NCBI GenBank assembly: GCA_035084275.1
Contig: CM068771.1
Span: forward strand, 620,001-684,000
Direction: 5' to 3'
DNA from: Hydrolagus colliei
Taxonomy: Eukaryota
Length of the DNA stretch: 64,000 nt
Numbering within the stretch: position 1 is the first letter of the stretch; every line of letters begins with the position of its first letter. Positions 1 through 64,000 of the stretch are shown here, in pieces. A model generated the notes under the pieces. That model was not told the DNA's origin, ran no database searches, and saw nothing but the letters and a program-made list of their open reading frames with translations. The translations under genes were made by a program, and so were the position numbers.

Positions 1-34
1 GGGGTGTACATAGGAGGTGGACTGTGCTATGTGG

Positions 35-218
35 GGCAGAGGGAGTCACTGACTGACCAAGTAACAGATGACAGGAGGTGGACACAGCAGCTCATTGGTG
101 TATCCCAGGCCATTGCTGACTCGTATCTAAACCCGTGCTGTTGATATGTTTGTTCTGTGTTAAATCATTGTTTATCTTATTAATGTCTGAGGCGTTTAAT
201 CCCAGCCAGGGACTTTCC
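35..218 (+). promoter_or_regulatory. Orphan X1-Y-kB cassette, copy 1
   Basis: X1 CCAAGTAACAGATG 57-70, 20-bp spacer, Y CTCATTGGTG 91-100, GGGACTTTCC 209-218. Confidence 0.65.
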
Positions 219-299
219 AACCACAGCCACACTTCCCCCTCCTGAACCATTCTTCACACCCTCCTTCTAAACTGCTTCCCTTCATAATCCATTGCTCCC

Positions 300-760
300 A
301 CTTCTAAATGGTATCAAAAAGGCTAATGGGATGTTGGCCTTTATCTCGAGGGGCTGCCATATAGAGAAGAGGGAATGATTCTTCAACTAGCAAAAAGATA
401 AGAGAGTCTTGGTCTGACCCCATCTGCTATACTGAGTTCCATTTGGGGCACTGCAGCTCAGGAAGGATATGTTGGCTGGGTGGAGGGTGGTGGGTGGTGG
501 TGGTGGGGGGGGGGGGGGGAGCGGTGGGGGGGGTGGGGGTGCAATGCAGATTCTCCAAAAATGATACCAGGAATTAACGGGTAAAATTACCTGGGCAGGT
601 TGCACTAACTTGGTCCCTGACGTTTGTAAGGTGAGGAATGATCTGATCGCGTTTTTGAAAATAATAAAGGGATTCAGTAGCGTCGTTACAGAGAAACTAT
701 TTGCTCAGTTGGGGGAGTTCAGAACAAGGAGCCAATCCTTCTGGGAGTGAAATTATAAGG
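300..760 (+). mobile_element. CR1 LINE ORF2 C-terminal fragment
   Basis: aaaaaggctaatgggatgttggcctttatctc encodes the [10 protein letters not shown] motif; decayed. Confidence 0.75.
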
Positions 761-782
761 TTGATTTTCACCCAATTAGTAA

Positions 783-1079
783 CAATAATAATTATCCTTT
801 CCTTTTGATATAGAGATTTTCATGTCTTCTAGATGTCTGCAAGTACTTCTCAGAATATAATGTAAAGTGAATTGACAGTATATATATGTGGGCAAAACAT
901 GGCAGCGAATTGCACGCCACAGTGTCCCACAAACAGTCGTGGGTTGAAATAACCAATTTCTTTTAGGGATTATTAGGCATGTGGAATACGGAAACTTGCC
1001 CAAGGTTTCACCCTGCGTGGAATTGAACTCAAGTCTCTCACTTGTAAGGCGAGTGCTCTAACCACTGAGCTACAGGACT
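783..1079 (-). mobile_element. tRNA-derived SINE with Deu-like body and L2-like tail
   Basis: Reverse strand gtagctcagtggttagagcac head (A/B boxes), conserved body, tatcaaa..gga(taa)n tail. Confidence 0.85.
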
Positions 1080-1859
1080 AAGTGGAAAATTCTGGAACTG
1101 TCTCCCCCAAAGGGCTGTGTTGCTGAATCCATTCACAGTTTCAAAACAGAGCCAGACAGATATTTGTTAGGTCAGGGTACTAAGGGATATGGGGCAAGGG
1201 TGGTTAATTCAAGTTGAGGTACTCATCAGCCATGATATAATAAAATGGTTTGACAGCCTCCTCTTGTTTCTCAGTTTGTAATCTACTGTCTGGTCCACAC
1301 TAAACCTGAGACTGTCAATGTATGTGAGAGAGAGAGTGTGTAATTTAGTGTTTCAGTATGTGTTTGATTTTGTATATGTGTGTGTGTGTGACTCTGTGTT
1401 TGTGTGACTCTGTGTGTTTATTACCATCTTGATGCACGGGTGGGAAGCACAGATTCACCCGAATGATACCAGTGTTTAAAGAGTTATATCATGACAGGTT
1501 TCATAAATTTGTCCTCTATTTCCATGAGTTTGGCATATTAAGGGATAATCTGCTCTATGTTGTTAAAATAACAAAGGGATTCAAAAAGGAAAATAGAGAG
1601 AAACTGTTTCTTCTGATGTGGGAATCGAAATCAACGACCACATTCTTAAAGTTAGACCCAACAACAACAACAAAAAACTTTACATTTGCCTTTCATGTCA
1701 GGTGGATGTCCAAAGTCCCTGGACATACAGTGTTTCCAACTCGAGCTGGAGTGGGGATAGGGAAGAGTGGAGGGAAGGGAGGGGAAAGATTGCAGATGGC
1801 ACCAACGAAGGGAAGGGCCTTGAGGTGGAAATTGAAAGAGGGGGTTGGGCAGAGGGATT

Positions 1860-2290
1860 ATGGGATACAATTCTAGAGGATGGAGGCAGATTGGCTGTCA
1901 CAACCTCACCACCAAAGCTGCTGAAACCCCCATTCATGCCTTCATTACATCTCGGCTTGAATATGCAAATGACCTACTTGACGGCCTTCCCAATTCCTCC
2001 CTCCACATGTTGCAGATAATCCAGAACTCTGTGGCCCATGGCCTCTACTGTTCCAAAAACCGTGACCCCCATCTCCCCCAACTCGATTGACTCTACATAA
2101 TCCAGAGGATTCAATTCAAAATCCTGGTCCTTAGATTTAAATCACTCCACAACCTCGCCCCATCCTACATCTGTGACCTTCCCTCCCCCTATCCTCCTGT
2201 CCCCAGCTCGAGTCTGGCACAGTGACTATCCACCGCTTTGGGACATGCTCCGGATGAGAAAGGTGCTATACAAGTGTAATTTTGTTGTTG
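1860..2290 (+). mobile_element. Old L2 LINE 3' fragment
   Basis: Decayed AAETPIHAFITSRLEY...QNSVA...IQFKILVL motifs and (ttg)n tail. Confidence 0.75.
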
Positions 2291-3199
2291 TTGAAGACTT
2301 GCCCACAGATGGTGAGGCAGGTGGGTCAGGGGACTGGAGGGGACCATTAGTATGGAGCCTATTGAGCAGAGGGAGCAGACAGCTTTGTCGGGGATAAGGT
2401 GGTCAAAGAGATAGGGTGGGGTAAGGCCATGGATGGCATTCAAGGTAAGGACAGGGTGTTAAATTGAAACTTCTGAATGATGGGTAGTCAATGGAGTCGG
2501 GAAAGAATAGGAGAGATCTTGGTGTGGGAGAGGACTGGGGCTGCAGAGTTCTGCAGTCAGTGAAGGGAGCAGTTGGGAAGGCAAAAAGCAGGGCATTGGC
2601 ATAGTCGAGCCTGGTTGTGATGAAGGGATGAATGAGAGTTTCAGCAGCTGGGTGAGGTTTTGGTGAAATCAGGCAATATTGCAGAGGTGTGGGAAGACAA
2701 AGTGGGTCCTGGCTTGGATGTGGGGGAGGGAGGACAGTTGAGGATCGAACAAGACACCTAGGTTCTTGACTGGCTTGGTGTGATGGAGTGTGCAGCTATG
2801 GAGGTTGATGCTGCCAGTGCCATAGCCTTTAAATTAGAGCCAGGCCATTTACCAGAGAAATCAGGAGTAAGTTTTTTTTCAATCAAGGATAATGACTGTG
2901 TTTACCCTTAAGGTTGTGGTTGATGGCTCCATACACATTTTCAAGCCAGAGATGGATATATATTTGCTAGGTTGGGATAATAATAGATATGGGGCAAGGC
3001 GGGTACTTGGAGTTCAATTTCTGATCATCCAGCATTTTATAAAATGGTGGAACAGGCTTGAGTGCCTGAATAGCCTATTCCTGTTTCTGTGTTTCTAATT
3101 CATTGCCTACCTCATTGTAAGACCTGGAACTGCCAATGTTCAAGTGAGGGAGTCTTTGTGTCACTTAATATTTGATTTTGTGTATGTTTGATTGTATGT

Positions 3200-3585
3200 G
3201 TATGACCATATGTGTGATTGTTTGCATGTGAGAATGTGTGTGTATTTATGATTGTCGCTATGGTGAAACCATAAGTAAGGAACTGGTTTACATCTCACTT
3301 CCACAAGCCAAATTTCATCCTGTCTGACTTGAGAATTCTCCGAATTATTTCATTAAAATTATACATGTCAGCATTTTAACAACAATGCAAATCAAAACTC
3401 TAGGCCAGAGGTTCTCAATCTTTGGGATGTGGCTCACAGTTGAGTTGTGAGCATTTATAGGCCCTGTCTTATCCCCTCTATCAGTCCTCTCTTAACCCAT
3501 TCTCAGGGCAGAGGGACCCTGTGTGTAGAGGAGTGTAGATACACAATATGAGGTTCAGGGCAGTGGGAGGCTATTTGGGGCATAC
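3200..3585 (+). repeat. Partial copy of the upstream part of the cassette unit, cut off by a SINE tail before the X box
   Basis: caaatcaaaactctaggccagaggttctc and cctctcttaacccattctcagggcagaggg match the reverse complement of 62760-63080. Confidence 0.7.
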
Positions 3586-3666
3586 AATGTGATAATATTA
3601 ATAATGCTTACATTTGATATAGCACTTTGCACATCTTCTAAATGTCTCAAAGTGCTTCACAGAATA

Positions 3667-3749
3667 CAGATAGACCCCGCTTAATGAAGTGGTTAGGGAC
3701 TTTAAAACCCTGTGTTTCGCGAAAATTTTGTTAAGCAAGAGTTTAACTG
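3667..3749. mobile_element. Small Tc1/mariner (Tigger-like) MITE
   Basis: TA flanks on both sides, imperfect TIRs cagatagaccccgcttaa / ttaagcaagagtttaactg. Confidence 0.5.
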
Positions 3750-4499
3750 TATTACTGTAATTGGCCGCAGCCAAAATGCCGCCCCGATCCGAGCCTCCCT
3801 GCTAACATCAGTTTAGTTCCTAGCGGTTCCTCACGCTAACATTTTTGCTGTACAGGTTGAGGAGTTCTGGAATGTGACAAAAATTGCAGGAATAAAAATG
3901 CCAATCCTTCCTGCCCCAGGCCAGGTCTGCACAGTCACCACACTGAAATATCACAACCTGAGCCCAGGCATTTCAGGACACGTGATGCGCTTCTTTCTTT
4001 CTTCCTCAATCCCCAACCCCCACCCCACCTCCTCTCTTTCTCTCAAAGAGCAGCGCCTCTTCGACTGTGCCTTCTGCTCCCCTCCTAACTCTTCCATCTC
4101 TCCTACTCTCCTTCCCCTACCCCGACCGATCCCCCCCGTGCCTGGGTCCCGACCTGACTGTTCAGTGCATTGGGATGTCCTCGCGACATGAAAGCCGCTC
4201 TATAAGTGTAATTTTGTTGTTATTGTTGTTGTTAGGGTGGGTCAGACAGGAGAAATAAAGTAGGCCAGAGGCTGTTCGGTGGCTGGAGTGGACAGGTTGA
4301 TATGGGGTTAGCAGTCGGAGAGGTAGGGAGGAGCAAACCCGTGGAGGACCTTGAAGGTGAGGAGTACGATTTTGAATTTGATCCCCTGAGGTACGGAGCT
4401 GGGTGAGCATGGGCTTGATGTGCAGTAGAGGACCTGAGCTGCATAGTTCCAGACAATGTGCAGCTTGTGCAGGGGAAGTGTTGGGAAGGTCAACAAGCA

Positions 4500-5920
4500 G
4501 GGATATTAGCATGTGATGTAAAGATCTTCTTTAGGATCTCTCTCTCTCTCACAGAGCAGATTCCCCAATGTCTGACTTGTCGATTCACTTGATTATTTTA
4601 TTAAAAATCACGTCAGCCTTTAAGTAAATCCCGTATGCCAGACAATCTCAATCTGGAGGTGCGAGCATTCAGAGGGCCTGTCTTAAACCCTCGCTTTGGC
4701 CAGAGAGTGACTGTGTGGTGGGTAGTAGATATACAGTGTGAGGTACAGGGCAGAGGGAGTCACTGTCTCACCCAGTAACAGGTGACGAGATGTGGACACA
4801 GCAGCTCATTGGTGTATTCCAGGCCATTGCTGACTGGTATCTAAACCCGTGCTGTTCATGTGTTTGTTCTGTATTAAATCATTGTTTATGGTATTAATGT
4901 CTGAGGCGTTGACTCCCAGCCAGGGACTTTCCAACCACATCACTAACCCTCCCACAACTCCTAATCCACTGACTGCCTCACACTGAGCCTGGGTTATGCA
5001 TGTGTAACTGAGTGTGTGTGTCTGTGTGTGTACACATATGTGTGGCAGTGTGTGTAACTGATATTCGTGTATGTGTGCAAATGTGGTTGTGATTGTATGT
5101 GGTGTGTATGGGAGTGTATAATAGTATGTGTAATTGTATGTGCAACAAAATCACATTTATAGAGCGTCTTCCACATTGGGAGGACGTCCCAAGACGCTGA
5201 ACAGTCAGGTCAGGACCTGGGCAAGGGAGAGAGGCAGGGCAGGGGGGAGGGGTGGGAGAGAGTTAGGAGGGGAGGGGGAGAGTTGGGAGGGCAGGTGGCT
5301 GAGATGCCTAGAATACTTGAAAAACAGTTTATCAAATGCACGGATTATTATTATTACACAGTGTGAGGTTCAGGACAGAGGAAGGCTGTGTGAAGGGTAC
5401 AGTGTAGGTACACAGTGTGATGCACAGGGCAGAGGCAGGCAGTGTGGGAATACCGTGAAAATACAGTGTGATCTGTGCTACCCCCTCTGGACAGTTTTAC
5501 CCTCTTTTGCAGGCTTTTATTAACCCCTCTCTCAGACCTGTGTTACCGCCCACCCCCCCTCCCTCTCAGGATTACTTTACTCCCTCTCTCAGAGCTGTTA
5601 CCCCTTGTGTTCACTCCACTGGGGAAGGATTCTGTTGACTTTCGATGCACTGGGATCTGAGGTGCCCATGGATTAATGGCTTCCAAGCACAGTAACCCCC
5701 AAACCAGAGTGCTGACCAGTCATGGGGTGATATAGTGGCTTGCAAACACGTAGTTCCTTTGCCTGGTGCTCAGCCCAGGACAGGGTAGAGGGTAATATTT
5801 GTACCTCACTCACTCCAGTGGGAAACCTCACTCACTGCCTGAATCACTTACTTAGTGGCCAAGCACTGAGATACTTATCTGCTCTGAGCCTCTGGCCTGC
5901 CAGGCTTCACTGATCTGGTT
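4500..5920 (+). repeat. Locus-specific duplicated unit carrying cassette copy 2 (homologous to 62050-63250 on the minus strand)
   Basis: Shared blocks: gtaaagatctt...cagattcccca...ttattttattaaaaat and ggggaaggattctgttga...accagtcatggggtga...ctgctctgagc. Confidence 0.8.
4749..4932 (+). promoter_or_regulatory. Orphan X1-Y-kB cassette, copy 2
   Basis: X1 CCCAGTAACAGGTG 4771-4784, X2-like TGACG, 20-bp spacer, Y 4805-4814, GGGACTTTCC 4923-4932. Confidence 0.7.
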
Positions 5921-6445
5921 ATCTATACATATTTACAGTAAAGTTGAAAAGATGTAAAAGCCAGTGGTGTAAATTCACCAACACACACAGGATTGTTTGT
6001 TGTTGGTATGAATTCCTATAATGTTAGTGGCATTTTATTTTAGCTGCTGTATATTGTTCTTTTTCTCAACAACAAAATTACACACCTTTCATGTCAGGAG
6101 GACGTCCCAAGGTGCTGGACAGTCACTGCTTCAGACCTGAGGTGAGGATATGGTGGGTGGAGGGAAGGGGAGGGGATTAGGAGTTTTTAGTGGGCCCATC
6201 AAAGAGGAGAGTCTTGAGGCGAGACTTGAAGGAGGCCAGGGAGGGGGCAAGGTGGAGGGACTCTGGGATGAAATTCCAGAGGTTGGGGGCAGAGTGGCTA
6301 AAGGCTTGCCCAAAAATGGTAGAGTAGGTGGGTCAGTGGATGTGGAGCAGGCCAGAGTCTGCTGAGCGGAGAGGGTGGACAGGTTGGTAAGTGGGTGGGC
6401 ACTCAATGTTCGATAGTCTGAAAGTTCGATAGTCTGAACACACAA

Positions 6446-6512
6446 CCCAGGTAGCAAGCCCATATGGGTTGATCCATGCCCATATGGGGCCCACATGGGC
6501 TTGCTACCTGGG
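6446..6512. mobile_element. 67-bp palindromic MITE
   Basis: Perfect 18-bp TIR cccaggtagcaagcccat / atgggcttgctacctggg flanked by AA on both sides. Confidence 0.7.
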
Positions 6513-6541
6513 AAATTTCCTATACCCGGCGTGGTTACCGT

Positions 6542-6716
6542 GGTTACCGCTCGATCGTCTGAACCGAAAATGAAATAAAGTTTGTTAATCCGAACATTTC
6601 CATCCTTAGGGTTAGGGTTAGACTTAGGGTTACGGTTAGGGGAAGCTTCGGACTAACAAATCTTCGGACTAATGAACCTTCAGACTAACGAACCTTCGGA
6701 CTATCGAGTGGTAACC
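6542..6716. mobile_element. MITE with internal TTAGGG-like repeats
   Basis: ~22-bp TIR ggttaccgctcgatcgtctgaa / ttcggactatcgagtggtaacc (19/22), 16-bp subterminal repeats, ttagggttagggttag core at 6606-6641. Confidence 0.65.
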
Positions 6717-8584
6717 GGTAAGGGGTTTGGAGGTCACGGATGTATGGTGGGGTGAGGTTGTGGAGGGCTTTAAATGTGAGGACCAGGATCTTGAATTGGA
6801 TCCTCTGTATGATGGGGAGCCAGTGGAGTTGGGCGAGGAAGGGGGAGCTGGGGTCATGGAGTTCGGAACAGTAGAGGACATGGGCCGCAGAGTTCTGGCT
6901 GCAGAGTTCAACAGAATATGAAAGAACATGGAAGGTTCTTTACGAAATAAAATTTATACTTCTGGCATGCACACTCACATTACAACTATATTATAATTAA
7001 ACTAAAATTGTCCTCCTTGCAGTGTGAGGTAAGTGATGTCTCCTTGGAGTTGAAAGGTCACCAAGGTGACATGATTGTCACAATTTAGCCAGCCTGTCTC
7101 TGTGCGCAGTGTCCAGTCCTGTTCCTTAGCCAGATAGGTCTGCGGTATTACATTATGTAAGCAGCATGTGTCCCAACAGGGAGAGAGAGAGAGAGGGAGG
7201 GGGCATTCCATTCCAAAAATCTATCTCTGTGATTTCTTGGTGTAAATGTGATGTATGCAATTCTCCACTTAGTTTGGAGATTTTTAACCACCATTATTGG
7301 TTTCCACGTGTCAGACACCTGATTTTATTATGATATTCTTGTTCAGTTTAGTATTTTCAGTTGTTTGTCTTGTTTCAGTAAACATTGGGGATGAGCAATG
7401 GTTTTCTTACAATACTACAACAACAACAACAAAATTACATTTGTTTAGGGCCTATCACATTGCAAGGATGTCAAAAGGTGCTAGCACAATAGTAATAATC
7501 CTCACATTTGATATGGAATTATTATTAATTGAAAGGTTTATTGGCTAGGGAAAAGTGATCCATCAATCAAGTTACAAGAGGGTTCCTACTGACTGCAAGG
7601 AAAACAGAGGTGTGTGGAGCAAGGAACGTTGCCTAAGGTTTCGTCCCTGCCAAGGAATTGATTCCAGGCCCTCTTGCTTGTGTGACAAATGCTCTAACCA
7701 CTGAGATACAGCACTAAACAAAGATCAACTCAGGGAGGGTTTGAGGTGACAAATTCTGAGAGGATCTGCATCAGAATGTATCAAGACAGAAGAACAAGAG
7801 GAACAGGTTTATAGTTTAGTGTACAGGGTATTTAAAGAACAGACACCAGGAAATGTTTCAACTCGAGGAGAATTATCATGGGAATAGGGTTACCAGGAAG
7901 GGGAGTAGAGTCGAAGGGGTTATTGATTCCTTCAAAAGTAAATAACCACGATACAATAATAATATTGTCACTCAATTCATGACTATTTGTGGGTCACTGC
8001 TGTTTGCACTGCTGCCATGTTTCACTCACAGTATATATAGTAAATTCACTTTATAGTACACTGTGCACTTTGAAAGGTCTCGAAGATGTAATAAGGCGCT
8101 AAATCAAAAGTGAGAATTATTATTGAAACAGATTTTTTTTAAACAGCTACTCGATGGTTTGGCGGAGAGGTGTTTGGGATTGTGTAGAGTGGTGGGTTGT
8201 GAGGGTGGGTGCTTGTGTTGGTGATAAGGAGCTGAGGTGATGTGTGTGGGTGGGTGGGGTAGGTGTGGGGCATTTGAGGCGGCAGTGGCTGGACCTGGAG
8301 TTGTGTTTCTGGTTGGAACTCGGGTTGGGGCTCTGGTTAGAGGTGGGCTTGATGGGGTTGGGGTTGGGATGGTGCTGGGATGGGGTATTTGGTTAGAGCT
8401 GGGATTGCGGCTATGTTTGTGGCTGGAGCTATGTTTGGGGCTGGGGGTTTGTGCTTGGGGTTGGGGTTGGGGTTGGTACTACGTTTGGGGCTATGGTTGT
8501 GGCTGCAGTTGGGGCAATGATTGGAGCTAGTGATAGAGCTAGGGTTTTGGGTGGGATTGCGGCTATCTTTGTGTCTATAGCTGG

Positions 8585-8871
8585 AGTCCTATAGCTCAAT
8601 AGTTAGTGCACTTGCCTTTCACGCAGAAGACCTGGGTTCAATTCTAGGCAGGGCGAAACACTGGGTATGTTTCCTTACTAAACGTGCCTGATAATAATCC
8701 TGCAAAAAAAGCAATAACCAATTGATCATTTCAATCTACGACTGTGAGCGCATTGTTTGTGGCGACATTGCTGTGCGCAATTGGCTGCCGTGTTTTGCCT
8801 CAAAAATATAGTCAATTCACTTCACAGTATATTCTGTGAAGCACTTTGAGACATCTAGAAGACATGAAAAG
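8585..8871 (+). mobile_element. tRNA-derived SINE directly upstream of the alpha promoter
   Basis: agtcctatagctcaatagttag head, gggttcaattc B box, caattggctgcc body. Confidence 0.85.
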
Positions 8872-8950
8872 GGTTGGAGCTATGGTTGGAGCTGGTTTTG
8901 GGATATTATTGAGGTTTGTGGCTCTGGAGTTGCGAAATTGTTCAATATGT

Positions 8951-9015
8951 GACAGTAGTTTGCTGAAGTCTCCCAGCAACAAGTGAGTTGTGAGAGGCGG
9001 CCATGTGATTGGTGT
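8951..9015 (+). promoter_or_regulatory. Class II alpha proximal promoter: X1 (8972-8985 CCCAGCAACAAGTG), X2-like TGAGTTG, Y box (GTGATTGGTG 9005-9014)
   Basis: Close match to HLA-DRA X1 CCTAGCAACAGATG and Y CTGATTGG with 19-bp spacing; S box not clearly identifiable. Confidence 0.85.
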
Positions 9016-9093
9016 GGAGAGGAGTCAGGCACTGGGCTGGGAGGTGTGAGAGTCAGTGAGAGTTTCTCACCCACACTGAGAGCAGTCGGCAAC

Positions 9094-9157
9094 ATGGGAG
9101 CAACATTCCTCATCACCGCGACCCTGATCCTCGCCCAGGCGGTGGGGGCTGTCAAAT
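9094..9157 (+). CDS. MHCIIA: Class II alpha exon 1 (signal peptide MGATFLITATLILAQAVGAVK)
   Basis: First ATG after the Y box; hydrophobic leader; phase-1 donor T|gtgaga joins to AT of exon 2 giving Tyr. Confidence 0.9.
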
Positions 9158-12100
9158 GTGAGACTTTACAGTAACAGTCATCCATGTGCTATTACAGTCA
9201 GTGGGTTATTAGGCAGTGTGTAACTATAGTGAGTGTAATACTAATAATTCTTGCATTTGATATACTACTTTTCACGTCCTCTAAATGTCGCAAAGCGCTT
9301 CGTAGAGTATGTGGATGGACTGTATATTTGTGGGTGAAATGCGCCAGCCAATTGTGCACAGCAGTGTCCTAACAGTCGTGGATTAAAAAGTGTTTTTTTT
9401 ATTTGAGGGATTATTATTAGGTGTGTGGAGTAAGGAAACTTGCCCAAGGTTTCGCCCTGACCTGCCTGGAATCAAACCCCGGTCTCTTGCTTGTAAGATG
9501 AGAGCTGTAACCAATAAGCTACAGAACTCCACTATTACAGTCAGTGTGAGGGCTACTGTGTTTTTAGTTAGTGTGAGGGCTACTGTGTTTTTAGTTAGTG
9601 TGAGAACTAATGTGTTCTTGGTTAGTGTGAGGGCTAATGTATTATTACAGTTAGTGTGAGAGCTAATGTATTATTACAGTTAGTATGAGGGCTAATGTAT
9701 TATTACAGTCAGTGTGAGAGCTAATGTGTTATTAGTTAGTGTGAGGGCTAATGTGTTTTTAGTTAGTGTGAGAGCTAATGTATTATTACAGTTAGTGTGA
9801 GGGCTGATGTGTTTTTAATTAGTGTGAGGGCTAATGTATTATTACAGTTAGTGTGAGGGCTAATGTGTTTTTAGTTAGTGTGAGGGCTAATGTATTATTA
9901 CAGTTAGTGTGAGGGCTAATGTGTTATTACAGACAGTGTGATGTTACAGGCAGCATGAGGGCCAGTATGTTAGTGTGAGCAGTTTTGTGATTAAATAGTG
10001 TGTAGAATCAGTGTGTATGTATAGTGTGTAGACTGCCCTCCCGGATACTCACCAGCACAAAACTCTGTACACCCTTCACACTCATCAGGATCCACTGGCT
10101 CTGTTACACTAAACTCCCTAACCTCATAACACCAGGTCCCCGCCAACTCTACTGTCCACCTATCACACTTTAAACTCTGTAATCCCATCAACCTAACCCT
10201 CGCCAGCCTCCTGGTTCACTAACACACACACTAAATTCTGTACCCCTTTTACCCCAGCCTTTGCCAGCCTCCACTGCATCAACTTCAAGAACCTCTCACT
10301 CAATTTCAAATTCCTTCATGACCTCGCACATCTCAACTCTGCTTACCCTCCCCCTATCCCCCCACCCACCCCCTCCCCCCACGCCCTTACCCACATCCAC
10401 TCCAACATTTACTGCTCCCTATCAGCCCACTCCGGCCTCCTATTCATCCCTCATCCACTCCACTCCACCATCAGTGGCCGAGCTTTCAGTCACTACACTT
10501 TCAAGTTCTGCAACTCTTTCCCTTAACCCCCACCCCCACCCACCAACCCCTCCGCCTTGCCCCCTCCCCACCTTCAAATCCTGCCTACAGACCTTCCTTT
10601 TTGATCGTGCTTATGCTGGATTTCACCCTCCCTCTCCCGCTGGCTCAGTATCAGACTGTCAAGTTCTCCAAGGCACTACCACCACATGTAGGTCACTGTG
10701 TATAATTACATGTTGTTGGGTGAACAGTGTATTCAGTGTACGCAGTGTGACTAGTCAGTGTCCAGTGTGTGCAGTGTTTATGTACAATGTACAAGGTGTA
10801 CAGTGTAGTTTGTGTACAGTGTATGTGTGCATTTTGTGTGTACAGTGTGTGTTTAGTTTGTTTGTTTACAGTGCGTGTGTCCTGTGCATGAGTAGAGAGC
10901 CCAGCAGCATGAAGAGGGAACTGATTGAGGTGGAACAGAGTGAGAATTCTGTTAGGGAATGAGGTGAGACAGGAGAGATACCAGAGAGCAAGAGAAAACT
11001 ATTTAATTCAGCCGTAGAATAGGAATATTTTTTGAGATAAGGCAACCTCATATGTAATTAGACAAACAAGTCAATTAGCAGTGAATCATAGGCCAAGTGT
11101 TGGAGATTAATACAGAGGCTCTGATGCATAAGGAAGGGAGAGGAGTGTACTTGAGAACATAGCCACCCCAAATAGACAGGAGCAGGAGTGTGAGATTGAT
11201 AGCCAGCAGTAGAAGCAGAGAAGAAGATACTGGAGTTGTCCAACAGGTACTTGCCACATTGGATGAGGGAGAAGTCTGGGGAAGGAGGTCTGAAGGCAAA
11301 AGAAGGCACCATAGAGCATAAGGCAGAGCAAGCGAGAGAACAGAAATGCTGTCATTATAGGGGCTTTAAGGCATGTTGGAAATGGTTGCCAAATAAGAGT
11401 TATGTACACAAAAGCACATAATATTAGAAATAAAACAAGTGAGTTGGAAACACAAATTCAGTTCAGAGGGTAAAGCCACTACAGAGACCTGGTTGCAACC
11501 TAGGTAGGAGTCCCAGGCTGGAGCAGAGGTCAAGTGGGGATAGAAGGCGAGGAGGGAGGAGAGAGAGGAGAGCAGAGCAGGAGTGTTGCAGGGATGGGGG
11601 CATTTTGAGTGAAGGCCAGTTGGGGTCTGCGGCGGCAGCCAAAATGTGCTGAGATGTGAGACAGTGCATTAACGGGACATGGTCAGCCTGTAGGAAGCTG
11701 TGGGGGCTGGGGATGGTGGGTGGGGTGGGGGGAGGAGGAGGAGGAGAATGGGTAGGACACTCATTGTGGTTAGCAATCAGCAACCTGTAGGGAAAAGGGA
11801 AGGGGACGGAGACATGCAGGGGAGGGGAGGGAGACACAGTAGTGTGAGCTGTACTGTACCTGTTCCCAAGGATTCTAACTTGGCTTGTGGAAAAATAGGA
11901 GGAGTAAATATTGATAAAATACACTATTACAGCACTGGAAAGGAAAGATTCCAGTAAGGGCAATCAGGTAGTAGAAACAGGTAGCAGAATTAAGAAACAG
12001 AATCATTTTTACAGTATAACATGAGGACCAAATACCAGACATACAGGCTGGTAAAAGAGCATGTCTCTTTGACTTACAAATAAGTCAAAGATAAATGCTT

Positions 12101-13986
12101 AATAAAATAAATATAAATTAAAAATGGTAACGGAGAAAATAATGAGACTCAAAATAGACAAATCTCCAGGACCTGATGGTTTCCACTCCAGGGTGTTAAA
12201 GGAAATAGGAGAGGAAATTGCAGATGCATTCGTCATAATTTTACAAAGCTCGCTAGACTTGGAAATGTGCCCTTAGATTGGAATATTGCAAAGATCACCC
12301 CTTTATTTAAGATGGGAAGGAGGGAGAAACCAGGAAAGCTTGATGTCAGTTGTAGGGATAATACTGAAATCCATCATCAGGGACAGAGTGACTGAACACT
12401 TGGGAGAGACATGAACTAGTCAACAAGAGTCTGTGTGGGTTTGTGAAGTACGTTGTATTTAACTAAATTAGTTGAATGTTTTGAGGATGTCACTAAAATG
12501 GTGGATAAGTGAATGACTGTGGATGTCATTTATTTGGACTTTCAGAAGGCATTTGACAATATTCCACGCAAATGATTATTAGCAGAATTGGAAACTCATG
12601 GAATCAGAGATGTGATGTGGTTTGGTAATTGGTTGGGAGGCAGGAAACAGAGAGTAGGGATAAAGGGAACATTCTCTGATTGGTGGGATGTGATAAGTGG
12701 TGTCCCCCAGGGGTCTATCCTGGGACCTCAGCTATTCACCATAGATATCTAGATGACTTGGATGAAAGAATAGAAATTTTTGCATCCAAGTTTGCAGACA
12801 ACACTAAGGTTGGACAATCAGTAAATAGTGTAGATGCGAGTAGGAAGTTACAAAGGGACTTAGACAGATTAAGTCAGTGAACAAAGATGCAGCAGATGGA
12901 GTTCAATGTAGGGAAGTGTGAGCTCGTCCACTATGGGCCAAAAATGGTAAGGCAGAATATATTCTTAACGGGCAGAAATTAAGAACTGTGGAGGAGCAAA
13001 GGGATTTGAGTCTGTTTCCACAAATCACTAGAAACTCATTCGCAGGAGCAAAACATAATTAAAAAGGCAAATGGAATGTTGGCCTTTATCTCGAGGGACC
13101 TGGAATACACAGAGGAAGAAATAATGCTCTAATAATAATAATCCTTGCATTTGATGTAACGCTTTTCACATCTTATCATCATCTCAATATATAGAACATT
13201 AGCATAGAGCGTTAGTCAGACAACACCTGGAGACTGCGTTCAGTTTTGGGCACCACATCTCAGGAAAGGTATATTGGCCGTGGAGGGGGTGTAGTGCAAG
13301 TTCACCAGAATGTTACCATCCCTAAAAGGGCGTCCTCCTGACGTGAAAGGCACGATGTAAATGTATAGAAATGTAATTTTGATTTTTTTAAAATTAAGTT
13401 TAGTCTTGTAGCTCAGTGGTTAGAGCACTTGCCTTACAAACGAGAGAGTTTGATAGAGGGTCTGGGTTCAATTCCAGACAGGGTGAAACCTTAGACAAGT
13501 TTCCTTACACCACACACCTGATAATTATCCCTCAAAAATAAATAAATTAGTCATTTCAATCCACGACTGTTTGTGGGGACACTGCTGTGCACAATTGGCT
13601 GCCACATTTTGCCCACATAAATAGTCAATTCACTTTACAGTATATTCTGTGAAGCGCTTGGGGATGTCTAGGAGATGTGAAAAGCTCTATATCAAATGCA
13701 AGGATTAATCTATATTCTATATGAAGGTGATCACAGCCAGAGTCAGGTTGACTCTCACACACCACCTTGAGGAGAGCCCAGACACGGCCTGGCTCAGCAC
13801 CTCTGGGTGCCATCGATGGGCAGAGAGATTTCCAAGGAAGTCCTGGATATGTTGCCATCTTTATCACGGAACCTAGTATCTGATTCCCGCTTCTCCAGAG
13901 GCTCAGGGCCCAGCGCTACTGGCCACATATGGTGTCTCCCTCTCTCTCTCTGCATAGTAATGGTGTCTCTCTGTCTGTATAGAAAT

Positions 13987-14021
<35 letters not shown>

Positions 14022-17000
14022 CTCTGTATAAAAATGGTCTCTATCTGTCCAACAATGGTATCTCTCTGTCTGTTTAACAATGTTCTCTCTCTCTCTCTCT
14101 CTCTCTACAGCAATGGTGTACATCTCTCTGTGTATAACAATTGTGTGTGTCTCTATAACAATTATGTGTGTGTGTCTCTCTCTAACAATTGTGTGTGTGT
14201 CTCTCTGTGTATAACAATTGTGTGTGTCTCTCTCTGTGTATAACAATTGTGTGTGTCTCTCTCTAACAATTGTGTGTGTGGCTCTCTGTGTATAACAATT
14301 GTGTTTGCGTTTCAGTGTATAACAATTGTGCATGCCTCTCTCTCTAACAATTGTGTGTGTATCTCTCTATAACAATTGTGTGTGTATCTCTCTCTATAAC
14401 AATTGTGTGTGTCGCTCTCTCTCTCTACAACAATTGTGTATGTGTCTCTCTCTATAACAATTGTGTGTGTGTGTCTCTGTCTCTAACAATTGTGTGTGTG
14501 TCTCTCTCTAACAATTGTGTGTGTGTCTCTCTCTCTATAACAATTGTATGTGTCTCTCTATAACAATTGTGTGTGTCTCTGTCTAACAATTGTGTCTCTC
14601 TAACAATTGTGTCTCTCTCTCTAACAATTGTGTGTGTCTCTCTATAAGAATTGTGCGTGTGTATCTATAACAATTGTGTGTGTGTCTCTCTCTCTGTATA
14701 ACAATTGTGTGTATCTCTCTATACAATTGTGTGTGTGTCTCTAAAACAATTGTGTGTGTGTCTCTATAACAATTGTGTCTCTCTATATAATAATTGTGTG
14801 TCTCTCTCTCTATAACAATTGTGTATGTGTCTCTATAACAATTGTGTCTCTCTCTATATAATAATTGTGTGTGTCTCTCTATAACAATTGTGTGTGTGTC
14901 TGTCTCTCTCTCTAAAACAATTGTATGTGTGTCTCTATAACAATTGTGTGTGTATCTCTCTCTATAACAATTGTGTCTCTCTGTATAATAATTGTGTGTC
15001 TCTCTCTCTATAACAATTGTGTGTGTGTCTCTCTCTCTCTCTGTGTGCAGCAATGGTGTGTGTCACTGTCTGTCCCTGTATAATAATACCATCTGACTCT
15101 CTCCTTCAGCTCCCCCCCCGGCCCCCCCTCTCCCACCGTGTGGCCCCCCTGGCTGTGTCTGGTCAGCCCCTCACCAGGTGGTAACAGGGAAGCCCATGGC
15201 CAGTTCAGGCTGTTTCTTCATTGTCTGTCCAACACACACCAGCCTGGGGATTGCACAGTCATTCGTGGTGTACAGCGTGCGGGAGTACAGTACAGTGTGT
15301 GTGAGATGCGTGTGTCTAACCTGTAGTTTGTGTTTGTGTCAGATTTACACGATAGTTCGTTGGTGACCCTGTGTCAGGACCAGGACCAGGCACCTGTCCA
15401 GCAGTTTGATGTTGAGGCTGACTGGGATGAGCTGCTTTACATGGATTTTGCCCTGGGGAAGGAGGTCGGCCGCCTGCCTGAATTCAGCCACACAATGCAG
15501 GGCGGAGTGGAGGGGGTGTTACAGAATATTCAAACCTGTAAAAACAACTTGAAAGTGCGGAAACAGCTTTCACACGGAGACACCCCGGAGCCAAACAGTG
15601 AGTCAGCAAATACACTGGGGGGGGGGGGGGGGGGGGGGGGGAGTGTTTATACAGCACTCTGGTGTGTGTGTTTATGCTGCACTCTGGTGTGTGTGTGTGT
15701 GTTTATACAGCACGCGTGTGTGTGTGTGTGTGTGTATGCAGCACTCTGGTGTGTGTGCGTGTGTGTTTATACAGCACTCTGGTGTGTGTGCGTGTGTGTG
15801 TTTAAACAGCACTCTGGTGTGTGTGTGTGTGTTTATACAGCACTCTTGTGTGTCTGTGTTTATACAGCACTCTGGTGTGTGTGTGTGTGTGTTTATACAG
15901 CACTCTGGTGTGTGTGTTTATACTGCACTCTGGTGTGTCTGTGTTTATACAGCACTCTGGTGTGTGTGTGTGTGTGTTTATACAGCACTCTGGTGTGTGT
16001 GTTTATACTGCACTCTGGTGTGTCTGTGTTTATACAGCACTCTGGTGTGTGTGTGTGTTTATACAGCACTCTTGTGTGTGTGTGTGTGTGTGTTTATACA
16101 GCACTCTGGTGTGTGTGTGTGTGTTTATACAGCACTCTGGTGTGTGTGTGTGTGTGTTTATACAGCACTCTGGTGTGTGTGTGTTTATACTGCACTCTGG
16201 TGTGTGTGTGTGTGTGTTTATACTCTGGTGTGTGTGTGTTTATACAGCACTCTGGTGTGTGTGTGTGTGTGTGTGTTTATACAGCACTCTGGTGTGTGTG
16301 TGTGTGTTTATACAGCACTCTGGTGTGTGTGTGAGTTTATACAGCACTCTGGTGTGTGGGTGTGTGTGTGTTTATACAGCACTCTGGTGTGTGTGTGTGT
16401 ATATACTGCACTCTGGTGTGTGTGTGTGAGTTTATACAGCACTCTGGTGTGTGTGTGTGTGTGTTTATACAGCACTCTGGTGTGTGTCTGTGTGTGTGTT
16501 TATACAGCACTCTGGTGTGTGTGTGTGTGTTTATACAGCACTCTGGTGTGTGTGTGTGTTAATGCAGCACTCTGGTGTGTAAAGATTGAGTTAAATGTGT
16601 AACCCTGTTGCGATGTGAGGATTGACACAAATGTTTTACAGAAAATATACGTGTTTATTAGTTCAACATTATTATTAGTTATAAGCAATTAAATACATCA
16701 CAATATTGCTTACATTTTGATGCATTCTTCACAATGGTTTAAGTTGTCCAAACCAAGTGCTGCAGTAGAGATAGAGCAGCAATGTCCAATTTAATGCCCA
16801 TTACAAATATATACATCCATCAAAATGTATCCAAGTATTGTTGGACGGTTATCAGTTTGATATCCCAAACTATCCAGGTATTGTATGTTCCGTCATCACA
16901 CTGCATCCAGGTATCACAGCAGGTCCACAGTCTATTATGGCAAGTCCAATTGAATCCCTCGTCTGCAAATCTTTCTTCAGAATCTCTTCTGAACTGATCT

Positions 17001-20000
17001 CCATTTATCCAGTTCATTAGGTGATCTTTCACCGAGTTTCTTTTGCAAGATGGTTAATGTGGAAAAGCAAACGCAACACAGCTCCCTCTCCAGCTCTAGA
17101 CCATTTCTCCATCAGAAAATCACTGATAGGGACTGAAAACACTTGTTGTTTATCAACAGTCTTCTGCGAAGCTACTCACAGCCAGCTCCCGTCATATGTG
17201 ATTAATACATGTCTCTAATATGTGTGTATATATACTGTATAACTAATATAACTTGAGATATTATTTAACACATTAATTCAGCATCTTACATGTGTAGAGT
17301 TATACAGCACACTGACATGTGTGTATGTATGCAGTTATATAGCACACTGATGGGTATGTGTATGTGTGGTTATGCAGTACAATGGTGTGTGTGTGGTTAT
17401 ATGGCAATCTGCAGTGTATATGTGTGGTTATACACACATTGCATTGCATGTGTGTCCATGTGAGTCACTATACAGCACGCTGGAGTGTGTGTGGTTATAC
17501 AGTGCCCTGGTGTGTGATTATACAAAACACCGCTGTGTATGGATGTGGTTATACAGCATACAGATCTGCACATGATGTGTGTGTGTTCTAGTAGCGCGCG
17601 TGCACACACTCACACAAAGCACACTCACAGAGCCCACAGACAGGCACACAGATTATACATTACTCACATCTCCCAAACCTCCCTTTCTCTGCTACTCCAT
17701 TGTGTTTCCCCTCTTTTGAGCACTTTGCTCTCTAGCATCCCTCCTCTCTCTTCAAAATCTACTGTGGAGTCATGTAGCTCAGTAGATAGGCTTGCAAGCA
17801 AGAGACCTGGGTTCGATTCCAGGGTGAATCCTTCGGCATGTTTCCTTACTTCACATTCCTGATAATAATTCCTCAAATAAATAATAAATTGGTCATTTCA
17901 ACCCATAAATGTTTGAAGCGCTCTGAGACGCCGTCTGACGTAGATGGCACTATATAAATCAAAGTTGTTGTTGTTGTGTGACACTGCAGTGTGCAATTGG
18001 CTGCCGCGTTTCACCCACTTATACACAGTCAATACACTTTACCGTATATTCTGTGAATAATAATAATCATGATAATCTTTGCATTTGATACAGTGTTTTC
18101 TCTGGATGTTAAAAGGGGTTTATCAAATGCAAAGATTATCAGGATTATTATTGCTAAAGCACCTGTCTCCTTCCTCCCAGACTTGTCCTCTCTCATCTCA
18201 TCCCTGTTCCTCTGCACCAAGCACATGCTTATCATAGAATCATGGAATCTTATGGCACAAAAGGAGGCCATTCGGACCATCTAGTCTGTGCCGGCTCTTT
18301 GAAAGGAGCAATTCAATCCCGCTCCCCAGCTCTCTCCATAAACTTGCAAAACCGTCCTCTCCAACTAATCATCTAACTCTCTTTTAAAAGTTGTTATCAA
18401 ACAACTTATAATAGGAGATTTTAATCTTCATCTGAATTCCCCCGGCTCCATCTCCTCTGACTTTGCTGCCCTTTTCTCCACCTTAAACCTCACCCTCCAC
18501 ATGAACTCTGACCCACAACCATGGCCAACCCCTCGATCTAGTCATCACTCAAGGCCAAGTGATCACTGACCTGTTTATCACAGACTGGCAATTCTCAGAC
18601 CACTTCCTCTCACATCGCCCTCCCTTCCTCCAAACTCTCCACAAACCAAAATTCCCATTCCCACAACCCACCACTTCCTTTACCCTCTCTCAAATACCAT
18701 CAATTCTCATTTCAGACACCAAGTGAGATGAGGTCCTCAACTCCTTTATCTCTGAGATGGACATTTTCCTCCAGCTGCCTCCTCCTCCTACAACTATGTC
18801 ACCTTCCCGCCATGCCATGAATCCTTCCCCACGGTTCTCACCTGTGACCACGTCTCCTACCACAACACACACCTACAATATACTTTGACCCAACTCTCCC
18901 AACTCCCTTTGCCCCACTATCTCCCAGTTGAAACCCACAACCTGCTGCCTCAACCTCTCCCCACCCAGCCGATTGTTGTTCAACTTCCCTTCCCCTGCCC
19001 ATTGCGGACACACACTGTAAATCAGTTTCTCCTCAGGCTCCCCCTCTCAAAACAGCTGTTTGTGTGTGTGTGAGTGAGTGTGAGCTGAATGGGGGATAGA
19101 GAGGCTCTCTGTCTCTTCTCAGTACTGTATGGTACTGTATGTGTTAGACACTTTGGGTGTAGACTAACACTCTCTCTCTCCACAGTCCCACCAGAGATCT
19201 CTGTCTACCCCGAGGAGCCTGTTGAGTGGGGTGTGATGAACACCCTGATCTGCCACGCTGCTGGATTCTACCCTCCGGCGCTGAAGATGAATTGGTTGAA
19301 GAACAACGAGCCAGTGAAGGAGGGTGTGAACATCACTGAGTATTACATGGAGAAGGATTACTCTTTCCAGAGGTTCACCTACCTGAGCTTCGTGCCCCGT
19401 CCTGGGGATGAGTTTACCTGCAAGGTGGAGCATCGCAGTCTGAGGGAGCCTGCAGTCCACTTCTGGGGTCAGTAACGTGTGGGGAGGGGGGGGAATGGGG
19501 GGGCAGTGTGGGGCACAGCAGCCTGAAGGAGCCCGCAGTCTACTTCTGGTGTCAGTGAGGTGGGGAGAGGGAGGATGGGGAGTGTGTGGGGCAGTGAGGG
19601 GTTAGTGTGGAGAATAGCAGCCTGGGGGAATCTGCAGTCCAATTCTGGGGTCAGTGAGGAACGGAGGGGGCAGTGAGGGAGGGGACAGTGTGGAGGGAGA
19701 GTGGGGGAGAGGGCAGTGAGGGAGGGGGCAGTGAGGAAGGAGAGTGGAGGAGGGGGCACTGAGGGAGGGGGCAGTGGGGGAGAGGGCAGTGAGGGGGGAG
19801 AGTGGGGGAGTGGGCAGTGAGGGAGGGGGCAGTGAGGAGGGAGAGTGGGGGAGGGGGCAGTGAGGGAGGGGTAGTGAGGGAGGGGGCAGAGATGAGGGTG
19901 AGTGGGGAGGGGGCAGTGAGGAGTTTGGCAGTGAGGAAGGGAAGTGGGGGAGGGGGCAGTGAGGAGGGGAAGTGGGGGAGGGGGCAGTGAGGGAAGGGGC

Positions 20001-23000
20001 AGTGAAGGAGGGGCAGTGAGGATGTATCATGGGGAGGGGTCGTGGGGAGTGGGTGTCTCAGGGTGTGTGTGAGGGGAATGTCTCAGTGTATGTGTGGGGG
20101 AGTGTCTCAGTGTGTATGTGGTGTGGGTGGGGTGTTTCTCACTGTGTGTTTGTGTGTTCGGTAGAGATGTCTCAGTATGCATGTGGGGGGGTCTACATTT
20201 CCACTTCCACCCTAAACTCCAGGACTGCCAGCGTCCTAACTGCCTGGCTGTTTGACATTGAGTGCTGCATGAGAGACAACTTTCTTCAGTTGAATGTCCC
20301 CAAGATTAAGGCCCTGCAGATTGGCTTGTGTCAGCGCCTCGGCACCTCAGGCACTGACACCATCAGCCCTAAGGCTGCCCTCTCCACCTCTCTAAGCCAA
20401 TCAGGAACCTGGGTGTCTTCTTTGACCCTGAACTGTCCTTCCTCCTCCACATCCGCACCATGAACAGTACCACCTTCCACCACCTCCATCACATCGCCAG
20501 ACTCCACCACTGCCTCAGCCCTCAGGCTGCTCAAACCCTAGCCTATGCATTCATCACATCAAGGCTCGAATATGGAAACTCCCTCCTCGTCGGCGTTCCT
20601 GGCTGTTCCCTTCACAAGCTGCAGATCATCTAGAACTCTGCACCTCGTGTCCTCACCCTCACCAAGCTTCGCGACCACATCACTCCCCCCCCTCGCCCGG
20701 CTCCATTGGCTCCCCATCCCCCAGAGGATCGAATTTGAGATCCTCATCCTCACTTTCAAGGTCATTCACGGCCTTGCTCCCCCCATATCTCTCTGATCTG
20801 CTGTTCTCCTATGAACCTTTATGCACAATTGGCTGCCGGGTTTCACCCACAAATATACAATCAATTTACTTTACAGTATATTCTGTGAAGCACTTTAAGA
20901 TGTTGATACGATGTGCAAAGCGCTATATCCAATGCAACGATTATTATCATTATAACCTCCCCGCCCCCTCCACTCAGTGGGCTCCAGCCTGCTCCATGTC
21001 CCCCGCCCTACCATCGGCAGATGGGCTTTCCGCCTCTTTCCGCTTTCCGCCTCTCTGCCCCCACATTCTGGAACTCCATCCCACAGTGTCTCACTCCCTC
21101 CCTTGCCTCCTTCGACCGCATCAAATTTTACCGATCCGCCCTAGCCACCGCCAAATCAGCCTTCTACTCCAGGATAATCCTGGAAGCGGAGGACAACCAC
21201 CGCCTCCTCTTCGCCACCACCAACCAGCTCCTCCGACCCCCCCCACCCCCCCCCCCCCACCTCAACTCCCAGATCCTCTCCTCAAACGCTCGTTGTGAGG
21301 AGATGCTGGACTTCCTCGAGTCCAAAATGGAGAAAATCCGCTCTGCGGTTTCCTCCCCCCACGACTCCTCCACCTCCGCGCCCTCATCAGCTACCTCAAC
21401 CCCTACTCACCCCCCATTTCACACTTTCAACCCCACCACCCCGCTTTCAGTCACAAAAACAATTACCTCCATGAAACCCACCACGTGTTCATTGGACCCC
21501 ATCCCCACCCCCCTCCTCCGCACCCAGCTCCATTTGTTAGCCCCGCTCATTTCTGACACCGTTAACCTTTCCCTCTCCTCAGGCACCATCCCTACCTCCC
21601 TTAAAACAACCACCATCACCCCTATCCTGAAGAAACCCTCCCTTGATGCGTCGCAACCATCAAGTTATCGACCTATCTCCAACCTCCCGTTTCTTTCCAA
21701 GGTCCTTGAAAGAGTGGTTGCCTCCCAGCTCCGCTCTTTCCGTTTAACTCACTCACTTCTTGAACCCCTCCAATCAGGTTTCCACCCTTTCCATGGCACA
21801 GAAACTGCCCTGGTTAAGGTCACAAATGACATGCTAACCGCCTGTGACCAGGGCTCCCTCTGCCTCCTCATCCTCCTTGACCTGTCTGCTGCGTTCGACA
21901 CAGTCGATCACACCATCCTCCTTCAACGTCTTTCCTCCCACCTCAACCTTCAAGGCACAGTCCTTGACTGGTTCCATTCTTATTTGACCCACCGTTTACA
22001 TTTCGTTTCTTCCAATGGTTTTTCTTCAAACCCCAGCACACTTTCTCACGGCGTTCCTCAGGGCTCTCTCCTCGGTCCCCTCCTTTTCACTCTTTACACG
22101 CTCCGTCTGCGCGACGTCATCCGCAAACATGGGGTAAATTTCCACGTGAATGCGGACGACACCCAGTTGTACCTTTCTGCCTCATCCCTCAACCCCCAGA
22201 CGATCGATGTTCTGACAGCATGTCTGTCCGACATCGAGTCCTGGACGAGGGACAACTTTTTGCAATTGAACGTGAGTAAGACCGAGGCCCTCCTGATTGG
22301 CTCAAGCCAGCGCCTCTGCACATCGGGCGCTGCCAGCCTCAATATCCAAGGCTGCACTCTCCACCTCACAAAGCCAATCAGGAACCTCGGCATCATGTTC
22401 GATCAAAAACTTTCCTTCCTCCCCCACATCCGCGCCTTGACCGGCACCGCTTATTTCCACCTGCGCAACATTGCCAGGTTCCGCAACTATCTTACCCCCC
22501 GCGCTGCCGAAACACTGGTGCACGCATACATCACCTCATGGCTGGACTACGGAAACTCTCTCCTCGTCGGCCTCCCCAGTTCCTCCATTCACAGGGTGCA
22601 GGCCATCCAAAACTCTGCAGCCCGTGTAATATCCCGCACCCGCCTCCGCGACCACATAACCCCCACCCTCGCCCGTCTCCACTGGCTCCCCATCCTCCAG
22701 AAGATCGAGTTCAAAATCCTCGTCCACACCTACAAGGCCTTACACTGCCTTGCCCCACCCTATTTAACCGATCTACTCTCCCCCTACTCGGACCCTCCAT
22801 TCAACAGGACATGGCCTGCTCCAAGCCCCCCGCCCAAACTGCCCCACCATCGGAGGCCGGGCCTTCAGTTTCTCCACTCCCACCCTATGGAATGCCATCC
22901 CTCAATCCCTCCGTTTCGTCTCTTCCCTTTCCTCTTTCAAGGCCGGTTTGAAGACTTTCCTCTTCGATCGTGCCTTTTCTTCCACCCCAAACTCTTTTAC

Positions 23001-24815
23001 CTCCCCTTCGAGTTTCACCCCTTCCCAAACAGTCCCCTCTCAGCTCGGGTCACACGCCTCCTGTGCAGCACCTTGGGACGTCCTCCCGACGTGAAAGTAA
23101 ATGTAATTTGTTGTTGTTGTTGTTGTTGTTGTTGTTGAAGGCTGGTCTCGAGACCCTCCTCTTCGACTGTGCCTTCTGCTGCCCTCCCAACTCTCTCCCT
23201 GTCCTACTAAATCTCTCTCTCCCCTCCTAACTCTCTCCTGCCCCTCCCTCCTACCCTGCCCCTCTCCCTTGCTCAGGTCCCGACCTGACTGCACAGTGCC
23301 TTGCGGCATCCCCCGAGATGTGAAAAGCGCTCTATGAATGTAATTTTGTTGTTGTGTGTGGGCATTTGGTCTCATTGTGTGTTGGCGGGGTTTTAGTGTA
23401 TATTTGGTGGGTGGGGGATAGGTGTGTGCTGCTGCTTGGGAGGTTACTTAATGTGGTCTGACAGTTAAGTGAACATTTTGGAAATAGTGACCCTATTATG
23501 ATTGAATTTGCGATGGAGATTTGAGAGGGAGATGGTCGAGGCACAAACCAAACTTTTACATTTGAATAAAGTAAACTTTATAGTGATGAGAAATAAATGA
23601 ACTACGGCAACTGGACTGAAGTGTTAACAAAATTATACATGTATCATGCCTTTCAAGTCAGCCAGACATCCCATAAACTAACAGACACACAATGGGTAAA
23701 TCTTCAATAAAATATCAATATAAAATCTTCAATAAACATATTTGCGACAATACAAACCAGTACTTAACCCTAAAACACAAAAGCTCCACATGTACAGTTG
23801 GCTGCCGCTATTCGCCAACAAATATATACAGTCAATTCACTTTACAGTATATTCTGTGAAGCGCTTTGGGACGTTGATAAGATGTGGAAACCGCTATATC
23901 AAATGCAAGGATTATTATTATATATATTATTATTACAGTTAAACAACTATGGTCCACAACAAATGTAAGAGGCATCAAGAAGCTAACAATGACAATAAGG
24001 CAATGGTAAACTTTACATAAGTACCTTGCTTCCATTTCACAGTAGAGGAAGAGGACAATATACCAGCTGTACAGAGGAATCTAACAATATGCCAAAGAGA
24101 AGTATTAAATGCATTTAATATTAATAGAACATGGTAATGGAGAAACAAATCAATCTCAATGGGGCACAAACATAAAATCAGAACTGGGGCATTTAGGAGT
24201 GAAATCATGCATAGGCCTTTGAGAATCTGGAACTCTCTCTTCCCAAAAGGCTGTGGATTATGGATGGATCCAGTCACACTGTTGAAACCAAGAATGCGGA
24301 TGTTTGTTAGGTCAGGGTATCAAGGAATATGCGGCAAATGTGGGTAATTGGAGTTGAAGTACAGATCAGACATGACCTTATAGAATGGTGGAACTGGCTT
24401 GAATGGCCTCCTGTTCCTATGGTTTTGTGTGTGTGTCTGTGTGTGTGTGTGGACATGTGTATTCATGGGTCTCAGTGTGTATTTGACCCACTGTGTCTTT
24501 ACAGAATATACTGTGAAGTGGATTGCTTGTATTTTGTGGGCTAAATGTAGCAGTCAGTTGTGCACAGCACTGTCCATCTTGTATCTTTCCCTATATATTT
24601 GTGTCCCTGTGTCCCCCCTGTGTATGCCATTGTGTGCCAGCTCTGAGCTGCTCCTCTCTCCTCACTCAGAGCCGGAGGTGCCTGAGGCTCAGGGCGGAGC
24701 GGGGACGGTGATCTGTGCTCTGGGAATCTCACTGGGAATCATCAGTGCCATCGTGGGTATCATCTTACTGCTGAAAGAGAGGCAGCGTCTCCACGGCCAA
24801 CAGCGCTCGCTCTAG
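9094..24815 (+). CDS. MHCIIA: MHC class II alpha chain gene, join(9094..9157,15343..15597,19186..19467,24670..24815), 248 aa
   Basis: Four exons with canonical AG/GT and all phase-1 junctions join in frame (64+255+282+146=747 nt): leader, alpha1, Ig-C1 alpha2, CP/TM/CYT. X-Y promoter lies 80 bp upstream. Confidence 0.95.
9237..9528 (-). mobile_element. tRNA-derived SINE in alpha intron 1
   Basis: Same family on the reverse strand. Confidence 0.85.
9535..9945. repeat. Minisatellite, ~26-30 bp unit (tagtgtgagggctaatgtattattacagt)
   Basis: More than 12 visible tandem copies. Confidence 0.9.
11390..13330 (+). mobile_element. Decayed CR1 LINE (endonuclease start through RT), interrupted
   Basis: LRVMYTKAHNIRNK-type endonuclease start, kspgpdg, DFQKAFD, GVPQGS.LG, FADNT motifs with stops and frameshifts. 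Confidence 0.85.
13402..13710 (+). mobile_element. tRNA-derived SINE (near full length)
   Basis: gtagctcagtggttagagcac head to tatcaaatgcaaggatt tail. Confidence 0.9.
14030..15045. repeat. Minisatellite (aacaattgtgtgtgtctctctctat)n
   Basis: ~35-40 copies of a unit containing CAATTG plus TG/TC runs. Confidence 0.95.
15343..15597 (+). CDS. MHCIIA: Class II alpha exon 2 (alpha1 domain)
   Basis: tgtgtcag acceptor and gtgagt donor; LHDSSLVTLCQ...DWDELLYMDF...RLPEF...QNIQTCKNNLKV matches class II alpha1 motifs (D-x-DE, RLPEF, N62/N69). Confidence 0.95.
15617..16580. repeat. Poly-G run plus minisatellite (gtttatacagcactctggtgtgtg)n at the start of alpha intron 2
   Basis: 25-G run at 15617-15641, then ~30 units; a decayed version lies at 17290-17580. 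Confidence 0.95.
17766..18152 (+). mobile_element. tRNA-derived SINE with a nested L2-tail insertion and a foldback at the 3' end
   Basis: SINE head, inserted aagcgctctgag...(ttg)n piece, 32-bp inverted arms. Confidence 0.75.
19186..19467 (+). CDS. MHCIIA: Class II alpha exon 3 (alpha2 Ig-C1 domain, 282 nt)
   Basis: PPEISVYPEEPVEWGVMNTLICHAAGFYPP...W...FTCKVEHRSL; canonical 282-nt exon, ccacag acceptor, gtcagt donor. Confidence 0.97.
19640..20030 (+). repeat. G-rich array (ggggagggggcagtga)n in alpha intron 3
   Basis: Tandem G-run units, G-rich on the coding strand. Confidence 0.9.
21117..23135 (+). mobile_element. Young L2 LINE, 5'-truncated, RT domain largely intact
   Basis: [36 protein letters not shown], (N)ADDTQLY; 8-bp deletion near 22790 shifts the frame; (ttg)n tail. 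Confidence 0.95.
24670..24815 (+). CDS. MHCIIA: Class II alpha exon 4 (connecting peptide, TM, cytoplasmic tail)
   Basis: EPEVPEAQGGAGTVICALGISLGIISAIVGIILLLKERQRLHGQQRSL*; CALG..LG TM motif typical of class II alpha. Confidence 0.95.
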
Positions 24816-24959
24816 TGAGTAACAGTGCAACTCGCTCACTCTTACACTGTCTGTCTGTGTCACACAGTGGCCTCTGCCTGTGTCACTGTGACCACTGTGT
24901 GTCAAAGTGACTAATGTCTATGTCACTGTGACCACTGTCTGACCAGCCAAACTACACAG

Positions 24960-25320
24960 CTTGCCATTGATATCACAGGCTGACAAGCTTTCATGCTCCT
25001 TATCCAGCTAGGACCAACCTATCTTTAATTTAGGGGTTTGGGTGCAGGGTTAGCAGTAGCTGAGTGAGAGGATTCCCTGCCCCCAGTGACTGGGCTGCTC
25101 TGCCAGGTCCTGCTGATGATCCAGGCTGATCCAGTGAGAACCCTGGAATACTGCGGACACTCCTGGATCGGGAACCAAACCAGAGAAGGTCACAGAGACA
25201 GGCTGGATATCCGCACTCCATTGCCAGGCAGGTCACCTTGGGATAGTTCAGCTCCGAGGCCTGAATGTGGTGTCAATGACACTGTCCTGATCAGTGCCAG
25301 TGATGTCTGGGTCTCTCAAT
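24960..25320 (+). repeat. Unclassified ~350-bp repeat (second copy at 61440-61790)
   Basis: Shared ttgccat.gatatcac...agctgagtgaga.gattccctgc...cattgccag.caggtcaccttgg blocks. Confidence 0.7.
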
Positions 25321-25361
25321 CCCAATGATTTATAATGATTCCTATTCTTGTGTTTTCTCAG

Positions 25362-25490
25362 GTGTGTTCAGTGGGAAAATATATGGAAAACTCACAAGGC
25401 AGAGCTTCATTTACTCAAAATATCATGAGAAGCAGCTTAAACTATGACTGTCTGAGATTCCTTAATAAACTGATTCTGTGTGAAATACCT
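25362..25490 (+). other. Probable terminal 3'UTR exon of the alpha gene with polyA signal AATAAA at 25464-25469
   Basis: Pyrimidine-rich acceptor ttcttgtgttttctcag ending 25361, AATAAA ~100 nt later followed by GT-rich sequence. An alternative acceptor exists near 26390. Confidence 0.55.
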
Positions 25491-27559
25491 TATTACACTG
25501 TGTCTGTGTGTGAGACATTATTACTCTGCGTGTCTGTGTGGGTGAACTTATTACACTGTGTGTGTTCCTGAGATGTTTTATTGCAAGGTGCCTGTGAGAG
25601 ATATTAATGCACTGTCTGTGTAAGAGACCTTATTACACAGTGTGTCTGTGTGAGAGACCCTATTATTATGCTATTACAAATCTCTTATTACAACAACAAA
25701 ATTACATTTGTAGAGCAACTTCCATGACAGGAAGATGACCCAAGGCACTGAATAGTCAGTTCAGGACCTGAGTGGGTTCTAGGGGTGGCAGGCTTAAATT
25801 GAGGATGGGCAGAGAGGTAGGAGGGTGACCGAAGGTTGAAAAGGATGGTCTTGAGTTCAGCCTTGAATGAGGCAAGGGAGGCAGCAAGTTGAAGGGACTG
25901 TGGGATGAAGTTCCAGAGGGTTTGGGTGGAGAGGTTGAAAGCCAGGCCACCGATGGTAGGGCGGGCTGAACGGGAGACGGGGAGCAGGCTGAATGGAGGG
26001 AGCGTACAGGTTGAAAGCAGATCAGATCAGGAAGGGGCAAGGCTGTGGAGGGCCTTGAAATTGAAGAGAAGGATCTTAAATTTGATCCTGGGAATGGGGT
26101 GCCAGTGGAGCTGGGCAAGGATGGGGGTAATGGGATTGCAGAGCCCGGTGTGGGACAAGACATGAGCTGCAGAATTTGGGATGATCTGCAGCATGTGGAT
26201 GGAAGATTTGGGGAAGCTGATAAGGAGGGAGTTATCATAGTCGTGCCTTCAGCCACTACACTCAGAGGATCTGGAATTCCCTTCCTCACTCACTTCAATT
26301 TTCATCACCTTGGGACGTCCTCCTGACGTGAAAGACACTCTATAAATGTAATTTTGTTGTTCACCTTGTCCCCTCTCTTCCTATCTTCAGGTTTCTTTTC
26401 GACCGTGTTTTTGGTCACCTTCCCCCTCCTTGGCTCGTCCCCGGGATCCGTTATTGGGAAGCGCTCTGAGATGCCATTTGGCATGGTGGGCGCTATATAA
26501 ATCCAAGTTGTTATGACTAGTGATAGCAGAAGTCACCATCTACTGCCTCTCGGACACACAAAAACACACACAATCAATCACAGAAAGAGAGAGAAACCTA
26601 CACAGACAGAAACACACACTAATAGACACACACAGGCCCAGAGTGGTACATTTGTAAACACATTCACAGACATAGACACACACACACACATATAGAGACT
26701 CACAGACAGAAACACATCATTGCAGACAGTCACAGACATGCAGGAGGGATGGTTCCTGCTCGGGGAGTATCTGAATCTAGAAGCTAAATTATAAAACAGG
26801 ACCTCAAGGGTGGTAATCTGCAGGTGACTATGTGAGCCATGTGCAAATCAGAAAAGGGAGAATCAGATCAGCAAACAGCAATAACATGGTAAGGCGGGTC
26901 AGAAAATCACAGAGGTAGGAGGGGGCAAGCCTGCGGAGGGCCTTGAACTGTAGAGAAGGATCTTGAATTCTATCCTCTGAGGGATGGTGAGACAGTGGAG
27001 TTGGTTGAGGGTGGAGGGTGATGGGATCACAGAGCCTGGTGCGAGAGAGGACATGAACTGCAGATTTGATTTTGGCAGTCTGGGGAGTGAGGCAATGGCA
27101 GAGATGTACAATATTGTGGAGTTGGTGGAAGGCACAGATATGGGAGAGAAATGTGGGGGGGTAAACACATGAACATACATTGGGAAATATTCAAAGAAAT
27201 ATGTTGGATATCACTAAACTAGTACTTTTCCCCTAAGACACAAAAGCTCCACTTGTGGTTGTTGTCGACAAATGAGGTAAGTGGCTATCAAATGTATCAA
27301 ACAGATATAAACAAAGTACAGTAATGAGAAGTGCAAAAAGCAGAAGGAGAAAAAATTTGCAAGGCATACCAAGGGCAAAATTGAGGGTTTTATAAATATA
27401 TTAAGACAGATAAAATAGTGAAGGGGAATATGTACCCATTGAAGATAGATATGAGATTTTAATGGACAATAAGGAAATGGCAGACTTGTGAAATGAAACA
27501 TGTACACAAAAAATACAAAATTATGTTTGAACAGCGCCTTTCATATCAGGAGGATGAAC

Positions 27560-29400
27560 CAAGGCGCTGGACAATCAGGGATTTTGAACTGAGCAGGGGA
27601 TTGAGATCAGGCAGGGTAGAGGGCAGGGAGGAAGATGGGCAGGGAGATTAGGTGGGTGGCCATAGGTGTGGTTGAAGAGGAAGTTTTCAAAACTCGACTT
27701 GAAGGAGGTAAGGGTGGTAGTGAGGCAAAGGGATGGATGGAGTTCTAAAGAATGGGAATATAGAGGTTGAAGGCCTGACCACTGATGGTGGGGAGGGCCA
27801 GGTGGGGGACATGGAGCAAGGCCAACCTGCCTACTGAGTGTGGAGTGTGGGGGGGCTGGTGACAGGTTAATAGGGGGTCAGCAGGTGACTGAGATAGGAC
27901 CATGGAGGGCATTGAAAGTGATGTCAAGGATTTAGAATTCTATCCTCTGGAGGATAGAGAGCCAGTGGAGCTGGGTGAGGGTGAAGATGATAGCCTCATG
28001 GAGCCTGGTCTAGCAGAGAATATGGGCTGCAGAGTTCTGGGTGATCCACAGCTTGTGGAGGGAAGAGTTGGGAAGGCCAACAAGCCAACAGTTGGTGTAG
28101 TCAAACCTAGATGTTATGAATGCATATCTGAGGATCTCGGCGGCCTGAGGGGTAAGGCAATGGAGGAGTTGGGCAATGTTGAGGAGGTGGGGGGAGGCAG
28201 AGCAGATTATAGAACTGACTTGGGGTAGAAAAGATGGTTGAGGATCAAGCAATGCGTAAAGTTTCTGGACTGGCTCAGTGAGATGGAGTTTGCATTCATG
28301 GATTGTGATGCTATCAGCAACTGAGGTGTGGAGACGCTGACAGAAACCAATCAGGTGCACCTCAGTCTTGGTAATGTTCAACTGTAGAAAGTTAGCTCTT
28401 ATCCAGGACTTTATATCTGGCAGACATTCTTCTATGACAGCAGTGAGACTGGAGTCGAGGGTGGAGGTAGAGAGGTACAGTTGGGTGTCATCTGTGTACA
28501 TGTGGAAGTTGACCACATGTCTGATGTTGCCAAGAAGGCGCATAAAGATGTTGAAGAGGAGGGGACGAAGGACAGAGCACTGAGAACACTCCACAAGATG
28601 TTGTGGGGGCTAAAGGAGAAGCCATTTGTGGAGATGAAGTAGAGATTGTAGAGGTGGTAGGATCTGAATCATTCAATGACAAGACCATGAAGGATGAGGA
28701 GAGGCAGTGGAGGAGGATAGAGTGGACAACAGTATTGAAGGCATCACAGTGGTCAAGGAAGATGAGGAAGCAGAGGGAGCCCTGATCACAATGGACAGGA
28801 TGTCATTTGTCACTTTGACTGGAGCTGTTTCTTAGCTATGGGCAGCATGGAAACCCCATTGGAGGATTTTATGAAGAGTGTGGTGGGAGAGGAACGAGTG
28901 AAGCTGCGAAGCAATTACTCATCTCAGGTTCTTGAAAAGGAAAGGAAGGTTGGAGACTTGGCAGGAATTTGGGAGAAAGGATGGGTCCAGAGTTTGTTTT
29001 CAAGGATAGAAATGATGATGACTGTTTTTAAAAAGTGTTGGGAATGGTGCCAATGAACAGGGACAGGTTTATGATGTGAGTAGGGGCAAGGAGGTGAAGT
29101 TGTGAGGTAGGGAGAAGGTGGAGTGAAGGGAGCAGGTGGTCGGTTTCATGTAGGTTATAGTGGTGGTGAAGGAGGAGGGAGAGACAGGTTCGATGGGATG
29201 GAGGGAGGGATAGGTAGGAGTCAAGGTTTGAGAGGGGTGGGGGATGGTGAGGGGCTAGTGCTTGGAAGGGAAGAGGTGCCTGAGTGGTTGGTATTGGAGA
29301 GGATATGGGAGATGAGAGGGTGGGAGGAGGAGCCGGCTGGTGATAGAGAAGAGGAGCCTGGGGTTGTTGATCAATATGGCAGTGGACAGTAGGCTGGCAT
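27560..29400 (-). mobile_element. Old L2 LINE fragments
   Basis: Reverse-strand [13 protein letters not shown]...ANFLQLNITKTE and 3' motifs, heavily decayed. Confidence 0.85.
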
Positions 29401-30220
29401 CATGAGAAGCTCACCAATTATGATTCCAAAAATGGGACTAAACATGATTTGGTAATCCAGGTGAATGGAGCCAATCATAGTTTGATTGGATTCAAGTGGG
29501 GGGCACGGGGAGCTCTTGGGCTCGAGGCACTACGGGGCTGGGGAGCTTGCAAAAGGATGGAGGTCTCTTAGACGGGAGCAGGGCCTGAAGAGAGGCTGGA
29601 ATTCAGAGGCTGTTGCGAGATCCATGGCTCATAATCGAGCAGGATCCGAATCACAGATGGATCTTGTATCTGGAACACAAGCAAGTGGACATGAAGCAAG
29701 GCCAAACAGAGCTCGAAGACAATATTGGCACAGGGTTCAACACCTCCCCAATAGTTCCATGACCCAATGGGGACCAAGGCCGCCCAGTGGAGCTGACAAA
29801 ATTCCAGAACCACTGCTGTCCTAACAGACAGGAGATGCTGGATTTCCTTGAGTCCAAAATCAAGGGAATCCACTCTATGGCTACTGTCCCTCCAACTTGC
29901 ACCCCTCTCCACCTCCCACACACACTCCACCTCTCCCCCACACCCATACCTCCTTACAAACCTTCGATCCCATCTCCCCATCCTCCGTCAGCAAAACTAT
30001 CTCCTCCATGAAGCCCACCACCATGCTGCCGATACACTTATCCATGCATTCATCACATCTAGGGTCAACTACAGGAAATTTCTCCTTGTCAGCCTCCCAG
30101 CTCCTCCCTTTGCAGGCTGCACATTATTCAGAACTCTGCAGCTCGTGTACTCTCTCACACTAGGCTCAGCGACCACATCACTCCCACTCTTGCCCATCTC
30201 CACTGGCTTCCTGTCCCAGT

Positions 30221-30420
30221 AGGGTCCGGCGATATATCAATATATAGCAAAAACCCGATATAATTTTCATATCGATACGCCGATATAAGCATTTAAAAAA
30301 TATAAATATATCGAAAAATGTATATATCGAGGTAAAAAAATCGGAATGCGCGCATACTGAACTACAAGACCCAGAATGCTCATCTCTATACACAATGCAC
30401 AGACCGAGGTGCAAAGCCGC
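30221..30420. mobile_element. One end of a hAT-like non-autonomous DNA element
   Basis: tagggtccggcgatatatc terminus with repeated cgatat subterminal motifs, inserted in an L2 fragment; no partner end found. Confidence 0.5.
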
Positions 30421-30759
30421 CATATTGTATTCATAGTCCTCGAATACAATATACAGGTATGCAAGGGCTGGGGTGGGGAGAAAAGGCTAGGAGGGGGGAG
30501 GGGGAGAGAGACGGCTGGTGGGTGGTGGTGAGGGGGAGAGAGACGGCTGGGGGGGGGTGGGTGGGAGAGAGATGGCTGGGGGCTGGGGTAGAGACGGGGT
30601 GGATGTGATAATACACAGATAGATAGAGATGCGGGCGATGTGAGAGAGGAGAGTGACACAGAGACTCCGACAGAAGGGTGGGGGGAAAGAGAGGGAAAGA
30701 GTGGAGAAAGAGACAGGAGTGGGAGTAGGAGAGAGACCTGGGGAAGAGGAGAGAGAGGG

Positions 30760-32968
30760 GGGGGTGAGGTGATTAATTTAGTTGGAAAATTAGAGGAGTT
30801 GGGAGGGAGGGTTGGGTTTGGAGCCATTGAGATGCCAGACTGGCTTTGTGTGTGTGTGAAAGAGAGAGAGAGGGAAGGAAGGAGAGAAAGAAAAAAAAGA
30901 GGAAAAACCGACAGTGCTGCTTTAAGAGGAAACAACTCTTCCGTCCGCCATTGCACAAGTTTGATTAGTGATTGTGTGCTGTGTTTATAGACTGTAATCG
31001 ATATTTATTGCTTTATTGGTAAGTATCCATACAATATTCGGTTATTATTTAGTCTGTTATTAATATGGTCACTTTAAACATAAGTGAATTTTTTTTGTGG
31101 TGGGTTATCGGCAACTTGCCACCCGAATATCCGGCATGCTGTTTAATCAGCACTGTCTAGATCCTGGGGTGCCGGATAAACGGGCTTTTACTGTAAATCA
31201 CAAATTTATCATAGAATCATTGCATCATACTGCAAAAAAAGGAGGCCATTCGGCCCATCGAGTCTGTGCCGGCTCTTTCAAAAGAGCAATTCAATTCCAC
31301 TCCCCAGCTCTCTCCCCATAACTGTGCAAACTCGTCCTCCCAAATAAACCCATCCTCCTCTTTTAAAAGTTATCAAATCGCCCTAAACCAACTTTTCAGG
31401 CAATGCATTCCAGATTTGAAAAACTCGCTGGGTGAAAACATTTCTTTTCATCTCCTTACTCCTTCTTTTTGAAATTATTTTAAATCAGTGACCACGAGTC
31501 ACTGTTACACCCACCAGTGGAACAGATTTTCTTTGTTTACTCTGTCGAATCCCCTCATGATCTTATAAACCTCTATTAGGCCTCCTCACAACCTTCTCTG
31601 TTCCAATGAGAATAAACCTAGCCTCTCTAGCCTTTCCTCATAACTGAAGTACCTCGTTCCTGGTACCATCCTAGTAAATCTCCTATGCAACCTTTCCAAT
31701 GCCTTAACATCGTGCCTAAAGTGTGGTGACTAAAATTGTACACAGTACTAGAGCTGAGGCCTAAACAAAGTTTTACAGAGTTCAGTGAGGACTTCCTGAA
31801 TTTTGTACTCTATGCCCCTATTTATAACTCTATTGGTACTCTATGTCCCTATTTCCCTCCAGTTAGAAAAACATCTCTTTACCACCATACTTTGCTTTCT
31901 GTCTTTCAGCCAGTTCTGTAACCATGCTGCCACTATTCCCTTAACACTGTGGGCTTCAATTTTGTTTACAAGTCTTATGTCAGATGTCTTTTGAAAATCC
32001 ATAAAAATAATAATAATAATCCTTGCATTTATATAGTGTTTAGCATGTCTTCTAAACATCTCAAAGCATTTCAAAGATTATACTGTAAAGTGAACTGACT
32101 GTGTCGAAATGCAGCAGCCAATTGTGCTCAGCAGTATCCGCGCAATGAGTCATGGATTGAAATGGTCAAAAAAAAATTTTTTTGAAGGATTCCCATCACG
32201 TGTGTGGAGCAAGTAAACTTGCACAAGGTTCCGCCCTGGCTGGAATTTAACCCAGGACTTTCGATTGTAAGGCAACCATTGACTTCAATTATTAGTATTA
32301 TTTCCCAGTATTAGATCCAGCACTGCTTCTTTCTTGATTGAGCTGGAAACATACTGTTCTAGTATGATCCTGCACACATTTCAGGAATCCTTTCCATTCC
32401 TTACCCTTTACGCTGTTATGTTGCCAGTTTATGTTAGAATAATTGAAGTACCACATTATCACTACTCTATTGGTTTTGCAACTTTCTGAAATTTGCTTGC
32501 AGATTTGCTCATCTATCTCCTTCCCACTGCTTGGTTGACTTCAGTGTTTACTCGTTGCATTGCTGTTTATTCTCGCAGCCCACTGTGTAACTTGTTTGTC
32601 CTCTCTGAAGCTACATCCCAATTCCCTTCCTACCTTGATATTTGTTGAAACCCTTCCCCACAGCACCAATTCATCTCCCTGTGAGCACATAGGTCCCAGC
32701 CCTGTTCAGGTGTAACCCATCCACCTTGTGCAGGTCCCACCTGCCCTAGGACGAGTTGCAATGCTTCAGGAACCCGAAGCCCTCCTTTCTGCAACATCAT
32801 CTTTTGATTCGACTGTGGATATTCACTTACAGAAGGCATGGGGAGTAACCCACAGATTACACCTTCGAGATCCTGCTTTTTGGTTTTCACTCTAGTTTCT
32901 GATACCCTGTAGGATATCAGCTCCGTTTTTCCTCCCTATGTCATAGTTTCCAATATTGTCCACACCTT
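30760..32968 (+). repeat. Direct segmental duplication, copy A
   Basis: Same ordered mosaic (Tigger-like end, minus-strand CR1 with shared internal deletion, SINE, CR1 ORF1) as 42965-45177; offset ~12.2 kb. Confidence 0.92.
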
Positions 32969-33300
32969 CCAGATTATCCTCTTCCCGCTGTAGAATGTTT
33001 TGCACCTGCTCCATGATGTCCTCAACTCTGGCACCAGGAAGACAATATAGCACATGAGAATCATATCTTTGGTTGTAGAAACTCCAGTCCACTCCTCTCC
33101 CAAACGACAATCACATTGACACTCTTCCCTGTGTCACCCTATGGATCCATTTGCTTTTGACTGCCCTTCCCAGAGGTGTCATTACCCTCTCCAGAATTCC
33201 ATACAGTGAACTGCTTTATGAGTGCCACAGCCTCTAAACTGCCTGTCCCTTTTCCTAACATGCCGGATGGTCACCCACTCACTATTCTTCTGAACCCGCT
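32630..33300 (-). mobile_element. CR1 ORF1 (esterase-like) remnant
   Basis: CLPGARVEDI...DNIGNYDIGRK and VICGLLPMP motifs. Confidence 0.75.
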
Positions 33301-33410
33301 ATGGCTGTGGGGTTGACCACCTTCTGAAAAGATTGATCCACCAAATCTTCAGCCATGTGCTGTGTAGTGTCTCCAGCCTCTCCTCCAGCTCAGAAAGCCT
33401 GAGCTCCAAC

Positions 33411-35850
33411 AACAAAAACAACAACAACAAATTACACTTATACAGCGCCTTTCACGTCGGCAGGACGTCCCAAGGTGCTGCACAGGAGGCGTGTGACCCG
33501 AGCTGGGAGGGGAGTGTTTGGGAAGGGGTGAAACATGAAGGGGAGGTCGAAAAATGCTGGGTGGAAAAATAGGCACGGTCGAAGAGGAAAGTCTTCAAAC
33601 CGGCCTTGAAAGAGGAAAGGGAAGAAACGAAATGGAGGGATTGGGGGATGGTATTCCATAGGGTGGGAGCGGATAAACTGAAGGCCCGGCCTCCGATGGT
33701 GGGGCGGTTCGGGCGGGGGGCTTGGAGCAGGCCAAGTCCTGTTGAACGGAGGGTCCGGGTGGGCTTGTAGGGGGAAAGTAGATTGGTTAAATAGGGCGGG
33801 GCAAGGCTGTGTAAGGCCTTGAAGGTGAGGACGAGGATCTTGAACTCGATCCTCTGGAGAATGGGGAGCCAATGGAGACGGTCGAGGGTGGGGGTTATAT
33901 GGTCGCAGAGGCGGGTACGGGATAATACACGGGCTGCAGAGTTTTGAATGACCTGCAGCCTGTGAATGGAGGAACTGGGGAGGCCGATGAGTAGAGAGTT
34001 TCCATAGTCCAGCCTCGAGGTGATGTACGCGTGCACGAGTGTTTCGGCAGCGCGGGGGGTAAGATAGTTGCGGAGCCTGGCAATGTTACGCAGGTGGAAA
34101 TAAGTGGTGCCGGTCAAGGCACGGATTGGGGGAGGAAGGAGAATTTATGGTCGAACGTGATGCCGAGGTTCCTGATTGGCTTTGTGAGGTGGAGAGTGCA
34201 GCCTTGGATGTTGAGGCTGGCAGCGTCCGATGTGCGATGGCGCTGGCTTGAGCTGATCGGGAGAGCCTCTGTCTTACTCACGTTCAATTGCAGGAAGTTG
34301 TCCCTTGTCCAGGACTCAATGTTGGAGAGACATGCTGTCAGAACATCGATGGTCTGGGGGTTGAGGGATGAGGCAGAAAGGTACAACTGGGTGTCGTCCG
34401 CATACATGTGGAAATTTACCCCATGTTTGCGGATGACATCGCCCAGAGGGAGCGTGTAAAGGGTGAAAAGGAGGGGGCCGAGGACAGAGCCCTGAGGGAC
34501 GCCGTGAGAAACTGTGCGGGGGATTGAGGAAAAAACGTTGGAAGAAACAAAGTGTAAACGGTGGGTCAGGTAGGAATGGAACCAGTCAAGGACTGTGCCT
34601 TGAAGGTTGAGGTGGGAGGAAAGACGTTGGAGGAGGATGGTGTGATCGACTGTGTCGAACGCAGCAGACAGGTCAAGGAGGACGAGGATGCAGAGGGAGC
34701 CCTGGTCACAGGCGGTTAGGATGTCATTTGTAACCTTAACCAGGGCAGTTTCTGTGCTGTGAACAGGGCGGAAACCTGATTGGATGGGTTCAAGGAGTGA
34801 GTGAGTTGAAAGGAAAGAGCGGAGCTGGGAGGCAACCACTCTTTCAAGGACCTTGGATAAAACGGGAGGTTGTAGATGGGTCGATAGCTTGATGGTTGCG
34901 ACGCATCAAGGGAGGGTTTCTTCAGGATAGGGGTGATGGTGGCTGTTTTAAGGGAGGTAGGGATGGTGGCTGAGGAGAGGGAAACGTTGATGGTGTCAGA
35001 AATGAGCGGGGCCAAAAGGTGGAGCTGGGTGCGGAGGAGGGGAATGGGGTCCAATGAGCACGTGGTGGGTTTCATGGAGGTAATTATTTTTGTGACTGAA
35101 AACGGGGTGGTGGTGTTGAAAGTGTGAAATGGGGGGTGAGTAGGGGTTGAGGTAACTGATGAGGGCACGGAGTTGGAGGAGAGGTGGGGGGAGGAAACCG
35201 CAGAGCGGATTCTCTCTATTTTGGACTCGAGGAAGTCCAGCATGTTGTGGAGGGCGGTGGAGGCGGAGGATGGGTCGGTGCAAAAAGAATGCCATTGTGG
35301 GAAGAGGTCGGAGGTTTCTAGGGCAGAGGTGAAAGTTTGAGGGGGAATCTTCTTCCAGGGCCGGTAGAAGATGGTGGTGGGTTTGGAGGTGGAGGGGGAG
35401 GGATAGAGGTGTTGCAGGAGATGAAAAAATGGTCGGAGATGGCCTTGTCTGTGATGTGATGCCAGAGACGTTGAGGCCTCGGGTGATCACCAGATAGAGC
35501 GGATGGCCGTGGGTGTGATTGGCAGTGTTAATGTGAAGGGAGAAGTTGAAAGACTAAAGTAAAGAGGAGAATTCAGAGGAAATGGGGCAGGAGGGGGTGA
35601 AATGGAGGTTGAAATCGCGAAGAATGATAAGGCGATCAGAGGAGGCACAGAGGGAGGTTAAAAGAGAAGAAAAATCTGAAATGAAAGTTGGGGAGGGTTT
35701 GGGGGGGGCGATAGACTAATAGGATTTTGAAGGAATTGTGGGAGGAGTGAGAGAGGGTGAGCTGTTCAAAAGAGGGGAAGGAACCGGAGGAGTAGGGGGA
35801 TAGGGCGAGGCATGACTTTGAAATGAGGGCCACGCCACCGCCACGACGGG
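33411..35850 (-). mobile_element. Young L2 LINE with internal deletions and an endonuclease remnant
   Basis: Same subfamily as 21117-23135; YADDTQLY motif; GVALISK endonuclease piece near 35820. Confidence 0.93.
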
Positions 35851-37493
35851 TTTATACATATGTGTTTGTCAATGGTGAACAAAGCATAGTTCCCACAAAG
35901 CTCAGATTGTGTATGCAATCAGTCTCAGCTGCCCTGCCATAGTCCCAGACATGTTCGATATTATTTTATTATAAATTTTATATATTTTATTATTATTCAC
36001 CTCTTTCTACATCTGCACTGAATTCCCACTCAGTTTGCTCCTTACTCTGCTGCTCTCAGTGACTATGTGTGTGCTTTCTTCCATGTCCACCACATTGCCC
36101 ATCTTCACCTATCCCTCAACCTAACAGCTGCTGAAACCCTGGTCTTTGTTACTTCTGACTGGGCTACTCTAACACCCTCCTAGCCAGTCTCCCCTCCTCC
36201 ACCATCCACAAAATTTAACTCATACAAAACTCCATCACCCACATTCTCACCCTCACCAAACTTTGAAACACTATTACCCCAGTCCTCGCCAGACTTCACT
36301 GGCTCCCTGTCACAGAATAGATCGACTTCAACATCCTTACTCTTATGTTTAAATCCCTTTATTCCTCTGCACCTCAATACCTCACTAACCTCCTCTATCC
36401 TAACAGCCGTATCTGCCGCCTCTGTTCTACTGGGTCTGGCCTCCTACTTCAGGCCCGTACGCAGGGGGGGTGCGACGGGTGCGTACGCACGCCCCCCCAA
36501 ATTATAAAAGGTCCACATTTTCCGGGTTAGAGAATTGTATTTTTTATCAAATTTAAACACCAAGTAAAGTAAATTTATTGAGCATTTGTGTAACAATCAG
36601 TTCTTCAAAACTATGTATAAATTATAAACACACATCTTTGAATGTTTTAATATTAATATAAAATTATCGAGTCGCACACCAGAATCGGCGTCTACCCAAA
36701 ACATACCGCGTCGATAGAGGAGTCAATAACGCAGCGAGTCTGTGACTCGTGACTGGATAAACATAGGTGCGCGCCAAGACTCAAATCCTCGTTTGGAAAT
36801 CATCCCGTAAACAGCCACAAGGGTAGCACCACTTCTGGAAGTTAAAATCATCTTTTCATCTGGTCACCGTAAGTAAAAATTGCTCAAGTTTTGAGAGGTG
36901 TGACTGTAATGCTAGCAAACAATGACAACATATTTACAAGCTTCTGAGAAATTAAAGCTTTTGAGAACCCAACAAAAAAGTTATATGCTGGACGGGAATG
37001 CCTATCTTTAAAAGAAATACTCATGGACGTAGACCTATGCTTTAGCGCCTATTCTACGTGGTGTGTCAATCGGAAATCATCCCGTATACAGTCACTACAT
37101 CAAAAGGTAGCACCACTTTGTGGAAGCTGAAATCGTATTTTAATCTGATAAATGTAAGTAAAAATGACTTAAGTTTTGATAGGCGTGTTTCTGAAATATC
37201 ATGTTTCTTGTTTTGTCTTGATTATCACATTTGATTTATATTATTAAAAATGTATTCCTGTAATTAAAAATTGCTTTTAGAGACGTCCATTGGCATGCAA
37301 AAAAAAATGACCGCAAAGATAAACAGTGCTACTTTATTTCACATTCCGTTTTGTACCCAGAGTGAAAAAACATCAATGTCGCACGAATTTGGCATAAAAA
37401 TAGTTTCACCATCATCTGATCGAGCGAACTCGGGCATTGACAACCACACTTCTCCACTGATCCCTTCTCTCCATGCAGCCTGAAAACTCCCGC

Positions 37494-37825
37494 CTGCCAA
37501 TACCCGAATCGCGCTCCAGAGTATCGATGTAGGTTAGGGTCGGTCTACCTCGTGTTCTGTGACCGTGCAATGGTTCCCATAGGATAGTAGCACTATGGAC
37601 AGTTTCCTCCCGGCTTCTCCAGCTATGTCCGCAAAACCTAAGACGCCTCTGCAGTAATGTCTGTGATACCAGTGTGGTAGTGTACCATATAGCTCACTAT
37701 TTGTCAGATGCTGTCGCCAGTAAACGTTCAGGGCGTCTCTTAGAAGCCTGGTATATACCTCATGAGTCACCTAATCTCCTGGTCAAGGTTTGCGTAAGTG
37801 TCCAGCATTCTGCTCCATATAGGAG
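37494..37825 (-). mobile_element. RTE-clade LINE C-terminal fragment inside the hAT element
   Basis: [34 protein letters not shown] and [22 protein letters not shown] motifs across frameshifts. Confidence 0.75.
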
Positions 37826-37945
37826 CGACTTTCAGCACTCGCGTTAATGCACATTCATTATAATATGGAAATCGATATTGGTAGAGTGGTTGACGTATTC
37901 GCTTCAAAGCGACCAAGGCGTCTCGAATATGGAACGCTATTAAAG
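37823..37945 (+). pseudogene. hAT transposase C-terminal remnant
   Basis: [35 protein letters not shown] resembles the RL..LAL..IH....D...V.D.FA...PRR end of Tip100/PRKRIR-type transposases. Confidence 0.75.
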
Positions 37946-38297
37946 AATTTCCCCTCCCTTATTTTTTCAAGTATTTTTTCGTCAGATCAGTATTGCTTGA
38001 TGGGTCACTTCCTTTAATTTTGATTCTAAATAAATAAATAAAAACTAACTACACTATTGCTCACAGTTCAACGATATTTTCAGGATAATGCTGATAACAG
38101 GCTTGTAACACGTGAGAATTAACTGTTTTACACTGATTTTCAGTTTCTGTTTATTTTCTTGTCTTTAATAAAATTTGCTTTGCTGGAATATCTGAGCACA
38201 TAATTCATACTTTACTCTTACATTATTGTTCATTACAGTCCGAAAGAAATTGAGTCTTAGGATAACAATGCAGAACAACTTATTAATTACTGTCAAT

Positions 38298-38551
38298 GGG
38301 ACAGTAATTAATATGCATTGCCTGGAATTAATATGCAATGCCTGGAATGCATTGCCTGAAAAGGTGGTGGAGGCTGATTCGATAACAACTTTTAAAAGGG
38401 AATTAGATCTTTATTTAGGGAGAACGGGTCTATTAGGCTATGGGGAGCGGGCAGGGCAGTGGGATTGAATCGCTGTTTTCAAAGAGCCGGCACAGACTAG
38501 ATGGGCCGAATGGCCTCCTGTTGTGCCGTAAAATTCTATGAATCTATGAAT
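38298..38551 (+). mobile_element. CR1 3' end insertion present only in hAT copy 1
   Basis: WNALPEKVVEADSITTFKRELD motif and attctatgaatctatgaa tail; absent from copy 2. Confidence 0.9.
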
Positions 38552-39299
38552 CTGTAGTTTATGATCATTTTCTCTTTTACGCATCCATTTATCAAGCATT
38601 CGTCATTGTACTGTTTTAATTGGATTGTAATTTACTTTATCGTTCACATTCCGTACATCATCGAGTCAACAATCGTGTTTGCTTTTATCGGCGAACACAT
38701 TCGACCTTCCCAAAAAATTTAGACGCGGACTACCGGGGAAAATAAAAACACTGAATAAATAATGATGCTCTTAAAAACCAAGGGCATGAAACATTTACCG
38801 TTCATATTGGATCTTCTGAACTGATTAAATACGACCTCAAACTGTGTAAAACGTCGGAGCCTCGAGGGGGCTTCGGGGGCAGACCGCAAGCCCCCGGCCA
38901 TTGTTGGTCCCATCACTAGCAATTCGCACCCCTCCATGAAAAATCCTGCGTACGGCCCTGTACTTGTCCCAGCCACTAAATCCCAAAGCTTTGGAAATCC
39001 CTCCCTCACCTTCTTCATAACCGCTGATCGCTCGCTCCTGGGTTTCCTGCGTGCGCACTTTGGCTGCCTCCCAGACCCGATCCACCCCCACCACCCTAAC
39101 ACCTCTTCTCCCATACCCCTCTATCTGCTACTCTCACTCTGTTATTTTCTCCCACTGTCCACCCCCACCTTCACCCCCACTCCCACTCTGCAACTCTTCC
39201 TCTCTGCCCTGCTCTCTCCCCGCGCTCCCTGCCTCCTATCCCCACTCGACCCCCCCCACAGCCTCCCTCTTCTCCAGCCTGGGAATCCTCCGCCAGGCT

Positions 39300-40030
39300 C
39301 ACCGTGGCACTCAGCGTTGGCTGTCCAGCAGCAGCCACACCGAATGCCCCTTTCCCCATCACCCCCTCCAGCCACCACAGACAAAGATCCGCAGGGGCTA
39401 ACCTTTCCTCTCTCATCTCCATCCCCACCACACCTGCCACACAATCCGGTACCCCCTCTCTCCCCACACACCCTTCTGTCAACTCCTCCCACTGCATTGG
39501 CCTCCAAAATGTCCACTCCTTGTGCAATAAGACCTTGGCCATCAACAATTTCAAACTCGATGAGAACGTTGATATCATGGCCCTCACTGAAACCTGGATC
39601 ACCCCAGGGGACACTTTCTCCCTCACAGAGGCCACACCACCTGGCTGTACATCCCACCACATCCCTCGCCCCAACTGCCGCGGCAGTGGCATGGCCCTCA
39701 TCTCTAGAGTGCCACTAGCCCTACCTCCCACTCCTCCAGTTCCTTCCCCTCCAGTGACCTCACCATTTCCCACTCCTCCCATCCCTCCCTCAAAATCCTT
39801 CTCATCTACTGCCCTCCAAAACCCTCCCCAGCCTTCATCTCAGATGTCTCAACTCTACTAGCCTCCCACTGTGCCTCCTCTGATTGCCTCATTATCCTCA
39901 GTGATTTAAATCTGCACTTCACTCCCTCCTGCTCCACCTCCTCAGAATTATCCTCCCTCCTCTCATCTCTCAGCCTCTCACCCCACATCCACTCCACCAC
40001 CCATGTTCATGGCCACCCGCTTGAACTGGT
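39300..40030 (+). mobile_element. L2 endonuclease-domain fragment
   Basis: LQNVHSLCNK...DIMALTETWIT...RGSGMALI and ILSDLN motifs. Confidence 0.85.
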
Positions 40031-40039
40031 GATCACCAG

Positions 40040-40540
40040 TAGATGTGGTATATATAGATTTTAAGAGGACATTTGATAAAGTGCCACACAAAAGGATTTG
40101 GGTGTCCTTGTACACCAGTCTCAAAAAGTTGGTTTGCAGGTGCAGCAAGCAACTAAGAAGGCGAACGGCATGTTAGCGTTCATTTCAAAAGGTTTAGAGT
40201 ATAAATAGGGAAGTCGTGCTGCAACTGGATAGGGCTCTGGTGAGACCGCACCTAGAGTATTGTGTGTAGGTTTGGTCTCCTTATTTAAAAAAGTACATAC
40301 TTGCCTTAGAGGGGCTGCAGCGTAGATTCACTAGGTTAGTTCCTGGGATGAGGGAACTGACCTATGAGGATAGGTTGAATAAACTAGGGCTGTATTCTCT
40401 AGAGTAGAGAAGAATTAGGGGGATCTTATTGAAACATATAAGATTCTTAAAGGGCTAGATAAAGTAAACAGTGAGGGAGTGTTTCCCCTCGTAGGAGAAT
40501 CTATAACCAGGTGTCATAATCTTAAAATTATGGGTCATTC
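40040..40540 (+). mobile_element. CR1 RT/C-terminal fragment
   Basis: [13 protein letters not shown]...LVRPHLEYCV...RRIRGDLIETYKIL motifs. Confidence 0.85.
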
Positions 40541-40863
40541 AACATTGAATCCTGGACGAGGACAAATTTCCTACAGCTCAACGTCAACAAGACAGAGGCC
40601 CTCCTGATTGGCTCGCGTCAGTGCCTCCGTACCTCTGGCGCCGACAACATCAGCGTTTAAGGCTGCTCTCTCCATCTCTCAAAGCCAGTCAGGTATCTCT
40701 CCTTCCCCTTCCAACTATCCCGACCCTCCCCCACCCTGCTCGTGTCCCGAACTAACTGTTCAGCATCTTGAGACGTCCTCCCGATGTAAAGGCGCTATAC
40801 AAGTGTAATTTTGTTGTTATTGTTGGTGTTCATCTCGACCGCTCCGACTGTCTTAAGGTCCTG

Positions 40864-41193
40864 GAGCTCCTGTGGCTCAGTGGTTAGAGCACTTGTCTTG
40901 TCAAGCTGGGGAGACCTGTTTTCGAATCCAGGCAGGTCAGGGCAAAACCTTGGGCAAGTTTCCTTACTACACACACACGCCTAATAATAATCCCTCCCAA
41001 AAAAAACACAATAATAAAATTGGTCATTTCAATCCACGACTGTCTGTGGGGCGCTGCTGTGCGCAATTGGCTGCCGCGATTCGCCCACAAATATATACAG
41101 TCAATTCACTTTACAGTATATTCTGTGAAGCGCTTTGGGATGTCGATAAGATGTGAAAAGCGCTATATCAATTGCAAGGATTATTATTATTAT
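40864..41193 (+). mobile_element. tRNA-derived SINE ending ~70 bp upstream of the beta X box
   Basis: Full head-body-tail structure. Confidence 0.9.
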
Positions 41194-41240
41194 AAGGTCA
41201 CCTTACCCCTTGGTATATAATGCAACTTGTGTGAGAAGGA

Positions 41241-41304
41241 GACGCTGGAGGATTAGGATCTGCCCAGAAACTGGTGATGCAGCGTCCAGAGCTGCTCATT
41301 GGTG
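41241..41304 (+). promoter_or_regulatory. Class II beta proximal promoter: X1 (41263-41276 CCCAGAAACTGGTG), X2 TGATGCA, Y (CTCATTGGTG 41295-41304)
   Basis: Resembles HLA-DRB X1X2 (CCAGCAACTGATGATGC) with an inverted CCAAT 18 bp downstream. Confidence 0.85.
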
Positions 41305-41588
41305 CCTTTGAGAGACACTTCACCTCCCACAGCAGCTCAGACACTGGACTCCAGCTCACACACAGACTCAGGACTGAGTCTATCTCACCCACAGACACAG
41401 GACTGAGTCCAGCTCACACACAGCCTGTAACAGGTACACACACAACCTGTAACAGACACAGCCTGTAACACACACACAGCCTGTATCACACACACACACA
41501 GCCTGTATCACACACACACACAGCCTGTATCACACACACACACAGCCTGTAGCAGACACAGAGCCACAGCCTGTAATAGGGATCGGTG

Positions 41589-41682
41589 ATGTCTCTCTCT
41601 GTCGCTCTGTCTCCGGCACTCCGCCTCCTGCTCCTCTTCTCCACCATCAGTGTCTTAATTCCAGAGCAGAACATCCTGGCTG
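41589..41682 (+). CDS. MHCIIB: Class II beta exon 1 (leader [31 protein letters not shown])
   Basis: First ATG after the X-Y promoter; hydrophobic leader; G|gtgagt donor in phase with exon 2. Too short to appear in the ORF track. Confidence 0.85.
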
Positions 41683-44600
41683 GTGAGTAACGGGGAGACG
41701 GCTCCGGGGGTGGGGGGGAGTGGGGGGGAGACCACAACACTGAGACCCTGACACTGAGACTGACTGATAATGAGACACTGACACTGAGACCCAGACAGTG
41801 ATTGACATTGAGCCGGGAAGCCTGATCCCAGATTGTGGGGGAAACAGGGAGGAGAGAGGAGAGGCTGACAGTAACTTACAGGGCGGCCAGTCTGGTGTTA
41901 CTGTGAGGAACAGGCAAGTGAGATGCTGGGAAATACTGGCCAGTTCCTCTGACTTTGTTTGTGGGTAAATGTTTGGAGGCAATACTGAGGGACAAGGTTA
42001 GTGAGGATTTAGGTAATAGTTTAATGTGTACAAGAACAGGCGTCGCTGTGAACACTCAGCAGGTCAGGCAGCATCTACGGAGAATGGAAAAGTGAGTCAA
42101 CGTTTTGGGTCCACGATCATTTGTCAGAGTTATGAGAGTTCTTTGAGGCAATCAGTAAACCTCTGGTAAAGGCAATGCTGGCGATGGTAGGTGGGGATAT
42201 CCAGTTATTTGATGAGGTGCCTCACAGAAGCCTCATACACTGAGGGCATTTGGAGTAGAAGGACAGGTAGTGGTTTGGACAGAAAGCTGGTTGAAGGACA
42301 GGAAGCAGAGAGGGTAACAGATGTGTTTTCCGTTGGCAGAAGGTATTTAGTGGCCTGGCACAAAATCTGTGTTGGGGTCTCTCCTTTCCTCGGTGTAAAT
42401 CAATCACCTCAACCTAGATACAGGAGGTTCAGTATATTGTGAGTCTTCGCTGTGGGCAGGAAGATGGTGGCAATGCTCTCACACATTTCATGCTGAGCTG
42501 TGTTGACCACAAGAAAACTCACAGGGGTTCCTGTTTCTGAGGATTCAGCTAGTGAGGCTCAAACCCACAAATTGAGCTGCATTACAACCCTGCAGAACCT
42601 GTCCAGAGCAAAGGTCATAGAATCATAGAACTCTCTCCCTCCTTTTTCTCTCTCCCTCTTTTTATTTCTCTCTCTCCCCCTCTCCTCCCTTCCTCTCTAT
42701 CTCTCCCTCTCTATTTCTCCCTCTCTATCTCTCCCTTCCTCTCTCTCTTTCTTTTTTCCCCTCTCTCTGATGGATACTATGTATTGCCTGTGTAGCCTGA
42801 CTGTATCGTGGGTTTATACACTGTTTTGGTCGGGGGTGGGGTGGGAGAAGGAGAGAGAGGCAGGGAGATGGAGGGTGGTGGGGAAAGAGAGGGAAAGGGG
42901 TGGGGGGAAGAGAGAGGAGTGCGAGGTGGAGAGAGAGGTGGGGGAGAGGAGGGGAGAGAAAGAGGGGGTGAGTTGATTAATTTAGTTGGAAAATCAGAGG
43001 AGTGGAGGGGGATTGGGTTTGGAGCCATTCAGATGCCAGACTGACTTGAGTGTGTGCGTGAAAGGGAGAGAGAGAGAGAGAGAGCGAAGGAGGGTGAGAG
43101 AGAAAGAAAGAAAAGAGGGAAAACCGACAGTGCCGCTTTAAGAGGAAAAAACTTCCTTCCGCCATTGTAGAAATTTGCTTTGTGATTTGTGCTGTGTTTA
43201 TATACAGTAATCAATATTTATTGCCTTTATTGGTAAGTACCCATATAATATTCTGTTATTATTTAATCTATTATTAATATGGTATGTTTAAAAATAAGTT
43301 ATTTTTTTTGTGTTGGGTTATCGACAACTTGCCACCAGAATATCCTGCATGCTGTTTAACCAGCATTGTCTAGATCCCGAGGTGCCAAATAAATGGGCTT
43401 TTACTGTAGATCACAAACATATCATAGAATCATAGAATCTTACAGCACAAAAGGAGGCCATTCAGCCCATCAAGTCTGTGCCGGCTCTTTAAAAAGAGCA
43501 ATTTAATCCCACTCCCCAGCTCTCTCCCCATAACTGTGGAAACCCGTCCTCCCCAAATAAATGTCTACCACTCTTTTAAAAATTGTTATCGAATTGGTCT
43601 CCATCACCTTTTCAGGCAATGCATTAGTGATTCGAACAAATCGCTGAATGAAAATAATTCTCCTCATCTCCCCTCTGCTTCTATTGTAAATTTGTGACCA
43701 CAAGTCACTGATACACCAACCAGTGGAAACATTTTTTTCTTATTAACTCTGTCGAATCCCCTCATGATCTTAAAACCCTCAATTTGGTCTCCTCGTAACC
43801 TCTGTTCCAATAAGAATAAACCTAGCCTCTCTAGCCTTTCCTCATAACTGAAGTCCCTCATTCCTGGTACCATCCTAGTAAATCTCCTATGCAACCTTTC
43901 CAATGCCTTAACATCCTTCCTAAAGTGTGGTGACCAGAATTGTACACAGTACTAGAGCTGAGGCCTAAACAAAGTTTTACAGAATTCAGTGAGGACTTCC
44001 TGACTTTTGTACACTATGCCCCAATTTATAACTCTATTTGTACTCTATGCCCCTATTTCCCTCCAGTTAGAAAAACATCTCTTTACCACCATACTTTGCT
44101 TTCTGTCTTTCAGCCAGTTCTGTAACCACGCTGCCACTATTCCCTTAACACTGTGGGCTTCAATTTTGTTTACAAGTCTTATGTCAGATATCTTTTGAAA
44201 ATCCATAAAAATAATAATAATAATCCTTGCATTTATATAGTGTTTAGCATGTCTTCTAAACATCTCAAAGCACTTCAAAGATTATACTGTAAAGTGAACT
44301 GACTGTCGAAATGCAGCAGTCAATTGTGCTCAGCAGTATCCACGCAACGAGTCATGGATTGAAATGGTCAATTTACTATTTTTTTTTAAGGATTATCATC
44401 ACATGTGTGGAGTAAGTAAACTTGCACAAGGTTCCACCTTGGCTGGAATTGAACCCAGGACTTTCGATTTTAAGGCAACCATTGACTTCAATTATTATTA
44501 TTATTTCTCAGTATTAGATCCAGCACTGCTTCTTTCCTGATTGAGCTGGAAACATACTGTTCTAGTATGATCCTGCACACATTTCAGGAATCCTTTCCAT

Positions 44601-47600
44601 TCCTTACCCTTTACGCTGTTATGTTGCCAGTTTATGTTAGAATAATTGAAGTACCACATTATTGGTACTACTCTATTGGTTTTGCAACTTTCTGAAATTT
44701 GCTTGCAGATTTGCTCATCTATCTCCTTCCCACTGCTTGGTTGACTTCAGTGTTTACTCGTTGCATTGCTGTTTATTCTCGCAGCCCACTGTGTAACTTG
44801 TTTGTCCTCTCTGAAGCTACATCCCAATTCCCTTCCTACCTTGATATTTGTTGAAACCCTTCCCCACAGCACCAATTCATCTCCCTGTGAGCACATAGGT
44901 CCCAGCCATGTTCAGGTGTAACCCATCCACCTTGTGCAGGTCCCACCTGCCCCAGGACGAGTCGCAATGCTCCAGGAACCCGAAGCCCTCCTTTCTGCAG
45001 CATCATCTTTTGATTCGACTGTAGATATTCACTTATACAAGGCATTGGGAGTAACCCACAGATTGCACCTTCGAGATCCTGCTTTTTGGTTTTCACTCTA
45101 GTTTGTGATACTCTCCCTGTAGCATATCAGCCCTTTTTTCCTCCCTATGTCATGGTTTCTAATATTGACCACACCTTAGAATCATAGAATCAAAGAATTT
45201 TAAGGCACAAAAGGAGGCCATTCGGCCCATCCAGTCTTTGAAAAGAGCAATTCAATCTCACTGCCCAGCTCTCTCCCAATAACCTAACAGACCTGTTCTA
45301 CCTAATTAAAGCTCTAATTCTCTTTTAAAAACTGTTATCGATTCAGCCTCCAGCACCTTTTCAGACAATGCATTCCAGATTCGAACAACCCGCTGAGTGA
45401 AAACATATCCCCTCTGCTCCCCTCTGCTTCGTTTTGAAACTGACCACGAGTCACAGATTCGCCCACCAGTGAAACAGTTTTTCCTTATTCACCCTGTCGA
45501 ATCGACTCATGATTTTATAAACCTGTTAGGTCTCATCTCAACCTTCTCTGTTCTAGAGAGAATAAACCTAGCCTATCTAGCTTTTCCTCTGAACTGAAGG
45601 CTCTCAGTCCTGGTACGATTCTAGTAAACCTTCTTTGTACACTTTCCAATGCTTAACATTATTTCTATAGTGTACAGAATTGAACACAGTATTCCAGCTG
45701 AGGCCTAACCAAAGTTTTATAGCGGTTAGTCAGCACTTCCTGACTTTTGTACTCTGTACCCCTGTTTATGAAGCCTAGTATCCCATATGCCTTCTCCACG
45801 GCTTTGTCTACCTGTCCTGCCACCTTCAAGGAGTCACTAACACAAATCCCCGGTTTCTCTGTTCCTTCATACACTTTAAAATTGTACTATCTAGCCTATA
45901 TTGCCTTCCCTGATTTCTTCTCCCAAAATGTATCACCTCACACATCTTTGCATTAAATTTCATCTGCCATGTCTCTGCCCACTTTACCATTTTATCTATA
46001 TCTTCTTGCAGATGGTTACTATCCTCCTCACTATTTACTATTCTCTCTAACTTCATACCATCTGCAAACTTGGAAACTGTGCTCCCTACATCCACTGCTC
46101 TTTTTAATATATATTAAAAAGAGCAGTGGTCCCAAAACCGATCCCTGGGAGATGCCACTGCACACTTCCCTCCAGTCTGTAAAACAGCCGCTCACCACAA
46201 CTCTCTGCTTTCTGTCTCGCAGCCAGTTGTGGATCCATGATGCCACTGTACTTTTAACGCTGTGGGTCTCTACTTTCCATAAGCCTCCCATGCGGCACTT
46301 TGTCAAATGACTTTGAAAAGTCCATGTAAACTGCATCAACTGCGCTACCCTCGTCCACCCATTCCGTTACCTCATCAAAAATTCTATCAGATTTTTAAGG
46401 CAAGATTTGCCTTTAACAAATCCATGCTTGCTGTCCTTTATTAGCCTATATCTTTCTAAGTGAAGATCTATCTTGTCCCTCATTATAGTCTCTAGAAGTT
46501 CTTGTAAAAGGCTGATGCAAAAGATTAGGGCCCATGGAATTAAGCGCAATATATTAGCATGGACAGAAGAGTGGCTAACAGGAAGAAAACAGAGAGTCGT
46601 GATAAAAGAGTCCTTCTCAGATTGGTAGGATGTGATTAGTGGAGTGCCACAAGGATCAGTGCTTGGCCTCAACAATTTTACAATATATATCAATGATCTA
46701 GACCCGGACATAGAACTTAAAATATTTAAAATCACGAATGACTCAAAGCTAGGTGGGATAGTAAGCTCCAAGGATGACACTAGAAAAGTGCAACTTGATA
46801 AGATTATAGGCTAAGTGAGTAGGCAAGACAATAACAACAACAAAATTACATTTCACGTCGGGTGGACATCACAAGGTGCTGAACAGTCAGGACGGGACCC
46901 AAGTAAGGGAGAGGGGCAGGATAGAGGGGAGTGGGCGAGTTTGGAGGGCAGCAGAAGGAACGGTCGAAGAGGAAGGTGGCAGGTGGAATATAAGGTGTGG
47001 AGGTGTGAAATTCTTCACCTAAGTAATAAAAAACAAAAAGCAGATTATTTTCTAGAGGGGGAGAGGCTAGAATAGTGTTAGCATTCTGAGGGATTTGGCT
47101 GTCCTTGTACACCAGTCACCAAAAGTTGATATGGAAGTACAGCAAGCAACTCGGAAGGCTAATGGGATGTTGGCGTTCATTGCAAAAGGGTTAGAATATA
47201 AGAGTAGGCAAGTCTTACTACAACTGTATAGGGCATTGGTGAGACCACACAATATTCTTATTGTGTGCAGTTTTGGTCTCCTTATCTAAGAAAGGATATA
47301 CTTGTCTTAGATTCAGCATATGCATGCAGCATAGATTCACTAGGTTAGTTCCTGGGATGAGGGGGTTGAGCTATAAGGATAGGTTGAGTAAACTCGGCTT
47401 ATATTATCTAGAATATAGAAATATTAGAGGTGATCTTGTAGAAACATGTAAGATTCTTGAGGGGCACGACCCAGTAGAGAATGGGAGATTGTTTCCCCTT
47501 GTTGGAGGAACTATAACTTGGGGTCACAGTCTTGAGAGTAAGAGTCAGCCTTTTCGAATAGAGTTGAAGAAACACTTCTTCACTCAGAGGGTAGTGAATT

Positions 47601-50600
47601 TGTGGAATTCTCCACTCCAGAAGGCTGCAGATGCTCAGTCCTTGAACATATTTGAAACTGAGATTGATAGATTTCGTAAAGGTAGAGAGATTTAGGGATA
47701 TGGGGATAAGAACGGCAGATGGAATTAGGTTAGAAGGTCAGCCATCTAATTGAATAGTGCGATAGGCTCTAGGGGCCATAGTCTACTCCTGGTCCTAATT
47801 CCTATAAAACATAAGAATAATAATATAATAATCCTTGCTTTTATATAGCACTTTTCACGTCTTCTAGACTAATCTCAAAGCCCTTCACAGAATATACTGC
47901 AAAGTGAATTGATGGTATTTTATTATGGGCAAAATTGTGCACTGGAGAGTTCTACAAATGGACTTGGATTTAAATGACCAATTTCTGATTGTTTATTTAC
48001 TTGAGGGACTATTATCAGATGTGTGGGTAAGGAAACATGTTCAAGGTTTTGCCATGAGGGGAGTCAAACCAGGGTCTCTCATTGGTAAAGTGAGTGCTCT
48101 AACCACAGAGCAATGCCATATATTCCAGTGTCATATGCTTCAATATATGAAGTGTTGGTGGGATACATGGAATTCTCAGTTTGGTTTGGATAATGGTAGT
48201 GTGTCAGGTACCCGGCTGGCCAAAACAAATTTGTTAGCGCTTTACTGAATATATTGGGACAGAAAGAGAGTGATTGGCTGTGTGTGAGAGTGAGAGAGTC
48301 TGGCTGCGCATGTGGAGAGAGTGACTGGCTCTGTGCGTGTGAGAGAGAAAGTGACTGGCTGTGTGTGTTTGTGTGTGAGAGAGAGAGTGACTATGTGAGT
48401 GTGAGAGAGACTGGTTGTGCATATGATAGAATCACTGGCTGTCTATGAGAGAGTCTCTGGATGTGTGTGTGAGAGAGTCTCTGGTTGTGTGTGTGATAGA
48501 GAGTGACTGGCTACGTGTGTGAGAGAGAGAGAGAGAGAGAGAGTGACTGGCTGTGTGCAATACCTCACCCCAAAAGCCACTGAAACTTTGGTCCAGACCT
48601 TCGTCACCTCATGACTGGACTATTCAAATGCCCTCCTCTCCGGATCCCTTCCACCACAATCCATAAAATCCAACTAATCCAAAACTCTACCGCCCACATT
48701 CTCACCCGCTCTAAGCTTCGCTCCCCCATTACCCCAGTCCTTGCCAGACTTCACTGGCTCCCTGTCCTAGAGAGAATCAACTTCAAGATCCTCACCCTTG
48801 TTTTCAAATCCCTCCACTCCTCTGCACCCCCCTACCTCTCCGACCTCCTCTCTCCTCAAACCAGTTCCCATTGCCTTCGCTCCTCTGGGTCTGGCCTCCT
48901 CCGTGTCCCTCCGAATCCTCCGCTCCACCCTCGGCGGCCGTGCCTTCAGCCACTACACCCCGAGGCTCTGGAACTCCCTTCCTCACTCCCTTCCCCTCAT
49001 CCCGTCTCTCCCCAGTTTCAGGTCACAGCTGAAGACCTTCCTCTTCGACTGCACTGCCAGGCTCCGTAATTATCCGTAATTATCTTACCCCCCGCGCTGC
49101 CGAAACACTCGTGCATGCATACATCACCTCACGGCTGGACTACGGAAATTCTCTCCTAGTAGGCCTCCCCAGTTCCTCCATTCATAGGCTGCAGGCCATC
49201 CAAAACTCTGCAGCCCGTGTACTATCCCGCACCCGCCTCCGCGACCACATAACCCAGGGCCGTACGCAGGATTTTTAATGGGGGGGTGCGAATTGCTAGT
49301 GATGGGACCAACAATGGCCGGCGGCTTGCGGTCTGCCCCCGAAGCCCCCTCGAGGCTCCAACGTTTTACACAGTTTGAGGTCTTATTTAATCAGTTCAGA
49401 AGATCCAATATGAACGGTAAATGTTTCATGCCCTTGGGTTTTTAAGAGCATCATTATTTATTCAGTGTTTTTATTTTCCCCGGTAGTCCGCGTCTAAATT
49501 TTTTGGGAAGGTCGAATGTGTTCGCCGATAAAAGCAAACACGATTGTTGACTCGATGATGTACGGAATGTGAACGATAAAGTAAATTACAATCCAATTAA
49601 AACAGTACAATGACGAATGCTTGATAAATGGATGCGTATAAGAGAAAATGATCATAAACTACAGATTGACAGTAATTAATAAGTTGTTCTGCATTGTTAT
49701 CCTAAGACTCAATTTCGTTCGGACTGTAATGAACAATAATGTAAGAGTAAAGTATGAATTATGTGCTCATATATTCCAGCAAAGCAAATTTTACAAAAGA
49801 CAAGAAAATAAACAGAAACTGAAAATCAGTGTAAAACAGTTAATTCTCACGTGTTACAAGCCTGTTATCAGCATTATCCTGAAAATATCGTTGAACTGTG
49901 AGCAATAGTGTAGTTAGTTTTTATTTATTTATTTAGAATCAAAATTAAAGGAAGTGACCCATCAAGCAATACTGATCTGACGAAAAAATACTTGAAAAAA
50001 TAAGGGAGGGGAAATTCTTTAATAGCGTTCCATATTCGAGACGCCTTGGTCGCTTTGAAGCGAATACGTCAACCACTCTACCAATATCGATTTCCATATT
50101 ATAATGAATGTGCATTAACGCGAGTGCTGAAAGTCGCTCCTATATGGAGCAGAATGCTGGACACTTACGCAAACCTTGACCAGGAGATTAGGTGACTCAT
50201 GAGGTTCTATGATTCTATGATTCTATGATTCTATGAGGTATATACATGAGGTATATGTATATGAGGTATATACCAGGCTTCTAAGAGACGCCCTGAACGT
50301 TTACTGGCGACAGCATCTGACAAATAGTGAGCTATATGGTACACTACCACACTGGTATCACAGACATTACTGCAGAGGCGTCTTAGGTTTTGCGGACATA
50401 GCTGGAGAAGCCGGGAGGAAACTGTCCATAGTGCTACTATCCTATGGGAACCATTGCACGGTCACAGAACACGAGGTAGACCGACCCTAACCTGCATCGA
50501 TACTCTGGAGCGCGATTCGGGTATTGGCAGACGAGAGTTTTCAGGCTGCATGGAGAGAAGGGATCGGTGGAGAAATGTGGTTGTCAATGCCCGAGTTCGC

Positions 50601-53600
50601 TCGATCAGATGATGGTGAAACTTTTTTTATGCCAAATTCGTGCGACATTGATGTTTTTTCACTCTGGGTACAAAACTGAATGTGAAATAAAGTAGCACTG
50701 TTTATCTTTGCGGTCATTTTTTTTTGCATGCCAATGGACGTCTCTAAAAGCAATTTTTAATTACAGGAATACATTTTTAATAATATAAATCAAATGTGAT
50801 AATCAAGACAAAACAAGAAACATGATATTTCAGAAACACGCCTATCAAAACTTAAGTCATTTTTACTTACATTTATCAGATTAAAATACGATTTCAGCTT
50901 CCACAAAGTGGTGCTACCTTTTGATGTAGTGACTGTATACGGGATGATTTCCGATTGACACACCACGTAGAATAGGCGCTAAAGCATAGGTCTACGTCCA
51001 TGAGTATTTCTTTTAAAGATAGGCATTCCCGTCCAGCATATAACTTTTTTGTTGGGTTCTCAAAAGCTTTAATTTCTCAGAAGCTTGTAAATATGTTGTC
51101 ATTGTTTGCTAGCATTACAGTCACACCTCTCAAAACTTGAGCAATTTTTACTTACGGTGACCAGATGAAAAGATGATTTTAACTTCCAGAAGTGGTGCTA
51201 CCCTTGTGGCTGTTTACGGGATGATTTCCACACGAGGATTTGAGTCTTGGCGCGCACCTATGTTTATCCAGTCACGAGTCACAGACTCGCCGCGTTATTG
51301 ACTCCTCTATCGACGCGGTATGTTTTGGGTAGACGCCGATTCTGGTGTGCGACTCGATAATTTTATATTAATATTAAAACATTCAAAGATGTGTGTTTAT
51401 AATTTATACATAGTTTTGAAGAACTGATTGTTACACAAATGCTCAATAAATTTACTTTACTTGGTGTTTAAATTTGATAAAAAATACAATTCTCTAACCC
51501 GGAAAATGTGGACCTTTTATAATTTGGGGGGGCGTGCGTACGCACCCGTCGCACCCCCCCTGCGTACGGGCCTGAAGTAGGAGGCCAGACCCAGTAGAAC
51601 AGAGGCGGCAGATACGGCTGTTAGGATAGAGGAGGTTAGTGAGGTATTGAGGTGCAGAGGAATAAAGGGATTTAAACATAAGAGTAAGGATGTTGAAGTC
51701 GATCTATTCTGTGACAGGGAGCCAGTGAAGTCTGGCGAGGACTGGGGTAATAGTGTTTCAAAGTTTGGTGAGGGTGAGAATGTGGGTGATGGAGTTTTGT
51801 ATGAGTTAAATTTCTGCTAACTGTGTGTGAATCAGAAAGAATCTCTGGCTGTGTGTGTGTGTGGAGAGTGGATGGTTCTGTGTGTATGTGAGAGAGAGAG
51901 AGAGACTGGCTGTGTTTGAGAGACTGGTTGAGAGTGAAAGAGAGAGGCTGTGTGTCTCTTTCTGTGTGTGGGTGTGAGAGTGAGAAAGAGAGAGAGCTAG
52001 CGTGACTGACTGTGTGAGAGACTGAGACTGTGTGAGAGAAAGTGATAGCGTGACTGGCTGTGTGTGTCAGACAGTCAATGTATATGTGGTAGTGAGTGTG
52101 TGAGCTTGTGTGTCAGAGTGTGGGGTAACAAGAGTGTGAGTGTCAGTGTCAGACTCACAGTCAGTGATGTCCTGTTTCCCCACAGACGCTGATTCAAATA
52201 TACGCAGAGCTGGCTGTGAGTTTAACAGCACCGGCACCTGGACCTATGTTGATCAGTACATCTTCAACAAGCAAGTGATCTATTACTTTGACTTTAATCA
52301 GAGGAAATACATCGGCCTCAAGGATTGGATCCAAAGTAACGTGGAGAGATTCAACAAGGAGATCGCTGAGGGGGTGTACGAGCAGGCAATCACAATGTGT
52401 GACAACAATGTACAGATTAACCTACAGGTGCTGACCCGACACGGTGAGTATCCACATGGGGGGGGAGTGTGAGGGGGGGGGGGGAGTGTGTGTGTGGGGG
52501 GAGGGGAGAGTGTGTGGGGGAGGGGAGAGTGTGTGGGGGAGGGGAGAGTGTGTGGGGGAGGGGAGAGTGTGTGGGGGAGGGGAGAGTGTGACCGTGGGGG
52601 AGGGGAGAGTGTGTGTGGGGGGGGGAGGGGAGTGTGTGGGGGGGGGGGGAGAGTGTGTGTTGGGGGGGGGGAGAGTGTGTGTGTGGGGGGGGAGAGTGTG
52701 TGTGGGGGGGGGGGAGAGTGTGTGTGGGGGGGGGGGAGAGTGTGTGTGGGGGGGGGAGAGTGTGTGTGGGGGGGGGGATAGTGTGTGTGGGGGGGGGAGA
52801 GTGTGTGTGGGGGGGGGAGGGGAGTGTGTGTGGGGGGGGGGAGAGTGTCTGTTGGGGGGGGGGAGAGTGTGTGTGTGGGGGGGGAGAGTGTGTGTGGGGG
52901 GGGGGGAGAGTGTGTGTGGGGGGGGGGAGAGTGTGTGTGGGGGGGGGAGAGTGTGTGTGGGGGGGGGAGAGTGTGTGTGGGGGGGGGAGAGTGTGTGTGG
53001 GGGGGGGGAGAGTGTGTGTGGGGGGGGGGAAGAGTGTGGGGGGGGAGTGTGAGGGGAGGGGGAAGAGTGTGTGTGGGGGGGGGGGAGAGTGTGTGTGGGG
53101 GGGGAGAGTGTGTGTGTGGGGGGGAGGGGAGAGTGTGTGGGGGGGAGGGGAGAGTGTGTGGGGGGAGGGGAGAGAGTGTGTGGGGGGGGAGGGGAGAGTG
53201 TGTGTGGGGGGGGGGGAGGGGAGAGTGTGTGGGGGGGGGGAGAGTGTGTGGGGGGGGGGAGGGAAGAGTGTGTGTGTGTGTGTGGGGGAGAGTGTGTGGC
53301 GGGGGGAGAGTGTGTGGGGTGGGAGGGGAGAGTGTGTTGTGGGGGGGAGGGGAGGGTGTGTGTGGGGGGGAGGGGAGCATGTGTGTGTGGTGGGAGGGGG
53401 TGTGTGTGTGGGAGGGTAGTTGAGAGTTTGTTTTGGGGGGCGAGGGGAGAATGTGTGTGGGGGAGAGTGTGGGGGTGAGGGGAGAGTGTGTGTGAGGGGG
53501 GAGGGGAGAATGTGTGTGTGTGGAGGGGGAGGGGAGCGTGTGTGTGTGGGGGGAGGGGAGAATGTGTGTGTGTGGAGGGGGAGGGGAGCGTGTGTGGGGG

Positions 53601-56600
53601 GGGGAGTGGATCTTGTGTGGGGGGGATGGAGCATCTTTGGGGGGGAGGGGAGAGTGTGTGTGGGGGGGAGCATGTATGTGGTGGGGGAGGAGTGTGTGGG
53701 GGGGAGGGGAGAGTGTGTGGGGAGTGGTGAGGGGAGAGTGTGTGGGGGTGGAGGGGGAGAGCATGTGGGCGAGAGGGGAGAGTGTGTGGGTGGGGAGGGG
53801 GAGGGGAGAGTGTGTGGGTGGGGAGGGGGAGGGGAGAGTGTGTGGGGGGCAGGGGAGAGTGTGTTTCAGGAAGGGGAGTGTGTGTGTTGGGGGGAGGGGA
53901 GAGTGTGTGTGGGGGGGTGGAAGGGAGCATGTGTGTGTGGTGGGAGGGGGGTGTGTGTGGGAGGGGAGTGGAGAGTGTTGTGGGGGGGGAGGGGAGAGTG
54001 TTTGGGGGCAGAGTGTGTGCGTGTGGGGGGGAGGGGAGAGTGTTTGTGGGGGGGGGGAGGGGAGCGTGTGTGTGGTGGGGGAGGGGAGAGTGTGTGGGGA
54101 GGTGAGGGAAGAGTGTGTGGTGGGAGTTGAGAGTTTTTGTGGGATGGGAGGGGAACGTGTGTGGGTAAGGGGGAGAGTCTGTCTGGGCGGAGGGGAGGGA
54201 CGAGAGCGTGTGATGCGGAGGGGAGAGTGTGTAGGGGGAGGGAAGTGAGTGTGTGGGGGGTTGGGAGACTGTGGGGGGGAGCGGAGAGTGTGGGTGGTGG
54301 GTGGGGTGGGGGGGATTGAGGGGAGAGGTCTGGTTGGAGGGGAGGGAGGAGAGAGTGTGTGTGGGGAGGAGAGAGTGTGTGGGGGAGGGGCGAGAGGGTA
54401 TGGGGAGAGAAAGTGTGTTCGGGTTGTGAATCGGGGTGGGAGTATGTTTGTGGAGGCGTGGAATCTCCCCACCTTCTGGCCTGCTCCATGTTCCCAGCCC
54501 GACCCATATTCCCCTGCCATTGGCGGCCAGGCTTTCAGCCTCTCTGCCCCCACACTCTGGAACTCCATCCCACAGTCCCTTCGCCTCAGTCCCTCCCTCG
54601 CCTCCTTCAAGGCCGGTCTCAGGACCCTCGTCTTCAACTCTCTCCCAGCCCTCCCAACTCTCTCCCTCTCTCTCCCGTACCCTTCCACTCTCCCTTGCTT
54701 GGGTCCCGACCTGACTGTTCACCCCTATCCTGAAGAAACCCTCCCTTGATGCGTCGCAACCATCAAGTTATCGACCTATCTCCAACCTCCCGTTTCTATC
54801 CAAGGTCCTTGAAAGAGTGTTTGCCTCCCAGCTCCGCTCTTTCCTTTCAACTCACTCACGTTTTGTACCCCTCCAATCAGGTTTCCGCCCTATCCACAGC
54901 ACAGAACCTGCCCTGGTTAAGGTCACAAATGACATCCTAACCGCCTGTGACCAGGGCTCCCTCTGCCTCCTCGTCCTCCTTGACCTGTCTGCTGCGTTCG
55001 ACACAGTCGATCACACCATCCTCCTTCAACTTCTTTCCTCCCACCTCAACCTTCAAGGCACAGTCCTTGACTGGTTCCATTCTTATTTGACCCATCATTT
55101 ACATTTTGTTTCTTCCAATGGTTTTTCTTGAAACCCACGCACAGTTTCTCACGGCGTTCCTCAGGGCTCTGTTTTAGGCCCCCTCCTTTTCACCCTTTAC
55201 ACGCTCCCTCTGGGCGACGTCATCCGCAAACATGGGGTAAATTTCCACATGTATGCGGACGACACCCAATTGTACCTTTCTGCCTCATCCCTCAACCCCC
55301 AGACGATCGATGTTCTGACAGCATGTCTGTCCGACATCGAGTCGTGGATGAGGGACAACTTTTTGCAATTGAACGTGAGTAAGACCGAGGCCCTCCTGAT
55401 TGGCTCAAGCCAGCGCCTCCGCACATCGGGCGCTGCCAGTCTCAACATCCAAGGCTGCACTCTCCACCTCACAAAGCCAATCAGGAACCTCGGCATCATG
55501 TTCGATCAAAAACTTTCCTTCCTCCCCCACATCCGCGCCTTGACCGGCACCGCTTATTTCCACCTGCGCAACATTGCCAGGCTCCGCAACTATTTTACCC
55601 CCCGCGCTGCCGAAACACTCGTGCACGCATACATCACCTCACGGCTGGACTACGGAAACTCTCTCCTCGTCGGCCTCCCCAGTTCCTCCATTCACAGGCT
55701 GCAGGTCATCCAAAACTCTGCAGCCCGTGTACTATCCAACACCCGCCTCCGCGACCACATAACCCCCACCCTTGCCCGTCTCCACTGGCTCCCCATCCTC
55801 CAGAGGATCGAGTTCAAGATCCTCGTCCTCACCTACAAGGCCTTACACGGCCTTGCCACGCGCTATTTAACCGATCTACTATCCCCCTACACGCCCACCC
55901 GGACCCTCCGTTCAACAGGACTTGGCCTGCTCCAAGCCCCCCGCCCGAACCGTCCCACCATCGGAGGCCGGGCCTTCAGTTTCTCCGCTCCCACCCTATG
56001 GAATGCCATCCCTCAATCCCTCCGTTTTGTTTCTTCCCTTTCCTCTTTCAAGGCCGGTTTGAAGACTTTCCTCTTCGATCGTGCCTTTTGTTCCACCCCG
56101 AACTCTTTTACCTCCACTTCGTGTTTCACCCCTTCCCAAACAGTCCCCTCTCAGCTCGGGTCACACGCCTCCTGTGCAGCACCTTGGGACGTCCTCCCGA
56201 CGTGAAAGGCGCTCTATAAATGTAATATTGTTTTTTTTTATTGTTCTCACTCCCCCAATCTCAACCCAACTAGACTGCCCACCCGCCAAAGAAATTCCCT
56301 GATCCCTGACTTGTGTTCTCTTCCAGTGAAGCCCAAGGTGACAATCCGGCCAAAGGAGACAGCCCACACAGGGCACCTGCTGACCTGTTATGTGACGGGC
56401 TTTTACCCGGAGGAGATCAAGGTGACCTGGAGGAGCAATGGCCAGGCAGTGTCTGCGGACAAGGTGTCCACCACCCGGATGGCTAACGGAGACTGGACCT
56501 ACCAGGTGCACAAGGTCCTGCAGTACGACCCTGCGTCCGGGGACCAATACAGCTGCCACGTTCAGCACCAGAGCCTGGACAGCGACATCGATCATCCCTG

Positions 56601-59058
56601 GGGTGAGCCAGACACTGTCCACCTGACCCTCCGTCCATCCATCCGTCCGTCCATCCATCCTGGAACTGCCTCTGTTTCTAACATGCACACCCCACCCCCA
56701 ACATCATGTCTGTCTTAAGGGATCTGGGGAGAACGGGATTAAGGAATATGGGGAGAAAGTGGGAAATTGGAATTGAAAGGATTAGTTGAGGTACAAATCA
56801 GCCATGAGCTAATTAAATGTTGGAACAGGTTGGAAGGGCTGAATGGCCTCCTCCTGTTCCTGTGTTCCTATGCTCACTCTTGCTGTGACAGTCGGTTTGC
56901 AGAATGCTGGGAAACTCGGTGTTCTCACTCACAATCGCACTCACACTTGTGCTGTCAGTGCGGGAGTCTGTGTATGTGTTCACACTCACACTCATACATG
57001 TGCTCTATTAATACTGGAAGGGCCGTGTATGTGCTCACACTCAAGCTCACACTCACGCTTGTTAGTGCCAGAGGGGCTGTGTATGTGTTCACATTCATGC
57101 TCACACTTGTGTTCTGTTAGTGCCGGAGGGGATGCCACAATCGGAGAGAATCAGGATCGTTGTGGGGGGCGTGGGTTTCGCCTTCGGCTTCATCATCCTC
57201 CTCGCCGGGGTTATCATGAGGCTCAGGAATGCCAAAGGTCAGCCCCCCCGCCTCCCCACTCTCCCCCCACTATCCCCCTCTCCCTTCATCCCCCTCTGAC
57301 TGAATCTCTCCTTTCAACTCACCTCTCCCTACATCACTCCCTTCCATAGTCCTCACCGTCATTACCTCCCATCCACACCCTCTCCTCCATTCCTCCCTTC
57401 CATCCTCCTCCTTCTCCATCTCTCCCCTCCATTCCCCCTCCCTCCATCCCTCCCTTTCATCCCCCTCTCCTTCACCCCCTCTCCCTCTCTCCATCCCCCC
57501 TCCTCCATCCCTTTCCACCATGCCCTCTCATCCACCCACTCCTCCATCCCTTCCCTCTATCCCTCTTCACCAACTTCTCTCATCCACCCACACTTCCATC
57601 CCTCCCTTCCATCCCTCCCTTCCATCCCTCCCCTCCAACCCCTCTTCCTCCAGCCAACCCCCTCCCTCCATCCCTACCATCCAGCCTCTCTCTCCCACCA
57701 TTCCTTTCTCTCTCCATCCTTCCCCTCCATCCCCCTCTACCCCCTATCCCTCCCTTCCATCCCCCTCTCCCTCCAACCCATCTCATTCCAACTCTCCCCC
57801 CAACTCTCCTTCCATCCTTCGCCTTCTATTCCCCTCTCCCTCCACCCCAGCCCCTCCCACTCTCCCTCTGTCATTTTGTTTGTATGTGTGTGTCCCTCGC
57901 TCTCTCTGTGTCTCTCTCACTGTGTGTGTCTCTCTCACTGTGTGGCTGTGCCTCTCTCTTTCTCCCTCACTGTGTGTCTATGTGTGTCTGGCTTCTCACT
58001 ATGGATGTGTGTGTCTCTCTCTCTCAGTGTCTGTATGTCTCTCACTTACGTGTATTTGTGTGTCCCTCTCTCACTAGGTGTGTGTCTCTCTCCATCTCTT
58101 TCTCACTGTAAGTGTGTGAATGTCTCTCTCTCTCTCTCTCAGTGTGTCTGTGTGTGTCTCTCCCTCCCTCTCTCTCTCTGTATGTGTCCCTGGCTCTCTC
58201 TCTCTCCCTATGTATGTGTGTGTGTCTCTCTCTCTCTCTCACTGTGTGTGGTGCTGTGGGCGCAGGAATATACTGATGATGTATAATTTTGTTTCCAGCT
58301 ATCCTGGACGCCAGCGGATCTGGCCCACGTAAGTTTGACAGATCTTATTTTCCTCACATTGCTAACTGCTCACCCGCTTTAAACAAGTCAAACCCTCTGT
58401 GTGTCTTTCTGTCTGTGTCTTAGTCTGTCTCTGACTCTGCGTGTCTTTCTCTGTAGTGTGAGGGGTGATGGTGGGGGTGTGAGAGGGTGATGGTGGGTGT
58501 AGGGGGGTGATGGTGGGTGGGTGTGAGGGGTGATGGTGGGGGTGTGAGAGGCTGATGGTGGGTGTAGGGGGGTGATGGTGGGTGGGTGTGAGGGGTGATG
58601 GTGGGTGGGTGAGAGGGGTGATGGTGGATGTATGTGAGGGGGTGATAGTGGGTGGGTTTGAGGGCGTGATGGTGGGGGTGCGAGGGGTGATGGTGGGGGT
58701 GCGAGGGGTGATGGTGGGGGTGCGAGGGGTGATGGTGGGGGTGTGTGAGAGGGTGAAGGTGGGGGGTGTGAGGAGTGATGGTGGGTGTGAGGTGGTGAAG
58801 GTGGGGGTGTGAGGGGATGATGGTGGGGGTGTGAGCGAGGATTGCGGGAGTGTGAGGGGGTGATAGTGGGGATGTGAGGGGGTGAAGGTGGGGTTTTCAG
58901 TGGATGAGGATGGGGGGCGATATGAGGTGGTCTGGGTGAGAGGTGTGAGCTGGTATCGGAGCCTCTGATGGTATCTGTGTCGGCGTCTCTCGCGGTATCT
59001 GACCCTGTCTGTGACCCTGTTCTATGTTTCAGGGCTGATGGGAGCGAGTGTGAGCTGA
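41589..59058 (+). CDS. MHCIIB: MHC class II beta chain gene, join(41589..41682,52186..52443,56327..56602,57121..57237,58299..58328,59033..59058), 266 aa
   Basis: Six exons with canonical splice sites, all phase 1, join in frame (94+258+276+117+30+26=801 nt). Confidence 0.93.
42965..45177 (+). repeat. Direct segmental duplication, copy B (beta intron 1)
   Basis: Paired near-identical ORF-track entries (31736/43940, 31841/44045, 32630/44836). Confidence 0.92.
45178..46500 (-). mobile_element. CR1 LINE RT to 3' end
   Basis: [38 protein letters not shown] motifs; (gattctat)n tail at the left end. Confidence 0.9.
46502..47800 (+). mobile_element. CR1 LINE RT to 3' end (different copy), with a nested L2-tail fragment at 46825-46980
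   Basis: [32 protein letters not shown] motifs. Confidence 0.9.
47816..48117 (-). mobile_element. tRNA-derived SINE (diverged)
   Basis: Reverse-strand head/tail of the same family. Confidence 0.75.
48556..49254 (+). mobile_element. Old L2 3' fragment (48556-49050) followed by a young L2 fragment (49051-49254) cut off by the hAT end
   Basis: [16 protein letters not shown] motif; the young-family sequence stops at cgcgaccacataacc exactly where the TIR starts. Confidence 0.85.
49255..51574 (-). mobile_element. hAT-derived element, copy 2 (inverted), plus 239 bp of copy-1 left flank out to 51813
   Basis: Reverse complement of 36450-38960, ~98% identical by eye; mirrored ORF-track entries. Confidence 0.93.
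52186..52443 (+). CDS. MHCIIB: Class II beta exon 2 (beta1 domain)
   Basis: [12 protein letters not shown]...FDFNQRKYI...VERFN...MCDNN; Cys pair and NST glycosylation site; ccacag acceptor, gtgagt donor. Confidence 0.96.
52457..54400 (+). repeat. ~1.9-kb G-rich minisatellite (gggggggagagtgtgtgt)n at the start of beta intron 2
   Basis: Starts ~13 nt after the exon 2 donor; homogeneous 5' part, degenerate 3' part. Confidence 0.95.
54721..56240 (+). mobile_element. Young L2 LINE, 5'-truncated, ending ~90 bp before beta exon 3
   Basis: YADDTQLY to tail; premature TGA at 55129-55131; same subfamily as the 21 kb and 34 kb copies. Confidence 0.95.
56327..56602 (+). CDS. MHCIIB: Class II beta exon 3 (beta2 Ig-C1 domain, 276 nt)
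   Basis: VKPKVTI...[15 protein letters not shown]...NGDWTYQV...[10 protein letters not shown]; NGDWT is diagnostic of class II beta2. Confidence 0.97.
57121..57237 (+). CDS. MHCIIB: Class II beta exon 4 (CP/TM)
   Basis: [39 protein letters not shown]; class II beta TM glycine pattern; ttag acceptor, gtcagc donor. Confidence 0.93.
58299..58328 (+). CDS. MHCIIB: Class II beta exon 5 (cytoplasmic, [10 protein letters not shown])
   Basis: ttttgtttccag acceptor and gtaagt donor around a 30-nt in-frame exon. Confidence 0.85.
58455..58900 (+). repeat. G-rich ~22-bp minisatellite (gaggggtgatggtgggggtgt)n in beta intron 5
   Basis: Visible tandem units. Confidence 0.9.
59033..59058 (+). CDS. MHCIIB: Class II beta exon 6 coding part (RLMGASVS*)
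   Basis: tgtttcag acceptor, in-frame TGA at 59056-59058, followed by 3'UTR. Confidence 0.85.
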
Positions 59059-59782
59059 GCTGAGGAGCTGAGTTGAGTCCTGGTGGCTCTCGCTCGGGGG
59101 CCCAGGGACTGACCCCGACCCACGACCGACGTCAAGGCTGCAAAACCACCATGATTACCATGCAAACATGGCGTCCGTCACTGTCGCTTTGCATCAACGC
59201 TGACCCCGCACCGACCCTGCGCTGACCCTAGACTGACCCCACACTGACCCTCTATTGACCACTCACTGACCCCCGCTCTGATCCTGTACTGACCCCACAT
59301 TGATCCCATAATGACCCCAGACTGACCCTGTGCTGACCCCAGACTGACCTTGTGCTGACCCCAGACTGACCCTGCGCTGATCCCTACCCCACATTACCCG
59401 CGAGCCCGGCTGCTTCTGCTGTTTTTGATGATTATGGGGATATTTACTGCAGGTTGTGTGTTGGGGGGATATGGGGTGAGGGAGGTGGGGGGGGGAGGTG
59501 GGGATTGGGATGGTGGGGTGGTGGGGGAGATATACAATCAATGCTGATATCCTGAGCAACCAACATGTCCACGCCCACAGCTCATCAGTGTCCACAGCGG
59601 GTTCCAGGTCTATGGTGTGATCAGGTCTATGGTGTGATCAGGTCTATGGGGTGATCAGGGCTGTGGTGTGATCAGGGCTGTGTCTCAGGTGTCAGTAATC
59701 GCTAAATGCTTTTCTCTGCAAAATAATCATTTTAAAGCCACTGTAACTCCTGCTGGATTACTAGGTTTCAATTTTACAACTT

Positions 59783-59799
59783 AATAAACATGAAATAAA
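59783..59799 (+). terminator. Tandem polyA signals of the beta gene (AATAAA at 59783 and 59794)
   Basis: Two AATAAA hexamers ~730 nt after the stop, followed by GT-rich sequence. Confidence 0.7.
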
Positions 59800-59989
59800 G
59801 ATTGGTTACAGATGTCGTTAGTGGGTTGATTCAGTGTGTGTGTGTGGGGGGGGGGGGGGGGGGGGGCATGGGCTAGCAGGACTGGAGATGAGGTTGGAAG
59901 ATCCCAGTTGGGCTTTCCTGATAAATAAGCTGTAGAGACAGTCTCTCTCTTTTAGTACACACTTCTCTTCCAGCCCCCGTACTGTCACA

Positions 59990-60950
59990 TGTATGCGGAT
60001 GACACCCAATTGTATCTTTCTGCCTCTACCTTCGACTCCAGGACCACTTCTGTCCTGACAGATTGTCTGTCAGACATCAAGTCCTGGATGAGAGCTAACT
60101 TTCTAAAGTTGAATGCTAACAAGCCAAGGCCCTCTTGATTAGTTTCACACATAAGGCACTGGCAGCATCAACCTCCATGATTGCACACTCCACCTTACCA
60201 AACCATTCAGGAACCTAGGTGTCTTGCTCGATCCTCAACTGTCTTTCCTCCCTCACATCCAAGCCATGACCCATGACCTGACTCCACCACTACCTCACCC
60301 CTCAGGCCGCTGAAACTCTCATTCATGCCTTCATCATATCCTGGCTCAACTACGCCGATGCCCAATGCCCTGCCTTCCCAATTCCTCCCTGAATAGGCTG
60401 CAGAGAATCCAAACCTTTGTGAACCATGTCCTTTACTAGTCCAAATTTCATGACCCTTTCTCCCCCATCCTTACCAAACTCCACTGGATCCCCATGACCC
60501 AGAGGATCCAATTCAAGATCCCGGTCCTCATATTTAAAGGATTCCACAGCTTACCCCACCCCTATGTGACCTCTTAACCCCCTACCAGCCTGCCCACCCT
60601 CTCCGCTAAGCTACGTGTTCTGGCCTGCTACATGGCCCCCAACCCACCCGCCCCACCATTGGTGGCTGAGCCTTTGGACACTCTGCCCCCAACCTCTGGA
60701 ACTCCATCATGCAGTCCCTTCGACTCGCCCTCTCCCAGCCTCCTTCAAGTCTCGCCTCAAGACTCTCCACTTCAGCGGTCCAATCGATCACCCCAAACCC
60801 ACCCCACCTCCCCCCCCCCCCCCCCCCACACTTTCCCTCCAGCCTCTCCATCCCCAAACCCAGGTCGGGTCTGAAACAACTAACTGTCCAGCACCTTGGG
60901 ACGTCCTCCCAATGTGAAAGGCGCTATACAAGTGTAATTTTGTTGTTGTT
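59990..60950 (+). mobile_element. Old L2 LINE 3' fragment
   Basis: [11 protein letters not shown]...WMRANFLKLN motifs and L2 tail. Confidence 0.85.
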
Positions 60951-61439
60951 AGTAACAGGAGGAACAGTAGCACTAATGCTCACCCGGCTAATCACACTCA
61001 GTAACCATCGCTCTAAACAGCTACTGGGAGAAGTCTGGTTACTTCCTCTCAGCTAGAGTCCCCTCAGCCCTTGTCACAAACACAATCCACCCACCCCCAC
61101 AAGCCACCACTCCACATAATCCTTAACATTTTACAAGTGTAATTTTGTTGTTGTTGTGAACTCAAAACCTGTCCCACTTGTTCTACTGTCCTCCAGTATT
61201 TTAAAGTGGAGCTTCTCAGACTTTGTCACCTTGAACCCTCCCTATACTAAATAATAATAATAATTCCATACCAAATGGTAGGAATATTATTATTAGAAGA
61301 AAACCATTTCTCCTAAACAACGGAACCCCAACCCGCTTACACATTTCCCAAACGTAATAGGCACAGGTTGGCAAGAGCCAAGTCTTGGTGAGAGCCCAGA
61401 GTGTATGCTGCGGTAACTAATGCAGTCTAACCAGCTAAA

Positions 61440-61790
61440 CCACATAACTTGCCATAGATATCACTGTCTGGCAAGTTTTCCCATTGCTTGTCCAGCTAAG
61501 ACCACCCATCCCATTAGTCAGGACTTTGGCTGCAGGATTAATAGGAGCTGAGTGAGATGATTCCCTGCTCCCGGTGACTAGTCTGTCCTACCGATGAGCC
61601 ACGCTGGGCTGTTCTGTCACCAGCAGTGAGAGAGAGAGCGAGAGAGAGCCCTGGATATACTACGGACCTGCCTGGATCAGGAACAGGACTGGAGACCGTA
61701 GCAGAGATATGCTGGATACCCAAACTGCATTGCCAGACAGGTCACCTTGGAGTCAGGTCAGCTCCCAGGAGACCCTGCTTACCTCACCCT
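61440..61790 (+). repeat. Unclassified ~350-bp repeat (paralog of 24960-25320)
   Basis: Same shared blocks as the copy at 24960-25320, roughly 70-75% identical by eye. Confidence 0.7.
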
Positions 61791-62049
61791 CCAATGAGGA
61801 TTGACTTAGTATAACTTTAATATGGTTGTAATGAGGGGGCAAGTGCTAAAATTATTAATTTTATCTCATAAACCAACTTTCATACTTTTTTGTGTACTAT
61901 TGAAAAAGAGCACAAATCATCGCCACTAAAATAAAACATGATAGGAAACCCAGCACCAAACAATTCTCTGCTTGTTGGTAACTTTACACCATTGGCTTTC
62001 ACCTCTACTCATCTTATAAATTCACATGCAACTTTACTGTAAAAACAGG

Positions 62050-63250
62050 CACCAGATCAGTGAATCCTGAGAGGCCAGATGCTCAGAGCAGACACGTATC
62101 TCAGCACTTGGCCGCTGTAAGTGACCCAGGTAGTGAGTGAGGTGTAAATATCACCATCTAGACCTGGCTCGAGCACCAGACAAAGGAACTACATGTTTAC
62201 AATCCATCAAATCACCCCATGACTGGTCAGGACTCTGGTGGGGGGGTTACTGTGCATTGAAGCTATAAGCACCTCAGCTCCCGGTGCAAAATCAACAGAA
62301 TCCTTCCCCAGCGGAGTGAACAGAAGGAGTTAGCACAAGGGGGTTAACAGAGGCCTGAGAGAGGGGGTAGCACAGGCCTGAGAGAGGGGGTAACATGCAC
62401 ATATCAGTCACACACACAAGCAACAAATGTACACTCATACTGTGACAGCCCAGGCTCACTGAGGGGCAGGCAGAGGTTTAGAAAGCTGTGCGGTGGTTTA
62501 GGAGTGGGGGAAGTGTAGCTGAGTTGGAAAGTCCCCGGCTGGGAGTCAACGCCTCAGACAGTAATACCATAAACAATTATTTAACACAGAACAAACACAT
62601 CAACAGCACGGGTTTAGATACGAGTCAGCAATGGCCTGGGATACACCAATGAGCTGCTGTGTCCACATCTGGTCACCTGTTACTGGGTGAGACAGTGACT
62701 CCCTCTGCCCTGTACCCCACATCATGTACTGTATCTACATTGTACCCTCCATACAGTCTCCCTCTGCCCTGAGAGTGGGTTAAGAGAGGAGGGAGGGGGT
62801 AAGTCAGATCCTATGAATGCTCAGAACTCCCACGTCTGAAAGATTAAATCCCAAATCCCTTGATGAAAATAAAACAACAATAAATTGGTCATTTTGTGGG
62901 ATAGTGCCGTGTGCAATTGGCTGCCGTATTTTGCCCACAAATATACAGTCACTTCACTTTACACTATATATTGTGCAGCACTTTGAGACGTCTAGAAGAT
63001 GTGCAAAGCGATATATCAAATGCAAGGATTGTTATTATTATTATCATTATGGAGAACCTCTGGCCTAGAGTTTTGATTTGGATTTGTTTCTATTTTTAAT
63101 AAAATAATTTGGAGAATTATCAAGTCAGTCAGTGGGGAATCTGCCCTGTAGAATAGATATCCAAAGTAAGATCTTTACACACATGACAGGGACAATCACA
63201 CATACACATATTCACATACTTCCATACAGATATAGACTCACACACATTCA
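62050..63250 (-). repeat. Inverted copy of the cassette unit downstream of the beta gene
   Basis: Reverse complement aligns with 3200-3585 and 4500-5920. Confidence 0.8.
62526..62710 (-). promoter_or_regulatory. Orphan X1-Y-kB cassette, copy 3 (inverted)
   Basis: Reverse strand: X1 62674-62687, 20-bp spacer, Y 62644-62653, kB site 62526-62535; ~96% identical to copy 2 by eye. Confidence 0.7.
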
Positions 63251-64000
63251 AACAACATCAAAATTACACTTGTATAGCGCCTTGCACATGATGAGGACAA
63301 CCCAAGGTGCTGGACAGTCACCGCTTTGGACCCGAGCTGAGGATGGAAGGGGGTGGGGTGTGGGGTGGGATGGGGGACGGAAGGGGGGTAGGACTACTGA
63401 AGACCAGGATCTTGAATTGGATCCTCTGGATGATGGGGAGCCTATGGAGTCGGGTAAGTATGGGGGAGATGGGGTCATATCCATTAAATGGCAGAATAAG
63501 GTCACAGAACTGAATGGCCTACTCCTGTGTTCACAAATAAGGACCATGTTTATGAAACCTGTCATGATAATTTAACTGATTAAAATCTGTTATCATTCTG
63601 ATGAATTTACACTGCAACCACCACCGTTCCCCACCACCACCTCCCACTAAGCCAATATATCCTTCATTAGTTGTGATGCCCAACACTGAACCCAGTACAG
63701 CAGTTGCTGTCTGACCAAGGCTCTGTTTAATTAAAGCATCATTTCCTCTCCTCTATATTGCAGCCCTTTGAGATAAAGGCCAACATCCCATCAGCCATTT
63801 TGATAACATTTATAATAATAATAATCCTTGCGTTTGATATAGTGCTGGTAACATCTTCCAGACATCTCAAAGTGCTTCAAATAATATACTCTGTAAAGTG
63901 AATTAACTGTATATTTGTGGGTGAAGTGTGGCAGCAAATTACGCACAGTAGTGTCGCACAAACAGGCATGGATAACCAATTTATTATAGGTTTTTTTTGA

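Follow-up and report, generated by a model that had tools for sequence, protein, structure and literature searches.

Gene-less X-Y-kB cassettes flanking the MHC class II gene pair of a chimaera are candidate distal regulatory modules

Distal X-Y (S'-Y') modules as well as locus-control elements of the MHC class II genes are on record for human and mouse, and the mammalian S'-Y'/XL distal enhancers are thought to act by looping. In the promoter of the invariant chain gene (CD74), NF-kB/Rel sites and a GC-rich box are located downstream of the Y box of the S-X-Y module; work on the invariant chain (Ii) in the 1990s is said to have dealt with sites termed kB-1 and kB-2. At class II promoters, the proximal S-X-X2-Y arrangement constitutes the RFX/CREB/NF-Y/CIITA enhanceosome (PMC2278383, PMC1802633), in which the S box is pivotal for recruiting CIITA according to Muhlethaler-Mottet 2004, as cited in PMC1802633. 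Human distal S'-Y'/XL enhancers are named in Table 1 of the same paper (DRAe at -2.3 kb, Ii S'-Y', #2, #4, #6, and #8), which gives Krawczyk et al. 2004 (J Immunol 173:6200) and Gomez et al. 2005 (J Immunol 175:1030) as sources. A full-text literature search for X and Y boxes in cartilaginous fish found nothing.

The window analyzed here, i.e., the whole 64-kb stretch of DNA, contains two holocephalan class II genes, alpha (9094-24815) and beta (41589-~59060). Their closest protein matches were C. milii cDNAs (alpha 73%, beta 69%). This alpha-beta pair is flanked by three copies of a gene-less core of approximately 200 bp, hereafter the cassette. Copy A (34-249, + strand; X1 57-70, 20-nt spacer, Y 91-100, kB 209-218) is located about 9 kb 5' of the alpha promoter and continues into a weak homology tail up to ~285. 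The window begins 33 nt upstream of copy A, and a LINE fragment starts at ~305. Copy B (4735-4939, + strand; X1 4771-4784, Y 4805-4814, kB 4923-4932) shares the orientation of the alpha gene and precedes its promoter by 4.2 kb. Copy C (62723-62494, - strand; X1 62687-62674, Y 62653-62644, kB 62535-62526) is situated 3' of the beta gene, about 3.4 kb from its last coding exon, and faces back to it. The Y box CTCATTGGTG and the kB site GGGACTTTCC are present in each copy. An earlier note on this DNA had described the three copies with a 20-bp X1-Y spacer and a perfect kB site about 110 bp downstream, and all of these features were recovered at the positions given there: the distance from X1 to Y is exactly 20 nt and that from Y to kB exactly 108 nt in three of three copies. 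The note had also regarded the Y box as identical to that of the beta promoter, which holds, since CTCATTGGTG occurs four times in the window, in the three cassettes and at 41295-41304 in the beta promoter. Neither a leader exon nor a class II pseudo-exon was found after any copy in the 64-kb window, as the note had stated for leader exons, and the sequence downstream of the core is unlike among copies A, B, and C.

The cassette resembles the mammalian S'-Y'/XL enhancers in that a gene-less, promoter-type X-Y module with promoter-like spacing is placed within the class II locus, kilobases from the promoters and with no exon attached; both occur in either orientation. In contrast to these enhancers, it was found in a holocephalan, with a counterpart in sharks, carries no recognizable S box, has a kB site at a fixed distance of 108 nt (82 nt in sharks), and consists of 90%-95% identical duplicates bracketing a gene pair; its binding and activity are putative. 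With the proximal S-X-X2-Y arrangement it shares the X1 box, the adjoining X2 position, the inverted CCAAT of the Y box, the order and orientation of these elements, and the 20-nt spacing. Unlike the proximal arrangement, the cassette has neither a leader exon nor a recognizable S box, copies A and C have a degenerate X2, and the sequence outside a module of 44-50 bp is unrelated. As a lead only, the CD74 promoter has the same order as the cassette (kB after Y), which is the reverse of class I promoters; it differs in being a true promoter followed by exon 1 and in not being MHC-linked in mammals.

The X-Y module was compared with the promoters of the window's own class II genes. The alpha promoter module (8972-9014, + strand) consists of X1 CCCAGCAACAAGTG, a 19-nt spacer, and Y GTGATTGGTG, with the leader exon at 9094-9157; the beta promoter module (41263-41304, + strand) consists of X1 CCCAGAAACTGGTG, an 18-nt spacer, and Y CTCATTGGTG, with the leader exon at 41589-41682. 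The X1 box of the cassette is CCAAGTAACAGATG in copy A and CCCAGTAACAGGTG in copy B. It is of the class II type: with CC(C/A)AGTAACAG(G/A)TG, copies B and C agree with the alpha/beta X1 consensus at all 13 specified positions, compared with 12 of 13 for the alpha X1 itself. The sequence GTAACAGATGAC is common to the cassette X1 and the white shark beta promoter, and the X1-X2 stretch AGTAACAG(A/G)TGAC(G) matches GGTAACAGATGACGG of the white shark beta promoter and AACAGATGACGAG of the Mobula alpha promoter, with a further resemblance to the X-box probe CCTAGCAACAGATGCGTCA of PMC4806502. In copy B, the X2-like site TGACGAG (4782-4788) is identical to that of the Mobula alpha promoter, whereas copies A (TGACAGG) and C (TGACCAG) do not contain the CG core. 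The Y box has the orientation and, at 20 nt from X1, the spacing of nine chondrichthyan class II promoters (17-21 nt). Upstream of X1, where an S box would be expected at about 15-17 nt, the cassettes have no motif in common with the promoters of alpha, of beta, or of the sharks. Apart from the X-Y module of 44-50 bp, the cassette shows no extended homology to the alpha and beta promoters; only the functional part appears to have been retained.

A strict regular expression (X1, 17-21 nt, ATTGG), for which 0.005 matches are expected per shuffled 64 kb, matched nothing but the cassettes and the two class II promoters of the window. A permissive X-Y expression gave 16 sites in 512 kb compared to 0.45 expected: 12 of them fall to the three cassettes and to annotated or proximal class II promoter modules taken together, two correspond to dE1 and dE2 of sharks, and two are unexplained. 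Within the window, the 19-mer around Y has three matches (0.02 expected) and GGGACTTTCC likewise three (0.25 expected). Because the copies are 90%-95% identical duplicates of one block of about 200 bp, they count as one independent event and not as three. Judged by its sequence, the X-Y module of the cassette is real, class II-specific, and far beyond chance.

The kB site GGGACTTTCC matches GGGRNWYYCC perfectly in three of three copies, and the standard NF-kB probe in PMC4806502 has the same sequence at its core. Its identity among the copies is unremarkable, since approximately 90% of the core columns are invariant, and the proposed NF-kB input gains nothing from this conservation by itself. 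No kB site was present within 250 bp of any true promoter examined.

In two sharks, a similarly built conserved non-coding element, dE1, is located 3' of class II beta, a counterpart that was observed directly. In S. canicula (locus L005, 57762-57380, inverted), it lies 7.4 kb 3' of the beta gene, and in R. typus (locus L007, 37930-37558, inverted) 7-8 kb 3'. In the other species, the expected position is beyond the 10-kb flank covered. The catshark dE1 comprises X1 CCTGGCAACAGATG, X2 TGACATAA, a 20-nt spacer, and Y TTCATTGGCT, followed by GGGGATTTTCC 82 nt past Y and then by CCCTTCCCCC; no exon was found near it. A kB consensus placed 60-130 nt away in this orientation would arise by chance with a probability of 0.012 per module. 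Conservation between the catshark and whale shark elements reaches 79% over 246 bp; X1-X2 and kB are intact in the whale shark, and its Y box is mutated to CAATGG. When the 10-kb 3' flanks of the two shark orders are compared, only three non-TE blocks align collinearly, and dE1 is among them. The element shares with the cassette X1-X2, the 20-nt distance, Y, a kB site in the same orientation some 80-110 nt further on, and a C-rich tail (ACTCA..CTTCCCCC). Like copy C, it is gene-less, placed 3' of beta, and inverted. It differs in the distance from Y to kB (82 instead of 108 nt), in its kB variant (GGGATTTTCC instead of GGGACTTTCC), and in copy number, being single-copy in sharks compared to three copies of the cassette in the chimaera.

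The two elements are unalignable by nhmmer or BLAST. Profiles of dE1 and dE2 gave no nhmmer match in the window, and a profile of the core gave none in five shark and ray loci (L001-L005). Over the 80-nt Y-to-kB interval, ungapped identity between cassette and dE1 was at chance level, and in comparisons of 50-mers flanking the kB site, the cassette was not uniquely top-ranked in the window. The 30 nt past kB gave a divided picture. Copy C exceeded composition-matched shuffles (P=0.0003 with catshark dE1; P from 0.0003 to 0.03 with sharks) and copy A did so with the catshark (P=0.009; whale shark P=0.17), whereas copy B showed no similarity to either of the two sharks (P=0.23 and 0.79). Since profile searches gave no match, the interval comparison was at chance, and copy B is dissimilar past kB, the link to sharks is one of architecture and position and not of alignable homology. 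The 10 kb that precede the alpha genes of sharks and rays contained no distal X-Y modules, and a composite ETS/IRF motif like that of dE2 gave no match in the window. The conserved shark 3' region around dE2 is non-coding, because all six frames matched equally.

On balance, we interpret the cassette as a gene-less, distally placed cis-regulatory module that belongs to the S-Y enhanceosome type of MHC class II and has a putative regulatory function; it is probably not junk but a long-standing switch that operates at a distance. The reading as a distal enhancer put forward in the earlier note is partly supported by the X1-(X2)-Y module, which is truly of the class II type and spaced as in promoters, by its gene-less position kilobases from the promoters, by its duplication on both sides of the alpha-beta pair with a B-C core that diverges more slowly than its flanks, and by the similarly built shark block. 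It is weakened by the lack of a recognizable S box, by an X2 in which TGACG is intact only in copy B, and by the finding that distal X-Y boxes in human cells can be occupied by CIITA and yet leave transcription unaltered (PMC13653327). From these features, we infer factor binding, dependence on CIITA and NF-kB, enhancer activity, and the looping targets. RFX would bind X1, a CREB/ATF factor the adjoining X2-like site, which is best kept in copy B, and NF-Y the inverted CCAAT of the Y box 20 nt away. This X-Y platform would recruit CIITA, and an NF-kB/Rel dimer on GGGACTTTCC 108 nt downstream may add an activation-dependent input. The module may then contact by looping the alpha and beta promoters, which bear the same X-Y module.

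The cassette could instead be primarily a promoter, of an unannotated non-coding RNA or of an alternative upstream first exon, coregulated with class II by CIITA. An X-Y module is usually promoter-proximal, a TATA-like TATCTAAA is located about 25 nt past Y, and conservation extends approximately 40-80 nt beyond kB in the chimaera as well as in sharks. Mammalian distal S-Y modules are reportedly transcribed extragenically, a finding said to go back to Masternak in 2003. However, no conserved splice donor or ORF was found downstream of the core, the downstream sequence is dissimilar among the three copies, and the dE2 region of sharks is non-coding. This proposal overlaps with the enhancer reading, and the two are inseparable by the letters of the DNA; as the primary role of the cassette, a promoter appears unlikely.

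The history of the copies bears on a second proposal, that they are relic promoters of duplicated class II genes whose exons were lost and which decay without present function. Copies B and C reside in an inverted duplication of 1.4-2.7 kb, a structure read directly from the alignment of the two arms. The left arm (4506-6883, + strand) has unique flanks at 4506-4734 and 5480-6010, a TE-like part at 6202-6883, and other repeats inserted at 4990-5480; the right arm (60424-63192, - strand) carries a SINE inserted at ~62880-63050. As the core occupies the same position in homologous unique flanks, segmental duplication and not insertion gave rise to B and C. A partial copy D (3308-3575, + strand) contains the 5' flank block common to B and C as far as GGGCAGTGGGAG; its divergence sets in exactly at the start of the core, a SINE comes next, and neither X-Y nor kB is present. 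Copy A has the core alone in common with B and C. Copy C may represent the ancestral position, 3' of beta and inverted, because sharks have the similarly built conserved element there. The inverted segmental duplication would have placed copy B upstream of alpha, and a further local duplication would have given rise to copy A and the remnant D, with the outcome that inward-pointing copies bracket the gene pair.

The promoter-like module, the orientation of copies A and B as alpha, the repeated segmental duplication of the region, the core already gone from copy D, and an X2 degenerate in two copies are what decaying promoters could look like. The pattern of divergence, which was measured directly, argues otherwise. 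Between B and C, the core has nine mismatches in 201 positions and two gap columns (95.5% identity), compared to 131 mismatches in 854 positions and many indels in the flanks (84.7% identity; ~87% in the non-TE flanks). The core diverged about three times more slowly than the flanks (binomial P ~1e-6) and with almost no indels, and copy A as an outgroup is still 91% identical in the core. Gene conversion could also have raised the identity of the B and C cores. The likeness to live promoters, confined to the X-Y boxes, fits selection and not uniform decay. In addition, tblastn with both chains revealed no class II pseudo-exons near any copy, and a gene-less counterpart is conserved across shark orders. 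A relic origin is quite unlikely on these grounds.

We consider it very unlikely that the core is a fragment of a transposable element (MITE, solo LTR, or non-autonomous element) common genome-wide, with the X-Y-like sequence acquired by chance or capture. The repeat is about 200 bp long, its copies are 90%-95% identical, and the window is very TE-rich. A 24-nt imperfect inverted repeat (4755-4778 vs. 4894-4917), also present in copy C, resembles MITE termini, the 5' flank of copy D without the core is readable as an empty site, and copy A shares the core alone. Against an insertion stands the position of the B and C cores in homologous unique flanks. No tRNA or Rfam match was obtained in 1-7000, which includes copies A and B, and a whole-window tRNA scan gave none in any copy; the only tRNA-like matches belong to a separate SINE, and a tRNA/Rfam origin of the core was rejected. 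A hairpin formed by the internal inverted repeat was likewise rejected, as the folding of the core DNA is unremarkable (z = -0.24). Inspection of the copy edges revealed no evident poly-A tail, target-site duplication, or TG..CA ends. No copy falls within the gene span (9-59 kb), in which each true TE is present 5-15 times, and none was found in 50 kb of introns and intergenic DNA rich in true TEs. The chance origin of an X-Y module is improbable at the rate given above for shuffled DNA, the same architecture is a single-copy conserved element in sharks, and the core had no match in 450 kb of shark loci. When an open 51-codon frame across copy B was searched against 1.84 billion representative proteins, three weak matches (E ~1e-4) and no strong one were returned, which is a weak test for TEs because the species is apparently absent from the collection.

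It is least probable that the cassette binds the enhanceosome without transcriptional effect or is architectural, with the inverted copies B and C that bracket the pair marking the borders of a class II domain: CIITA-bound sites of the human locus are described in PMC2292219 as interacting with CTCF sites, and in human cells deletion of the distal DR/DQ super-enhancer X-Y boxes removed CIITA binding and left the transcription of DRB1 and DQA1 unchanged (PMC13653327), but inspection of the blocks revealed no CTCF-like motif, and the shark-conserved kB site and C-rich tail point to an inducible activator input and not to a pure boundary.

Returning to the distal regulatory module, a bolder version of this reading unites the cassette and the shark dE1 as one CIITA-enhanceosome/NF-kB enhancer located 3' of beta, more than 400 million years old and later inverted-duplicated in holocephalans to bracket alpha and beta. 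We put this forward tentatively, as a possibility we would rather doubt than assert. If the two elements do share descent, they would be the oldest known distal MHC class II control element. Together, the chimaera core of 200 bp and its shark companions dE1 and dE2 provide short, testable elements for reporter assays across species. If the cassette is functional, long-range CIITA-dependent control would already have existed at the base of the jawed vertebrates, and long-range control of class II would have been wired early to NF-kB. It would also offer a direct sequence handle on the rise of class II expression when antigen-presenting cells become activated in the oldest living lineage that has adaptive immunity.

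The cassette, a gene-less block of approximately 200 bp, is present in three copies, at 34–249 (+, copy A), 4735–4939 (+, copy B), and 62723–62494 (−, copy C), the last of which is inverted and located approximately 3.4 kb 3′ of the class II beta gene. All features described in the earlier note were found: each copy contains an X1 box, CC(C/A)AGTAACAG(G/A)TG, followed by a 20-nt spacer, the Y box CTCATTGGTG, and the kB site GGGACTTTCC exactly 108 nt past Y. The proposed match to the Y box of the beta promoter extends to the whole decamer (identical to 41295–41304), and neither a leader exon nor a class II pseudo-exon was found downstream of copies A, B, and C, as the note had claimed for leader exons. 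The copies are 90% to 95% identical and, being duplicates, represent one independent event; therefore, the retention of the kB decamer among them is uninformative when taken alone.

The window is free of N runs and contains one MHC class II alpha gene (exons at 9094–9157, 15343–15597, 19186–19467, and 24670–24815) and one class II beta gene (41589–41682, 52186–52443, 56327–56602, 57121–57237, and a last coding exon near 59022–59060), both on the + strand. The closest proteins are those of Callorhinchus milii cDNAs (73% for alpha, 69% for beta), and elasmobranch proteins reach 44% to 60%; by these values, the sequence comes from a holocephalan outside that C. milii lineage. The X-Y module of the alpha promoter (8972–9014, +) comprises the X1 box CCCAGCAACAAGTG, 19 nt, and GTGATTGGTG; that of the beta promoter (41263–41304, +) comprises CCCAGAAACTGGTG, 18 nt, and the same decamer as the cassette. 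A regular expression derived from these two modules matched only both promoters and the cassettes in the window (0.005 matches expected per shuffled 64 kb). With a permissive X-Y expression, 16 matches were obtained in the window and ten class II loci of sharks and rays (L001–L010, 450 kb in total), compared with 0.45 expected. Of these, twelve are accounted for by the three cassettes and by class II promoter modules, annotated or proximal, two belonged to conserved gene-less shark elements 3′ of the beta gene, which we named dE1 and dE2, and two were unexplained. The X-Y module of the cassette is more than a chance occurrence. Its X1-X2 string is close to those of shark and ray promoters (GGTAACAGATGACGG in white shark beta, AACAGATGACGAG in Mobula alpha) and is resembled by an X-box probe printed in PMC4806502, and its spacer lies within the promoter range of 17–21 nt. 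Beyond the 44–50 bp of the X-Y module, no likeness to the promoters of the window was found.

The remainder of the window consists mostly of repeats, namely, LINE reverse-transcriptase copies (Pfam RVT_1), a SINE family, and long minisatellites. The SINE has a tRNA-Val-like head (ARAGORN; Rfam tRNA, 42 bits) and occurs in more than 12 copies, at 780–1081 (−), 13400–13716 (+), and more than 10 further sites, with separate insertions in the flanks of copy C and of a partial copy D. Downstream of the two polymorphic exons, alpha1 and beta1, TG- or G-rich long minisatellites (15643–16580 and 52456–54418) begin within approximately 10–50 nt of the exon ends; others are located at 9533–9941, 14017–15040, 57280–57860, and 58450–58950. 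This placement is reminiscent of mammalian DRB, where a microsatellite lies in intron 2 beside exon 2. In the beta 5′ UTR and promoter-proximal region, a tandem repeat of the CACACAGCCTGTAAC type (41400–41575) stretches the distance from the Y box to ATG to 285 nt, compared with 80 nt in alpha. An inverted repeat of 2.7 kb (36211–38960 vs. 51813–49255, 98% to 99% identity) encloses the beta promoter and leader exon (41263–41682). Its arms resemble very recent copies of a single transposable element, one in the 5′ region and the other in intron 1, and the repeat could in principle permit an inversion of the promoter-leader segment or reflect an assembly issue.

Copies B and C hold the same position within a larger inverted duplication, the arms of which (4506–6010, extending to 6883, and 63192–61950, extending to 60424) are interrupted by independent SINE and other insertions. 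Copy D (3308–3575) consists of the 5′ flank block, diverges precisely at the core boundary, and continues into a SINE; either sequence was deleted here or the duplication originally ended at this point. Copy A, for which the window begins 33 nt upstream and a LINE fragment follows, has only the core in common with the others. The flank blocks do not recur elsewhere in the window, compared with 5–15 copies of true transposable elements across the introns. This arrangement, with B and C inside homologous flanks, points to local segmental duplication and not to transposition, and an origin of the core as a transposable element is unlikely. The sole trait in its favor is an imperfect inverted repeat of 24 nt (4755–4778/4894–4917 in B, 62680–62703/62541–62564 in C; 75% to 79% complementary), which starts with GGGAGTCA and ends with TGACTCCC. 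The kB site is located 5 nt outside its right arm, and in copy A the repeat is degraded. No tRNA or Rfam signal was detected for copies A and B in 1–7000, nor any tRNA in a copy in the scan of the whole window, and neither a tail nor a target-site duplication was evident where copy edges were read, which was not systematic. The core DNA folds no better than shuffled sequence (z = −0.24), and a translated 51-codon frame across copy B gave three weak matches among 1.84 billion representative proteins, a weak argument given that the species is seemingly absent there.

The cores of B and C differ at 9 of 201 positions (95.5% identity, two gap columns), whereas their flanks are mismatched at 131 of 854 positions (84.7% identity, or approximately 87% without parts resembling transposable elements) and contain many indels. 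The binomial P of approximately 1e-6 for this difference is optimistic because the block edges were picked after the fact. The core of copy A, the outgroup, is 91% identical and thereby less diverged than the younger B–C flanks, which one gene conversion between these two copies does not account for.

A counterpart in sharks is dE1. In the small-spotted catshark, it is located 7.4 kb 3′ of a class II beta gene on the opposite strand, with no class II exon nearby, and contains CCTGGCAACAGATGACATAA, an X1-to-Y distance of 20 nt, TTCATTGGCT, GGGGATTTTCC 82 nt later, and then ACTCATGCCCTTCCCCC. The whale shark element has the same relative place and orientation and 79% identity over 246 bp; X1-X2 and the kB 11-mer are intact, and Y is mutated to CAATGG. 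In the 10-kb 3′ flanks of both species, which belong to different orders, the only collinear aligning blocks other than transposable elements are the 3′ UTR, dE1, and dE2. These two species are the only ones in which dE1 was seen, the expected place in white shark, Mustelus, and Heterodontus lying beyond the 10-kb flanks examined. A kB consensus within ≤250 bp occurred in none of the true promoters examined, only in the chimaera cassettes and dE1; the chance of one 60–130 nt away in the right orientation is 0.012 per module, based on the measured density of the consensus. The 30 nt past kB resemble dE1 of catshark and whale shark in copy C (P = 0.0003 and 0.03, respectively, composition-matched shuffles) and give P = 0.009 and P = 0.17 in copy A; copy B shows no similarity (P = 0.23 and 0.79). 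Copy C and dE1 also share their placement. Searching the window with nhmmer profiles of shark dE1 and dE2 gave no match, the identity of the Y-to-kB interval to that of sharks is at chance level, and the cassette was not uniquely top-ranked in a window-wide search with the kB flank. Therefore, the relation to sharks consists of shared architecture and position, which is compatible with, but does not prove, very old common ancestry. Since the 10 kb preceding the alpha genes of sharks and rays contained no additional X-Y modules, copies A and B look like an addition of the holocephalan lineage.

The second gene-less X-Y module, dE2, is non-coding, lacks a kB site, and carries a strongly conserved sequence similar to an ETS/IRF composite, TTTCACTTCC, plus other invariant blocks. 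It is conserved at six loci of five shark species, inverted and 3.5–9 kb 3′ of beta (catshark L005 53843–53374 (−); L004 35174–34699; L006 46760–46321; whale shark L007 36330–35904; L008 41420–41200; L010 31589–31164). In the chimaera window, no such element was identified. Shark beta genes have two X-Y modules approximately 400 bp apart upstream of ATG (9264–9320 and 9660–9700 in L004, 9345–9400 and 9735–9760 in L005, 9164 and 9593 in L010), followed by arrays of 6–10 ATTGG boxes; the two modules are separated by a hairpin-forming insertion in catshark and white shark.

The defining features of the S-Y module are its S, X, X2, and Y boxes and the conservation of their order, orientation, and spacing (PMC2278383, PMC1802633), and distal examples include DRAe, Ii S′-Y′, and #2 to #8 (Krawczyk, 2004; Gomez, 2005; as cited in PMC2278383 and PMC1802633). 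The cassette shares X1, Y, order, and spacing; X2 is partly represented, in copy B only, and no S box is recognizable upstream of X1. In the human DR/DQ super-enhancer, deletion of the X-Y boxes abolished CIITA binding and left DRB1 and DQA1 transcription unchanged (PMC13653327), which calls for caution. A full-text literature search returned no paper on X/Y boxes in cartilaginous fish. The order of the boxes recalls the invariant-chain promoter, where a kB site is located downstream of Y.

The reading best supported by the sequence comparisons, to which we give somewhat better than even chances, is that the cassette is a distal regulatory module that has been duplicated; both the slow evolution of the core and the counterpart in sharks strengthen this view. 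To this extent, the duplicated distal enhancer proposed initially is retained; the unrecognizable S box and the confinement of X2 to copy B speak against it. We infer that the cassette would have enhancer activity, depend on CIITA, and receive NF-kB input. Distal X-Y modules as such were already known; what is new is that, in the oldest lineage of jawed vertebrates, such a module has a fixed kB partner.

What the first reader, a model, noticed from the sequence alone, without database searches (positions are those of the whole stretch)
36211..51813. Near-identical 2.6-kb inverted repeats flank the beta promoter and exon 1: a potentially invertible segment
36211-38960 and 49255-51813 are inverted copies (~98% by eye). 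The 10.3 kb between them holds the beta X-Y promoter and leader exon, while exons 2-6 lie outside. Recombination between the arms would point the promoter away from exons 2-6, switching the gene off without changing coding sequence, and could be reversed. Each arm has its own private insertion, which argues against a simple assembly repeat. The order is interleaved with the direct pair: A, IR1, exon 1, B, IR2. No recombinase is evident, so programmed switching is speculation; an inversion polymorphism is the simpler expectation.
Basis: partly seen in the sequence, partly recalled or inferred. Interest (0 to 1): 0.7.

Follow-up and report, generated by a model that had tools for sequence, protein, structure and literature searches.

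The report
Transposon-derived inverted repeats bracket MHC-IIβ exon 1
Two nearly identical, oppositely oriented copies of a small DNA transposon (plus 239 bp of its neighbouring sequence) sit either side of the promoter and first exon of a cartilaginous-fish MHC class II beta gene, which makes the segment a plausible but unproven substrate for an accidental gene-killing inversion, not a programmed switch.

Summary
Arms 36211-38960 and 49255-51813 are inverted copies: 2,496 aligned bp, 19 mismatches (99.24%), and two private indels. The 10,294 bp between them holds an X1-X2-Y class II promoter (41263-41302) and the leader exon (41589-41682). Exons 2-6 (52186-59058) lie outside. The six exons splice into an intact 266-aa class II beta chain, 69% identical to Callorhinchus milii IIB.

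New here: each arm is a non-autonomous TIR DNA transposon plus 239 bp of the L2-type LINE it inserted into. The TIRs are 16 nt (CAGGSCCGTACGCAGG). Arm 1 has a 5-bp target-site duplication, TACTT. The inner IR boundary is exactly a TIR tip. Arm 1 is parental. Arm 2 lies in intron 1 and is a derived copy with no duplication of its own.

Both private indels carry CR1-LINE tail repeats, so the arms have separate histories. Differences between arms are clustered (P about 2e-4), which suggests gene conversion.

No recombinase or transposase is encoded in the window. The assembled orientation is the ancestral, functional one.

Best reading: a passive inverted low-copy repeat, an NAHR substrate like human F8 int1h or HsInv0114. 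Inversion would make a null allele. Whether it ever happens cannot be told from one haplotype.

The parts
36211..38960 (+). IR arm 1 (parental copy), 2,750 bp: 239 bp of host L2-type LINE plus the TIR element
   Evidence: L2 homology from at least 10 other copies runs across the 36211 boundary.
49255..51813 (-). IR arm 2 (derived copy), 2,559 bp, entirely inside beta intron 1; ends 373 bp before exon 2
   Evidence: No alignment crosses 51813 or 49255.
36450..38960 (+). Non-autonomous TIR DNA transposon, copy 1. TIRs at 36450-36465 and 38945-38960 (CAGGSCCGTACGCAGG, 15/16 nt). 5-bp target-site duplication TACTT at 36445-36449 and 38961-38965.
   Evidence: An uninterrupted L2-type paralogue at 48560-49030 reads CCTCC-TCCGT-GTCCC at the same site. 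The TIR occurs as exactly 4 perfect hits in the window, against 0.39 matches expected by chance at up to 3 mismatches.
49255..51574 (-). TIR element, copy 2. TIRs at 49255-49270 and 51559-51574, both intact. No target-site duplication of its own (TAACC vs CTGCT).
51575..51813 (-). Copy of the 239-bp L2 flank (equals 36211-36449, 100% identical) carried along with the element, including the TACTT
   Evidence: 522-bp perfect tract from 36211
36072..36449 (+). Host L2-type LINE 3' region interrupted by the element; it resumes at 38966 to about 39046
38295..38548 (+). Arm 1 private insertion: 5'-truncated CR1-like LINE 3' end ending in (ATTCTATGA)n. It is 77-83% identical to four other CR1 ends in the window.
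50206..50267 (+). Arm 2 private insertion: (TTCTATGA)4, the CR1 tail octamer, plus extra copies of the adjoining 13-mer ATGAGGTATATAC
38961..49254 (.). 10,294-bp spacer that an arm-to-arm crossover would invert
41263..41302 (+). Class II X1-X2-Y promoter module: CCCAGAAACTGGTG ATGCAGCGTCC ...GCTCATTGG
41589..41682 (+). Beta exon 1 (leader), phase 1, donor GTGAGT
52186..52443 (+). Beta exon 2 (beta-1 domain)
56327..56602 (+). Beta exon 3 (beta-2, Ig C1-set)
57121..57237 (+). Beta exon 4 (connecting peptide and transmembrane)
58299..58328 (+). Beta exon 5
59033..59058 (+). Beta exon 6, coding part with stop
49073..49254 (+). L2 fragment truncated on its 3' side exactly where arm 2 begins (94% identical to family copies); marks the target of the arm 2 event
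30675..32968 (+). Direct repeat A (partner B is 42872-45177, 90%), a mosaic of SINE, CR1 tail and CR1 EN pieces in the same order; an older dispersed duplication
42872..45177 (+). Direct repeat B

Best explanation
The two arms are a young inverted low-copy repeat that arose from a mobile element; they are not a dedicated switch. SHOWN: a roughly 2.26-kb non-autonomous DNA transposon (16-nt TIRs, 5-bp target-site duplication) inserted into an L2-type LINE about 2.3 kb upstream of the class II beta promoter. A second copy, in the opposite orientation, lies in intron 1. It carries the whole element plus 239 bp of the first copy's left flank, ends exactly at the TIR tip on the other side, truncates an older L2 fragment, and has no target-site duplication. 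Arm 1 is therefore the parent and arm 2 the derivative. After that, a CR1 LINE tail inserted independently into each arm. The beta gene is intact and the assembled orientation is the ancestral one. INFERRED: the most economical origin has two steps. First, ordinary transposition of a copy into the L2 fragment in intron 1. Second, a break at the new copy's left end repaired by copying from arm 1 through the TIR into 239 bp of flank, followed by end-joining that deleted the rest of the target L2. Since then the arms have exchanged sequence by gene conversion, seen as clustered differences. INFERRED CONSEQUENCE: perfect tracts of 553, 522 and 410 bp, 10.3 kb apart, make the pair a substrate for non-allelic homologous recombination. 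A crossover would invert 38961-49254, placing the promoter and leader on the minus strand (exon 1 at 46342-46435) and leaving exons 2-6 without a promoter or signal peptide. That is a null allele that arises, and can revert, sporadically in the germ line, as in human F8 intron-1 inversion. I expect it to be rare and deleterious rather than regulated.
For: IR anatomy. TIRs, target-site duplication and empty-site paralogue. L2 homology crosses the arm 1 boundary but not the arm 2 boundary. Arm 2 abuts a 3'-truncated L2 fragment of ordinary family divergence (94%). The private indels are CR1-tail events. Clustered mismatches: the three longest identical alignment tracts cover 1,711 of 2,496 bp (one of them, 636 bp, is split by the arm 2 indel into uninterrupted runs of 233 and 410 bp), P=1.6e-4, variance P=0.005 over 100,000 permutations. 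The outer 522 bp has no difference at all, while the last 129 bp at the inner end has 5. The gene is intact, with canonical splice sites and 266 aa. No recombinase or transposase domain in 30 ORF translations, and no Rfam family in the arms. Precedents: HsInv0114 has 2.7/2.7-kb 'TEs/SDs' IRs and a 14.7-kb inversion validated as polymorphic; 22 predicted IR-mediated human inversions had IRs of 1.6-24 kb, 17 were validated, and 11 of the 16 that could be analysed showed signs of recurrence (PMC3961182). F8 Inv1 arises by NAHR between int1h-1 in intron 1 and an inverted copy outside the gene (PMC7507428).
Against: Only one haplotype is available, so no inverted allele, no hybrid arm and no population frequency can be shown. 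The origin of arm 2 is not resolved: there is no target-site duplication and no microhomology at the outer junction. Mismatch clustering could partly reflect uneven mutation rate (7 of 19 differences are in CpG context), and the statistic was chosen after seeing the data. No reads were available to exclude a misassembly. The element's superfamily and any transposase source are unknown.
Confidence: 0.72

Rival explanations
1. One-step segmental duplication by replication template switching or end-joining (FoSTeS/MMBIR-type) that happened to copy 36211-38960 in inverted orientation into intron 1. On this reading the coincidence with the TIR tip is chance and the transposon played no role.
For: Arm 2 has no target-site duplication and sits in a patchwork of truncated fragments: the L2-type paralogue at 48560-49030 is truncated at its 3' end, and the L2 fragment at 49073-49254 is truncated at both ends. 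The target lost at least about 480 bp of L2. The outer breakpoint lies at an arbitrary place inside an L2 element.
Against: The inner boundary falls exactly on the last base of the TIR. With the other boundary 239 bp out, a hit at 0 bp has a chance of order 1%. Mismatch density is strongly uneven, which a single-age copy does not predict.
Confidence: 0.15
2. Programmed invertible promoter switch: a dedicated recombinase flips the promoter and exon 1 segment to turn the beta gene on and off in somatic or germ cells.
For: The geometry alone (promoter inside, coding exons outside). Short inverted 16-nt TIRs face each other across the spacer at 38945-38960 and 49255-49270.
Against: No recombinase or transposase domain in the window. 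The arms are accidental products of transposon and LINE history, with independent CR1 insertions. The repeat is young (0.76% divergence), so it is not a conserved feature of class II genes. To my knowledge no vertebrate gene is regulated in this way apart from RAG-mediated inversional joining, and the termini here begin CAG, not the CAC required of RSS and Transib ends (PMC1131882).
Confidence: 0.02
3. Assembly artefact: one arm is a false inverted duplication created by the assembler.
For: MHC regions are heterozygous and repeat-rich, and no reads could be examined.
Against: The arms differ by 19 substitutions and by two independent CR1-tail insertions. They are separated by 10.3 kb of unique sequence containing a needed exon. 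The window has no gaps. Each arm has a biologically coherent junction: a target-site duplication and host L2 continuity at arm 1, and a truncated L2 at arm 2.
Confidence: 0.05
4. Two fully independent insertions of the same mobile element, with no duplication of host DNA.
For: Both copies have both TIRs intact.
Against: The copies share 239 bp of host L2 sequence beyond the left TIR at 100% identity, in the orientation expected for a copy of the arm 1 locus and not for the L2 fragment at the arm 2 site. Arm 2 lacks a target-site duplication.
Confidence: 0.04

Closest known systems
Human F8 intron-1 inversion (int1h-1 / int1h-2)
   Same: One repeat copy lies in intron 1 and one inverted copy lies outside the 5' end of the gene. 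NAHR between them separates the promoter and exon 1 from the remaining exons and gives a null allele that arises recurrently (PMC7507428).
   Different: int1h is about 1 kb (my own knowledge) and its copies are about 126 kb apart. Here the arms are about 2.5 kb and 10.3 kb apart. In F8 the inversion has been observed in patients; here it is only predicted.
[quoted passage not shown] HsInv0114
   Same: Nearly the same dimensions: IRs of 2.7/2.7 kb classed 'TEs/SDs', with a 14.7-kb inversion validated as polymorphic. This class shows frequent recurrence (PMC3961182).
   Different: Different lineage (a cartilaginous fish). The inverted state here would break an essential immune gene, so it should be selected against rather than drift to appreciable frequency.
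Alternative transposition of Ac/Ds in maize (rearrangements made by ends of two nearby elements)
   Same: Two copies of a TIR element close together on one chromosome. In maize such pairs generate inversions, deletions and duplications whose breakpoints lie exactly at element termini (PMC8225341 and PMC3744419, listed). Here one IR boundary is exactly a TIR tip.
   Different: No transposase source is known here. The element is not a hAT: its target-site duplication is 5 bp, not 8 bp. No rearrangement product has been observed beyond the duplication itself.
Bacterial invertible promoter switches (fimS, Hin/Gin) and composite transposons
   Same: Inverted repeats bracket a promoter that reads out into a gene, and two inverted element copies bracket cargo.
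   Different: No site-specific recombinase. The arms are kilobase-sized and accidental. There is no target-site duplication around the composite. Resemblance of geometry only.

Membership tests
NAHR-prone inverted low-copy repeats flanking a gene segment (F8 int1h / HsInv type) | Two copies in inverted orientation on the same DNA molecule | tested here: met
NAHR-prone inverted low-copy repeats flanking a gene segment (F8 int1h / HsInv type) | Length of at least about 1 kb and identity of at least about 97%, with long perfect tracts | tested here: met
   2,496 bp at 99.24%; perfect tracts of 553, 522 and 410 bp. PMC3961182 defines highly identical IRs as at least 1 kb and at least 97%.
NAHR-prone inverted low-copy repeats flanking a gene segment (F8 int1h / HsInv type) | Both orientations exist among chromosomes, with the exchange point inside the repeats | not testable with these tools
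   Only one haplotype is available, and there is no eukaryotic read or genome collection. The assembled state is ancestral (the TACTT and host L2 remain next to arm 1).
NAHR-prone inverted low-copy repeats flanking a gene segment (F8 int1h / HsInv type) | Signs of ectopic exchange (gene conversion) between copies | tested here: inconclusive
   The differences are significantly clustered (P=1.6e-4), but mutation-rate heterogeneity is not excluded.
Cut-and-paste TIR DNA transposon (class II element) | Terminal inverted repeats at both ends | tested here: met
   16 nt, 15/16 matching, at the ends of both copies; 4 perfect hits in the window, against 0.39 matches expected by chance at up to 3 mismatches
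Cut-and-paste TIR DNA transposon (class II element) | Target-site duplication, confirmed against an empty site | tested here: met
   TACTT on both sides of copy 1. A paralogous L2 reads through uninterrupted. Not met for copy 2.
Cut-and-paste TIR DNA transposon (class II element) | Encodes a transposase (autonomous element) | tested here: not met
   No long ORF and no Pfam hit in the arms, so the element is non-autonomous
Transib / RAG-like superfamily | 5-bp target-site duplication | tested here: met
   As of 2005, 5 bp was described as unique to Transib among eukaryotic DNA transposons (PMC1131882).
Transib / RAG-like superfamily | Termini begin 5'-CAC (heptamer CACAATG / CACAGTG) with a spaced A-rich nonamer | tested here: not met
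   The termini are CAGGSCC.... The third base is G, which PMC1131882 says is the hAT condition. The element is therefore not filed as Transib.
hAT superfamily | 8-bp target-site duplication | tested here: not met
   The left 8 bp are TCCTACTT and the right 8 bp are TACTTGTC; only 5 bp are duplicated.
Site-specific invertible promoter switch | Dedicated recombinase encoded nearby | tested here: not met
   30 ORF translations scanned against Pfam: only RVT_1, Exo_endo_phos, C1-set and MHC_II_alpha at meaningful scores
Site-specific invertible promoter switch | Promoter inside the invertible segment, target coding sequence outside | tested here: met
Composite transposon | Target-site duplication flanking the whole composite | tested here: not met
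   The sequence beyond arm 2's outer TIR is the copied L2 flank (AAGTA..., the reverse complement of arm 1's flank), not a direct TACTT.
MHC class II beta chain gene | Leader, beta-1, Ig C1-set beta-2, transmembrane and cytoplasmic exons with phase-1 junctions and an open frame | tested here: met
   Six exons, 801 nt, 266 aa, 69% identical to Callorhinchus IIB. C1-set E 2.4e-24. The beta-1 exon alone did not reach Pfam MHC_II_beta at E<=0.01.

The most novel reading that the evidence does not exclude
The promoter and leader exon of this class II beta gene are bracketed by two copies of a recently mobile TIR transposon, both with intact ends. If a transposase of this family is still active elsewhere in the genome, or if NAHR toggling is frequent, the locus could cycle between expressed and silent haplotypes, or lose or move its promoter cassette. 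That would give a reversible presence/absence expression polymorphism of an MHC class II gene in a chimaera-like fish, visible to selection.
Probability: 0.06. Interest if true: 0.75.

Novelty: new member of a known kind. Interest (0 to 1): 0.3.

Why it matters
If the inversion really segregates, it would be a structural null, and possibly a revertible one, of an MHC class II beta gene in one of the oldest jawed-vertebrate lineages. SNP-based surveys would not see it. It would also be a clean non-mammalian counterpart of the F8 intron-1 inversion. As it stands, the value is more modest. The locus is a fully dissected example of how a transposon copy plus ectopic repair can build a kilobase inverted repeat around a promoter. 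It also identifies an unclassified TIR element whose termini start CAG, as in hAT elements, but which makes a 5-bp target-site duplication, as in Transib. That element was active recently enough to leave 99% identical copies.

Tried and rejected
1. A larger, older palindrome. The L2 copies at 33407-35243 (-) and 54719-56238 (+) mirror each other outside the arms at 92.6%. A third copy at 21303-23131 is equally similar (91-94%), the 5' truncation points differ, and there is no inverted copy of exon 2. These are independent LINE insertions.

2. Arms as a LINE retrocopy with 3' transduction. This was suggested by a LINE ORF2 C-terminal-like ORF at 37415-37693 (-). I rejected it once the TIRs and target-site duplication were found; there is also no LINE tail at 51813.

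3. Inversion by staggered breaks with flanking inverted duplications. Rejected because arm 1's inner junction still has its TACTT and the continuation of its host L2 in direct order.

4. The 182-bp L2 fragment next to arm 2 as a templated filler copied at the same time. It is only 90-94% identical to any L2 copy in the window, so it is an old resident.

5. A 12.2-kb tandem unit linking A/B with the L2 pair 36190/48645. The intervals between them share no homology.

6. Rfam and tRNA scans found nothing in the arms, only SINE heads elsewhere.

7. The interior of the element matches nothing else in the window, so family size could not be judged.

8. No public eukaryotic genome or read set was searchable. 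The window's own beta protein is not in the protein collection (best hit 68%), so orientation in other individuals or species could not be checked.
Full report
CONTEXT. The window has no N. It is a repeat-rich MHC class II region of a cartilaginous fish. With the spliced beta-1/beta-2/TM product as query, the best database relative is Callorhinchus milii 'MHC class IIB antigen' at 68% identity, followed by shark class II beta chains at 50-56%. The window's own protein is not in the collection. There is one alpha gene on the + strand (alpha-1 15327-15638, alpha-2 about 19185-19466, TM 24564-24812; Pfam MHC_II_alpha and C1-set). There is one beta gene on the + strand.

THE BETA GENE. Exon boundaries were read directly from the sequence and checked by splicing in silico. 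The exons are 41589-41682, 52186-52443, 56327-56602, 57121-57237, 58299-58328 and 59033-59058. All acceptors are AG and all donors start GT. The junctions of exons 1-4 are phase 1. The CDS is 801 nt and encodes 266 aa with a single terminal stop. It is 69% identical over its whole length to the Callorhinchus protein. The leader alone is 77% identical (E 8e-8). About 290 bp upstream of the ATG lies CCCAGAAACTGGTG-ATGCAGCGTCC-(10 nt)-ATTGG, an X1-X2-Y arrangement. Intron 1 is 10.5 kb long.

THE OBSERVATION. It is correct. Arms 36211-38960 and 49255-51813 are inverted copies. A global alignment gives 2,496 aligned columns, 19 mismatches (99.24%) and two indels, with sharp boundaries. The spacer is 10,294 bp and contains the promoter and exon 1. 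Arm 1 ends 2,303 bp before the X box. Arm 2 lies wholly in intron 1 and ends 373 bp before exon 2. The direct pair A/B (30675-32968 / 42872-45177, 90%) is interleaved as described.

WHAT THE ARMS ARE. At least ten L2-type LINE 3' regions elsewhere in the window align straight across arm 1's outer boundary at 36211. No alignment crosses arm 2's outer boundary at 51813, where the flank is a TG-rich minisatellite. So the outer boundary is an arbitrary point inside a resident L2-type element, and arm 1 is the parental locus.

Aligning that L2 with its paralogues shows it is interrupted between 36449 and 38966. The interrupting DNA begins CAGGCCCGTACGCAGG (36450-36465) and ends with the reverse complement CAGGGCCGTACGCAGG (38945-38960). 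It is flanked by TACTT on both sides (36445-36449 and 38961-38965). The uninterrupted paralogue at 48560-49030 reads CCTCC-TCCGT-GTCCC at this site. The 16-mer occurs exactly four times as a perfect match in 64 kb, once at each end of each copy, against 0.39 matches expected by chance at up to 3 mismatches.

The repeat unit is therefore a TIR DNA transposon with a 5-bp target-site duplication, plus 239 bp of its left flank. The inner boundary of the inverted repeat is the very last base of the right TIR. The element has no long ORF and no Pfam match, so it is non-autonomous. Its interior matches nothing else in the window.

Its family is unresolved. A 5-bp duplication was described as the hallmark of Transib, but Transib and RSS termini invariably start CAC, whereas a G at the third position is the hAT condition (PMC1131882). 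hAT elements make 8-bp duplications (my own knowledge), which is not the case here.

ARM 2 AND THE ORIGIN OF THE REPEAT. Arm 2 has both TIRs intact but no target-site duplication (TAACC vs CTGCT). On its inner side it abuts a 182-bp L2 fragment (49073-49254). That fragment is 94% identical to the family copies, so it is an old resident rather than a co-copied filler, and it is cut off on its 3' side exactly at the TIR tip. LINEs are normally truncated at the 5' end (established knowledge), so the 3' part was lost in the event.

Standard transposition cannot carry 239 bp of donor flank. A random segmental duplication would hit the TIR tip exactly with a chance of order 1%. The most economical account, which is inference, has two steps. 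First, ordinary transposition of a copy into the L2 fragment. Second, repair of a break at the new copy's left end, using arm 1 as template and running through the TIR into the flank, followed by end-joining with loss of the remaining target sequence.

The distribution of differences fits this model. The outer 522 bp are identical, while the last 129 bp at the inner end carry 5 differences. Overall the differences are clustered. In aligned columns the three longest identical tracts are 636, 553 and 522 bp and cover 1,711 of 2,496 bp (P = 1.6e-4; variance of tract lengths P = 0.005). The 636-bp tract is split by the arm 2 indel into uninterrupted runs of 233 and 410 bp. Seven of the 19 differences are in CpG context, and the statistic was chosen after seeing the data, so I call gene conversion suggested, not shown.

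THE PRIVATE INSERTIONS. Arm 1 carries a 254-bp 5'-truncated CR1-like LINE 3' end (38295-38548). It ends in ATTCTATGAATCTATG and is 77-83% identical to four other CR1 ends in the window. Arm 2 carries 62 bp made of (TTCTATGA)4, the same tail octamer, plus extra copies of the adjoining 13-mer. Each arm has therefore been hit independently since the duplication. Together with the 19 substitutions, the coherent junctions and the absence of gaps, this makes an assembly artefact unlikely, although reads were not available.

IS IT A SWITCH? Thirty ORF translations were scanned against Pfam: 25 of the 38 non-low-complexity stop-free segments of at least 100 aa, plus shorter translations from the arms and the A/B repeats. 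Apart from one sub-threshold chance match (PSS, E 0.0096), they gave only LINE reverse transcriptase or endonuclease domains and MHC/Ig domains. Rfam found only tRNA-like SINE heads outside the arms. The repeat is young and assembled from mobile-element accidents. Nothing supports programmed inversion.

What the structure does provide is a good substrate for non-allelic homologous recombination: perfect tracts of 553, 522 and 410 bp, 10.3 kb apart. In humans, 17 of 22 predicted inversions mediated by IRs of 1.6-24 kb were validated, and 11 of the 16 that could be analysed showed signs of recurrence. One of them, HsInv0114, has 2.7-kb 'TEs/SDs' repeats and a 14.7-kb inversion, almost the same dimensions as here (PMC3961182).

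The closest functional analogue is the F8 intron-1 inversion. NAHR between int1h-1 in intron 1 and an inverted copy outside the gene detaches the promoter and exon 1 and causes 1-5% of severe haemophilia A (PMC7507428). Here a crossover would put exon 1 at 46342-46435 and the X-Y module at 46722-46761 on the minus strand, leaving exons 2-6 without a promoter or leader. Arm 1 still abuts its own TACTT and the rest of its host L2, so the assembled haplotype has undergone zero (or an even number of) inversions. It is the ancestral, functional state.

VERDICT. The feature is a new member of a known kind, an inverted low-copy repeat of transposon origin around a promoter and first exon. Interest is moderate to low. 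It would rise sharply only if both orientations were found in animals.

Noticed in passing
4745-4935 (+) and 62520-62715 (-): Two further class II-type X1-X2-Y modules (CCCAGTAACAGGTGAC[G/C]AG...GCTCATTGG) with a GGGACTTTCC kB-like motif. They share a core of about 190 bp at about 95% identity in inverted orientation, and homology collapses outside it. The one at 4.77 kb is placed to be the alpha promoter. The one at 62.69 kb points into the window but has no class II exon downstream of it (only one alpha and one beta gene in the window), so it is an orphan SXY module or the promoter of something else.
   Followed up: partly
52458-54405: A G-rich minisatellite of about 1.95 kb (21-22-bp unit, about 90 copies) starts 15 bp after the exon 2 donor and fills much of beta intron 2. 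Similar TG/GA-rich arrays lie at 48315-48529 and 51814-52166, either side of the block that contains arm 2.
   Followed up: no
41415-41576: About 7.7 copies of a 22-bp unit (CACACACAGCCTGTA...) lie between the Y box and the beta start codon, i.e. in the proximal promoter or 5' UTR. Length variation here could affect expression.
   Followed up: no
21303-23131 (+), 33407-35243 (-), 54719-56238 (+): Three copies of one young L2-type LINE family (RVT_1 domains, 91-94% identical to each other, different 5' truncation points). The second and third form another inverted pair (1.5 kb, 92.6%) that brackets arm 1, exon 1, arm 2 and exon 2. This is a weaker second-tier recombination substrate.
   Followed up: partly
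30675-32968 and 42872-45177: Direct pair A/B (90%, longest perfect tract 241 bp) is a mosaic of SINE, CR1-tail and CR1-endonuclease pieces in the same order, so it is a dispersed segmental duplication. Recombination between A and B would delete arm 1, the promoter and exon 1.
   Followed up: partly
38282-38312: At the 5' junction of the CR1 insertion in arm 1, the target sequence ATTAATTACTGTC is followed 5 nt later by its reverse complement GACAGTAATTAAT. This is a small inverted duplication of the kind left by hairpin or twin-priming events.
   Followed up: no
1008-1079, 8585-8656, 13402-13486 (also 40868-41191, 47820-48111): tRNA(Val)-like heads of a SINE family (Rfam tRNA hits of 31-42 bits; ARAGORN tRNA-Val TAC). 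One copy lies about 70 bp upstream of the beta X-Y module.
   Followed up: no
52186-52443: The beta-1 exon translation does not reach Pfam MHC_II_beta at E<=0.01. The Callorhinchus relative carries PF00969 in its precomputed domains, but the shark relatives do not. The peptide-binding domain of this lineage is divergent from the Pfam model.
   Followed up: no
36466-36505: Just inside the left TIR there is a G7...C7 palindromic stretch (GGGGGGGTGCGACGGGTGCGTACGCACGCCCCCCC) that could form a subterminal hairpin. The right end shares only GGGGTGCGA.
   Followed up: no
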